Positions 1 to 32,000 of a stretch of DNA of 32,000 nucleotides are shown here, one piece after another; within the stretch, counting starts at the first letter, position 1, and each line of letters starts with the position of its first letter. Made by a program: the position numbers and the translations under genes. The notes below the pieces were generated by a model. The model worked only from the letters and a program-made list of their open reading frames with translations. It searched no databases and was not told the origin of the DNA. The stretch is from Candidatus Lokiarchaeum ossiferum (GTDB lineage Archaea; Asgardarchaeota; Lokiarchaeia; Sigyniarchaeales; Promethearchaeaceae): the NCBI GenBank assembly GCA_025839675.1, contig CP104013.1:1200001-1232000 (forward strand). The letters are read 5' to 3'.

Positions 1-60
1 CAGATAAAAAGTGAAGATATTAAAATATTGATGCTCAAGTCAAGACAAAATTTCTTACAA

Positions 61-1011
61 TTAATCAGAATCTTGAATATTGGATTCCCAAATCGGTTTG
101 AAATTCATCATTTTTTCCATGGAACATTTGGGACATTGAAAGAGATCCGCCGAGGTCTCATAGTACATCGTGGATCGTAAAAAACGCATTTTGGTTCCAC
201 ATTCACGACATATTTCATGATCTGCTTTCTGATTCTGCACATTAGACTCATTCTCCATAATTGGTGTGGTCATGGGAACAAGTTCATGAGTATCATCAAT
301 CACAAAAAAACTATAAGTTGCTGAAGGATTAAGATTCAATTCTAGAGGTACTTCAACGAGCTGACGTTTTTTTTCCAAACCTTGCACTTCAAACGAAAGT
401 TCTTTAACCTGTCCCTTAAACTTTTGATGGAGAGATTGAATAATTTCCATAGGATAAGGTATTTCCTTGGAAAAATAATTGTGGATGAGAAAGTCACGAA
501 TTTCTTGCCCTTTGATTAAAACTGAGTGGCATTGATCACAAAGAGAAAAATCAATACTTTTCTCGAGGGTCTGACATGAAGAACAATAACTAAATTGAGA
601 CACATCGATTAAATCTAAGACTTCCACCATGTTCTTTTTTATTTCTTGAAAATTTTCTTGTAACTCATTCAATTTAGAAACGGAGGAAATGATTTTTGGG
701 AGATCTTCTTCTCCAAAATCAGTAATTTTATTCAATGAAGAATTAGTCTGGAAGATGGAGGCTTTTATTAGCAAGATTAAATGATTTATATGAGATTCTG
801 CTTGAGAATACGATACATTTTTAGGTTTATTGGAAGTATCTACTTGAGTAAAAATAGGAAATGACGCAGAAATTTGACCTACAATTTGAATAATTTGAGC
901 AACCCAATGATCAATCAAATTTTTCGGTGAAGTTTTTTGCTCAGACATAGAAATTTGACTCTCGGGAAAATCTTCAATGGAATTTATCTGAGTATTTTTT
1001 TGGGGTGCCAT
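61..1011 (-). CDS. hypothetical protein with two four-Cys zinc-ribbon motifs
   Basis: 316-aa ORF. CSSC-x11-CDQC sits mid-protein and CREC-x21-CPKC near the C-terminus, separated by a K/E/Q-rich helical-looking segment. No family recognised. Confidence 0.5.
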   Translation of the reverse strand: MAPQKNTQINSIEDFPESQISMSEQKTSPKNLIDHWVAQIIQIVGQISASFPIFTQVDTSNKPKNVSYSQAESHINHLILLIKASIFQTNSSLNKITDFGEEDLPKIISSVSKLNELQENFQEIKKNMVEVLDLIDVSQFSYCSSCQTLEKSIDFSLCDQCHSVLIKGQEIRDFLIHNYFSKEIPYPMEIIQSLHQKFKGQVKELSFEVQGLEKKRQLVEVPLELNLNPSATYSFFVIDDTHELVPMTTPIMENESNVQNQKADHEICRECGTKMRFLRSTMYYETSADLFQCPKCSMEKMMNFKPIWESNIQDSD

Positions 1012-1134
1012 AGCCTATCACAGGATAATTTAAAAAAAAGAAAAAAATGGGGGAATTTCAACCAAATTCATCCCATCATTAAATTCTTTGGTGAATTCTG
1101 ACGAATTCACAGCATTTTGGTAATAGTTTGGGGA

Positions 1135-1341
1135 CTAAATATAATATTGTGGTTTTCGTTTGTTTATTTCGATTATTTTTTGTAATCGAACCAATTTTTT
1201 AAATTCACGTATTTCTTCTTCCAATAAACTTTCTACGACAAAGTCATCAAGTTCTTCAATTTCATCCCAATGTGAGGATTCATCGTAGCACGTGAGATCA
1301 TTAGAATTTTGATTATTCTCCTTGCGCAACAGAAGACACAT
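1135..1341 (-). CDS. small acidic hypothetical protein (68 aa)
   Basis: ORF co-directional with and 123 nt upstream of the 61-1011 gene. Amphipathic acidic/basic composition. No motif recognised, so it may be spurious. Confidence 0.25.
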   Translation of the reverse strand: MCLLLRKENNQNSNDLTCYDESSHWDEIEELDDFVVESLLEEEIREFKKLVRLQKIIEINKRKPQYYI

Positions 1342-1687
1342 CCTAATAGCTCAATCAATGATTTTGTGAATTCTCATGATTTAACTGCTAAATATGATTG
1401 AAGAATTTTTTTACTTATGGGAGATTATTAAGAATAATTCCAAGAAATATTTTCTATCAATTCACCAAAAAGTCAAAAGAAGAGATTACGGATTACAACA
1501 ACGGAAAACACATTTTCAACGGGCAAAATTTGTAAAAAGAAAATTTAATTCAGAATTTATCAATGTTTTTCCTCAAGGTTAAATTATTTTCTTACATAAA
1601 AGGTTGAACGGGTTCCGTAGAGTGTTTTGATAACAAAAATTGCAAAAAGAATAAAAAAACTTTAATGTAGATGACTTTTAATAAAAT

Positions 1688-2902
1688 ATGAGAAATTTGG
1701 TTGAAATCTATGAATTTTCCGATGATGGTGCTTGGTGTTGGTTTCAAGATCCCAGAGCAATCTTTATTAGAGGCATTTTTACCAAAACCTATGCTCAATG
1801 GATGACTCGAAAGGGAAAATTGCAATGTGGATCTTTCAACCATGAAACTAAAGAGATTAAAACTTTCACTTTAAAAAAAAACTGGGATAGAGACGATCAT
1901 AATGTTGGATCGTTTCTGATTCTTCCTGATAATCGAATTATGGCCTTCTATGCCCGTCATGACAAACCGGGATTATATTCGCGTACTACCGTGAATCCAG
2001 AAGATATTTCTCTATGGGAGGAGGAAGTAACTGTCTGCAAACAACGAAAGGTAACCTATTCTCATCCGGTTTATCTTCATTCGGAAAAATTATTTTTTGT
2101 ATTCTGGCGAGGAGAATCCTGGAAACCCACCTATAGCACCTCAAAGGATGGGAAAATGTGGAATTCCCCACAAGTTTTAATCCAAGACGAAGGAAGAAGT
2201 AAAAGATCTATTCGTCCATATACCAAAATATATTCAAATGGAAAGCGAATAATTCATCTTATTTTTACTGACGGGCATCCCCGAAATGAATCACAGAATT
2301 CTATTTATTATTTACAATATAAAAACGGTAAATTTCGCAAATTGAATGGAGATGTGATGGAAGTGACCGCAAACAACCCTATCCCCCACAGTAATTGTGA
2401 CAAATTGTACGATGGATCTTTAACCAACGTACGTGCATGGATATGGGATATAATGACTGATGATAAGGATCACCCTTATGTATTATATACCCGATTACCA
2501 TCTAAAACCGATCACCGATATCATTTTACCCGTTGGGATGGACATCAATGGTTAGACCAAGAATTGGTGAAAGCAGGTAGATGGTTCCCTCAAAGTTTTA
2601 TCTCCAAATTTGAACTAGAACCTCATTATTCTGGGGGAATGGTGTTTAATCAACAAAATCCAAACATAATTTATCTCTCCCGACAAATTAAATCTAATTT
2701 TGAGATTGAGAAATGGGAAACGAAAAATTTAGGACACACTTGGATTTCGACCCAACTTACAGCAGATTCAAAAAATATGAATGTTAGACCAGTTTTTCCG
2801 CGAGGTTATGATCAAAATACCGATCATATCCTGTGGATGCATGGAAAATACCGGTACTTCAAATTCTTTTACAATACCAAAATTAATTTACTGAAAGGTT
2901 GA
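1688..2902 (+). CDS. BNR_4-family (sialidase-like beta-propeller) protein, no signal peptide
   Basis: The N-terminal DDGAWCWFQDPRA, then DDHNVGSFLILPDNRIMAFYARH and repeated W/Y-rich strands, match my recollection of the BNR_4 (PF15892-type) family, which is mostly bacterial. Confidence 0.55.
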   Translation: MRNLVEIYEFSDDGAWCWFQDPRAIFIRGIFTKTYAQWMTRKGKLQCGSFNHETKEIKTFTLKKNWDRDDHNVGSFLILPDNRIMAFYARHDKPGLYSRTTVNPEDISLWEEEVTVCKQRKVTYSHPVYLHSEKLFFVFWRGESWKPTYSTSKDGKMWNSPQVLIQDEGRSKRSIRPYTKIYSNGKRIIHLIFTDGHPRNESQNSIYYLQYKNGKFRKLNGDVMEVTANNPIPHSNCDKLYDGSLTNVRAWIWDIMTDDKDHPYVLYTRLPSKTDHRYHFTRWDGHQWLDQELVKAGRWFPQSFISKFELEPHYSGGMVFNQQNPNIIYLSRQIKSNFEIEKWETKNLGHTWISTQLTADSKNMNVRPVFPRGYDQNTDHILWMHGKYRYFKFFYNTKINLLKG

Positions 2903-2913
2903 GAATTCAAGAT

Positions 2914-2934
2914 AAAAAATTTTTGCAAAAAATT
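2914..2934. terminator. near-palindromic A6T5-GC-A6T2 element between convergent gene ends; possible bidirectional oligo-T terminator
   Basis: aaaaaatttttgcaaaaaatt lies between the stop of 1688-2902 (+) and the stop of 2954-3742 (-). It gives a T-run on both strands. Confidence 0.3.
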
Positions 2935-2953
2935 ATACGAAAACATGCGTAAT

Positions 2954-3742
2954 TTAAAACAAATAGGACATCACGTCATTAACAAATTTCACTTCCGATT
3001 CTAACCAAGCCGGATATTCTATGGGATGTGTTCCGATCATTTTCTTATTTCGCAAATACACAAATCGAAATGCTTCAATGATGATATTTTTTGCATAAGG
3101 GATGTAAGTTTCCACTTTGGCTTTAATACGTTCAGTTAAGGCGATTAAGAGAGAATTCAATACAGAAAATTCAATTTGACTTTTAGATTGTAAGAAAACC
3201 CGATTACGCTTTTCATCATAATAGAAATCTTCAGAATTATCCATTTCTACCGAACGAAGAATGTAAGAGATTTGGGTGAGAATTTCTTGACTCAAAGCAG
3301 ATTCGATGTAGTTTTCTAAATCATCAAAAATTTGAGAATATACTTCGAGTAAAATATTGCGCTGATTCTGGATATCATCCACAGCTAACACACGCTGAAT
3401 GGTTCGGATAAAATTTTTTTTTTGAACCGGTTTAACCAGATAGTCTTTCGCCCCATTATGCAATGCATTAATTACGGTCTCTTGTTCATCCAAGGCACTT
3501 AACATTACGATTTTCGCAGCGGGATCTTTCTTAATAATCGCTTCGATTGCATCTAATCCGTTCATTTCAGGCATAACAACATCGCAGATCATCAAATCTG
3601 GTTTTAATTCAAAATATTTTGCAATAGCTTCCTTTCCATTAGCAGCTTCCCCGACGACATCATATTCAAATTCTTTTAATAAGTTTCTAACCAATTGACG
3701 CATAAATAAGGCATCATCGACAATTAAGATTTTCGCAGCCAT
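2954..3742 (-). CDS. CheY-like receiver (REC) domain protein with an unrecognised ~140-aa C-terminal domain
   Basis: N-terminus KILIVDDALFMRQLV...DLMICDVVMPEMNG...VMLSA...DYLVKP is a canonical REC domain. Residues ~122-262 match no family I recognise. Last gene of the che cluster, 10 nt after cheD. Confidence 0.85.
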   Translation of the reverse strand: MAAKILIVDDALFMRQLVRNLLKEFEYDVVGEAANGKEAIAKYFELKPDLMICDVVMPEMNGLDAIEAIIKKDPAAKIVMLSALDEQETVINALHNGAKDYLVKPVQKKNFIRTIQRVLAVDDIQNQRNILLEVYSQIFDDLENYIESALSQEILTQISYILRSVEMDNSEDFYYDEKRNRVFLQSKSQIEFSVLNSLLIALTERIKAKVETYIPYAKNIIIEAFRFVYLRNKKMIGTHPIEYPAWLESEVKFVNDVMSYLF

Positions 3743-3752
3743 TCATATCACC

Positions 3753-4268
3753 TTAGATTTTTTTCATATCCTTACCGATTTTTTTAACAATGAGAACCCC
3801 ATTATCACAATTGAAGAGGATGGTTCTGCCCTTATCACCCAAGCAATCTTCGGCTTTGAGGGGAATTTTATGTTCTTCTAGCATTGCTTTTACCGCTTCA
3901 ACATTTCGTTTGCCAACATCAAAACGAGAGAAATTAAACATTTGAGCCCCTCCAGCAATTTTTGCAATGATTCGCGTTTTTTTGGCCCCCGCTTTTTCCA
4001 TATAATCAATCAATAGTGGTACTGCGGTGTTAGCAAATTTCCCTGGATTAAATTTCTTGTGATTTCGAATCGCATTACTGTCAGGCAACATGATGTGACT
4101 TAACCCTCCAATTTTAGTTATGGGATCCCATAAAGCAATTCCAACACATGAACCAAGTCCAACAGTTATTAACAATGTATCTGCTTTGCCAAGACTCATT
4201 TCAGAAATACCAATGGTGATTCGATTCGATTTTTGAGTTTGAACTGTTGTTGTAGACATTTTTTCCAT
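3753..4268 (-). CDS. cheD: chemoreceptor glutamine deamidase CheD
   Basis: 171 aa with GLGSCVGIALWDP (catalytic Cys) and GLSHIMLP (His), typical of CheD. Sits 6 nt downstream of the CheC-containing gene. Confidence 0.85.
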   Translation of the reverse strand: MEKMSTTTVQTQKSNRITIGISEMSLGKADTLLITVGLGSCVGIALWDPITKIGGLSHIMLPDSNAIRNHKKFNPGKFANTAVPLLIDYMEKAGAKKTRIIAKIAGGAQMFNFSRFDVGKRNVEAVKAMLEEHKIPLKAEDCLGDKGRTILFNCDNGVLIVKKIGKDMKKI

Positions 4269-4274
4269 CCCCGT

Positions 4275-5927
4275 TTAGAGCCCCATTTCTGATAACATAC
4301 TTGTAATTGATTCTGGAATTGGTAATATCAAAATATATCCTTCAATTTTCTTTTTCTCCACAATGATATCAGTGTTCAAAATTAAGGCAGTATCAACTTT
4401 TTCTTCCAATTCGATTTGGATAAAATCAATGACAGATCCAAGCATATCATAAGCCAAACTTGGAGGGCTAGGAATCATATGCAGCCCGGTAAATTCCGAT
4501 AGAGCGGTCAAATAATGACTTCCTAAAATATTCGCAATTTCCATCAATGCAGATTCATCCATCTGGCCTAAAGGCTCATTCGTTTCTAATTCCTCTTCAG
4601 GACGTTCTTGAAACAATAATTGATCGGATAATCTCAATGCGCTGGATTTCTTAAACACCAGCATCATATACATTGATACATCTCCTTCAACACCCAAATA
4701 GATGGCAATGGTCAACTGATCAGAACCCCCAAGTTTTTCTGAGAGAAATTCAGTAGGAACAACATCTACCCGAGGCACTGAGATATCAACCCGTTTATCG
4801 ATCATGGTGGAAAGGGCCGTTGCCGCATTTCCAGCTCCAATGTTTCCAATTTCTTGAATTAAGCTTCTTTGCATCTCATCTAAATCTTCGAAAGTTGTGT
4901 CCCGTTTTGTTGTAATGTTATCATATTGTGCATCCGGCAAGACTAATTTTCCTAAGGGAACTTCTTTTGGAGTTTCCAGAGTGATTTGAGGAGTATCAGT
5001 CTTTTTCCGAACGATCACACGTTTTACTTTTCTTTTCTTTGGTTGAACATCCACTTTTGAGTCAGTAGTATTGATTTTTAGTGCTTCAACATTTGAAGAA
5101 ACAGCAACTTTTGGTGATAAATCCATGGAAATTTTTGGTTGCTCTGATTTTGAATTAAAATTGATATTTAATGTGGAATCTTGACTTTGACGAATTTTTT
5201 CGATTATTTCCATTTGGCGTTCCTTAAAGGTATCATCAATTTTAGTTGATTTACTATTTGTTTGAGTAGTGAGCTTTGCCTGGAGGGTCGAGAGAATATC
5301 ATCTTTCTGTAAATCTTTCATTTTGAGAATTTCTGCTCGTATCTTTTCCCGCTCTTCATTTAACATCGTGGCTTTTCTTTCAACAATGCGCTTTATAATC
5401 GATTCTTCCTTTTGTTTGGCGACTAAATTAAGTACTTTGGCAATATCAAGTAACAGAATAAAATCAGAATCTCCATGAGCCTTATTAGCAGAAAAACTTG
5501 ATTCTTCAAAATTTTGACCTGTTTCGTTAAGTCCCAATCCCACCAAATAATTGGCATCAATATTATTGACAAGATAACGAGGTCTTGGCTCAATATTATG
5601 GGAAGAGAGAAGCATTACTTCTGAAACGGAATCAACCACCAAGCCAGAGATTTCATCACCAAACTCAACGATTAATACCCTCCCATCCTCTTTATATTCT
5701 GTCACATCAAAACTCAAACGTTTCCGAAGGTTTACAACAGGAATGATTTGACCTCTGAGGTTGATGACGCCCATAATATAATCTGGACAATTTGGAACTC
5801 GTGTAATATCATCCAATCGGATGATATCCCGAATCTGATAAACATCGATTCCAAAATTTATATTCTCAATCTGAAATCGGACTATTGGAATTTCCGCCAT
5901 CATTATTTGCGAATCTTTTATTGACAT
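4275..5927 (-). CDS. CheW domain - K/E/S-rich linker - CheC phosphatase domain fusion protein
   Basis: aa ~10-170 are CheW-like (FGIDVYQIRDI...INLRGQIIPVVNLRKRL...LLLDIAKV). aa ~345-550 are CheC-like with two copies of the S-x3-E-x2-N-x22-P active-site motif (S355..P385 and S459..P489). Confidence 0.85.
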   Translation of the reverse strand: MSIKDSQIMMAEIPIVRFQIENINFGIDVYQIRDIIRLDDITRVPNCPDYIMGVINLRGQIIPVVNLRKRLSFDVTEYKEDGRVLIVEFGDEISGLVVDSVSEVMLLSSHNIEPRPRYLVNNIDANYLVGLGLNETGQNFEESSFSANKAHGDSDFILLLDIAKVLNLVAKQKEESIIKRIVERKATMLNEEREKIRAEILKMKDLQKDDILSTLQAKLTTQTNSKSTKIDDTFKERQMEIIEKIRQSQDSTLNINFNSKSEQPKISMDLSPKVAVSSNVEALKINTTDSKVDVQPKKRKVKRVIVRKKTDTPQITLETPKEVPLGKLVLPDAQYDNITTKRDTTFEDLDEMQRSLIQEIGNIGAGNAATALSTMIDKRVDISVPRVDVVPTEFLSEKLGGSDQLTIAIYLGVEGDVSMYMMLVFKKSSALRLSDQLLFQERPEEELETNEPLGQMDESALMEIANILGSHYLTALSEFTGLHMIPSPPSLAYDMLGSVIDFIQIELEEKVDTALILNTDIIVEKKKIEGYILILPIPESITSMLSEMGL

Positions 5928-5946
5928 TTTTATTCGACCTATTTAT

Positions 5947-7050
5947 TTAATTTTTCTTTCTTTGTTCTTTCTTATTCAATTTCCTAATAAACGTTATAAT
6001 ATGTTGTGGAATATCATAGAGGGGAGCCACCATATCGGCGTACGGAGCAGCCATCTTGGGCATACCAAATACAACGGAGGTAGATTCATCTTCGGTAATG
6101 ACATACCCTCCCACATTCTTGATCAGATTGGATCCTCTTGATCCATCGCGACCCATTCCAGTTAAGACTACTCCCACAATATTGTTTGGGAAAATAGCCG
6201 CTGCTGATTCAAATAAATAATCTGCATTGGGTCTGACCCCGAGCATTTTTTCGCGTTCATCTAATTGAATACGAAAAAGGGGAAACTTACTTTTGGGATC
6301 TTTGACTATTGTCATATGAAAATCTCCAGGGGCAACATAAACATGGCCATTTTGTATAATTTCATCCTGACGGGCTTCAGAAACGGGTAAAATTGATAAT
6401 GAATTTAACCTATCTGCAAATGATTTTGTAAAACCTGATTGCATGTGTTGAACGACTAAGATAGGACAGTCAATATTAATAGGTAGATTTGGAATCACTT
6501 CTACCAAAGCTCGAGGCCCCCCTGTAGAAGAGGCAATAACTAAGATTTTCTCAATAAATTGATTGGTACTCCTATTGGAGGATGAAGGTTGAAATGATAT
6601 AGGACCACGAGAAATAGCTTGAATCTTACGTATTTTTGCTTGTACTGCTGATCTTAATTTGTTTAATATCTCCACTCGAATAGAGTTTAAATCTAACGAA
6701 ATTTCACCGCTTGGCTTGGGAACAAAATCAATCGCACCTAATTCAATAGCTTTAAATGTTGATTGTGCTTCTTTCTGACTGTAGGCACTCAGCATTATGA
6801 CAGGTCGGGGATATTTGTTCATGATATTATACAATGCTTCCAATCCATTCATAATGGGCATTTCAATATCGAGCGTTACTACATCAGGATTATAGATACG
6901 CACTTTGTCAAGCGCTTCATTTCCATTACGTGCTGTTGCAATCACTTTAAACTGAGGATCTGAATTTATTAAATCCGAGATTATTTTCCTCATAAATACC
7001 GAATCATCAACAACCAACACGTTATACATTTTCAATCTCCATTTTTTCAC
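5947..7050 (-). CDS. cheB: protein-glutamate methylesterase CheB (REC + methylesterase)
   Basis: REC domain (VLVVDDSVFMRK...VVTLDIEMPIMNG) plus esterase motifs ASSTGGP, VVQHM and GMGRDG. The start may instead be the internal Met at 7029 (MYNVLVVDD). Confidence 0.9.
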   Translation of the reverse strand: MKKWRLKMYNVLVVDDSVFMRKIISDLINSDPQFKVIATARNGNEALDKVRIYNPDVVTLDIEMPIMNGLEALYNIMNKYPRPVIMLSAYSQKEAQSTFKAIELGAIDFVPKPSGEISLDLNSIRVEILNKLRSAVQAKIRKIQAISRGPISFQPSSSNRSTNQFIEKILVIASSTGGPRALVEVIPNLPINIDCPILVVQHMQSGFTKSFADRLNSLSILPVSEARQDEIIQNGHVYVAPGDFHMTIVKDPKSKFPLFRIQLDEREKMLGVRPNADYLFESAAAIFPNNIVGVVLTGMGRDGSRGSNLIKNVGGYVITEDESTSVVFGMPKMAAPYADMVAPLYDIPQHIITFIRKLNKKEQRKKN

Positions 7051-7066
7051 AAGTTTTTACTCTAAA

Positions 7067-9196
7067 TTAAAAAAGCGAACTAACATCAATTATAAGAGCC
7101 ACTTTTCCATCACCCAAAATTGCTCCACCGGAAACACCTTTAACACCTTTTAGCATTCCTCCCAGTGTTTTAATAACAATTTCTTGTTGCCCAATAAGAT
7201 TATCTACCAATAAACCAACTTCCATTCCACCCCTTTCAATTACAATGATGGTTTTCATCGGAAGTGTGTCTAATTCTTTATCTTTTTCATTTTGGTTTTT
7301 GAATTGGACCAATTCACGGAGTCTCACAATGGACACAATTTTACCAAGGATAGTAATAACTTCCTTATTTTTAATCGTCCGAATTTCCTCTTCATGAATT
7401 ACAATTGTGCGAACGACATTATTAATGGGAATTGCATAGGTTTCTTCATGATCGAACTGTTTAGCACCCAAACTCACCAGAAGAGATTTGATTATTGCAA
7501 CCGTCAACGGCAATTTCAATCGAAAAGTAGATCCTTTGCCCATTTTGGACTCAACATCTACAATACCACCTAACGCTTCAATTTTTTGCTTGACAACACC
7601 TAACCCCACACCCCTGCCACTAATTTCAGATAACTTGTCGGCCGTACTGATCCCCCCCCCTAATAATAAACGTTTGGAGTCGTAATCCGTCATCTTTTCC
7701 GCATCTTCAGCGGTAATTAAGTGTTTTTCGAGCGCTTTTTCTTTGATTTTGTTAAAATCAATTCCTTTCCCATCATCAGAAATTTCAATAACAACGTAAT
7801 TTTTATCCCGATACGCAAGCAATTTCAAGGAAGCGATCTGATTCTTTCCAATCTTTTCACGTTCATCAGGCATTTCAATTCCATGATCAATTGAATTGCG
7901 CAGTAAATGAACAATAGGGTCTCCAATTTGATCAATAATTGTTCGATCTAATTCAATATCTCGCCCTTCCATGGAAAAATCAATCAACTTCCCTAAAGAC
8001 TTGGTTAAATCGCGTACCATGCGAGGAAAACGATCAAAAATATGAGAGACTGGAATCATTCGCATTTGTAGTACTTCTTCCTGCAAATCGAAGGTAATCC
8101 TATTGATTAAATTTAAAGTTTCATTTAATTCAGCAATATTATAAGTTTGAGCGACTTTGTCTAATCGGATTTTGGAAATCAATAATTCCCCAGTCATATT
8201 CATGAGGTTATCAAGATGTTTGATGGAGACCTTTACATTTTGAACGGAAAAATCTTTATCTTTCGACGTTTTATTGGATTTATTCTTCTTTTCTACAGCC
8301 GTTTCCGAAGATAACGATTTCTTCAACAATAATATATCAACTGTCTCAACAGCTGCCACACTTTCAATATCTTGCTGCAAATATTTGATTTTTTTATCAT
8401 TATCAATGAACACAATAATACTAAATTCCGTCCCAAAGTTTTCTTCCTTGAGATCCGCTTCATCCGGAATCATTCGATAGATTGTGCCAAAATCTTTCAC
8501 CTTTTTAACACACAAATAGGCTCGAGCATATTTCATCTCTGTTTTTTCAAATAACTTGATCTGAACCAGATAAACTGACTTGTTTTCTTGGGTTATTTTA
8601 TTAATTGCTACAATATCCTCATCTATCAACATCAATTCATCCGCAAACTGATCGAGCAATTCTTCAGTACTATTAATTTGCGGTATTGTGTCGAGCGCCT
8701 CAAAGTTGCTTGATATCTCTTCAACCTCGCCTTCCCCTTTTGATTCGGATATTAATGGTTCATCATCAGTATTTTCATCACCATTTTTTTCAGAATCATG
8801 TTTACTCGAAAGCTTGTTGATATAGGCATCGAGTTTGTTTAAAATGCCACTATAATCGACACTCGATTCATCACCATTCTCAATTTCCCCAATCGAATTG
8901 TCAAGAACATCCCGACATTCAAACAGCAGACTCGTCGTCTCTAAATCTGCCAGATGCCCTTGATTTTTAATAATATCCATAATATTTTCCATTTGATGGG
9001 TAAGGTGTGCAAAATCATTAAAACCCATTGTGGCCGCCATACCTTTCATCGTATGCGCCGTACGGAACATATCTTCTACATATTGCAGGTTCCCAGGATC
9101 TTTTTCCAAGGCAAGAATCTGTCTATCCAATTCCTCTAACCGATCCTTACTTTCTTCCAGAAAAAGGTCTTTATATTTGTCCATATTTTGTCCCAT
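7067..9196 (-). CDS. cheA: chemotaxis histidine kinase CheA
   Basis: Hpt (FRTAHTMKGMAATMGF), dimerisation region, HATPase boxes (HLLRNSIDHGIE, DDGKGID, SGRGVGLGVV) and a C-terminal CheW-like P5 domain. Confidence 0.92.
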   Translation of the reverse strand: MGQNMDKYKDLFLEESKDRLEELDRQILALEKDPGNLQYVEDMFRTAHTMKGMAATMGFNDFAHLTHQMENIMDIIKNQGHLADLETTSLLFECRDVLDNSIGEIENGDESSVDYSGILNKLDAYINKLSSKHDSEKNGDENTDDEPLISESKGEGEVEEISSNFEALDTIPQINSTEELLDQFADELMLIDEDIVAINKITQENKSVYLVQIKLFEKTEMKYARAYLCVKKVKDFGTIYRMIPDEADLKEENFGTEFSIIVFIDNDKKIKYLQQDIESVAAVETVDILLLKKSLSSETAVEKKNKSNKTSKDKDFSVQNVKVSIKHLDNLMNMTGELLISKIRLDKVAQTYNIAELNETLNLINRITFDLQEEVLQMRMIPVSHIFDRFPRMVRDLTKSLGKLIDFSMEGRDIELDRTIIDQIGDPIVHLLRNSIDHGIEMPDEREKIGKNQIASLKLLAYRDKNYVVIEISDDGKGIDFNKIKEKALEKHLITAEDAEKMTDYDSKRLLLGGGISTADKLSEISGRGVGLGVVKQKIEALGGIVDVESKMGKGSTFRLKLPLTVAIIKSLLVSLGAKQFDHEETYAIPINNVVRTIVIHEEEIRTIKNKEVITILGKIVSIVRLRELVQFKNQNEKDKELDTLPMKTIIVIERGGMEVGLLVDNLIGQQEIVIKTLGGMLKGVKGVSGGAILGDGKVALIIDVSSLF
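7652..7660 (-). repeat. G9 homopolymer (C9 on + strand) inside cheA, encoding Gly-Gly-Gly
   Basis: tga tccccccccc taa on the + strand encodes LLLGGGISTA just upstream of the G2 box. It is the longest G/C run I found in the window. Confidence 0.9.
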
Positions 9197-9245
9197 ATTC
9201 GTGCATCCTCTCTTCCATCAATGCCTACCAAAAAATATCCTGAAT

Positions 9246-9608
9246 CTAATGCAAAACTTTATTTACCGCTTCCAACACTCGTGCAGGTTTGAAGGGTTTG
9301 ATCACAAATTCTTTCGCCCCGGCTTCGATGGCCTCAACCAACAATCCTTGCTGCCCTAAGGCCGAACACATGATTATTTTGGCATCCGGATCATACGCAA
9401 TTATTTGTTTAACTGCCTCGATCCCATTATCCCCCGGCATCACGACGTCCATGGTAACGAGCGAAGGACTCAATTCTTTATATTTTGCAACGGCTTCGGC
9501 TGTATTCTCTGCCTCTCCCGCCACTTCAAAGCCATTAGAGACCAGAATATTTTTAATCATCATTCGCATGAATTTGGCATCATCTACGATTAAGACTGTC
9601 TTTCCCAT
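9246..9608 (-). CDS. cheY: chemotaxis response regulator CheY
   Basis: MGKTVLIVDDAKFMRMMIKNILVSNGFEVAGEAENTAEAVAKYKE...VTMDVVMPGDNG...IIMCSALGQQ...FVIKPF closely resembles Bacillus-type CheY. I trimmed the 159-aa track ORF to the Met at 9608; the Met at 9623 is an alternative. Confidence 0.88.
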   Translation of the reverse strand: MGKTVLIVDDAKFMRMMIKNILVSNGFEVAGEAENTAEAVAKYKELSPSLVTMDVVMPGDNGIEAVKQIIAYDPDAKIIMCSALGQQGLLVEAIEAGAKEFVIKPFKPARVLEAVNKVLH

Positions 9609-9814
9609 TGTAATTTTCACCATGTCATATATTCGGCAAAGGAGACCAACTGAATGACTCCAATCCCCCCAGTATTTAAAAACACATGAGATCGAGTCGG
9701 GTCCAAATTTCCGAAATATAATCAAGTATTAAGGAAGATTAATTCAACGACAGTTTAAGAATGTGGTTTTAGAAAGGTTTTGAAAAGGTTATCAAAAATA
9801 TTGTAAAAGTTTTG

Positions 9815-9822
9815 AAAAAAAA
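9815..9822 (-). terminator. oligo-T (T8) tract 14-21 nt downstream of the CheW-tail gene stop
   Basis: An A8 run on the + strand gives T8 on the coding strand just after the TAA at 9836-9838. Archaeal terminators are typically oligo-T. Confidence 0.35.
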
Positions 9823-9835
9823 CTAAATATCAAGT

Positions 9836-11152
9836 TTATTGAGAATGATCAATAATAATTTCAGGATGGTTTTCTTTGAGATAGTCAAGAATAGTTGAAA
9901 CCATGGTGGCTTTTTTCATTTTTTTAGTCAAAGAGAGATTCTTATATTCATTGAATTGGGCGATAATTTTAGCTTTGGTTAATGAATTCACATATTTTTC
10001 ATAATGTCTAACTAATTCATCGGTCAATTCTGGTGAAGGTTGTGTATTTTCGTTTACTTGATTAGCCGAAGCGGCATTCTTCTTAGAGTCAACAGCAGCA
10101 ATTAGAGCAGCAACATCATCATTGTTGATAGTTGTATCATCTGGAGCATCCAACAGATCAGCAGTCGCATCAACTGCAGATTCGTTATCGCTTTCAGCAG
10201 CTGCAATAAGGGCAGCAACATCATCATCAATATCATCTGATGGAGATGTTATATCTCCAGAAGAGTCTAGGAGTTTATCATCGGCAGGCGCTGAAATTTC
10301 ATTCCCATCTTCATCAACATACACATATTCCACACCGTCTTCTTCCGGTAATTCTTCCCCTTCCTCAAGATAAACAACTTCCTCTTCTTCAGAAGATTTT
10401 TGGAGATTTATCCCAAGTTCTTCTTGGATTTCCCGTAGGGCAAGTTTACGGATCATCGCTTTTTCTTTTTCTAAGTATTTTTCTTTCGACATGGTAGTAT
10501 TAGAAGAATAATTCATAGAAGAAAAAGCAGGATTACCTTCTTCAGCAATTATCGCCTGTGAAGCAGCAAGACGTCGATTTTCAGTTTGTTTCTCTTTGTC
10601 ACCCCGATTTTTATCGAGAAAGGACTTTATTTCGTGTTCTCTTCCAAAAAGCATCCCTAAATCTTCCAATTCATCCCCGGAAAATATTTTACCGAGATCC
10701 AATAAGATGATTAATCGTTCTCCTTCTTCTAAATTTCCTACTCCAAGCAGATATTCTTGCTCAATTTCTAAGGACAGAAGATTATCTGGAACAGGCTCGA
10801 TCTTCGTGAAGGGTAGGCTTAAAACTTCAGAAACATTATCAACAATCATACCTAGTAAGAAAGGTTGGAAATCTAATACAATGATTCGCATATTTTCTTC
10901 ATTAACGGTATTAAGCGGTAAGTTAAATCGTTTTCTTAAATCAACTACCACTAACGGTTGCCCTCTATAATTAATAATTCCTTCAATGAATTTAGCAGCA
11001 TAAGGTATGTTAGTAATATTTTGCATCCTAAGAATCGAATCTATCTTCTTTATATCAATTCCAAACTCTTCGGAGCTTAATTCAAATACAACCAATTTAA
11101 TTGAATCAGAATATATCGATTGCGCCATCAAAATTTCACATATAAAAAACAT
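9836..11152 (-). CDS. cheW: CheW-domain protein with ~270-aa acidic low-complexity C-terminal extension
   Basis: aa ~15-160 are CheW-like (FGIDIKKIDSI...INYRGQPLVVVDLRKRF...LLDLGKIF). The rest is D/E/S/A-rich with a duplicated DDVAALIAA segment and a helical C-terminal end. The start is 11152 or the Met at 11128 (MAQSIY). Confidence 0.8.
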   Translation of the reverse strand: MFFICEILMAQSIYSDSIKLVVFELSSEEFGIDIKKIDSILRMQNITNIPYAAKFIEGIINYRGQPLVVVDLRKRFNLPLNTVNEENMRIIVLDFQPFLLGMIVDNVSEVLSLPFTKIEPVPDNLLSLEIEQEYLLGVGNLEEGERLIILLDLGKIFSGDELEDLGMLFGREHEIKSFLDKNRGDKEKQTENRRLAASQAIIAEEGNPAFSSMNYSSNTTMSKEKYLEKEKAMIRKLALREIQEELGINLQKSSEEEEVVYLEEGEELPEEDGVEYVYVDEDGNEISAPADDKLLDSSGDITSPSDDIDDDVAALIAAAESDNESAVDATADLLDAPDDTTINNDDVAALIAAVDSKKNAASANQVNENTQPSPELTDELVRHYEKYVNSLTKAKIIAQFNEYKNLSLTKKMKKATMVSTILDYLKENHPEIIIDHSQ

Positions 11153-11230
11153 TTACGTGCGGTTAATAAACTTGGTTTAAGAAATATTTTCAAAAATAGT
11201 GTAATAAAATAAAGATGAAAAATGAAGTAG

Positions 11231-11239
11231 AAAAAAAAA
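11231..11239 (-). terminator. oligo-T (T9) tract downstream of the DMT transporter stop
   Basis: An A9 run on the + strand sits 16-24 nt beyond the stop at 11255-11257, on the coding strand. Confidence 0.3.
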
Positions 11240-11254
11240 TGGAATCGATTTTTT

Positions 11255-12259
11255 TTAATAAATAATCAGCACAACACCAATAATTGTGAGAAGAACTCCA
11301 AGAAATCCCCACGAAGAGATTTTTTCTTTATTGAAAATATAGGTTAAGGGCAGAGAAAACAATGGATTGGCACTGGCAATTAAAGCCATAGTTGTTGCAC
11401 CAGCAATTCGTGTAGCTTCCATGTATAAATATGCACCAAGACTCGTTCCAATTAACGCAGCAAGAATTAGCCATACCCAAGATTCACTGGTTTTATTTTT
11501 AAGAGGATGCTTATCTTCTTTATATAACATGAAGAGCAAAATGACCAAAACGGCAGGAAATCGAATTGCACTGCCGGCAATGGAACTCATGGAACCAAGG
11601 TTTAGTAAGGCATTAATTTCATTGGTTGCATAATTAACCATCACTAAGGCAATAGCCCATCCCAAGGATGCAATTAATCCAAAAAGAACGGCAATATAAT
11701 GTTTCGAAGAATCTTTTTGGAGGTTTTGATTAAAATCGGAGGTAAATTCCAGATCATCTTCACTTCTATCTTCTACTTTTCCATTAATATCTTCATCAGT
11801 GATTTCTTTGACACTATCTTTAATTTCATCCTTAAATTTATATTTTCCAATGATCATTACTCCGATTCCAATCAAAATAAGAGAAAGAACGAATTTAATC
11901 TCAAATTCTTGATCTAAAAAGATCATAGATAGGAGGAAGGTAAATAGTGGAAAAGTCATTGACACAGCCATGGCTTTTGTTGCACCTAAATGTTTTTGGG
12001 CTGTAAAATACGATGTATCCCCAATTACTTGCCCAAAAATGAAACTTACAATCAAGATAACCCACAATATAGGAGGAATCGCAAAAATATCTGCAAAAAT
12101 TCCAAATATGAGTGCCATAATGAAAAAAGTGATTGTTCCAAGTAAAGTGCGAAATGTATTAATAAACTTGGGAGAAGCTTCATGTTCTGTTTTTCTAAAC
12201 AACACATTGGAGATGACAAATGAAAGATTTGCGAGTATTGAAATTAGCACTCCATTCAT
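11255..12259 (-). CDS. EamA/DMT-superfamily transporter with an acidic central loop
   Basis: 334 aa. Two blocks of ~5 hydrophobic helices each are separated by a D/E/K-rich loop (aa ~140-185). This layout and composition are typical of duplicated EamA domains. Confidence 0.65.
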   Translation of the reverse strand: MNGVLISILANLSFVISNVLFRKTEHEASPKFINTFRTLLGTITFFIMALIFGIFADIFAIPPILWVILIVSFIFGQVIGDTSYFTAQKHLGATKAMAVSMTFPLFTFLLSMIFLDQEFEIKFVLSLILIGIGVMIIGKYKFKDEIKDSVKEITDEDINGKVEDRSEDDLEFTSDFNQNLQKDSSKHYIAVLFGLIASLGWAIALVMVNYATNEINALLNLGSMSSIAGSAIRFPAVLVILLFMLYKEDKHPLKNKTSESWVWLILAALIGTSLGAYLYMEATRIAGATTMALIASANPLFSLPLTYIFNKEKISSWGFLGVLLTIIGVVLIIY

Positions 12260-12354
12260 GATAAGGAAAATATTACAAAGGTAATAAATATCTTCAATTC
12301 TTAAAATACAAAGGGATTGAGCTAACCATGCGCCAATGGAAATTTACGGTTGCC

Positions 12355-12374
12355 TTTGCAAATCACTTTGCAAA
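12355..12374. promoter_or_regulatory. two copies of the palindrome TTTGCAAA spaced 12 nt centre to centre
   Basis: cc TTTGCAAA tcac TTTGCAAA ac lies in the 597-nt gap between the divergent DMT and ABC genes. A possible operator. Confidence 0.3.
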
Positions 12375-12495
12375 ACTAAATGAAAAGGAGCCGAGGGAAA
12401 AACTAGCAGTTTTCGTGGTAGAAAGTTGTAAAATTGGGTGAACATCGGGAGATTTTTTTCCCTTTGAAGTGGCGATTGCGTCACTTTCGAGGGGA

Positions 12496-12687
12496 ATGGA
12501 GGATAATTCATTAGAACAGTTGTCAGATGGAGAAATGCAAAGAAGGATACCATTATTTGTTGAAAAGAACATCATTGACACCCTGCCAGATGTAGTGATC
12601 ATCGATCATGTCTCAACAGACAAACTTGAATTCTCCTTTATCCCTCCTCTTCCAAAACGACTCAAAGACTACAATTTTATCCAATAA
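12496..12687 (+). CDS. possible small protein (63 aa from ATG; 72 aa from GTG at 12469)
   Basis: This is the only ORF in the long gap with non-degenerate composition (MEDNSLEQLSDGEMQRRIPLFVEKNIIDTLPDVVIIDHV...). No family recognised and no convincing RBS spacing. Confidence 0.2.
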   Translation: MEDNSLEQLSDGEMQRRIPLFVEKNIIDTLPDVVIIDHVSTDKLEFSFIPPLPKRLKDYNFIQ

Positions 12688-12822
12688 AGGAAATAAATCT
12701 AAATTAGGTCTTAAATCAAATGAAAATATGAAAATAAACACTTGAAGAGTGATTTCATAGAAGATGAATATTGCATATAATGACCTTCTTTTCTTTTTTT
12801 TTTGTTCCATCAAGATTTTTAG

Positions 12823-12858
12823 AAGGGAATTCTAATAACAACGTAAGGGAATTCTAAT
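12823..12858 (+). promoter_or_regulatory. perfect 14-nt direct repeat AAGGGAATTCTAAT x2 (22-nt period), the second copy overlapping the ABC ATPase start codon
   Basis: Copies at 12823-12836 and 12845-12858. Each contains the GAATTC palindrome. The ATG at 12857 lies inside copy 2. Confidence 0.35.
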
Positions 12859-13693
12859 GAAAAAATTACGAGAAAATGATTTTTCAGAAATAATTACACA
12901 TTATCGGAACATACCCGAGATGCATATGAATCCTTTTGTAAGTGCTCAAGGGATTGTTAAAGATTTTGACTTAGGGGATTATTTAATTCGAGCCATAGAT
13001 CATTTAGATTTAGAAATTGCCGAACATGAATATGTGGCAATAATTGGAGCTTCTGGAGCAGGAAAAACATCGCTTTTACATATTTTAGGAGGTTTAGATA
13101 AACCTACTGATGGTAAGGTCTATCTTAGCCACATTGATATAACTCCAATGGAAGAAGAAACTTTAGCGACCTTCCGTATATTTAGTGTAGGGTTAGTCTT
13201 TCAAAATTACAATCTTATTTCTTCTTTAACAGCACAAGAAAATATTATGTTTCCAATGCAATTATGTGGGATTTCCCATGAAGAGTGTGAAAAGCGTGCC
13301 TCGGAACTTTTAAAACAAATTGGATTGGAAGAACGAGCAGAACACCTCCCATTCCAACTAAGTGCAGGAGAACAGCAAAGAATTGCAATTGCGCGGGCTT
13401 TAGCTAATGATCCCCCAGTAATAATCGCCGATGAACCCACAGCCAATTTGGATAAAAAAAATGCGGAGTTTATAGGTACATTATTTGAACAATTTCGAAA
13501 GGAAGGAAAAACCATTATTTTGGCCACCCATGATGAAAAACTTTTCAAACATGCGCACCGTATTTTAGAAATGGATGACGGTAAAATAATTTCAGATAAA
13601 CGTATCCACGAAATTGACTTTGTTGATAATGATAAGCTCGAGAGTTCATCGATTGAGGATTCCGACGAACAATCAATCCAAAACGAGGAATAA
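12857..13693 (+). CDS. ABC transporter ATP-binding protein (MacB/LolD/FtsE-type)
   Basis: Walker A GASGAGKTS, Q-loop, signature LSAGEQQR, Walker B VIIADEPT and H-loop ATHD, followed by an acidic C-terminal tail. Confidence 0.9.
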   Translation: MKKLRENDFSEIITHYRNIPEMHMNPFVSAQGIVKDFDLGDYLIRAIDHLDLEIAEHEYVAIIGASGAGKTSLLHILGGLDKPTDGKVYLSHIDITPMEEETLATFRIFSVGLVFQNYNLISSLTAQENIMFPMQLCGISHEECEKRASELLKQIGLEERAEHLPFQLSAGEQQRIAIARALANDPPVIIADEPTANLDKKNAEFIGTLFEQFRKEGKTIILATHDEKLFKHAHRILEMDDGKIISDKRIHEIDFVDNDKLESSSIEDSDEQSIQNEE

Positions 13694-13696
13694 ACC

Positions 13697-15625
13697 ATGT
13701 CTTTTAACTTTGCAATAAAGGATTTGTATTTTTACAAATCCCAATCCAAATCTTACATGAAGATAAACATCGCAATAATTGCCCTAGCGATCTTTTTTGT
13801 AAATATCATTCCCAGTTTAGGTTTATTATTTTTACCCGAACGAATAAACACTTTCACTTACACGATCGTTGAGATTTTTACGCAATACAATTTATTTTTA
13901 ATAATTCTCACCTTACTCTTAACCATTTTTATCATCATTACCAATAATCATGCCTTAATTCAAACTCGCAAAAAGGATATTGCAGTAATGAAGGCAGTGG
14001 GAACTTATCCGAGACAGCTGTATAGTTTCTATCTTTCAGAGCTTTTATTAATTCTGATGTTTACAGTCTTAGTTGGTTTTATAGTGGGTTTTGTTGTTTT
14101 TCTTGGTTTTTTCTTGATATTTAATCAAAATTTTCCCACAGCTCTTTGGCTTCCGGATACGTTTTTGGGACCAAGTTTAATCATTGGAATTTTATTCTTT
14201 TCTTATTTTATTAATGGATATGAGATCAGAAAAATTGGAAGAAAATCATATAATGCAACCAAAACGGGAAAAATTAGCGAATCCATCCATGCAAAGCTCG
14301 GTCCAAACCTAAAAAAATGGTTAAATAATAGATCGATCAATTTAACTATGGCTATCAAAAACCTTATGAGAAAAAAATATTTGGTTCGTGAGTATATTGT
14401 GATGATTGCTATAGCAGGAATGGTGATGTTTACTGGGATCATCGGTGTGCTCGTATTAAGCAATTCTGGATCAGCTTACGTTGAAAGTGCACAGGGGAGA
14501 AATATCATTATAATTGGAGCAGAACCGGTTGTTGATTCAATTGATCAAGGATACCAAAAATTTACCGATAATTCAATAGAACCCCTCATTATGGGAAATT
14601 ACACCGATGAAGAATACAATTTAACTGCATACACATCGGAATTTGAGTCTACAATACAAACCTATAATTTGAATAAATGGGAATCAAGGTTATATTCTGT
14701 GCAGACCGTTTATGAACATCAAGGTTTTGCCATCGTAAACACGGAAACAACGAATGTATCTCTGCAATATAAATTAATTGGGGATGGAAATCATAGTCTA
14801 ACCATTCCTGTGCAAGGGGTAGTCTTTGGTTCCACAGTGCAAAATTGGTACCATAATGGGGCGCTAATTAATTTCTTATCGGGAGCAGCAGTAGGCGATT
14901 CATTAGCCGGAGAACAATTTGAATCGGCTTTGAATCAAGATATTTCGGTTTACAATAATGAAACTGATATGAAAAGCGTTCATAAAATAAATGCAATTGT
15001 GATTGATCCGTTAAATAATGGGAACTCCGCATATTTCAACATCCTTGATTTACAAGAAGATCTTGGGAAAGCAAACTATACTAACTTGCTCTTCTTAGAT
15101 TATTCAACCATTGCTGATGATAGTGAAAAAGTCAGTGAGCTCATTTCTGATCTGGAAGCAAGTGTTCTTGCCTATTTTGGAGATGGGTTTGTTGTTCGAA
15201 ATTTTTCCCAACAATTTAGACAAAATTTGGACAACATTCATTCAGCCGAAACGATTACCTTAGGAATTAGTGTCATTATGGGGATTTTGATCTTATATAT
15301 TCTCCATCACTACCAAAAAGCACGAGTTGAAGAAGATCAAAAGGATTTGATCATAATTAAAGCTCTCGGAGCAAAACGGACAGATATTAGAAATTCCGCA
15401 TTTTTAGAACAGTGTGGTATGATCATTCTAGGGTTACTACTAGCGTTGATGGGTGCTATGATCATTTTAATATTTTTCCTCATGGAAGAGAGTGAACTTC
15501 CATCAATATTAGTGCCTTTAGGGATGTTCTTTGGGATATTATGTGTTTTATTAATTAGTTCATTCATTACAACTCATATAACAATTAAAAAGAACCATAA
15601 AAAACTCGCAACTTTGGAATTATAA
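13697..15625 (+). CDS. FtsX-family ABC permease with two FtsX modules and a large extracytoplasmic domain
   Basis: Starts 3 nt after the ATPase gene. FtsX-like motifs VMKAVGTYPRQL... and IIKALGAKRTDIRN..., each followed by TM helices. A soluble domain of ~250 aa lies between them. Confidence 0.75.
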   Translation: MSFNFAIKDLYFYKSQSKSYMKINIAIIALAIFFVNIIPSLGLLFLPERINTFTYTIVEIFTQYNLFLIILTLLLTIFIIITNNHALIQTRKKDIAVMKAVGTYPRQLYSFYLSELLLILMFTVLVGFIVGFVVFLGFFLIFNQNFPTALWLPDTFLGPSLIIGILFFSYFINGYEIRKIGRKSYNATKTGKISESIHAKLGPNLKKWLNNRSINLTMAIKNLMRKKYLVREYIVMIAIAGMVMFTGIIGVLVLSNSGSAYVESAQGRNIIIIGAEPVVDSIDQGYQKFTDNSIEPLIMGNYTDEEYNLTAYTSEFESTIQTYNLNKWESRLYSVQTVYEHQGFAIVNTETTNVSLQYKLIGDGNHSLTIPVQGVVFGSTVQNWYHNGALINFLSGAAVGDSLAGEQFESALNQDISVYNNETDMKSVHKINAIVIDPLNNGNSAYFNILDLQEDLGKANYTNLLFLDYSTIADDSEKVSELISDLEASVLAYFGDGFVVRNFSQQFRQNLDNIHSAETITLGISVIMGILILYILHHYQKARVEEDQKDLIIIKALGAKRTDIRNSAFLEQCGMIILGLLLALMGAMIILIFFLMEESELPSILVPLGMFFGILCVLLISSFITTHITIKKNHKKLATLEL

Positions 15626-15643
15626 ATTTTTTTTTATTTCATT

Positions 15644-18592
15644 TTATTTCTTCGTTTTGCGCGGTCCAATCAAGGCAGTTACTAATTGCGGAATATCACG
15701 CAATTTCAACATTGTCTGGGGTGGAACTCGAAGTGATTTTCCAATTTTTTGAATTGATAAAAGAGCATAAATAATCCCTTCGAGATAATCGATAATATCG
15801 CCAGGAAACATGCGAACTTCATATTCATCTTGAAAAGTATCTACAATTTCAGAGATACTCATCCCAGAAAGGCGATAATCAAAAATAAATCCTTCAACAT
15901 TACGTTTCCCACAATCACAATAAGGATTATCATCACAGGCACAGTTAAATATATCTTCCGACCAGGCCATGATGACATTATATAACCGGCGATTGATCCT
16001 TCCATGTTTTTTCTTTCCCAAGTGATCTGCACTGATCATGGAGAGGACGGAAGTTGAAAAGAAATTGTTGGATCGGGATTGTTTTTCATTTTTCATGCTT
16101 AATTCTGCGAGAATTCGGTTGGTAACGTAAACATTATTAAATTTATCAAGATGTTGAGCAATAACTAACATATCGGGAGCAGGTACAGTTTCTGAAACTG
16201 GAACAAGTAATTTTTTGCGAATTTCCAAAGCTTGTTCCAATGAAAAAAATGATTCTGCAGTCGCTTGACCAAATCGTGTTGTTCGATATTCCGTATTATT
16301 ATTGATAGCCTTGATAAATCGATTAGAATGTAAAAATATCAAAGCTTGATGAAGATCAAAGTCACCATTGTACATCATAGCATGAAAATATTGTAAATTC
16401 TCTTTTGAAATCCCATGTTCTTGATCTCTTTGGGAGGAATACATTGCGATAATTGCCAAAACTTCCAAAAACATTCTATCTTCATTTGGTTCAAGTTTTA
16501 ATGGTTCAATTTTGCCCTTAAGTAATTTTAAAGCGAGTTGCTCTTCCGTATCACTTTGATTCCCGGCATTCGTTTTTCCGGGCGATACAAGAAGATATAC
16601 TGTTCCTTTGTCATGTTTTTTCAACCTACCAGCCCTTCCAGACATTTGTTCAAATTCTGCAACCGTTAGTTGTTGAATTCCCATGATTAGATTAAAGAAA
16701 ATGACATTACTTGCAGGAAAATCCACCCCCGCAGCAAGAGCGGCCGTAGTAACAACACAAGCAATTTTTTGCATTTCAAAACTTTTTTCGACAAATTTCC
16801 GTTGCCCATACTCTAAGCCTCCATGATAGGCGTAAGCGGGAACATGGTTCGCACGCAAAAAATCTGCAAATTTTTCGGTGTTTTTACGAGAGTTTGTGAA
16901 AACTATGGTTTGACCTCTGAATCCAAAGGACGAACGGGTTTTATATTCTTCCCGAATAATATTTCGCATATTCTTCATTTTTGCATTTTCATCGATACAC
17001 ATTACTAAATGACGTTCGAGTTCGACCGGTCTGTCTGTATAATGAACTAAAGCAGCCCGTAAATGCTTAGCTAAGCCTTTTGGATCCGAAATTGTTGCAC
17101 TCAAGTAGAGAAATTGAGCTTTTGGTAAATAAAGACGAAGACGAGCGATCATCCCATCCAGAATAAAACCTCGTTCAGCATCAGCAAGCATTTGAATCTC
17201 ATCGATAACAATGGTTCTAAAATCCCTAAGAAGATGGGGATGAGAACTCCTTAGAAGAATGTCAATCGCTTCATATGTGGCAATAACAACATCAGCTTTT
17301 CCAAATTGACCAAATTCATCTTTGACATTCGATTTCCGAGAAATGTGTGACACCCCTACTTTTAAAGCAGAATTAACCCCATATTTTTTAAATTCTGCAT
17401 ATTCTCTGTGACGCATATTTGCCAAAGCCACAATTGGAACGACATAGAGCATGCGAGTCCGAGTACGGGTATTTTTCAATTTTTCAAGATACGATTCTTG
17501 CTCTTTTGTTAATTTTTGTTCGATTTTTGAGTCAAATAAGGTATCCTTGGAGTCAAATGGATTGGAAATCCCTTCTTGTTTTAAAAATTTTATTTTATCT
17601 TCCAAAATTTTCGAAATACCTGCAAGTTCTCCAATCATGGTTTTTCCTGAAGAGGTGGCAGAGACCACAAGTTCATCTTGCCGTTCTAATAATCCATTTT
17701 CAAGAGCCATGATTTGGGCAGGAAGTAAAGAAGTACGATGTTTTTCTTGATAGTATAATTTTAGGGGAGCAGGTAATGAAAAATCATAAATACTTTGTGG
17801 TTTTTGGGGGGATTGTTTAATTTTTTTCTTTTTAACTCCGACGAGCGTTGCTTCTCGATGATCAAGGATATTGAAATTTGGATTAAAGACATTAATCACT
17901 TTTACTACATCACGATAATTTAATAATAAATCGCGCAAATAGGTTTTTAAAGAGGAAGATACATCAATCTTCTGCTTTAAACTTGCAATCACTTCTTTTC
18001 CTGCACATCGCTTACATACATAAAACGCTTGATTTTTATAGCGTGTTTTTTCATCAATTAATGTATATTTTTTATCTTGCTTGCAAGAATGGCAAAAGAG
18101 ATAATTGCGAATTTCAGAGTATTGAATTGAACTGCAATAATCATAAATTGGCTGAAGCACTTTCAAATATTCATCCATTTGATGTTGTTGAACTTCATGG
18201 GCGTCAGTTTCCACTACTTGATATTTCTCCAAATTATGTCCTTGGGGTTTGTTCAAATGATTCCCTGCAATAATGAAGGTAGCATTTAAAATAAAATTAC
18301 GAAACTCGGTAGGATCGATTGGTTTTAATTGATTCTCAACATTTCTTGCTTTTAAATTACGTTTCCAAAATTTGAAGGGAATAAGAGTTTCTTTTTCAGG
18401 CTCTTTATCAAATAACACAAGTCCTGTGAAAAAAGGGCGATCTAAATAGCGAATTTCTCCATAGAAAATATCATCTTTAATCAGTTCAAAACAAATGACA
18501 TCGAAGAAGGGTTTTTTAGGATGCTCTTCATCTTTATCAAGAATAATAAAATATTTTTTTCGTTGGAGAATACCAGATAGTGAAGGACTCAT
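15644..18592 (-). CDS. Ski2-like SF2 helicase with N-terminal 4-Cys zinc finger (ASH-Ski2/Eta-like)
   Basis: CHSC-x22-CKRC at aa 167-196. Helicase motifs SATSSGKT (I), VVPIVALAN (Ia), DEIQ (II), LSAT (III), TTAALAAGVDFPA (V) and QMSGRAGR (VI). C-terminal CAC-x6-CDC cluster. Confidence 0.8.
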   Translation of the reverse strand: MSPSLSGILQRKKYFIILDKDEEHPKKPFFDVICFELIKDDIFYGEIRYLDRPFFTGLVLFDKEPEKETLIPFKFWKRNLKARNVENQLKPIDPTEFRNFILNATFIIAGNHLNKPQGHNLEKYQVVETDAHEVQQHQMDEYLKVLQPIYDYCSSIQYSEIRNYLFCHSCKQDKKYTLIDEKTRYKNQAFYVCKRCAGKEVIASLKQKIDVSSSLKTYLRDLLLNYRDVVKVINVFNPNFNILDHREATLVGVKKKKIKQSPQKPQSIYDFSLPAPLKLYYQEKHRTSLLPAQIMALENGLLERQDELVVSATSSGKTMIGELAGISKILEDKIKFLKQEGISNPFDSKDTLFDSKIEQKLTKEQESYLEKLKNTRTRTRMLYVVPIVALANMRHREYAEFKKYGVNSALKVGVSHISRKSNVKDEFGQFGKADVVIATYEAIDILLRSSHPHLLRDFRTIVIDEIQMLADAERGFILDGMIARLRLYLPKAQFLYLSATISDPKGLAKHLRAALVHYTDRPVELERHLVMCIDENAKMKNMRNIIREEYKTRSSFGFRGQTIVFTNSRKNTEKFADFLRANHVPAYAYHGGLEYGQRKFVEKSFEMQKIACVVTTAALAAGVDFPASNVIFFNLIMGIQQLTVAEFEQMSGRAGRLKKHDKGTVYLLVSPGKTNAGNQSDTEEQLALKLLKGKIEPLKLEPNEDRMFLEVLAIIAMYSSQRDQEHGISKENLQYFHAMMYNGDFDLHQALIFLHSNRFIKAINNNTEYRTTRFGQATAESFFSLEQALEIRKKLLVPVSETVPAPDMLVIAQHLDKFNNVYVTNRILAELSMKNEKQSRSNNFFSTSVLSMISADHLGKKKHGRINRRLYNVIMAWSEDIFNCACDDNPYCDCGKRNVEGFIFDYRLSGMSISEIVDTFQDEYEVRMFPGDIIDYLEGIIYALLSIQKIGKSLRVPPQTMLKLRDIPQLVTALIGPRKTKK

Positions 18593-18812
18593 ATATAAAA
18601 AAAACTAATATCCCATGATTTTTCTCTTTTATCATTACTTCTTGGATCAGAGATTGCTTCAATTCAATCAGAATCTTTGCTTCATTCCACACAGTATGGT
18701 TTAAACACATCCACATCCAAGGATGTCTCATTGAAAAAGTTAAAATTTTCTTGGAAATAGTGTTTAACACGAAAAAAAACTAACGTTATAAGACATAAAC
18801 TGTATCAAACTT

Positions 18813-18820
18813 AAAAAAAA
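18813..18820 (-). terminator. oligo-T (T8) tract 5 nt after the stop of the 50-aa ORF
   Basis: Coding-strand reading is TAAACCCTTTTTTTTAAG. A second T8 lies at 18772-18779. Confidence 0.3.
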
Positions 18821-18824
18821 GGGT

Positions 18825-18977
18825 TTAAAATCCAAACGCAGATTTTATATCACGATATATTTGAGCAATTTGTTGCAATTTAGCATCATCATTCATGGCG
18901 GATTCTATCCAGCCAGCACAACCACCATCTTTTACCCAGTTTAAAAATATTTCTGCACTTTGCCGATCTTCACTCAT
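18825..18977 (-). CDS. small hypothetical protein (50 aa), below the ORF-track cutoff
   Basis: My translation of the minus strand: MSEDRQSAEIFLNWVKDGGCAGWIESAMNDDAKLQQIAQIYRDIKSAFGF. AT-rich TATA-like sequences lie 15-40 nt upstream (18991-19018) and a T8 run follows the stop directly. Confidence 0.3.
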   Translation of the reverse strand: MSEDRQSAEIFLNWVKDGGCAGWIESAMNDDAKLQQIAQIYRDIKSAFGF

Positions 18978-19105
18978 TCAAATCACTATGTAATTAATAG
19001 GTTTTTTTCTTAAAAAAGGTTGATTTCTCGTTTTTTTCCTAAAAATAGTCGGAATTTTTTTAATGAAAAATAACGATAGATAAAGTACTGAAAAAGTGTA
19101 TTAAT

Positions 19106-20176
19106 ATGAGTCCAGTAACTATTAAATCAGCGAATCCAGATGATATTTGGGATAGATGGAAAAAGAAGGCCGTAAAATCTCAAAAATTAGAGAAGCATTA
19201 TGGAGTTAAAGGGGCAGTTTTTAATTTAGATAATATAACGGCTGCAGAATTTGTTAAGGGAGTAACCAAAGCAGCAATTGTATTTTTTGAAAAGAGTTAT
19301 GAAGTAAAAGTACAAAACATTGCGCCTAAAAAAGAGAAAGGAGACGTTAGAGATATTGAAAAAATGAAATTTTATCAATTTAAGTCCAATCCTGTTAAAA
19401 CCGAGTGGAAAGGAGATGAAGAAGTTCCTTTTGCAGCAACCTTAACAAAAGAAAATTGTTCTAAATGTACTGGGAAGGGTGGTGTTGTTTGTAAGAAATG
19501 CAATGGTACTAAATTAGTAATATGCCCAGATTGTAACAACAAGGCAAAATCATGCAAATCATGTGAAGGAACAGGAAAATACATGATTGAGGTAAAAGTT
19601 TTGGATGAAAAAAATAATAAAACCACCAAAAAAATAGAGGTCAAATGTAATGAGTGTTATGGAACTGGAAAGCTTACTTGCACCCGGTGTGGAGGAATGG
19701 GAAAAATAGCTTGCAAAAATTGTAATACAACTGGTTTCAATTCATGCTCAGAGTGTCGTGGACACGGAAGCTTATTTACCTATCAAATAAAGCCTGTACC
19801 ATTTAAACATGAATCTTCTGCAGAACCTATCTTACTCTCTTCCATTAAATTATCCGGTTTGGAGAAAGAACTCGGAAAAGAGATCCAGAAAACGATAGAG
19901 CAAGTAGAAGGTATTCTCATTCGAAATCCTGAGAAAGAATTGGATCAAAAATTCATAGAACCAAATTTAGGGTATTATTCAAAAGAAATTGGAAAAATCA
20001 GCAAAGAAGCAGCTAAAGAAATTAAGAATTCAAAAAAAAATAAAGACATCAAAATCAAGATGCCTTTATTCCTTTTCCCTGTATTGGCTTTAGACTGTGA
20101 AACTAAAAAAGGAAAGAAATTCCAAGTCTATTCCATCGGTTCTGATAATAAGTTCCAAGTATTTGGCAGAATATAA
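19106..20176 (+). CDS. protein with eight CxxC (DnaJ-type CxxCxGxG-like) motifs, no J domain
   Basis: aa 118-220: CSKCTGKG, CKKCNGTK, CPDC, CKSCEGTG ... CNECYGTG, CTRCGGMG, CKNCNTTG, CSECRGHG. This amounts to two DnaJ-CR-like four-motif modules. The flanking domains are unrecognised. Confidence 0.7.
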   Translation: MSPVTIKSANPDDIWDRWKKKAVKSQKLEKHYGVKGAVFNLDNITAAEFVKGVTKAAIVFFEKSYEVKVQNIAPKKEKGDVRDIEKMKFYQFKSNPVKTEWKGDEEVPFAATLTKENCSKCTGKGGVVCKKCNGTKLVICPDCNNKAKSCKSCEGTGKYMIEVKVLDEKNNKTTKKIEVKCNECYGTGKLTCTRCGGMGKIACKNCNTTGFNSCSECRGHGSLFTYQIKPVPFKHESSAEPILLSSIKLSGLEKELGKEIQKTIEQVEGILIRNPEKELDQKFIEPNLGYYSKEIGKISKEAAKEIKNSKKNKDIKIKMPLFLFPVLALDCETKKGKKFQVYSIGSDNKFQVFGRI

Positions 20177-20219
20177 GCAAATCGAACCATTTTTTTTTGT
20201 AATTTTCGGAGTGAACAAT

Positions 20220-21989
20220 ATGAAGCAAGGCCTTCAAGACATAAAAGGTAATGGAAGTAAAGATATTAAGGATTGGGTTTTGATTTTGTCCCTTGCTTTT
20301 TTGATGGGTATTATTGGAGGTTTTTCGGCAGTATTATTACGATTTCTGATTGAAACAATTACAATATTTTTCTTGGAGATCATTTTACCAATAATTTCTT
20401 TCTATATTGGCAGTTTTAACATAGGTTATATGTTTTTACCCGCTATAGGAGGGTTACTAGTTGGAATAATTATTCATTTTCGTGCCAAGGAAACGAAAGG
20501 ATCTGGAATACCATACTTATTGGGACGAATGGCTTTAAAGGAGGCTCATATAAAACCTCAAACGGGTTTGTATAAAACCATCGTTTCTTCTTTAACCATT
20601 GGTTCTGGAGGAAATGCGGGGCGAGAAGGCCCAATCGCATTGATTGCAGCCTCGTTTGGATCATTTTTTGGAAAAAAATTAAAGCTAAAGATACAAGATA
20701 AGCGTTTAATTATGACTTGCGGTTTAGCGGCAGGCATTGCGGGATCATTTAATGCACCTCTCGGAGGAGCACTCTTTGGACTCGAAATTCTATATCAAGG
20801 AGTCTCAATCATTGGAAGCATTCCGGTTTTTTTAGCCGCTGTAATTGGATCTATTGTAGCAGGAACAATTTATGGTATTGATCCAACTTTTAATATCAAT
20901 TTTACATTTGAAGCAATAAAGCCAATAGAATATCCATTTCTTTTGATTTTTGCTGTTTTAATTGCATTTCTCGCTTTCTTTCGATTTAAAATCTACCAAT
21001 TTATAGAAAAGAGTTATCAAAATATTATAATTCCAGATTTTCTAAAACCTGCGTTGGGTGGTTTAATTACTGGAATTATAATCATGTTTTTCCCCTCTTT
21101 TGGTTTTTATGGGATTGGGTTTGAGGGAATCCAAATGGCTTTAAGAAATGAATTCACTCTTCTTCTGCTATTACTTTTGGGTAGCCTTAAAATACTCGCC
21201 ACAGCAAATACAATAGGATCTGGAGGTAGTGGAGGCATTTTTGCACCCCTTCTATACATCGGATGTATGTTTGGAGGGGCTTATGGAATATTTTTGCATT
21301 TACTATTTCCAAACCTCATCTCAAACCCATTAATTTATTGTTTACTTGGTTCTGCAGCCCTTTTTGCAGCTTCTGCGCAAGCACCTCTTAATATTAGCAT
21401 AATGATCGCCGAAATGGCACATAATTTTGTATTATTGCCCCCTTTACTAATCACTTCTGTAATTAGTTTTTTAGTGGGACGAATGCTTTTCAAAGGGGCA
21501 TCTATTTATACAATGAGTTTAGAACAAGACGGAATTATTCTAAAACCTGATACAATTTACCTACTAGAAAATTTACGAGTGCATGAGGTAATGTCTTCCA
21601 ATTTAATTACAGTTTCACCCGAGTTGCCAATTCTCGAATTCGCTCAATTGAGTGCTCAGCATAATGATCTTAATCAATTTCCAGTTATGAATTTTGGGAA
21701 ATTAGAAGGAATAGTATTCTTAGATGCGCTATATACAGTAGCGCATGAAGATTGGGATAAAATATCAGTAAAGGAAATAATGTCAAATGATATTGATGGA
21801 ATTTCTTCAGATTCAACTTTGCAAACAGCTATTGATTTGATGCACCAAAAAAATGTGAGAGCGTTGCTTGTTACGGAAAAAATGGAGTATGAAAATAAAA
21901 CAACAGAAATAATTTTAAAAGGACTCTTAACATTAAATGATATTGTTAGAGCTTGGGAACAAAAAAAATCAATAGGCAATACAAAGTAG
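20220..21989 (+). CDS. ClC-family chloride channel/antiporter with C-terminal CBS pair
   Basis: Motifs GSGIP, GREGP and GGIFAPLL with ~10+ TM helices. The C-terminal ~140 aa is CBS-like. I trimmed the start from the track ORF (20097) to the Met at 20220 to avoid overlap with the upstream gene. Confidence 0.85.
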   Translation: MKQGLQDIKGNGSKDIKDWVLILSLAFLMGIIGGFSAVLLRFLIETITIFFLEIILPIISFYIGSFNIGYMFLPAIGGLLVGIIIHFRAKETKGSGIPYLLGRMALKEAHIKPQTGLYKTIVSSLTIGSGGNAGREGPIALIAASFGSFFGKKLKLKIQDKRLIMTCGLAAGIAGSFNAPLGGALFGLEILYQGVSIIGSIPVFLAAVIGSIVAGTIYGIDPTFNINFTFEAIKPIEYPFLLIFAVLIAFLAFFRFKIYQFIEKSYQNIIIPDFLKPALGGLITGIIIMFFPSFGFYGIGFEGIQMALRNEFTLLLLLLLGSLKILATANTIGSGGSGGIFAPLLYIGCMFGGAYGIFLHLLFPNLISNPLIYCLLGSAALFAASAQAPLNISIMIAEMAHNFVLLPPLLITSVISFLVGRMLFKGASIYTMSLEQDGIILKPDTIYLLENLRVHEVMSSNLITVSPELPILEFAQLSAQHNDLNQFPVMNFGKLEGIVFLDALYTVAHEDWDKISVKEIMSNDIDGISSDSTLQTAIDLMHQKNVRALLVTEKMEYENKTTEIILKGLLTLNDIVRAWEQKKSIGNTK

Positions 21990-21998
21990 GACGAAGTT

Positions 21999-22571
21999 AT
22001 GGTAAACTTAAAATATGAACTTTTTGAAACTCCGGGGATAGTAAATACAAAAAAAACGCTTGAGCTTGCAGCAGAAAATGCAAAACAATTAGAAATAGAT
22101 AAGATTATCATTGCTTCAACCATGGGCGATACGATTAAGGAAGAGCTTAATTTTTTTAATCCCAAAAGAACCCAGATCGTCTGTGTGACTCATAATTACG
22201 GTTTCAGAGAAGGAATTCATCAAACTTTTCCTGAAGAATTAAAAAAAGAGTTACATGAAAAGGGAGTAGAGGTCGTTTCAGGTACCCTCGCATTATCTGG
22301 TGTAGGAAGTGCATTGTTACGAAAATTCCAATATTTTGACATGACAACAATGTTCGCAAAACTCATACGAACTATAATCTGCGATGGATTAAAAGTGGGA
22401 ATCGAGATTGCATTGATGGCAGTTGATGCAGGCAAAATAAGTATGGGCGAAGACATCCTTACAATTTCAGGAACAGGAAGAGGGGCCGATACTTGTTGTT
22501 ATCTCCAAGCAGCTTCATCCCGTTTGTTCGAAAAATTGCGAGTGAAAGCAATTTTAGCAAAACCAAAGTAA
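21999..22571 (+). CDS. pyruvate kinase C-terminal (alpha/beta) domain-like protein
   Basis: LFETPGIVNTKKTLELAAENAKQL...IIASTMGDT ... GTLALSGV ... GLKVGIEIALMAVDAG ... SGTGRGADT matches the conserved stand-alone PK_C-like family of ~190 aa found in archaea. Confidence 0.65.
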   Translation: MVNLKYELFETPGIVNTKKTLELAAENAKQLEIDKIIIASTMGDTIKEELNFFNPKRTQIVCVTHNYGFREGIHQTFPEELKKELHEKGVEVVSGTLALSGVGSALLRKFQYFDMTTMFAKLIRTIICDGLKVGIEIALMAVDAGKISMGEDILTISGTGRGADTCCYLQAASSRLFEKLRVKAILAKPK

Positions 22572-22593
22572 AAAAGAAACTTGAAAATAGAAA

Positions 22594-23457
22594 TTACTTT
22601 TTTTCTCGTCTCATATATGATAAAAACGTGTTTTCCATTAACATTGCAATCGTCATAGGCCCAACACCACCAGGAACGGGAGTAATTGCGCTACATTTAG
22701 AGAAAACGGAATCATAATCCACATCACCAACCAATATTCCATCGTCAGTTCTGTTAATCCCAGCATCGAGTAATACTACGCCTTCCTTAATCCTATCTTT
22801 CGTTATGAAATTAATTTTCCCAACACCCACTGCAATAATATCTGCACGTTTTAAATGAAAGTCCAAATCCCGCGTATGTGAATGACACACAGTAACTGTT
22901 GCACTTCTATTCAGAAACATCATCACAATGGGTTTCCCAATAACATTTGTCCGATTAACAATTACGACTTCTTGGCCATCTATAGGAATATTATTCTCTT
23001 CTAAAAGACGAATCATACCTTTTGGGGTGCAAGATCCATAAGTTTCATCCCCGAATGTATTTAGTCCAATACTATTAGGATGAAATCCATCAACATCCTT
23101 ATCTGAGGCAATCATTTCCATCACTTTGGATTCATATTGTCGTAAGTGTTTTGGCAGAGGCATTTGCACTAAAATTCCATCAACAGTAGGATCTGAATTC
23201 AAAGATTCAATATGCTTGTAAAGTTTCTCAATTGAAATGTTTTCTGGAAATATTTTTTTAAAAGATCTAATTCCCACAGCATCACAGGTTTTATTTTTCA
23301 TATTGACGTAAACTTGAGAAGCTTTATCGTTTCCGACTAAAACAGTTGCCAATCCAGGAGGACGATTGAATTTAGATAGATTTTCGGTGATTTTTTGTTT
23401 CAAATCAGCCATTAATTTTTCCTTGAGTTTTCTACCATCCAATATTAACGGTTCCAT
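22594..23457 (-). CDS. folD: bifunctional methylenetetrahydrofolate dehydrogenase/cyclohydrolase FolD
   Basis: LATVLVGNDKASQVYVNMK, DGILVQMPLP, VDGFHP, VVIVNRTNVIGKP and the TPVPGGVGPMTIAML signature. Confidence 0.9.
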   Translation of the reverse strand: MEPLILDGRKLKEKLMADLKQKITENLSKFNRPPGLATVLVGNDKASQVYVNMKNKTCDAVGIRSFKKIFPENISIEKLYKHIESLNSDPTVDGILVQMPLPKHLRQYESKVMEMIASDKDVDGFHPNSIGLNTFGDETYGSCTPKGMIRLLEENNIPIDGQEVVIVNRTNVIGKPIVMMFLNRSATVTVCHSHTRDLDFHLKRADIIAVGVGKINFITKDRIKEGVVLLDAGINRTDDGILVGDVDYDSVFSKCSAITPVPGGVGPMTIAMLMENTFLSYMRREKK

Positions 23458-23554
23458 TAAGATCGAAAATTAAAGATGAAATTATACCTTTTCTATCAAG
23501 AGAATCATAAATTAATTTTAAAAATTATTAAAAAAAGTGGAAAAGAAATAGTTA

Positions 23555-24703
23555 TTAGATTCGATTTTTATATTTATAAACTAAAATTCCAACAACTACA
23601 ATTAATCCAATAGAACCAATCCAGATTGCAGCAATCACCCACCCATTGCTTTCTATTTCCCATTTCTCTTCATTCATAACAGCTGATCGACTATCACTGA
23701 ATGCTTCAGAATCCAAAATTTGGATGGTGGAAACAGCATAATAGGAGAGTTTGGCAGAAGATGGTAAAGTTGATTGATCAGAGTAATCGGAAAAACCATA
23801 ATCCAAAGGATTTTGTCGATCTAATACCCAAGATAATGTTTCTGGATGAGTCTCAGATCCAATTAAATCCAAAATACTGACACTGTAGAATGTAGCCATC
23901 AAAGAACTTTGCACATTAGTTGTAGTTAAAGAATATCCTCCATAATGACGAAGATTATCACTTTCAGAAATATAATTTGCTTCAACGTATGATGCAATAG
24001 CCGTTTTCATGGTATCATCCACCAAATCCATCTGTCCGAGAATATTCAAAGCATCAAGAGCAAAATAGGTATCAATTAAAGATTCAAACCCTGTTGGACT
24101 TCCTTTAAAGGCTCCTGTTGATGCATCATAACAACTGATCAAGAAATTTGCGATTTTGGTAGCGTCGGTAGTTGAAGGAAGAGCACTCATAGTATCGGTT
24201 AAATTAAAAAATTTAACTGCAAATGCTGTATCTATAACATTGGATTCAATTGACTCTCCCCCTGCAAAACCGTTATCGATGGATGATAGGAAATTCTCAA
24301 TTTTTCCAAATGCACCATCAGTATTCAAGTCTTCAACTGATCCATTTGTCAATAATGCCCCTTCAAATGCATACACCATCTCAGGAATACGATTATTCCC
24401 TTCAATAAACAGATCAACTTTATCAGCGAACCAGTTTTTGGTAAGGGACAGGTCGGTACTTATTTTTTCGAATTCAGGATCAACAATACTCAGAACATAC
24501 ACATTCGAATAAGTGGTAAATTCAGTAATTTCTTCGGCAGTTCCATTAATCGTATCTGTAAATCCACCAGTTGGTGTCTGATTTTGGGCACAAAAATCTG
24601 CCAATAGTACTTTTCTAGGAGTTGCAGAAGAGAAATCCAACCCCAAAGCAGAAAGTGTAAAAATTAGCAATAGTAAACTCGTTAACATATTACGTCGTTT
24701 CAT
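23555..24703 (-). CDS. secreted, C-terminally membrane-anchored protein with prenyltransferase/terpene-cyclase-like alpha/alpha-toroid repeats
   Basis: N-terminal signal peptide (MKRRNMLTSLLLLIFTLSALG) and a C-terminal TM helix plus basic tail (WVIAAIWIGSIGLIVVVGILVYKYKNRI). Recurrent GGF/GAF/GGY/YGF repeat cores. Confidence 0.5.
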   Translation of the reverse strand: MKRRNMLTSLLLLIFTLSALGLDFSSATPRKVLLADFCAQNQTPTGGFTDTINGTAEEITEFTTYSNVYVLSIVDPEFEKISTDLSLTKNWFADKVDLFIEGNNRIPEMVYAFEGALLTNGSVEDLNTDGAFGKIENFLSSIDNGFAGGESIESNVIDTAFAVKFFNLTDTMSALPSTTDATKIANFLISCYDASTGAFKGSPTGFESLIDTYFALDALNILGQMDLVDDTMKTAIASYVEANYISESDNLRHYGGYSLTTTNVQSSLMATFYSVSILDLIGSETHPETLSWVLDRQNPLDYGFSDYSDQSTLPSSAKLSYYAVSTIQILDSEAFSDSRSAVMNEEKWEIESNGWVIAAIWIGSIGLIVVVGILVYKYKNRI

Positions 24704-24802
24704 TTTAATAAAACCTTACTCAATAAAAGCTATATTTGGTCAAAAGAATGCCAAATTTATAAAAAAAATTTTGGGTCACCCGATTGTATTTTTGCTAGAA
24801 AA

Positions 24803-26302
24803 CTACATGGATGGAATGATGTCGTGAAATTTGACGATCACTGAATCGGGATTTTTGGTAAATTGTTCATAAGTCACCATAAATTTTTTAAAACTCGGAA
24901 GAGCCCCTAAAATTGCAGCTCCCTTGAAAGAGGCATAAAAACGATCCTTTGGAGTAATTATTTTGATATCGTTCATCGTGGTATTTGTTTTTTTTTCTAA
25001 CAACGTAATTAAATCATTAATTTCATCTTCTGACCCATATTCCCCTTCAACTTCACTAGCGATATTAGCAAGCTCATCATCATCAATTGAAGTTTTTTTT
25101 ATCAGTTTTTTTTCCTTACGAGATAATTTATGATGAGATTCATCAAGGATTTCAATCTGATTTACTTCCAGACTAAATCCGCAATAAGGACAAAAGGAAC
25201 TTTCGTTTAAAATAACGATTTCTCCACATTTGGGACAATTATCTTCCGTTTTTTGGTTAAGTATTTCAGATGGTCTCTCAACTTTTTCCTCTGCATCTTC
25301 GATTTTCGGTTCATCTTCTTCTGGTGGAAAGGGTCCCAATTGGGGGAGAATTTTTTGAATTTCATCTACTAATCTAGGAACTAAGCCTTGCAGATAGGAT
25401 GATCCTCCAGAAAAGATTATTTTCTTCAATAAAGGACGCCAATAAAATGGATCTACTGCTCTTAATGAATCAATTACAGCTTGAGGTAATGCTGGTGAAT
25501 TCAATCCAATTAAACCCGGGTTAAATAATATTTCCCCACTCATAATTACTGATTGAGAATTAATAGTTAAGGGTTCTCCATCTGGTAAAGTAAATATTAC
25601 ATTATTTGCGGGATCGACAGAATCAGAAGTGGGATTGAGGGATATTTTTAAAACTTTTTCTTTAATCTCACGCACAATTTCCTTTTTTATAAAAATACCA
25701 TATTGTGTTAAAGCCGAAGCAAGTTGCTCTTCAACATCTATTCCCGCCAAATTCAACCTTTTAATGCTGGGAGCATAGATTTGACCATTCATGACTGGAG
25801 TTACATGGGTTAATCCACACCCCAATTCTATGGATAAACCAGTTGTTTCTCCTATTGAAAAGACCGCAGTTGTTGCAGAATCGAGCATAGCCACAGATTT
25901 GCACTTATGAGTTTCAAATAAGACTCGAGCAAAATATTGTGCAATGTCTGGGAGGGTTAATGGAGGAATCAAATAAATAACATTACAACGTGCAGGCGGA
26001 ATTCGTAAAACATTATAAAAAATGTGATTTAAAATTGCGAAATACTGATCCCAATCCATCACATTCCCACGTTTTATTGGATAATCTAATTTGAGAACAC
26101 CACGCATTCGAATAGTATCATTTCCGACATAGATATCTTGAGTTTGGCCGCCTGCCATCTGTTGATATTTGGGTTTGCCGGTCACGGTAGGAAAAATAGA
26201 ACGAGGGGTTTCTTCACCTGCAAATCCTACTTTTGTCGAACCTTGACCAATATCGATTATTATTGTATATTCATTGCTCTCTTCATGTGTCTCTGTACTC
26301 AT
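24803..26302 (-). CDS. actin-family protein (Arp-like) with a ~120-aa insertion containing a CPKC-x11-CPYC zinc ribbon
   Basis: Aligns by eye along the whole length of eukaryotic actin: DIGQGSTKVGFAGEETPRSIFPT (phosphate-1), YPIKRGNVMDWD, ELGCGLTHVTPV (phosphate-2), LNLAGIDV, FSGGSSYLQGLVPRL (adenosine), IKIITPKDRFYASFKGAAILGAL. The insertion spans aa ~323-445. Confidence 0.9.
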   Translation of the reverse strand: MSTETHEESNEYTIIIDIGQGSTKVGFAGEETPRSIFPTVTGKPKYQQMAGGQTQDIYVGNDTIRMRGVLKLDYPIKRGNVMDWDQYFAILNHIFYNVLRIPPARCNVIYLIPPLTLPDIAQYFARVLFETHKCKSVAMLDSATTAVFSIGETTGLSIELGCGLTHVTPVMNGQIYAPSIKRLNLAGIDVEEQLASALTQYGIFIKKEIVREIKEKVLKISLNPTSDSVDPANNVIFTLPDGEPLTINSQSVIMSGEILFNPGLIGLNSPALPQAVIDSLRAVDPFYWRPLLKKIIFSGGSSYLQGLVPRLVDEIQKILPQLGPFPPEEDEPKIEDAEEKVERPSEILNQKTEDNCPKCGEIVILNESSFCPYCGFSLEVNQIEILDESHHKLSRKEKKLIKKTSIDDDELANIASEVEGEYGSEDEINDLITLLEKKTNTTMNDIKIITPKDRFYASFKGAAILGALPSFKKFMVTYEQFTKNPDSVIVKFHDIIPSM

Positions 26303-26393
26303 GTTTTCACACTTATCATTTTTCTTTGTAACGGGCTTTGTGTTAAAAACTTGGTTCTTTTTGGCTATAATATTTTCCTTTTTGTTCTTCTTA

Positions 26394-26780
26394 TTAATTT
26401 ATACTATCCTCGAATGATTTCTTGGCAATTTCTTGGTTGATGATCTGAGAAAAATGATCCAATCTCTCTTGCACCATGGAGAAAAGTTCCACTAGATAGG
26501 TGCCCCAGGGAGTAACTGTGACATTGCCCCCTCCACCATATCCACCTTTATGTGAAATTACAACTGGACGCCCAGTTTTCTTAGTAATTGATCTCAATTT
26601 AGACCAGCCATATTTATAGGAGTAACCTAAATCTTCACTTGTTCGAGTCAAGTTTTTGGTTTTTTGTAAAGATTTTATTAAACGAACATCTCCCGGACCG
26701 AGGGTAAAGTTTTCAAAGCCCTTCAACCACAGTTTTGTTCCAATCTGAAAAATAGCATCATCTTTTTTTTGGTCTCCCAT
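26394..26780 (-). CDS. ModE-N-terminal-like winged helix-turn-helix protein
   Basis: LGPGDVRLIKSLQKTKNLTRTSEDLGYSYKYGWSKLRSITKKTGRPVVISHKGGYGGGGNVTVTPWG follows the ModE/LysR-type HTH_1 pattern, including the Gly-rich turn. No TOBE domain. Confidence 0.6.
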   Translation of the reverse strand: MGDQKKDDAIFQIGTKLWLKGFENFTLGPGDVRLIKSLQKTKNLTRTSEDLGYSYKYGWSKLRSITKKTGRPVVISHKGGYGGGGNVTVTPWGTYLVELFSMVQERLDHFSQIINQEIAKKSFEDSIN

Positions 26781-26846
26781 AACTTCTCCTCAATTGAATT
26801 TTAACTTAGAAGCTTAAATTTGTTATCTTTTAGGTGTTTTATGAAG

Positions 26847-27533
26847 TTAATCATCTTTGAGATGATTATTAAGTAAAGTATGGTTTTTTTCAACAAAATT
26901 TTCTCCGAAGCCTTTAATACTTTTGATTTTATCTGGGGAATTTAACAATGATTCAATAATTTCTATTGGATTATCAAAAGATTTTAACAATTTTTGAGCT
27001 TTCTTTGAGCCACAAAGGGTTAATCCTTCAATAAAAAATTGTTGGGCATCAGCTAAAAGTTTTTTTCGAGATTTTTGCCTTCCTACGTCGGGTATATGGT
27101 CTTTCACTTGTTCTCTAAAGGCGATACGAGTTAAAAATAAAAAAACATCATCCCAATTTCGAGCAGCGATTATTCCCGGAAATGAAAGATCACTAAGCGA
27201 TAAAAAATCTATGGAGAGAGATTGGAGAAAAAGACGTTTTTTTTCTTTGATTCGATTAAAACCGTTAAAAATAATAACGCCATTAGAATGAATTTCCAAA
27301 AATTCGTAAAGAGCTTCTTTAATCCTTTGCATTTTCTTCTCATTATCAATATCTTTTGATCCTAACAGAAAAACCCATCCCAAAGGAGGAATAAAAACCA
27401 AATTTGCCCCTAAATTCTCTATTCTTGCCTTTATCACATAGGACTCTAATAAATTTTGGTGAGTTTCAATTTCTTTTTGAAAGGATGTATCAAATGAAAT
27501 TAAATAAATTTTCTCGGTAATTGAGGATCCCAT
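26847..27533 (-). CDS. ERCC4-like domain + helix-hairpin-helix protein lacking the nuclease catalytic motif
   Basis: Collinear with the catalytic ERCC4 protein at 31260 onward: LISFDTS vs IIMDERE, ANLVFIPPLGWVFLLGSK vs GDYILSERIAVERK, VIIFNGFN vs IIILESPN, PGIIAARNWDDVFLFLTRIAFREQ vs IPLIPTKDEKETANFLLKLAKSEQ, FFIEGLTLCGSKKAQKLL vs YFLQGLVDIGKSTAEKYI. GDY and ERK are absent. Confidence 0.5.
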   Translation of the reverse strand: MGSSITEKIYLISFDTSFQKEIETHQNLLESYVIKARIENLGANLVFIPPLGWVFLLGSKDIDNEKKMQRIKEALYEFLEIHSNGVIIFNGFNRIKEKKRLFLQSLSIDFLSLSDLSFPGIIAARNWDDVFLFLTRIAFREQVKDHIPDVGRQKSRKKLLADAQQFFIEGLTLCGSKKAQKLLKSFDNPIEIIESLLNSPDKIKSIKGFGENFVEKNHTLLNNHLKDD

Positions 27534-27586
27534 GACTTTAATAAACTAATGAAAAGTCTTTTATTTATTTACCCCAAATCTAGCTC

Positions 27587-27955
27587 ATGAATCCAATATC
27601 TCATTTTGAAATTAATGCAGATGATCCCATTCGAGCGAAATTATTCTATGAAAGTGTGTTTCAATGGAAAATTACTAAATGGGAAGGGCAGATAGAATAC
27701 TGGAACATTCAAACTAGCGAAATGGAAGGAAAATCTATTGATGGAGGTCTTCAAAAGCGTGAAGATCCCTTAGCAACAATACAAAATTTCATCACAGTTC
27801 CATCAATTGATGAATATGTCCAAAAGGTAAAAGAAAATGGAGGTCAGATAACCACACCAAAAATAACAATTCCGAGTGTCGGTTATTGCATATATTTCAA
27901 AGATACAGAGGGAAATACGTCAGGAATGATGGAGTGGGATAAAAATGCAGATTAA
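27587..27955 (+). CDS. VOC (glyoxalase/bleomycin-resistance) family protein
   Basis: 122 aa. ISHFEINADDPIRAKLFYESVFQWKI ... VPSIDEYVQKVKENGGQI ... GYCIYFKDTEGNTSGMME is the typical single-module VOC pattern. Confidence 0.75.
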   Translation: MNPISHFEINADDPIRAKLFYESVFQWKITKWEGQIEYWNIQTSEMEGKSIDGGLQKREDPLATIQNFITVPSIDEYVQKVKENGGQITTPKITIPSVGYCIYFKDTEGNTSGMMEWDKNAD

Positions 27956-28055
27956 ATCTCTGAAAAGAGTTTGTTGAGGTGAGAACACTTATGTAATTAT
28001 GATCTCACCCAAATATATATATTGCCAAATGAAGTAGATAATAAACATTAAAGTC

Positions 28056-28066
28056 TTTTTATATTT
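28056..28066 (+). promoter_or_regulatory. TATA-box-like TTTTTATATTT upstream of the large repeat-protein gene
   Basis: Lies 33-43 nt upstream of the GTG at 28099. A second A/T alternating tract is at 28011-28023. Confidence 0.25.
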
Positions 28067-28098
28067 GGGAGGAGATTTAAATTAGAAGAAACCAGCGG

Positions 28099-31000
28099 GT
28101 GGGAGTCAAAGGATTAGTTTTGGCATTATTTTTGTTCACAAATTTTTGTTTTTCAAGTTCAATTGAATATAATATGGAATCGGAGCTTGTAGAAAAAGAT
28201 CAATTTAAAAATGGGAATGAACGTCCAACTACGGGTAATGAAGTATTAATTAAAGATCCGATGGAAATAGATCCAACAATCTACGATCAAGATCCAATCG
28301 AAACTTGGATATATATCGAAGGAGAATTGGGAAATAATGACTGGTATATTTCAGAAGTGACTATTCAATTAGAATGTTCTCGTTTAGAAGCCGATGTTTT
28401 TTTTTCTGTGGATAATCAAGGATGGGAATATTATGATGGTATGCCGATAATAATTGAAGAAGATGGAGAACACATCTTTTCTTATTATTCAGAAGACATG
28501 TCAACAGGCGAGATTGAAACAACTAATGAAGAAATCATAAAAATTGCAACATCAATCCCTGTAACCAGTTTTGAAATTATGGGAGAGTTAAATACTGATG
28601 CGACAGCATATGTTTCTGAAGTTTTTTTGACACTAGAGGTTTTAGAATTCTTTACGACAGAATTTGACATATTTTACATTATAAACAGCGGAGATCCCCA
28701 ATTGTATCAAGGATCTATCATATTAGACGAAATTGGAATATATTTTATTGAATATTATGTAAGTATTGAAGCCAGAGAATATGATGCAGAATTTATCCCT
28801 GAATTTGAGATAACTATCGAGGAATATAAAATATTTTGCGATCTTATTGGGACAATTGGAGATGATAATTGGTACATATCAGACATTGAAATCACCATTG
28901 ATAATTTTCAGATGGAGCCAATTTATTATAGTCTAAACGGTGATCCGGAACAGGAGTATACCAGCCCCATGATCATTTCTGAAGATGGAATGTATGATCT
29001 ATATTTCTATTCTTCCATAAATGGACAGTTAGTTGAAGGATCTCAAATTTTTAGCATTGATCAAACATCCCCCACAACGGATATCGAAATTATGGGAATT
29101 ATGGGACAAAATGAATGGTACCTTTCAGAAGTAGAAATTTCATTTGATAGTATTGATCTTAGTTCAGGGGTCAAAGAGACATATTATAGCTATGACCAGA
29201 TGAATTGGAACGTGTATTCAACAATCATCTCAACCACAATCGAAGGTTCGAACACAATTTACTTTTATTCAACCGATAATGCTGGAAATGTAGGAGAAAC
29301 ATTGTCGCAAATTTTCTATATAGAAACTTCAGAAATTGAGGTAAATGTAGAATTCGATGGTTTAATGGGAGATAACAGCTGGTTTAAATCTGATGTAGAA
29401 ATATCTATTACAACAAATCAAATTGCATCTGAAATCGCAGCTTTCACTTACAGTACAAATGGAATAGAATTTATTCCATACACAGGAACATTTTACTATA
29501 CAGAAGAAGGAGTAAACTTTATCTATTTCAATATATCAAGTAATGCAGGACATAATTCATTTGGTTATAGAGAAATTTCTATTGATAAAACAAATCCTTT
29601 GACAACACTCAATATTTCTGGAATAATGGGAGAAAATGACTGGTATATAGCAAATATTGATCTCGATTTCATCTCTACTGATCTTGAATCAACAGTTGCA
29701 TCGATCTATTATAGTTTTGATAATATAACTTGGTCAATTTTCGATGGAACTCCAATTAGCATTGATATAGATGGAATTTATTCATTATTTTACTACTCAA
29801 AAGATTTAGCGGGAAATATTGAACAATACAAATCAGAAATAATCAAAATTGATACAAAAGCTCCCGAAATTTATATTGAATATTCAGGTACAATGGGAGC
29901 CAATGGTTGGTATACCAGCGATGTTGATATATTAATTTCACTAAATAATAGTACGTCGGGAATTTATGAAATAAGCTGTACTTTGAACGGAAATATAATT
30001 TCTCCTTTTATCAACATGATAGAAGTAACTTCTGAAGGAGAAAATATCTTAAATATAGAAGTAACAAGTTTTAGTGGGGCAAAAATCACATATCATGACA
30101 TAATCAAAATAGATAAGACAAGTCCTACAACCGAAATTTATTTTGATGGAGATGTAGGGTCGAATGGTTGGTATTTATCAGAAGGAAATGTTTCTCTAAC
30201 AGCATCAGACAATTTGTTAAATCAATTTCAAATATGGTACAAGATTGATGCGAATGATTGGATGATTTATGAATTTCCTTTGGAATTTTTAAGCGACGGC
30301 ATATATAACATATCCTTCTATTCAACGGATTTTGCTGGAAATAAAGAAAGTGTTAAAGAATTTAAACTTGCACTCGAATTAACTAAACCAGAAGTATTGA
30401 TAAATATTTCGGGTATTGAAGGGAATAATGGTTGGTATAATTCTATAGTTCAAGTAATTCCGTTTGTAACCAATTCTATTTCTGGTCACACACAGTTTAC
30501 TTACTCAATAAATAATGAATCATTTCTTCCATATTTTGTTCCATTAAATATTTCTGAAGAAGGATATAACGATATTAAATTTGAATTGTTGAGCATTGCT
30601 GGAAATATTGTTTTTCAAAATATTTCTCTTTTAATAGATTATTCTAATCCCACAATTCTGTGCAATATTAGTGGAGTTTTAGATGAATTTGATCAATATA
30701 AATCACCAGTAACTGTAAATTTAACTGGAATCGACAAATATTCAGGCATAAATAACATATCTTATAGTTTAGATGGAAATATTTGGAAATTATATACTAG
30801 TCCTTTAGAGTTTTCTGAAGATGATTTCTACATGCTATATTTCGTTGCACTAGACAACGCAGGAAATTTTGGAACTATAAACACTTGCAGTTTTATTATA
30901 AACAAAACCATTGATGAGCAACCATTGAGACACTGTTATGGTTGGACATTTATGTTTAAAGAACATCATTGGTGGTTTGGATTAGGAGAATTGTGCATCT

Positions 31001-31197
31001 ATGAGACTCGAATTGATCTAACATGTGATAGCCAAATATTTAGCTGGGAAATATATGAATTTTCAGTCAATGGGCGTACAGAAATATATTTTGCTATGGA
31101 AAAACAAGAAAAATTAGCAATAATAATTCATTCTGGCAAATGGAATACAATTTGCATGGGATTAGGGTGTAACGTATTCTTTTTGTGTATTGATTAG
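28099..31197 (+). CDS. large secreted acidic protein with ten tandem ~87-aa beta-sandwich-like repeats and a Cys/Trp-rich C-terminal domain
   Basis: Signal-peptide-like N-terminus (GVKGLVLALFLFTNFCFSSS). Repeat motif G-x-x-G-x-N-x-WY-x-S-x-V ... YS-x-D/N ... W ... EG/DG ... YYS-x-D-x-AGN. The start is uncertain: GTG at 28099, or an in-frame ATT at 28081 that is preceded by GGAGGAG and would add a basic RRNQR n-region. Confidence 0.8.
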   Translation: MGVKGLVLALFLFTNFCFSSSIEYNMESELVEKDQFKNGNERPTTGNEVLIKDPMEIDPTIYDQDPIETWIYIEGELGNNDWYISEVTIQLECSRLEADVFFSVDNQGWEYYDGMPIIIEEDGEHIFSYYSEDMSTGEIETTNEEIIKIATSIPVTSFEIMGELNTDATAYVSEVFLTLEVLEFFTTEFDIFYIINSGDPQLYQGSIILDEIGIYFIEYYVSIEAREYDAEFIPEFEITIEEYKIFCDLIGTIGDDNWYISDIEITIDNFQMEPIYYSLNGDPEQEYTSPMIISEDGMYDLYFYSSINGQLVEGSQIFSIDQTSPTTDIEIMGIMGQNEWYLSEVEISFDSIDLSSGVKETYYSYDQMNWNVYSTIISTTIEGSNTIYFYSTDNAGNVGETLSQIFYIETSEIEVNVEFDGLMGDNSWFKSDVEISITTNQIASEIAAFTYSTNGIEFIPYTGTFYYTEEGVNFIYFNISSNAGHNSFGYREISIDKTNPLTTLNISGIMGENDWYIANIDLDFISTDLESTVASIYYSFDNITWSIFDGTPISIDIDGIYSLFYYSKDLAGNIEQYKSEIIKIDTKAPEIYIEYSGTMGANGWYTSDVDILISLNNSTSGIYEISCTLNGNIISPFINMIEVTSEGENILNIEVTSFSGAKITYHDIIKIDKTSPTTEIYFDGDVGSNGWYLSEGNVSLTASDNLLNQFQIWYKIDANDWMIYEFPLEFLSDGIYNISFYSTDFAGNKESVKEFKLALELTKPEVLINISGIEGNNGWYNSIVQVIPFVTNSISGHTQFTYSINNESFLPYFVPLNISEEGYNDIKFELLSIAGNIVFQNISLLIDYSNPTILCNISGVLDEFDQYKSPVTVNLTGIDKYSGINNISYSLDGNIWKLYTSPLEFSEDDFYMLYFVALDNAGNFGTINTCSFIINKTIDEQPLRHCYGWTFMFKEHHWWFGLGELCIYETRIDLTCDSQIFSWEIYEFSVNGRTEIYFAMEKQEKLAIIIHSGKWNTICMGLGCNVFFLCID
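28300..30900 (+). repeat. ten tandem coding repeats, period ~261 nt (divergent at DNA level)
   Basis: The G..G.N.WY motif recurs at about 28321, 28576, 28847, 29088, 29356, 29618, 29884, 30144, 30410 and 30671. Confidence 0.8.
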
Positions 31198-31259
31198 AAT
31201 AAAACTTCAAATCTTTTTTTTACACTATTTTTTATGATAAGAATTTTTAATGATAGTAA

Positions 31260-32000
31260 ATGGAGATTATTCCCTCAAAAGCTCCCGACGCGCAACCAAC
31301 AATCATAATGGATGAACGAGAAAGAGGGAAAATTAAGGAGGAAATGATCAAACTTCCTTGTTCATTACAGATTAAAACTTTAGAAATGGGAGATTATATC
31401 CTTTCGGAAAGAATTGCAGTAGAACGAAAACGGGGAGATGATTTTGTGAGTTCTATCTTTGATAGTCGTCTTTTCATCCAATTAGAAAAATTAAAACAGA
31501 GTTTTCTTAAACCAATAATAATCCTGGAATCGCCCAATCGACTATTTGAACGGAAATTTATTAATAAAAACTCCATAACAGGAGCAATGATCTACATGAT
31601 CTATAGAATGGACATTCCATTAATTCCAACGAAAGATGAAAAAGAAACAGCCAATTTTTTGCTTAAACTGGCAAAATCGGAACAAAAACTTGGACATTGG
31701 CCAGATCTTTCAAAAATTATGACAAACCAATTTAAAAATGCTAAGATAACACGAGAAGATCAAATTTATTTCTTACAAGGGTTAGTCGATATTGGAAAAT
31801 CTACCGCGGAAAAATACATTAACATTTTCGGAACCCCATATTTCGCCCTACAAGCATTGTTGCAAACAGATATCATCTTTACAAAAAATGGAAATCCAAA
31901 AGGAATCTCTGGTCTAATGGCCAGTATCAAGGGCAGTGGACCTAAAATGGTCAGTCGAAATCATCGAATGTTGAAAATGTCCTATAAAATGACAAAGAAA
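31260..32000 (+). CDS. ERCC4-type nuclease (short XPF/Mus81-family) with (HhH)2, 3-prime end outside window
   Basis: My translation from the ATG at 31260 is open to the window end (247 codons): IIMDERERG ... EMGDYILSERIAVERKRGDDF (GDY-ERK-D catalytic signature) ... GLVDIGKSTAEKYINIFGTP ... IKGSGPKM (HhH). Confidence 0.85.
   Translation, partial: MEIIPSKAPDAQPTIIMDERERGKIKEEMIKLPCSLQIKTLEMGDYILSERIAVERKRGDDFVSSIFDSRLFIQLEKLKQSFLKPIIILESPNRLFERKFINKNSITGAMIYMIYRMDIPLIPTKDEKETANFLLKLAKSEQKLGHWPDLSKIMTNQFKNAKITREDQIYFLQGLVDIGKSTAEKYINIFGTPYFALQALLQTDIIFTKNGNPKGISGLMASIKGSGPKMVSRNHRMLKMSYKMTKK

Follow-up and report, generated by a model that had tools for sequence, protein, structure and literature searches.

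Chemotaxis genes at the locus and their conservation

The window examined here (i.e., the whole 32-kb stretch of DNA that was analysed) carries the principal cluster of chemotaxis-signalling genes (NEF87_000977-983) of Candidatus Lokiarchaeum ossiferum B-35, an Asgard archaeon available in culture. The cluster is real and intact and, having appeared in an earlier publication, is not a newly discovered locus. The initial annotation had read an Asgard genome and seven co-directional genes from the sequence; the source organism bears out the former, and Pfam searches confirmed all seven genes on the minus strand, in the order CheW-tail, CheY, CheA, CheB, CheW-CheC fusion, CheD and REC-X (a CheY-like receiver followed by an orphan C-terminal domain). 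These genes, together with two conserved genes downstream, are listed below in window coordinates.

61..1011, minus strand: conserved 316-aa protein (NEF87_000973) with two zinc-ribbon-like CxxC pairs and weak zinc-ribbon Pfam matches
1135..1341, minus strand: conserved acidic 68-aa protein, with orthologues in L006 and L007 (51-52% identity)
2954..3742, minus strand: REC-X (NEF87_000977), 262 aa, labelled CheB in GenBank; CheY-type receiver at 3383-3742 and orphan helical C-terminal domain of ~140 residues at 2957-3382
3753..4268, minus strand: CheD receptor deamidase (NEF87_000978); 171 aa as an ORF, 168 aa in RefSeq
4275..5927, minus strand: CheW-CheC fusion (NEF87_000979), 550 aa, Pfam CheW 106.6 bits and CheC 96.8 bits; CheW domain at 5427-5885, charged linker of ~180 aa (21% K+R) at 4893-5426 and CheC phosphatase at 4278-4892
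5947..7029, minus strand: CheB methylesterase with receiver (NEF87_000980), 360 aa; ORF listed as 5947-7050
7067..9196, minus strand: CheA histidine kinase (NEF87_000981), 709 aa, five Pfam domains
9246..9608, minus strand: CheY (NEF87_000982), 120 aa, Pfam Response_reg 97.5 bits
9836..11128, minus strand: CheW-tail coupling protein (NEF87_000983), 430 aa; RefSeq start at M9, ORF reaching 11152

With the most likely ATG starts, the tight spacing reported from cheY to the REC gene (6-49 nt) was reproduced, with gaps of 49 nt between CheY and CheA, 37 nt between CheA and CheB (16 nt if a GTG start is used), 19 nt between CheB and the CheW-CheC fusion, 6 nt between the fusion and CheD, and 10 nt between CheD and REC-X. 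A 227-nt gap, which in one relative holds two unrelated genes, separates the CheW-tail gene from cheY downstream of it, and eight consecutive Ts come after the CheW-tail gene; this gene is probably transcribed separately from the rest of the operon. The listed CheY ORF (9246-9725) begins at an upstream TTG, and the actual protein is predicted to be ~120 aa long with its start at 9608, given that gene callers assign 120-122 aa in relatives. Motif inspection found the catalytic signatures intact throughout the operon, none of the operon genes contained a frameshift, and the 32-kb window yielded neither an Rfam match nor a tRNA.

A synteny check across relatives showed that the gene order is kept in four other Lokiarchaeia loci (L006, L007, L008, and L094), and that both order and sequence are conserved among loci as divergent as 34-47% identity. 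Contig L003 extended the genomic context by 3.6 kb beyond the left edge of the window. Downstream of the operon, the acidic 68-aa protein directly follows REC-X in relatives, and the 316-aa protein is also syntenic, with orthologues in L006 and L007 (36-41% identity) in which the Cys pairs are invariant. The GC content of the operon (0.35-0.38) was close to that nearby (0.32-0.35); because of this and the order conserved in relatives, a horizontal-transfer island was ruled out.

A probable F1-type core with bacterial-like components

The five Pfam domains of CheA correspond to P1 (Hpt, with H48), P2, P3 (dimerisation), P4 (HATPase, in which the N, G1, and G2 boxes are present), and P5 (CheW-like), and include the Hpt, dimerisation, kinase, and CheW-like domains that characterise an F1 CheA, for which P2 is optional. 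A CheC-type phosphatase and CheD, as in F1 systems, were found alongside CheW, CheY, and CheB by Pfam and NCBIfam. The receptor class expected for F1 systems is the 44-heptad class. Table S3 of Berry et al. 2023 gives the label cheaF1 to CheAs of 690-698 aa that come from Lokiarchaeia of the order CR-4 and share this set of domains. Judged from its sequence, the operon probably represents an F1-class core of the Thermotoga/Bacillus/euryarchaeal type, the class being assigned via these closely related Lokiarchaeia CheAs.

The description of the system as bacterial-type is supported, the system being bacterial-like and probably of F1 type. CheA shared 38% identity over its full length with a Firmicutes CheA, and the matches listed in a tblastn search of CheA against plasmids were all bacterial, with no archaeal che operon among them. 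CheY had been called Bacillus-like, in agreement with its 62% identity to Bacillus velezensis CheY; its best solved relative in the PDB was T. maritima CheY (167 bits), followed by those of P. horikoshii (135 bits) and M. maripaludis (99 bits). It is a CheY-type single-domain response regulator in which the acidic pocket (D9/D10), phospho-Asp (D54), Thr/Ser (S82), aromatic switch (F101), and Lys (K104) are all present. More generally, CheC, CheD, and CheY were nearest to Thermotoga, Pyrococcus, and Bacillus proteins. CheB matched Pfam CheB_methylest (191.6 bits) and Response_reg as well as NCBIfam PRK00742 (391.6 bits, over its cut-off), and it contains the motifs STGGP168, VQHM193, and GRDG293, in which we place the catalytic Ser, His, and Asp. 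Similarly, CheD matched Pfam CheD (124 bits) and two NCBIfam CheD models (176 and 171 bits), and its motifs GSC39 and HIMLP58 presumably hold the catalytic Cys and His.

Compared with known systems, the F1 pathways of T. maritima and B. subtilis have the same enzyme set, including a five-domain CheA with P2 and a two-active-site CheC paired with CheD. They differ in that L. ossiferum carries CheC on CheW via a ~180-residue linker, has one CheW with a ~280-residue tail and a further CheY-like protein that bears an orphan domain, and encodes cheR and the MCPs away from the operon; FliM or FliY is impossible as the target, because the archaeal host has no flagella. The euryarchaeal pathway (Halobacterium, Haloferax, Methanococcus, and Pyrococcus), in which CheY-P acts through CheF on ArlCDE, shares the archaeal F1-type core. 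NCBIfam CheA_Halo (494 bits, against 343 for the E. coli-type model) and CheY_Halo were the top-scoring models for CheA and CheY, yet both remained under the cut-off, and L. ossiferum likewise has archaellin genes, elsewhere in its genome. In contrast to the euryarchaeal pathway, cheF is missing from the L. ossiferum operon and its four syntenic copies, ArlCDE is unlisted, and the L. ossiferum CheY scores higher to Thermotoga CheY than to the two solved archaeal CheYs.

Proteins of unusual architecture

Three of the seven proteins had been singled out as unusual in architecture, and their non-standard make-up was confirmed. In the CheW-CheC fusion, the CheC part scored 168.7 bits against NCBIfam CheC_Thtogales and aligned along 200 aa with T. 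maritima CheC (PDB 1xkr/2f9z). It contains two [DS]x3Ex2Nx22P active-site motifs (residues 355-385 and 459-489), the signature of the CheC/CheX/FliY family, whose E and N were invariant in all nine fusion proteins aligned. The architecture is common to P0121-P0126 and P0146-P0148, and identity between the fusion proteins drops to 34-36% across the conserved loci (L006, L007, L008, and L094). Our literature search found no paper using the term 'CheW-CheC', and in the literature covered the fusion appears solely as an annotation line, 'CheW + CheC', in the operon of Nerearchaeum. For a phosphatase tethered to the array, the CheA-CheC/CheX fusions of Leptospira F1 systems set a precedent, and these, FliY (CheC-FliN), and CheV (CheW-receiver) likewise link a phosphatase or scaffold covalently to a pathway component and so localise its activity; unlike in the Leptospira proteins and FliY, the L. 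ossiferum CheC has a free-standing CheW domain as its fusion partner in place of CheA or FliN. The fusion would offer a clean natural case of an array-tethered phosphatase.

In the CheW-tail protein, the CheW domain (~10679-11095, Pfam CheW 105 bits) is followed by a tail of ~280 residues. When the protein was aligned with its orthologues from L006, L007, and L094 and with the paralogues from L009 and L012, this tail showed a helical motif that is conserved (ER.MIRKLAL.[DE]IQEELG), a low-complexity stretch rich in acidic residues (25% D+E), and a ~55-aa C-terminal segment that is again conserved. The C-terminal segment was without a Pfam match; a helix-extension-helix motif was considered for it and rejected, the likeness being by eye only and lacking Pfam support.

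The REC-X receiver scored 101 bits in Pfam, its best PDB relatives were CheYs (6er7, 125 bits; 1tmy, 123 bits), and it has intact phospho-acceptor motifs with the same key residues as CheY. Owing to the additional 140-aa domain, REC-X is not a strict single-domain CheY-type regulator. AlphaFold modelled the full protein with a pLDDT of 86 and the C-terminal domain with a pLDDT of 88.7 and a pTM of 0.83. The modelled domain is helical with one hairpin, differing from CheF with its pair of PH-like domains and long tail, and Foldseek found no solved-structure match for it in the PDB (best E 0.28). Among 1.84 billion representative proteins, the domain had six matches, five of them proteins of 262-273 aa aligned from about residue 121-130 onwards and the sixth a 31-aa fragment, and a JGI metagenome scan with an alignment of the domain found nothing. 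A scan of the genome collection with a REC-X alignment returned 80 loci (L. ossiferum itself not among them), all but two bacterial and with receiver-derived patterns, and no full-length REC-X locus.

Receptors elsewhere in the genome and possible outputs

From the absence of receptor, cheR, cheF, and arl genes in 32 kb, the initial annotation had argued for a pathway with a different output. The local absence is real, as no such domain was detected in the window's major ORFs, gaps, or edge ORF, but the argument drawn from it is not supported, since receptors, CheR, and archaellins are reported elsewhere in the genome. The published L. ossiferum genome is reported to encode 15 MCPs and cheA/B/C/D/R/W/Y, and putative chemoreceptor arrays were seen by cryo-ET (PMC9834061); the supplementary table of the same study gives MCP, CheA, CheR, and archaellin families for L. 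ossiferum, all absent from P. syntrophicum, as well as FlaI with the archaellins. Archaellum machinery is also said to be encoded by L. ossiferum in a 2026 preprint. In the sister species Nerearchaeum, which shares this operon, MCPs, CheR, six archaellins, and ArlH/I/J are encoded at other sites. Most of what the initial annotation had named as evidence that would overturn it is therefore already in the literature. The absence of receptors and CheR is limited to the window, and the operon is best read as an already known F1 core rather than a receptor-less pathway; an intact, ordinary core with receptors elsewhere removes the main argument for an unusual output. What remains unusual is the CheW-CheC fusion, the orphan domain of REC-X, and the lack of cheF at five operon copies, which narrows the question to one step, namely how CheY-P or REC-X reaches an effector without a recognisable CheF.

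Archaeal cheF genes usually lie within the che operon. Here, cheF (PF04283) was found neither in the ORFs of the window nor among the called genes of L006, L007, L008, L094, L009, and L012, and all five operon copies and their surroundings lacked it; CheF and ArlCDE are in neither of the curated lists (L. ossiferum and Nerearchaeum). In archaeal-type CheYs, CheF binds to an alpha-4 helix that is prominently negative. Here, alpha-4 of the L. ossiferum CheY (GQQGLLVEAIEAG) resembles the Thermotoga and Bacillus proteins and that of REC-X (DEQETVINALHNG) is more acidic, the P. horikoshii CheY helix being GQEAKVMEALKSG for comparison.

The best overall explanation, which we consider likely, is an F1 core operon with lineage-specific parts that would work as follows, by homology with characterised F1 systems. 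Unlinked MCPs, CheA, and the two CheW-domain proteins would form the membrane arrays seen by cryo-ET; CheA would autophosphorylate on H48 and pass the phosphate to CheY, CheB, and REC-X; and CheB, CheD, and the unlinked CheR would adapt the receptors. The CheC fused to CheW may act as the CheY-P phosphatase, placing signal termination and CheC-CheD feedback at the array; one CheW bears an acidic tail ending in a small conserved domain. REC-X may provide a phosphorylation-controlled branch in which its orphan helical domain serves as an output adaptor or else as a phosphate sink, and the output itself is not encoded in the operon. An archaellum-type filament encoded elsewhere and coupled without a recognisable operon-encoded CheF is the most likely output, a judgement that we hold with about even confidence; it is favoured because che and archaellin genes co-occur across three genomes. 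The unlisted CheF and ArlCDE, the lack of filaments in observations of L. ossiferum, and its actin-dependent crawling count against this reading.

Two other readings would depart from this core altogether. A self-contained pathway in a genome without receptors, CheR, or motility genes, for which the local absence in 32 kb is all that speaks, is almost certainly wrong in view of the published MCPs, arrays, CheR, and archaellin families (PMC9834061), and it would leave the intact active sites of CheB and CheD without a known substrate. It is also highly improbable that the operon is what is left of a bacterial che operon gained by horizontal transfer, now decaying and without function: no archaella have been observed and P. 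syntrophicum lost or never had the system, but the intact catalytic motifs and reading frames, the conservation across divergent loci, the observed chemoreceptor arrays, and a GC content close to that of the surrounding genes all argue against decay.

An output other than the archaellum, with CheY-P or REC-X-P binding a Lokiarchaeia-specific target (e.g., regulators of actin protrusions or cell-cell contact structures), would have the array steer cell shape or adhesion instead of a rotary filament. We regard this as unlikely, although bacterial chemosensory systems are known with outputs besides flagella, cheF is missing from five operon copies, and the REC-X orphan domain is confined to this lineage. 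In addition, L. ossiferum has no surface filaments that have been seen, and its observed motility is crawling via actin-dependent protrusions; the crawling preprint, however, does not mention chemotaxis, and che and archaellin genes are jointly present or absent in the three cultured relatives. The more distant operon copies L008 and L094 lack REC-X and retain the other operon genes, so REC-X is not a universal coupler. It is quite unlikely, in our assessment, that an F1 array operates here without the CheF-ArlCDE coupling of all described archaea and acts on actin protrusions through the REC-X orphan domain, or perhaps through a second che-like module (CheW2 and a CheA without P1). If true, a prokaryotic chemosensory array would steer eukaryote-like crawling. 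L. ossiferum, which belongs to the handful of organisms in culture that are related to the archaeal ancestor of eukaryotes, shows arrays and crawls using actin.

The proximity to cytoskeletal genes noted initially holds in part: the window does contain one actin-related gene (24803-26302), but it lies 13.6 kb from the operon with ten unrelated genes between, and actin-gene synteny among close relatives is weak evidence for an actin-directed output. The 128-aa neighbour of this gene was considered as a profilin and rejected, with no profilin match and only weak matches to ModE-type HTH domains. L. ossiferum itself has a CheA paralogue lacking P1, NEF87_000407. The second che-like module lies 3-4.5 kb from actin and Arf-like GTPase genes in L009 and L012, which is consistent with a non-archaellar output, and in L009 it also holds CheY2, a CheC-like protein, and a weak longin-domain protein.

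Gene content and class of the chemosensory operon

Several of the proteins encoded in the window were identical to GenBank proteins of L. ossiferum B-35, an Asgard archaeon in culture whose closed genome measures 6.03 Mb, and the locus is thus part of the published genome (che genes NEF87_000977 to NEF87_000983). The seven co-directional che-type genes proposed in the initial annotation were recovered by Pfam searches of the window, all on the minus strand:

9836-11152 (-), CheW with a long tail (CheW-tail)
9246-9725 (-), ORF containing CheY
7067-9196 (-), CheA with five domains
5947-7050 (-), CheB
4275-5927 (-), CheW-CheC fusion
3753-4268 (-), CheD
2954-3742 (-), REC-X, a receiver followed by ~140 residues without domain assignment

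From cheY onward the intergenic gaps were 49, 37, 19, 6, and 10 nt (ATG starts assumed). A gap of 227 nt separates the CheW-tail gene from cheY downstream, and a T8 run comes after the CheW-tail gene. In one related locus (L007) two unrelated genes sit in this gap, so that the CheW-tail gene is separable from the remaining operon. Given the gap, the T run, and the insertion, it is probably transcribed separately from cheY onward. The inserted genes (L007:3825-5879, opposite strand) encode a ParB_N-domain protein and a PAPS_reduct/DUF3440 protein.

Signature residues were present throughout, including H48 and the N, G1, and G2 boxes of CheA, the STGGP, VQHM, and GRDG motifs of CheB, the GSC and HIMLP motifs of CheD, both active-site motifs of the CheC part, and the phospho-acceptor residues of both receivers (CheY and REC-X). 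The best solved relative of CheY in a PDB search was T. maritima CheY (167 bits, versus 135 and 99 bits for the solved archaeal CheYs of P. horikoshii and M. maripaludis), and identity to Bacillus velezensis CheY was 62%. CheA was 38% identical to Firmicutes CheAs over its full length, and the haloarchaeal CheA model gave it a higher score than the E. coli-type model did; the alignment of the CheC part to T. maritima CheC spanned 200 residues. Lokiarchaeia CheAs of 690-698 aa with the same architecture were labelled class F1 by Berry et al. 2023. Together, these relatives and this published label indicate, at the sequence level, that the operon is an F1 core.

Conservation in relatives and unusual protein architectures

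The order CheW-tail, CheY, CheA, CheB, CheW-CheC, CheD was found again in four loci (L006, L007, L008, and L094; the L008 contig ends within cheA), with fusion-protein identity falling to 34-36% in the most distant loci, and none of these four operon loci contained MCP, cheR, cheF, or archaellum genes. REC-X after CheD is confined to the L. ossiferum clade (window, L006, and L007). Downstream of it, L006 and L007 encode a small acidic protein, a zinc-ribbon protein, a stand-alone CheC, and a large protein in which Pfam finds no domain; what appears to be the same set occurs in L. ossiferum (large protein of 826 aa), with a BNR_4 (sialidase-like repeat) gene after REC-X (1688-2902, +, opposite strand). 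Since the small and zinc-ribbon genes directly follow REC-X in L006 and L007, the BNR_4 gene looks like an L. ossiferum-specific insertion. In L. ossiferum, three genes, the large protein and the stand-alone CheC of this set among them, lie downstream of the zinc-ribbon protein, ~0.5-4 kb past the window's left end (leftward extension, L003:1538-4853). The product of the first, the 826-aa protein, appears to cross the membrane several times and to have a coiled coil and a C-terminal zinc ribbon, and it weakly matches the flagellar collar protein FlbB (E 1.6e-5). The second gene encodes an 89-aa protein and the third, on the opposite strand, a stand-alone CheC-like protein; L006 and L007 have CheC at the matching position, together with a large unannotated protein.

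REC-X (262 aa) carries a CheY-type receiver. Its GenBank label is CheB. Pfam detected no methylesterase domain, and the name appears to derive from receiver-domain similarity alone. The C-terminal domain was modelled confidently as helical with a single hairpin (pLDDT 88.7, pTM 0.83). Foldseek found nothing matching it in the PDB (best E 0.28), and it differs from CheF with its two PH-like domains and long tail. When 1.84 billion representative proteins were searched exhaustively by profile, there were six matches: five proteins of 262-273 aa, aligning from ~residue 121-130 on as REC-X does, and a 31-aa fragment; neither a JGI metagenome scan nor the other fetched loci yielded the domain.

In the CheW-CheC protein, a charged linker of ~180 residues joins a CheW domain to a complete CheC. 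A literature search for the term CheW-CheC found nothing, and the annotation table of the sister species Nerearchaeum enters the orthologue as 'CheW + CheC'. Nine protein clusters shared the architecture; those with a name were archaeal (Promethearchaeota or simply 'archaeon'), and three were of unknown origin. Thermotoga has a CheC-CheD complex, and CheA-CheC/CheX fusions occur in Leptospira; by analogy with both, we infer that the CheC phosphatase and its CheD partner are held at the receptor array.

In CheW-tail, the CheW domain is followed by a conserved helical motif, an acidic low-complexity stretch, and a conserved terminal segment of ~55 residues without a Pfam match. The motif, ER.MIRKLAL.[DE]IQEELG, is shared with the shorter CheW2 paralogues of a second che-like locus (L009; L012 in another genome) and perhaps represents a lineage-specific CheW extension in Lokiarchaeia. 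It lies within these regions:

window 9836-10678 (-), CheW-tail
L009:9197-9982, second che-like locus of L. ossiferum
L012:9251-9982, corresponding locus of another genome

Receptors and output of the pathway

Searches of the window's remaining ORFs, the edge ORF included, and of its gaps detected no MCP, CheR, CheF, or archaellum domain, and the local absence described in the initial annotation therefore stands. Much of the argument built on it, for a different and possibly non-archaellar output, is answered by the literature, and that interpretation is only partly supported. The genome paper (PMC9834061) reported 15 MCPs and cheA/B/C/D/R/W/Y in L. ossiferum, putative chemoreceptor arrays in two tomograms, and che genes in 27/97 Loki- and Heimdallarchaeia genomes; the available part of its orthologue table places MCP, CheA, CheR, and archaellin families in L. 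ossiferum and not in the cultured relative P. syntrophicum. In Nerearchaeum the same operon is accompanied by three MCPs, CheR, six archaellins, and ArlH/I/J. The operon of the window very likely encodes a functional F1 chemosensory core working with unlinked receptors and CheR.

As che and archaellin genes are jointly present or absent in three cultured relatives, an archaellar output is favoured, and a 2026 preprint describes archaellum machinery as encoded by L. ossiferum; an archaellum-type filament is the most likely target, with about an even chance. A non-archaellar target is less likely. The observations that speak against an archaellar output are that cheF, which usually belongs to the che operon in archaea, occurred in 0/5 operon copies, that CheF and ArlCDE are absent among the listed entries of the curated tables for Nerearchaeum and, in its available part, for L. 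ossiferum, that no surface filaments have been seen on L. ossiferum, and that its observed movement is actin-dependent crawling; the preprint on this crawling is silent on chemotaxis. The locus itself was already published; new are the analysis of its fusions and orphan parts and the finding that cheF is consistently missing from the operon copies examined.

Actin-related gene, other window genes, and a second module

The cytoskeletal neighbours originally described come down to a single gene, 13.6 kb distant, whose product is actin-related and carries a zinc ribbon. Its residues 11-321 correspond to residues 5-323 of actin (~205 bits, a moderate score), followed by the zinc ribbon (~residues 353-379) and 120 more residues. 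This and other window genes are:

24803-26302 (-), actin-related protein, 499 aa, NEF87_000996 (UniRef name 'Actin-related protein')
15644-18592 (-), DEAD-box helicase, 982 aa, with a DUF5814 C-terminus
28099-31197 (+), 1032-aa protein with bacterial Ig-like domains, possibly a surface protein; no identical sequence is on record, which a different start might explain
~31260-32000 (+), partial ORF at the right window edge, resembling an ERCC4/XPF-type nuclease

The second che-like module of L. ossiferum (L009:2307-16504, NEF87_000407 locus; counterpart L012:9251-16817) encodes a 542-aa paralogue of CheA that shares 71% identity with the window CheA and has P2-P5 but no Hpt/P1 domain. Since all CheAs surveyed by Berry et al. 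2023 have an Hpt domain, a P1-less CheA retaining P2 is unusual; possibly, the P1 domain of the window CheA serves it in trans. A CheW paralogue precedes this P1-less CheA, and the L009 module also encodes a CheY-like protein along with a weak CheC-like and a weak longin-domain protein. Genes for an actin and an Arf-like GTPase are located 3-4.5 kb downstream of the module in both genomes.

Follow-up and report, generated by a model that had tools for sequence, protein, structure and literature searches.

The window analysed here comprises 32,000 nucleotides of Candidatus Lokiarchaeum ossiferum (contig CP104013.1, positions 1,200,001 to 1,232,000 of the forward strand). It includes a gene for an actin-family protein with a zinc-ribbon insertion, together with three neighbouring genes of conserved order (Table 1). 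The product of the actin-family gene is identical in sequence to UYP44711.1 (NEF87_000996) of Ca. L. ossiferum B-35, and the published RT-qPCR primers for UYP44711.1 map to positions 25937-25956 and 25607-25626 of the window. In Rodrigues-Oliveira et al. (PMC9834061), UYP44711.1 is one of three "ARP" homologues, and the work on it consists of phylogeny and RT-qPCR only. The name ZnR-Arp is coined here for Asgard actin-related proteins with a zinc-ribbon insert.

The order of ModE-like winged-helix protein, Arp, secreted toroid protein and FolD was strongly conserved. Counting only genes on the strand of the Arp gene, a homologue of the ModE-like protein was encoded upstream in 65 of the 67 species-level loci with enough flanking sequence, the toroid gene lay directly downstream in 71 of 74 species-level loci, and FolD followed downstream in 65 of 70 loci. 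The toroid protein has an N-terminal signal peptide, a C-terminal transmembrane helix and a short basic tail, and the search for its homologues returned 12 close matches, all of them Lokiarchaeial.

The intergenic DNA between the Arp and toroid genes includes, as read by eye, a T8 run and a TTTATAAA box, which suggest separate promoters for the two genes. The scan for sigma-70 promoters and terminators was uninformative, the host being an archaeon. Two further genes close to the Arp gene in the window encode a Hef/XPF-like HhH protein and a DUF5814 helicase, of which the helicase is again found near the Arp gene in some other genomes.

Table 1. Genes and protein features at the ZnR-Arp locus, in window positions.
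Feature	Position	Strand	Basis
ZnR-Arp gene, 499-aa actin-family protein with zinc-ribbon insertion	24803..26302	(-)	ORF, Pfam Actin
Actin core, residues 1-322 (subdomains 1, 2, 4 and most of 3)	25337..26302	(-)	Pfam, phmmer, AF2, Foldseek
Insert, residues 323-445	24968..25336	(-)	exact translation
Insert part 1, residues 323-352, Pro/Glu/Asp-rich linker (GPFPPEEDEPKIEDAEEKVERPSEILNQKT)	25247..25336	(-)	predicted disordered, fast-evolving
Insert part 2, residues 353-378, predicted C4 zinc ribbon (EDNCPKCGEIVILNESSFCPYCGFSL)	25169..25246	(-)	invariant Cys, sub-threshold Pfam, AF2
Motif C356-P-K-C359, x11, C371-P-Y-C374	25181..25237	(-)
Cys codons of the motif	25235-25237, 25226-25228, 25190-25192, 25181-25183	(-)
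Insert part 3, residues 379-394 (EVNQIEILDESHHKLS), conserved QIxI strand-like element	25121..25168	(-)	alignment
Insert part 4, residues 395-445, basic helix (RKEKKLIKK), two acidic helices, short linker to actin beta-strand	24968..25120	(-)
Actin core, residues 446-499 (IKIITPKDRFYAS...; subdomain 3 strand and subdomain 1 C-terminal helices; equivalent to actin 327-375)	24806..24967	(-)
ModE-like winged-helix protein, 128 aa, upstream neighbour	26394..26780	(-)	TIGR00637 ModE_repress E=2e-14, below cut-off
Prenyltransferase-like alpha/alpha-toroid protein, 382 aa, downstream neighbour	23555..24703	(-)	Pfam Prenyltrans E=1.8e-13
FolD (methylene-tetrahydrofolate dehydrogenase/cyclohydrolase)	22594..23457	(-)	Pfam THF_DHG_CYH E=1e-58

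The actin core and its nucleotide site

Pfam Actin (PF00022) matched residues 12-321 with an E-value of 2.9e-66 and 224 bits against a cut-off of 27. The best sequence matches in the PDB were eukaryotic actins (E about 1e-59), and a second matched stretch of the phmmer search placed the C-terminal piece, residues 447-489, on actin 328-370. The AF2 model had pLDDT values of 95-98 throughout the core, including the residues after the insert, which complete the actin fold, and Foldseek comparison with solved actins gave target-normalised TM-scores of 0.87-0.93. The Pfam match, the eukaryotic-actin matches and the predicted four-subdomain fold together confirm the actin-family assignment of the original prediction.

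When aligned with human beta-actin, the core was 33% identical over 355 columns. The sole large indel fell between P322 and K326/I327, and every other indel was at most four residues long; both the end-to-end alignment with actin and the single large insertion in the subdomain 3 loop equivalent to actin ALAPS/KIKII, as first read from the sequence, were thus recovered. Core identity was 31-33% to actin, 34% to yeast centractin/Arp1 and 34-35% to other Asgard actin-family proteins, which places ZnR-Arp about equidistant from them. In the phmmer search, the named matches among the top 150 were actins, at about 180 bits, and yeast centractin, at 155. P0189 was rejected as a lokiactin, being just 41% identical to actin, and is another Asgard actin-family protein.

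The phosphate-1 loop of the window protein is represented by D17, G19 and K24, the phosphate-2 loop by E159, G161, G163 and H166, and the adenosine motif by G299 and G300. Among 106 aligned homologues, the window protein included, the equivalents of actin D11, G13, K18, G156, G158, K213, E214, G301 and G302 were each kept in at least 100, and all of them are present in the window protein. The position of Gln137 was occupied by Ser, Thr or Ala in all 106 (Ser in the window protein), that of Asp154 by Glu in 100 and that of His73 by Arg without exception; His161 was retained in just 11, among them the window protein. The claim that all nucleotide-binding signatures are kept therefore holds for phosphate-1, phosphate-2 and the adenosine motif, but the catalytic signatures are incomplete: Gln137 and His73 are replaced throughout, Asp154 is mostly Glu, and His161 is lost in most homologues. 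Beyond the insert, G461, A462, I464, L465 and G466 were invariant or nearly so in the same alignment.

In actin, Gln137 and His161 position the hydrolytic water. ZnR-Arp would be expected to keep ATP binding and to hydrolyse ATP poorly or not at all. Loss of Gln137 lowers ATPase activity and need not abolish it, and the window protein still has His161.

The insertion and its zinc ribbon across the family

The 123 inserted residues include 32 Asp or Glu and 14 Lys or Arg, with a net charge of -18 compared with a family median of -3. The insertion had been described as acidic, which is true of the window protein, but such strong acidity of the whole insert is confined to the L. ossiferum clade. 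In the first of the four parts, the linker, pLDDT fell below 50 at residues 340-350, and the stretch before the first Cys has a net charge of -8. The two L. ossiferum assemblies differ at two positions, both in this linker. Of the 39 differences that separate the protein from a homologue at 92% identity, 11 lie here as well. In part 3 pLDDT was below 50 at residues 382-393, and the QIxI element is followed by the site where the second ribbon of most relatives (about 36 residues) is missing. The helices of part 4 (residues 395-402, 408-421 and 425-439) had pLDDT values of 50-79 in the full-length model and 81-88 in a model of the insert only. The acidic helices carry the family-wide [DE][FY] motif, here EGEY, which was present in 105 of the 106 homologues; the insert tail was acidic in 93, and E421 was nearly invariant.

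The four-Cys signature CPKC-x11-CPYC is present as predicted. C356, C359, C371 and C374 were invariant in all 106 homologues, and since the overall identity of these is only 38-77%, the motif is more than a chance arrangement. The knuckles of this first ribbon were spaced 9-14 residues apart in every homologue, and 78 of the 106 start with CPxCG. Pfam Zn_Ribbon_1, Zn_ribbon_3 and DZR matched residues 353-378 with E-values from 2e-4 to 8e-4, but none reached its gathering score (21.5 against 25 for PF13240, 20.2 against 27 for PF13248 and 20.0 against 27.3 for PF12773), and there was a weak match to the TFS N-terminal ribbon (E=0.005). The DZR (PF12773) and Zn_Ribbon_1 (PF13240) families have paired CPxCG knuckles 9-14 residues apart, as in ZnR-Arp, and most ZnR-Arp relatives carry precomputed matches to one or the other, those of some double-ribbon relatives (e.g. 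P0032) being unmarked and with E-values of 1e-5 or better. The ZnR-Arp ribbon differs in sitting inside another domain and not at a terminus, and the window protein has one ribbon with a sub-threshold score.

The AF2 model gave the ribbon short paired strands with pLDDT values of 83-87. The insert-only model could be placed on solved zinc knuckle or ribbon domains (RadD, the MDM2 zinc finger, rubrerythrin and ZRANB2) at 1.1-2.5 A over 24-28 columns, all with E>2. Both observations lend indirect support to a clustering of the four Cys in space. The mean charge of ribbon 1 across the family was -1.5.

Relatives were detected in 237 GTDB species-level genomes, and 80 loci were examined. All 106 aligned homologues, which come from Loki-, Thor-, Odin-, Hermod- and Hodarchaeota, have the insertion at the same site, with 125-221 residues between actin 318 and 330; no member lacking the insert was found among them. 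The aligned insert region was 111-184 residues long with highly variable linker sequences. Instead of a lineage-specific oddity, the protein belongs to a broadly distributed Asgard family, the members of which are auto-annotated in the databases as "zinc ribbon domain-containing" or "actin-related protein". The family is encoded by L. ossiferum and Promethearchaeum syntrophicum MK-D1 alike, the two Asgard strains in culture.

Two ribbons were present in 99 of the 106 homologues, and in the alignment the sequences of the L. ossiferum clade cleanly lack ribbon 2 while keeping the stretches on either side of it. The prevalence of the double ribbon marks it as the ancestral state, and the single ribbon of the L. 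ossiferum clade as a secondary loss. An intein or another mobile insertion was considered and rejected: there were no such motifs, the GC content of the insert (0.336) is near that of the remaining gene (0.364), and the insert is universal among ZnR-Arp relatives.

Filament contacts and the predicted role of ZnR-Arp

In F-actin, subdomain 3 residues 322-325 contact subdomain 4 residues 243-245 of the neighbouring subunit (PMC7247010). The loop 322-325, uninterrupted in filament-forming actins, is here interrupted by the 123-residue insert, and of the Gln137/His161 pair of such actins the window protein has Ser at the first position and keeps the second. The surface elements differed in conservation. 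Residues of the barbed-end groove had a mean column entropy of 0.69, compared with 1.42 for the whole core, the PDG turn was invariant, the D-loop residues K45, Y46 and M49 were conserved, and 7 of the 13 consensus residues of the hydrophobic plug were the same as in actin. The subdomain 3 contact stretches 283-294 and 318-332 showed above-average variability (entropy 2.0-2.3).

With roughly even confidence, we propose that this Asgard actin-related protein, in which an insert presumably stabilised by zinc replaces actin 322-325, is an ATP-binding, Arp-like adaptor, end-binder or scaffold with a protein-docking module. Conservation of the pointed-end elements (D-loop K-Y..M and PDG turn) and of the barbed-end hydrophobic groove suggests that it would still engage an actin-like subunit or an actin-binding partner. 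Replacement of the longitudinal F-actin contact by the insertion suggests that a canonical filament would not be propagated from its barbed face. The zinc ribbon and the acidic helical tail with its [DE][FY] motif would form a protein-docking adaptor, which in L. ossiferum is cut down to one ribbon and is unusually acidic. ZnR-Arp would then behave like a eukaryotic Arp and unlike the filament-forming lokiactin.

Conservation of the D-loop, hydrophobic plug and groove is equally compatible with polymerisation. It is conceivable, though we consider it unlikely, that ZnR-Arp is a filament-forming paralogue which polymerises alone or with lokiactin, the insert looping out over the surface so that its ribbons would decorate the filament and mediate bundling, membrane attachment or recruitment, with no binding of ends. 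The core is otherwise collinear with actin from end to end, and the linkers flanking the ribbon are long and of low AF2 confidence, indicating flexibility, so that the insert could swing aside and keep the interface free. Such a reading has to accommodate an insert placed within the longitudinal contact itself, subdomain 3 contact stretches that vary more than the protein average, and the loss of Gln137 in every homologue. Furthermore, the only filament type reported in PMC9834061 in L. ossiferum cells is attributed to lokiactin, the transcripts of which are severalfold more abundant than those of UYP44711.1.

A chromatin or nucleic-acid role like that of nuclear Arp4 and Arp8, in which the ribbon or ribbons would bind DNA or RNA, or else a factor sitting on DNA, and the actin fold would be the ATP-dependent conformational switch of a nucleic-acid machine, seems improbable. 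Zinc ribbons are frequent in nucleic-acid proteins, and the weak TFS match, the His73 to Arg replacement shared with Arp8, the winged-helix gene upstream and the nearby HhH protein and helicase all agree with it. Against these stand the negative mean charge of ribbon 1, the strongly acidic L. ossiferum insert, the absence of a conserved basic patch, and the fact that the tightest-linked neighbour is a secreted membrane-anchored protein and no nucleic-acid enzyme. Docking of nucleic acid by the insert, as allowed for in the original prediction, is thus disfavoured, the first ribbon itself being acidic, and a protein partner is favoured because both ribbon and insert are acidic.

We likewise assign a low probability to the insert being structural filler, in which the zinc site would stabilise a tolerated loop expansion without docking and ZnR-Arp would be a generic divergent actin paralogue. 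The wide variation in insert length and linker sequence would fit this, as would the loss of ribbon 2 in at least one clade where the gene is apparently retained. The conservation of the ribbon-1 Cys and of the [DE][FY] motif from Loki to Thor, Odin, Hermod and Hod, together with the presence of the insert in every family member, indicates that the module itself is under selection. That the insertion is an artefact of assembly, frameshift or gene fusion is already refuted: two assemblies of L. ossiferum, a metagenome contig at 92% identity and the closed P. syntrophicum MK-D1 genome all have this in-frame architecture, it recurs across the 106 aligned homologues and 80 genome loci, and the predicted actin fold continues in frame past the insert. 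The insertion is real.

Known systems and significance

The proposed end-binder or scaffold has its nearest functional likeness in eukaryotic Arps such as Arp8 and Arp4, which combine a full actin fold with insertions at filament-contact "hot spots" that block polymerisation and make docking surfaces, and which hold ATP stably while hydrolysing it weakly or not at all. Arp8 is non-polymerising, carries H73R and, in subdomain 3, has a small insertion V located at the barbed end; the same paper makes no mention of a zinc-binding insert in Arp8 (PMC3510490). Arp8 and ZnR-Arp thus both have Arg at His73, invariantly so in ZnR-Arp, and both have an insert on subdomain 3, which makes the suggested comparison with insertion-defined Arps apt. 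Eukaryotic Arps have several inserts, ZnR-Arp one large one. We know of no zinc-binding insert in the other eukaryotic Arps.

Lokiactin (UYP47028.1) is encoded in the same genome, shares its superfamily and four-subdomain fold with ZnR-Arp, and appears with it in the published actin-family tree (PMC9834061). It is reported to be 58% identical to rabbit actin (PMC12050087) and to form the F-actin-like cytoskeleton (PMC9834061). ZnR-Arp differs from it in its actin identity of about 33%, in lacking Gln137, in the 123-residue insert and in its lower transcript levels.

A precedent for archaeal zinc ribbons that bind a cytoskeletal polymer is CdpC of Haloferax volcanii, a dual zinc-ribbon FtsZ1 anchor in which zinc-ribbon domains with zinc-finger motifs bind FtsZ1 and the membrane and the zinc ligands are needed for function (bioRxiv 10.64898/2026.07.16.738847). 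CdpC, a small protein in its own right, acts on a tubulin homologue, whereas the ZnR-Arp ribbons are built into the cytoskeletal protein.

Among more distant proteins with the actin-like ATPase (ASKHA) fold, ROK-family sugar kinases have a Cys-rich structural zinc motif. The ROK proteins are metabolic kinases or repressors on a distant ASKHA branch and their zinc motif is short, whereas ZnR-Arp is a true member of the actin family with a ribbon domain inserted into its subdomain 3.

Searches of the full-text literature, subscription-only reviews (e.g. Stairs & Ettema 2020) aside, gave no description of a zinc-ribbon insertion within an actin homologue of Asgard archaea. The relevant passages of PMC9834061, PMC12050087, PMC12993045, PMC5597319, PMC12962969 and bioRxiv 2020.10.19.343400 make no mention of one. 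The question of whether orthologues with the insert were already described is thus answered in part: the gene is published as an ARP and its relatives are auto-annotated, but a description of the zinc-ribbon insertion was not found in the literature searched. As far as could be found, ZnR-Arp would be the first described zinc-ribbon domain built into an actin-family fold.

A more specific possibility, speculative and of low probability, is that ZnR-Arp is an ancestral Asgard device for capping or anchoring lokiactin filaments at their barbed ends, which it would couple to the cell envelope through the zinc-ribbon and acidic module in a functional pairing with the toroid protein. If true, this would be an archaeal cytoskeleton-to-surface linker without a eukaryotic counterpart, and its presence in Hodarchaeales-grade relatives of eukaryotes would mean that the archaeal ancestor of eukaryotes probably had it and that it was lost afterwards.

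The conserved gene order offers concrete candidate partners for ZnR-Arp, and the four or eight predicted zinc-ligand Cys situated in a filament contact are a distinctive and easily mutated feature. Given these mutable Cys, the broad conservation of the family and its presence in both cultured strains, ZnR-Arp therefore allows a direct test of whether Arp-type regulation of actin predates eukaryotes, and by what chemistry.

Actin-family protein with a zinc-ribbon insert

The original prediction of an actin-family ORF with an acidic insertion containing CPKC-x11-CPYC was accurate with respect to ORF, insertion site and composition, as judged by translation, Pfam, phmmer and beta-actin alignment. 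Residues 12-321 matched Pfam Actin (E=2.9e-66), and the top PDB phmmer matches were eukaryotic actins (E about 1e-59), with a second matching stretch of query 447-489 against actin 328-370. The core was 33% identical to human beta-actin over 355 columns. One large indel was present, between actin P322 and K326/I327, the remaining ones being at most 4 residues. The insert nucleotides translated exactly to residues 323-445 (123 residues, 32 D/E, 14 K/R, net charge -18), with the motif cysteines at 356, 359, 371 and 374.

The full-length AF2 model, made with the family alignment, had a mean pLDDT of 87.9 and a pTM of 0.77. The actin core, post-insert segment included, reached pLDDT 95-98 and the ribbon (residues 351-380), with short paired strands, 83-87; linkers 340-350 and 382-393 fell below 50, and helices 395-402, 408-421 and 425-439 had 50-79. 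Foldseek ranked conventional actins first in the PDB (TM about 0.9 on target). When the insert was modelled alone, the ribbon kept pLDDT 79-85 and the helices rose to 81-88, so that in the models the insert looks like an autonomous module. Its PDB matches were all insignificant (E>2; local rmsd 1.1-2.5 A over 24-28 columns); the majority were small Cys-rich metal-binding domains, and the matches included Nop10, NZF/RanBP2 fingers, RING domains, rubredoxin, rubrerythrin and the RadD ribbon. Spatial clustering of the four cysteines thus has indirect support.

Directly after the ribbon stands a basic stretch, conserved as RKEKKL[IL]KKT/A after the ribbons of Lokiarchaeial members and missing from Thor, Odin and Hod members. 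By eye it recalls the LKKT motif of WH2/thymosin-beta actin-binding peptides; because it is predicted helical, stands before and not after the amphipathic helix and is absent from those lineages, the likeness may be superficial.

In sequence, the window protein does not differ from UYP44711.1 (NEF87_000996), a Candidatus Lokiarchaeum ossiferum B-35 protein whose published RT-qPCR primers match the window exactly. It is named "Actin-related protein" in UniProt and "hypothetical protein" in NCBI, and relatives carry the automatic name "(double) zinc ribbon domain-containing protein". The gene, family and Pfam domain combination are already in public databases, and the gene is in a published tree. 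Rodrigues-Oliveira et al. (PMC9834061) report severalfold more lokiactin transcript in L. ossiferum and mention neither insertion nor zinc. In full-text searches of the literature outside subscription-only reviews, we found no actin-family protein whose zinc-ribbon insertion had been described or characterised. We regard the protein as a variant among the actin-related proteins (Arps), one with a putatively metal-stabilised insertion domain; the family is called ZnR-Arp here.

Features of the window and of the family (window positions; P numbers are homologues)
Feature	Position	Strand	Remarks
Chemotaxis cluster	2954-11152	minus	CheY-like response regulator, CheD, CheW-CheC/CheX fusion, CheB, CheA, CheW-domain protein
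DEAD/Helicase_C protein, 982 aa	15644-18592	minus	DUF5814 C-terminal domain, weak SNF2-related matches
Conserved gene order	22594-26780	minus	wHTH, Arp, toroid gene, FolD
ORF, 499 codons	24803-26302	minus	actin-family protein
Insert	24968-25336	minus	residues 323-445
Basic stretch	25094-25120	minus	residues 395-403, RKEKKLIKK-T
Ribbon-2 loss point	25121-25168	minus	residues 379-394, family alignment A2
Acidic linker	25247-25336	minus	residues 323-352
Hef/XPF-like protein, 228 aa	26847-27533	minus	C-terminal helix-hairpin-helix part only; NF010337 E=2.5e-8, far below cut-off
Three-Cys phosphate-2 loop			P0011, P0013, P0015-P0018, P0020, P0022, P0023, P0025, P0029, P0032, P0036-P0038

Distribution and variation of the family

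The protein search found more than 120 full-length relatives (490-626 aa), the majority with Pfam matches already computed for Actin and for DZR or Zn_Ribbon, and with source names including Lokiarchaeota/Promethearchaeota, Thor-, Odin-, Hermod- and Hodarchaeota. With each GTDB species represented by one genome, a scan detected relatives in 237 genomes, every lineage-named record being Asgard. Between actin positions 318 and 330, a stretch of 11 residues in actin, all 106 aligned members had 125-221 residues, and C356, C359, C371 and C374 were invariant; the insertion is thus neither a singleton nor an artefact. In an exhaustive phmmer search, members scored at least 230 bits, and the next plateau, at about 180 bits, consisted of actins where names were checked. 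Four representative-library matches (P0122, P0127, P0131 and P0133; 740-900 aa) have two tandem actin domains and no zinc ribbon; they are eukaryotic-looking and inflate the bit-score ranking directly under the family.

Two ribbons (four CxxC knuckles) were present in 99 of the 106 members, and the L. ossiferum clade (P0001, P0002, P0003, P0005, P0009, P0014) showed a clean gap of ~36 residues at ribbon 2 with both flanks kept, which indicates that the single ribbon of the window protein is a derived, reduced state. P0128 (486 aa), a distant family member, likewise carries one ribbon and seems to have lost the other independently.

Between two L. ossiferum assemblies there are just two residue changes, I334T and R343K, both in the acidic linker. 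No part of the protein evolves faster than this linker: residues 334-349 hold 11 of the 39 differences from a 92%-identical metagenomic homologue, and three ribbon residues changed. Such a pattern would be expected for a disordered linker beside a constrained domain.

Nucleotide site and filament contacts

The proposal that actin's nucleotide-binding signatures are kept held for the pocket but not for the residues positioning the hydrolytic water (n=106). Equivalents of D11, G13, K18, G156, G158, G301 and G302 were invariant, and those of K213 and E214 were kept in 100 and 103 of the 106 sequences, so nucleotide binding is expected. The Gln137 position was S/T/A in every member and the His161 position W/T/S in the majority, with His in 11, the window protein among them; Asp154 was replaced by Glu in 100, and the Asp157 position was variable (Cys in the window protein). 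Arg was invariant at the His73 position, as in the non-polymerising Arp8 (PMC3510490). In the Promethearchaeum clade, the phosphate-2 loop contains three cysteines (CGLCTIC, positions about 167-174), which could form a redox-active or metal site beside the nucleotide; the single cysteine of the window protein in this loop is C162.

In F-actin, subdomain 3 residues 322-325 touch subdomain 4 residues 243-245 of the adjacent subunit (PMC7247010), and the insert lies exactly at this 322-325 contact loop. Conservation of the barbed-end hydrophobic groove far exceeded that of the average core column (entropy 0.69 vs 1.42), the subdomain 3 contact stretches 283-294 and 318-332 were less conserved than average (2.0-2.3), and the PDG turn and D-loop K45, Y46 and M49 were invariant or nearly so. 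With identities of 31-33% to actin, 34% to yeast centractin and 34-35% to other Asgard actin-family proteins, the core is, by sequence, roughly equidistant from all three.

Gene neighbourhood and putative role

Gene order was strikingly fixed among 80 species-level loci. A same-strand ModE-N-like winged-helix gene (TIGR00637 E=2e-14, below cut-off) stood upstream of Arp in 65/67 loci, at times with a CBS-domain gene between; a prenyltransferase-like alpha/alpha-toroid gene followed directly in 71/74, and FolD came after it in 65/70. DRG-type GTPase and DUF5814 helicase genes were frequent beyond FolD, the helicase again lying a few kb from Arp in Hod- and Thorarchaeota loci (L005, 12642-13527; L006, 10495-11515). 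The toroid gene encodes secreted, C-terminally anchored proteins with a signal peptide, numerous N-x-S/T sequons, one transmembrane helix at the C terminus and a basic tail of 5-8 residues. Co-transcription is doubtful, since intergenic gaps are about 100-300 nt and, in the window, a T8 run and TATA-like box separate Arp from the toroid gene. The 228-aa Hef/XPF-like protein had no nuclease-domain match; its P. syntrophicum counterpart lies beside a full ERCC4-domain gene.

The pattern of ZnR-Arp, as read from sequence, is that of an Arp: fold and nucleotide pocket are intact, catalysis appears degraded and the target-binding groove is preserved, with one polymerisation contact replaced by a new module. 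This pattern favours a role as end-binder or scaffold, in which the zinc module would be a protein-docking surface. The main rival, a decorated filament former with the insert looped out on long linkers, seems less likely to us. As for the ligand of the docking surface, mean family charge was -1.5 in ribbon 1 and +0.8 in ribbon 2, and the post-ribbon tail was acidic in 93/106 members, with a [DE][FY] motif in 105/106. The acidity of ribbon 1 and tail speaks against the nucleic-acid docking first suggested and, together with the motif, argues for a basic protein partner. Among archaea, Haloferax CdpC offers a precedent: its zinc-ribbon domains bind a cytoskeletal polymer, FtsZ1, and the membrane (bioRxiv 10.64898/2026.07.16.738847). 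The conserved linkage offers the strongest lead to partners or pathways of ZnR-Arp, which is conserved in several major Asgard lineages and open to experiments in two cultured strains.

Follow-up and report, generated by a model that had tools for sequence, protein, structure and literature searches.

A predicted non-catalytic ERCC4-(HhH)2 paralogue linked to an XPF-type nuclease in Lokiarchaeum, and its possible role as a heterodimer subunit

The window analysed here, a 32,000-nt stretch of Asgard archaeal DNA, encodes two proteins of the ERCC4 nuclease family, one of which has lost its catalytic residues. This raises the question of whether an archaeon may keep an inactive ERCC4 protein as a partner for an active one. 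Archaea are described as having one XPF homologue, which acts as a homodimer, and as lacking ERCC1 (PMC2034474), in agreement with the homodimer cited in the first-pass annotation of this locus. The active/inactive heterodimers XPF-ERCC1, Mus81-Eme1 and FANCM-FAAP24 have been ascribed to duplication in the eukaryotic lineage, and ERCC1-XPF has been explained by a subfunctionalisation like that of the archaeal homodimer, in which only one active site is used (PMC2034474). Our literature searches turned up no account of an inactive ERCC4 paralogue from any archaeon, Asgard or otherwise. The features of the locus are collected in Table 1.

Table 1 Features of the ERCC4 locus, in window coordinates
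Feature	Position	Strand	Basis
ModE-N-terminal-like winged-helix protein, 128 aa	26394..26780	minus	TIGR00637 E 2e-14; PDB 2ijl and ModE E ~1e-6
Predicted non-catalytic ERCC4-(HhH)2 paralogue ('I' family), 228 aa	26847..27533	minus	ORF list, orthologues, AF2, Foldseek, hhalign
(HhH)2 domain, residues 160-225; hairpins C174-G175-S-K177-K178-A179 and G208-F209-G210	26859..27056	minus	Pfam, profile, AF2
Linker, residues 143-159	27057..27107	minus	Invariant columns of family alignment
Degenerate ERCC4 nuclease-fold domain, residues 9-142	27108..27509	minus	AF2 secondary structure; Foldseek
F55-L56-L57 at the ERK catalytic-triad position	27363..27371	minus	Profile alignments
N44-L45-V46 at the GDY-motif position; metal-binding Asp replaced by Leu	27396..27404	minus	Profile alignments
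Glyoxalase-family gene, not part of the system	27587..27955	plus	PF00903 E 4e-7
1032-aa repeat protein, faint Big_13 match, not part of the system	28099..31197	plus	ORF list, L001 counterpart
Short catalytic ERCC4-(HhH)2 nuclease ('C1'), putative partner	31260..32000	plus	PF02732, PDB profile matches
C1 active-site segment, G44-D45-Y46 (31389-31397) to E55-R56-K57 (31422-31430)	31389..31430	plus	Read from sequence

Fold and active site of the 228-aa protein

The 228-aa protein has orthologues at 99, 75 and 63% identity, and the closest of these belongs to Candidatus Lokiarchaeum ossiferum, which confirms the Asgard host that had been suspected. Measured against the 75%-identity orthologue, the gene has a dN/dS of 0.19, and this value indicates that it is under purifying selection, even though the ERK triad is missing across its whole family (hereafter the I family). 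A pseudogene or decaying duplicate was ruled out by the dN/dS, by the family-wide conservation and by a confidently modelled fold. An origin in a defence system or mobile element was ruled out as well, as PADLOC returned no defence-system match and no relatives were found on viral contigs.

The kinship of the protein with the nuclease encoded from 31260 is detectable by direct comparison, where BLASTP aligns residues 86-226 at 26% identity (E 7e-11), and it extends over the whole length when profiles are compared: the I-family profile aligns with the catalytic ERCC4 profile over 226 columns, residues 3-228, with a probability of 100% (E 5.8e-43, hhalign). The two proteins had been described as collinear through the nuclease fold and the HhH region, and these alignments bear this out. 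In a profile search of the PDB, the I family aligned with Aeropyrum pernix XPF across residues 20-226 (E 1.2e-6), with the Hef nuclease domain (E 4.7e-5) and, through its (HhH)2 region, with the Hef HhH domain 1x2i (E 4.3e-4). With the 228-aa sequence alone, we obtained a match to the NCBIfam 'Hef nuclease' model (E 2.5e-8) and none to Arch_Xpf_endonucase, a weak HHH_5 match and nothing else from Pfam, and no significant phmmer match in the PDB, so that profiles are needed to reveal the PDB kinship. HHH_5 matches 17 of the 38 I-family members.

The AF2 model, calculated from the 38-sequence family alignment, has a pLDDT of 91.3; a model from the 4-sequence genus alignment was unusable (pLDDT 57) and was replaced by it. 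In the model, a nuclease fold of the topology beta1-alpha1-beta2-beta3-beta4-alpha2-beta5-alpha3-beta6-alpha4 is followed by a linker and then by the five helices of the HhH2 domain. Foldseek found 24 PDB matches at E<=1e-3, every one an XPF/Mus81-family chain, namely XPF, ERCC1, FANCM, FAAP24, Mus81, Eme1, Zip2, Spo16 or Hef, with A. pernix XPF at the top (E 4e-8), and the nuclease-fold domain superimposes on that of Hef with a TM-score of 0.68-0.71 and an rmsd of 3.7-3.9 Å. Profile search and structure prediction, both proposed in the first-pass annotation as checks, thus returned ERCC4 matches, and on this basis the 228-aa protein is predicted with confidence to be a full-length family member with an ERCC4 nuclease fold and (HhH)2. 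In the latter domain, G170, G175 and L182 are invariant across the I family and K178 is conserved in at least 90% of its members.

The signature GDXnERKX3D does not occur in the protein. Its loss had been noted before and is real, but the register given then was off: in both profile alignments the residues facing GDY are NLV rather than ANL, and those facing ERK are FLL rather than GSK, and no intact catalytic signature emerged once the sequences were properly aligned. The same holds for the family, in which every member lacks the ERK triad. The column of the GDY Asp holds I, L or V in 28 of 38 representatives, one Glu and no Asp. The Glu column of ERK is L or F in 32/38 and the Lys column is L, I or F in 35/38, neither containing an acidic residue or Lys, and the Arg is kept in 3/38. 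Judged from these columns, the 228-aa protein lacks an active site and is predicted to be catalytically dead.

The active nucleases, their linkage to the inactive copy and the linker motif

The open reading frame at 31260 leaves the window after 247 of 254 codons, and its full 254-aa product is known from the locus L001. It matches Pfam PF02732 (E 1.3e-26), the Hef nuclease 1j22 (E 2.4e-22) and A. pernix XPF (E 2e-19), and carries a complete signature consisting of D18, E21, G44-D45-Y46, E55-R56-K57 and D61. An alignment of 28 catalytic sequences shows no variation at D45, E55, R56, K57 and D61, which it numbers one lower (D44/E54/R55/K56/D60). These residues mark the product as a bona fide ERCC4 nuclease by sequence, and we refer to it as C1. 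L. ossiferum encodes a second catalytic paralogue, the 249-aa P0156 of clade C2 (locus L022), which adjoins a Hel308/Ski2-like, not Hef-like, helicase. Promethearchaeum MK-D1 likewise has two catalytic ERCC4 paralogues, and the presence of the second one leaves it ambiguous which nuclease would be the partner of the I protein. Lokiarchaeia thus carry several short ERCC4 paralogues, with C1, C2 and I side by side in a single genome and the types C3 and C4 in related lineages, and the Asgard DNA-repair nuclease repertoire is more complex than "one XPF".

The spacing of 3.7 kb between the I and C1 genes (27533 to 31260) had been stated correctly, and it represents a derived state caused by the insertion of two genes. 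The glyoxalase-family gene separates the pair in the genus Lokiarchaeum (L001-L003) and is absent from L004-L011, while the repeat-protein gene lies between the pair in L. ossiferum only, where the L001 counterpart has 1007 aa and the same faint Big_13 match, and is absent from L002 and L003. In 12 other loci (L004-L011, L023, L025, L026, L027), the catalytic gene is directly divergent from the I gene, is of the C1 type and, wherever both starts could be set, is separated from it by 33-145 bp. The linkage to a catalytic XPF-type nuclease is therefore far tighter than the window alone shows. It also recurs beyond the close relatives: at three distant I members with 23-27% identity (L012, L018 and L030), a gene for a catalytic ERCC4 protein lies at a distance of 1.4, 4.2 and 0.7 kb, respectively, in loci that share no other synteny with the remaining ones. 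The nucleases at L012 and L018 are C2-like, being 48-52% identical to P0156/P0105 and 38-46% identical to C1. In four loci (L015, L024, L014, L029), the flanking sequence covered contains no gene for a catalytic ERCC4 protein.

In Promethearchaeaceae, the pair is embedded in a long conserved block of Band_7, PyrF, Rce1-like, C1, I, wHTH, actin, prenyltransferase-like and FolD genes, so part of the linkage may be synteny inertia. The ModE-like gene is always the next one downstream of I, with the same position and orientation in L004-L011. It is possibly co-transcribed with I, and its membership in the I/C1 system is uncertain.

The I family comprises about 40 sequence clusters and is monophyletic in a neighbour-joining (NJ) tree with 99% bootstrap. 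It occurs only in genomes labelled as Promethearchaeota and on unlabelled metagenome contigs; the named members all belong to Promethearchaeota (Lokiarchaeum, Promethearchaeum MK-D1 and Harpocratesius), and two distant members come from clusters labelled 'Promethearchaeota archaeon' and 'Patescibacteria', the latter probably mis-binned. The genome-collection survey used one peptide pattern from a 12-sequence subset, which biases the taxonomic picture toward Loki-like members. In the same tree, the I family is placed among the short ERCC4 nucleases of Asgard archaea. C1 and C2 form a single clade (99% bootstrap), and I groups with the catalytic clade C4 in 74% of the replicates and as sister to C1+C2 in 22%. 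A recent tandem duplication of the neighbouring nuclease was ruled out, with the moderate support that the NJ tree gives, because I is monophyletic and neither nested in nor sister to C1.

Conservation in the I protein is highest in the basic linker and in the hairpins of the HhH2 domain. An invariant motif, R140-x-Q142-x-x-D145-x-x-P148-x-x-x-R152, spans the end of helix alpha4 and the linker, with R140, D145, P148 and R152 present in 41 of 41 I-family sequences. R152 and K156 also occur almost throughout the catalytic clades C3 (27/27) and C4 (20/20), and R152 is found in none of the 30 C1 and none of the 16 C2 sequences, the two nuclease clades that occur beside I. The R..D..P...R..K motif is thus lost by the C1/C2 nucleases and invariant in the dead copy. 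This loss is reciprocal, the linker being lost in C1/C2 and the active site in I, and it fits an obligate heterodimer.

A candidate role for the inactive copy

We propose, with a probability of roughly 0.55, that the 228-aa protein forms the non-catalytic half of a structure-specific endonuclease, a heterodimer whose other subunit is a catalytic ERCC4 paralogue. It is an inactivated paralogue of the short archaeal XPF-type nuclease that retains the fold, the linker and (HhH)2, and its partner in Lokiarchaeum would be C1 and possibly also P0156. XPF-family proteins dimerise via both domains (PMC2034474), and if the A. pernix XPF homodimer and XPF-ERCC1 serve as models, the contacts between the two subunits would involve their nuclease-fold domains as well as their HhH2 domains. 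The catalytic partner would provide the sole active site, which cuts a flap or fork strand, and the dead subunit would provide one of two duplex-binding HhH2 modules together with the conserved basic linker that its partner has lost. The family-wide inactivation, the purifying selection, the genomic linkage and the loss of the linker motif in C1/C2 speak for this arrangement; against it count the grouping of I with C4, rather than as sister of the neighbouring C1, the syntenic block around the Promethearchaeaceae pair, the four loci that lack a nuclease gene in their flanks, and the two catalytic paralogues of L. ossiferum and of MK-D1, which make the choice of partner ambiguous.

The protein could instead be a stand-alone binder of DNA structures, which as a homodimer or with some other partner would hold forks, flaps or junctions uncut, as FANCM-FAAP24 or Zip2-Spo16 do, and whose proximity to the nuclease gene would reflect shared regulation or synteny. 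The peak of conservation in the hairpins and the basic linker would suit such a function, and so would the structural matches to FANCM/FAAP24 and Zip2/Spo16, which about equal those to ERCC1/Eme1, the place of the Promethearchaeaceae pair in a larger syntenic block and the four loci where the flanks contain no nuclease gene. We nevertheless regard it as unlikely, because a catalytic ERCC4 gene lies nearby again in three non-syntenic contexts, because the loss of the linker motif is specific to the neighbouring nuclease clades, and because the known non-catalytic ERCC4 proteins are all heterodimer subunits with another ERCC4-family protein (PMC2034474, PMC3763369). It is somewhat more doubtful that the I protein of L. 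ossiferum pairs mainly with the C2-type P0156, or with C1 and C2 alike as alternative heterodimers. The C2-like neighbours of the distant members at L012 and L018, the equally full loss of the motif in C2 and the union of C1 and C2 in one clade all point in this direction, whereas in L. ossiferum no I-type gene was found closer than 10 kb to P0156, and the direct neighbour of I in the 12 loci is of the C1 type.

The linkage evidence would serve equally for a negative regulator that traps C1 in dead-end heterodimers and lowers its nuclease activity, and an inactive subunit is compatible with such a dominant-negative action. Since the archaeal homodimer uses only one active site in each cleavage (PMC2034474), however, a dimer with one intact and one dead subunit should be competent, and a motif that is retained by I and lost by the neighbouring nucleases indicates dependence rather than antagonism, which makes this reading very unlikely. 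Finally, I might still cleave DNA with a re-built active site that includes, for example, D15 and D61, as these residues occupy the positions of the first and last signature Asp and do not vary within the genus. Across the family, however, Asp occupies these two columns in only 13/38 and 16/38 representatives, the GDY and ERK columns are largely hydrophobic as described above, and the family has no conserved acidic column that could act as a substitute, every invariant residue lying within the linker or HhH2; we give a cryptic nuclease hardly any credence.

Relation to eukaryotic and archaeal ERCC4 systems

If the 228-aa protein is the inactive half of a heterodimer, the nearest functional counterpart is found among the eukaryotic ERCC4 pairs. 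Like ERCC1 (Rad10), it combines an ERCC4-like fold with (HhH)2, has lost the catalytic residues and keeps canonical DNA-binding HhH hairpins, and the ERCC1 chain 9qec_B matches its model (E 1.1e-5). The putative partner differs from XPF in that it has 254 aa and no XPF helicase-like domain, and the heterodimer, established for XPF-ERCC1, is a proposal here. Eme1/Mms4, FAAP24 and Spo16, the partners of Mus81, FANCM and Zip2, respectively, are also inactive ERCC4-(HhH)2 subunits with ERCC4-family partners, and Foldseek matched Eme1 (2ziv_B, E 2.7e-5), FAAP24 (4bxo_B, E 2.7e-5) and Spo16 (6bzf_F, E 5.2e-5). Unlike the I family, they are eukaryote-specific and each act in a distinct pathway, and their similarity to I is structural only.

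The first-pass annotation had called the protein a possible ERCC1/Eme1-like partner; for a specific kinship with ERCC1 or Eme1 we found no sign in the sequence. The Rad10 family PF03834 gave no match among 38 I-family members at E<=0.1, the I-family profile matched no ERCC1 chain in the PDB at E<=1, neither this nor the catalytic profile matched any Eme1, Eme2 or FAAP24 chain in the PDB, and alignment with human ERCC1 (residues 99-297) reached a probability of 8.7% (hhalign). Homology to ERCC1 that can be recognised by sequence was thereby ruled out, with the proviso that ERCC1, Eme1 and FAAP24 are undetectable even from catalytic archaeal profiles, so that their absence from the I-family matches says little.

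The nearest relatives in sequence and structure are the short archaeal XPF proteins (A. pernix, Sulfolobus) and the Hef nuclease domain. The short XPF proteins have the same domain order and a similar length, and their linker, REQ...(R/K)KP(K/R), resembles that of I. They are active homodimers, with a single homologue per archaeon (PMC2034474), whereas the I protein lacks the signature and coexists with two active paralogues in one genome.

Without sequence affinity to ERCC1 or Eme1, the Asgard pair looks like a parallel, lineage-specific invention. The nesting of I among Asgard short nucleases makes the likeness to the eukaryotic arrangement an analogy, most likely produced by an independent duplication. 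It is very improbable that the pair is a surviving descendant of the XPF-ERCC1 or Mus81-Eme1 duplication whose sequence link has been erased; this would make heterodimeric XPF-family nucleases older than eukaryogenesis, but all named I members are found in Promethearchaeota, not in Heimdallarchaeia, and the closest company of the family in the tree is short nucleases specific to Asgard archaea.

Taken together, our data suggest that active/inactive nuclease pairs, a type so far described in eukaryotes only, also operate in some Asgard archaea. The conserved pseudo-nuclease stands beside an active nuclease in both Asgard archaea that are in culture, P. syntrophicum MK-D1 and L. ossiferum. If confirmed, the pair would be the first prokaryotic case of the active/inactive ERCC4 architecture and a natural experiment in the evolution from a homodimer to an obligate heterodimer through subfunctionalisation. 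With only 228 and 254 aa, both proteins lend themselves to recombinant work, and the question of the heterodimer is directly testable. One further likeness concerns the former active site. In ERCC1, the ERK position is occupied by the hydrophobic triplet L139-F140-L141 (PMC2034474), in a groove that docks XPA; F55-L56-L57 takes this position in the I protein, and by analogy its now hydrophobic cleft might, speculatively, be a candidate surface for docking another protein.

Fold and lost active site of the paralogue

The 228-aa protein encoded at 26847..27533 (hereafter the dead paralogue), used as a single query, gave a weak HHH_5 match alone in Pfam and a sub-threshold match to the NCBIfam 'Hef nuclease' model (E 2.5e-8), and its residues 86-226 matched the downstream nuclease in BLASTP (E 7e-11). 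A 99% identical copy is present in Ca. Lokiarchaeum ossiferum CP163304.1, and related metagenome assemblies contain orthologues at 75% and 63% identity. An HMM search with the genus alignment against 1.84 billion cluster representatives returned 76 relatives, ~40 of which are 210-260 aa long and lack the GDY/ERK motif of the catalytic signature, the remainder being catalytic ERCC4 proteins. The alignment of 38 motif-less sequences (A3), which represents the dead family, matched A. pernix XPF over aligned residues 20-226 (E 1.2e-6), the Hef nuclease domain (E 4.7e-5) and a 28-sequence catalytic alignment over 226 columns (hhalign probability 100%, E 5.8e-43).

With A3, the AlphaFold2 model of the dead paralogue reached a pLDDT of 91.3 (57 with a 4-sequence alignment). 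Residues 9-142 adopt an ERCC4 fold of six strands and four helices, and residues 160-225 form five HhH2 helices, preceded by a linker of lower confidence. All 24 Foldseek matches in the PDB at E<=1e-3 are XPF/Mus81-family chains, with A. pernix XPF the best (E 4e-8), followed by FANCM, ERCC1, FAAP24, Eme1, Spo16, Mus81 and Hef. Fold and domain order thus assign the dead paralogue to the XPF/MUS81 superfamily, and the profile alignments and structural matches together confirm its full-length collinearity with an XPF-type nuclease, as proposed in the first-pass annotation.

The nuclease at 31260 (C1, together with its orthologues) is a standard ERCC4 nuclease. It is 254 aa long according to the L. 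ossiferum genome (L001), where the gene is complete; it matches Pfam PF02732 (E 1.3e-26), the Hef nuclease domain (E 2.4e-22) and A. pernix XPF (E 2e-19), and its signature residues are complete (D18, E21, G44-D45-Y46, E55-R56-K57 and D61; numbered one lower in alignments A2 and A5, where C1 lacks Met1). N44-L45-V46 of the dead paralogue stands at the GDY position and F55-L56-L57 at the ERK position in both profile alignments, with D15 and D61 at those of the first and last Asp. The loss of the signature noted at first pass is therefore borne out, while its 'ANL...GSK' register was 1-3 residues off. Across the dead family, the GDY-Asp column holds I/L/V in 28/38 and Asp in 0/38, the ERK-Glu column L/F in 32/38 and the ERK-Lys column L/I/F in 35/38; the two retained Asp columns hold Asp in 13/38 and 16/38.

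Other positions are invariant in the family: R140, D145, P148 and R152 are located in the linker and the end of the nuclease domain's final helix, and the first HhH motif contributes G170, G175 and L182. For the dead paralogue, dN/dS against its 75% orthologue is 0.19; the nuclease has 0.08. The dead-paralogue gene is under purifying selection, and conservation together with this dN/dS rules out a decaying copy; the product is a conserved, functional, non-catalytic protein.

Coordinates of the ERCC4 genes and other features (window numbering unless a locus is named)
Feature	Position	Strand or orientation	Basis
Dead ERCC4 paralogue gene, 228 aa	26847..27533	-	ORF
Catalytic ERCC4 nuclease (C1)	from 31260, leaves window after 247 codons	+	ORF
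HhH insertion in C1 gene	31866-31915		A3, A5
P0156 (catalytic short ERCC4, 249 aa) and neighbouring helicase gene	L022:5988-10750, CP163304.1 2.63 Mb region	divergent	catalytic-profile search
ModE-N-terminal-like winged-helix protein, 128 aa	26394-26780	-	TIGR00637 E 2e-14; PDB 2ijl E 6.8e-7
Actin-family protein, 499 aa	24803-26302	-	PF00022 E 2.9e-66
Repeat protein, 1032 aa	28099-31197	+	faint Big_13 match
SF2 helicase, 982 aa	15644-18592	-	
Putative repair island (GCA_963986595.1)	L012:939-9087		
Co-directional sets ending in a distant dead paralogue	L018:3200-6209; L030:1201-4168; L029:6160-8765; L012:6700-8762		
Arf/Ras/Roc-type small GTPase genes	L015:1903-2448; L019:14154-15038		

Genomic linkage of the dead family to catalytic paralogues

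The dead family is genomically linked to catalytic paralogues. Scanning a single genome for each GTDB species yielded eight dead-paralogue loci (P. syntrophicum MK-D1, three other Promethearchaeum species, Ca. Harpocratesius repetitus, one Promethearchaeota MAG and two archaeal MAGs), and in 8/8 a catalytic ERCC4 gene on the opposite strand is the immediate upstream neighbour, with a spacer of 33-145 bp where both starts could be set (55 bp in four). The same divergent adjacency is found on 4/5 informative metagenome contigs. In the genus Lokiarchaeum a glyoxalase gene is inserted between the two, and in L. ossiferum additionally the gene for a 1007-1032-aa repeat protein, so that the 3.7-kb separation reported at first pass is real in the window and is the product of these two insertions. 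In the scanned genomes, all Promethearchaeaceae (NCBI taxonomy), the pair belongs to a more extensive conserved gene block (Band_7, PyrF, Rce1-like, nuclease, dead paralogue, ModE-like wHTH, actin-family, prenyltransferase-like, FolD), and the adjacency there is therefore partly synteny. Independent support comes from distant members (23-27% identity), whose contexts otherwise have no genes in common: the nuclease is 1.4 kb away and divergent at L012, among genes for RadA, a Ski2/Hel308-type helicase and a HIRAN protein; 4.2 kb away at L018, beside an XPG/FEN1-type gene; and 0.7 kb away and convergent at L030. At L014, L015, L024 and L029, no nuclease gene lies within the 1.3-8 kb of flanking sequence examined.

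Within the block, the ModE-like gene, whose product has no Pfam match, always follows the dead paralogue directly downstream on the same strand, with ~25-75 bp between them in most Promethearchaeaceae loci, and the two may form one operon. The actin-family gene keeps its position in all Promethearchaeaceae loci (515-557 aa there); the 499-aa protein has a zinc-ribbon segment at ~353-378 and a long acidic C-terminal extension. The 1032-aa protein, which lies between the pair in L. ossiferum only, is built from numerous ~90-aa repeats in which 'G..G.NGWY.S' recurs; its CP163304.1 counterpart has 1007 aa, which reflects a difference between the assemblies in either the number of repeats or the start called. 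The 982-aa helicase (65-67% identity) marks the end of the same syntenic block at L006 and L010, and its L001/L002 counterpart has DEAD, Helicase_C and DUF5814 Pfam matches.

Phylogeny and reciprocal loss

In a neighbour-joining tree of 139 sequences (Hef root, 100 bootstraps), the dead family is monophyletic in 99% of bootstraps, and C1 forms one clade (99%) with C2, the second catalytic paralogues. The latter were found by the catalytic-profile search as short ERCC4 proteins in L. ossiferum (P0156) and MK-D1 (P0103/P0105). The dead family groups with C4, a further catalytic clade, in 74% of replicates and is sister to C1+C2 in 22%; it therefore did not arise by recent tandem duplication of its neighbour. 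An insertion of ~14 residues between the two HhH motifs (consensus YT-K/R-x-G-x-PKGI-x-G) occurs in all catalytic clades and in the distant dead members, is absent in A. pernix XPF and has been deleted in Lokiarchaeum-type dead paralogues, which places all these proteins in one Asgard-specific subfamily.

Dead-family sequences carry the linker motif without exception (41/41), and its R152 and K156 occur in 27/27 C3 and 20/20 C4 nucleases; in A. pernix XPF the Arg/Lys pair is recognisable as HKKPR. R152 is missing from all C1 (0/30) and C2 (0/16) sequences, so that the nucleases beside the dead paralogue have lost a feature retained invariantly by the latter. A dead paralogue without the active site and C1/C2 without the linker motif are the pattern expected of duplication-degeneration-complementation, already proposed for XPF-ERCC1 (PMC2034474).

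A candidate heterodimer and its relation to known families

The dead paralogue is an inactive, conserved ERCC4-(HhH)2 protein linked to catalytic paralogues. Since XPF-family proteins dimerise via both domains and in the archaeal XPF homodimer only one of the two active sites works at each cleavage (PMC2034474), we infer, with a probability of roughly 0.55, that the dead paralogue pairs with C1, and possibly with C2 too, as a heterodimer. In such a pair the dead subunit would provide the HhH2 duplex-binding module and the linker, and the catalytic partner would make the cut. The hydrophobic surface of F55-L56-L57 might, speculatively, serve as a protein docking site; ERCC1 has L139-F140-L141 at the ERK position (PMC2034474) and binds XPA through it.

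Other roles appear less probable. It is unlikely that the dead paralogue acts as a stand-alone DNA-structure binder. Somewhat less likely still is preferential pairing with C2; this clade also includes the nucleases near the distant dead members, and the neighbourhood of P0156 in L. ossiferum contains no dead paralogue. A regulator that sequesters its partner seems improbable, and a cryptic nuclease, for a protein that lacks the catalytic signature, highly so.

A heterodimer of this kind would resemble ERCC1, Eme1 and FAAP24 in its proposed working mode, whereas every available test spoke against membership of those families. Pfam Rad10 matched none of the 38 dead-family members, neither the dead-family nor the catalytic profile matched ERCC1, Eme1 or FAAP24 sequences, and residues 99-297 of human ERCC1, a sequence confirmed with PDB 6sxa_G, gave an hhalign probability of 8.7%. 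Specific kinship with ERCC1 or Eme1 is thus unsupported; archaeal short XPF proteins are nearest by sequence and structure. The data are most simply read as an independent origin within Asgard archaea, convergent on the eukaryotic arrangement, and the link to the eukaryotic partners is probably one of analogy. Among 8.3 million papers and preprints searched, we found no inactive ERCC4 paralogue or heterodimeric XPF described for Asgard or other archaea, and recent Asgard reviews list 'XPF' alone. The dead/active pair, whose key property would be heterodimerisation, goes against a generalisation found in textbooks and can readily be tested in vitro. PADLOC gave no matches, and viral contigs yielded no relatives.

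Several observations concern the compared contigs. The neighbour of P0156 is a 751-aa Hel308/Ski2-like helicase gene, with a 484-aa DDE-transposase-like gene inserted between them and a 262-aa Rad51/RadA-like gene 5 kb away. The L012 island reads RadA, two unknown genes, an 873-aa SF2 helicase (DEAD, ResIII and Helicase_C Pfam matches), the catalytic ERCC4, a 433-aa membrane or secreted protein, the dead paralogue and the HIRAN-domain protein. At L018, L030, L029 and L012, a 319-469-aa protein, homologous across 4/4 loci, precedes the dead paralogue, and in 3/4 a 289-294-aa multi-pass membrane protein follows; those of L018 and L029 share a HELxH-like motif and match each other in BLASTP. The dead-family member P0178 (cluster of P0043) comes from a 1.4-kb contig that NCBI labels 'Patescibacteria group bacterium' and that is probably Asgard sequence binned wrongly. 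The small GTPase genes on L015, a dead-paralogue contig, and L019, which carries a C4-type ERCC4, are consistent with an Asgard origin of both.
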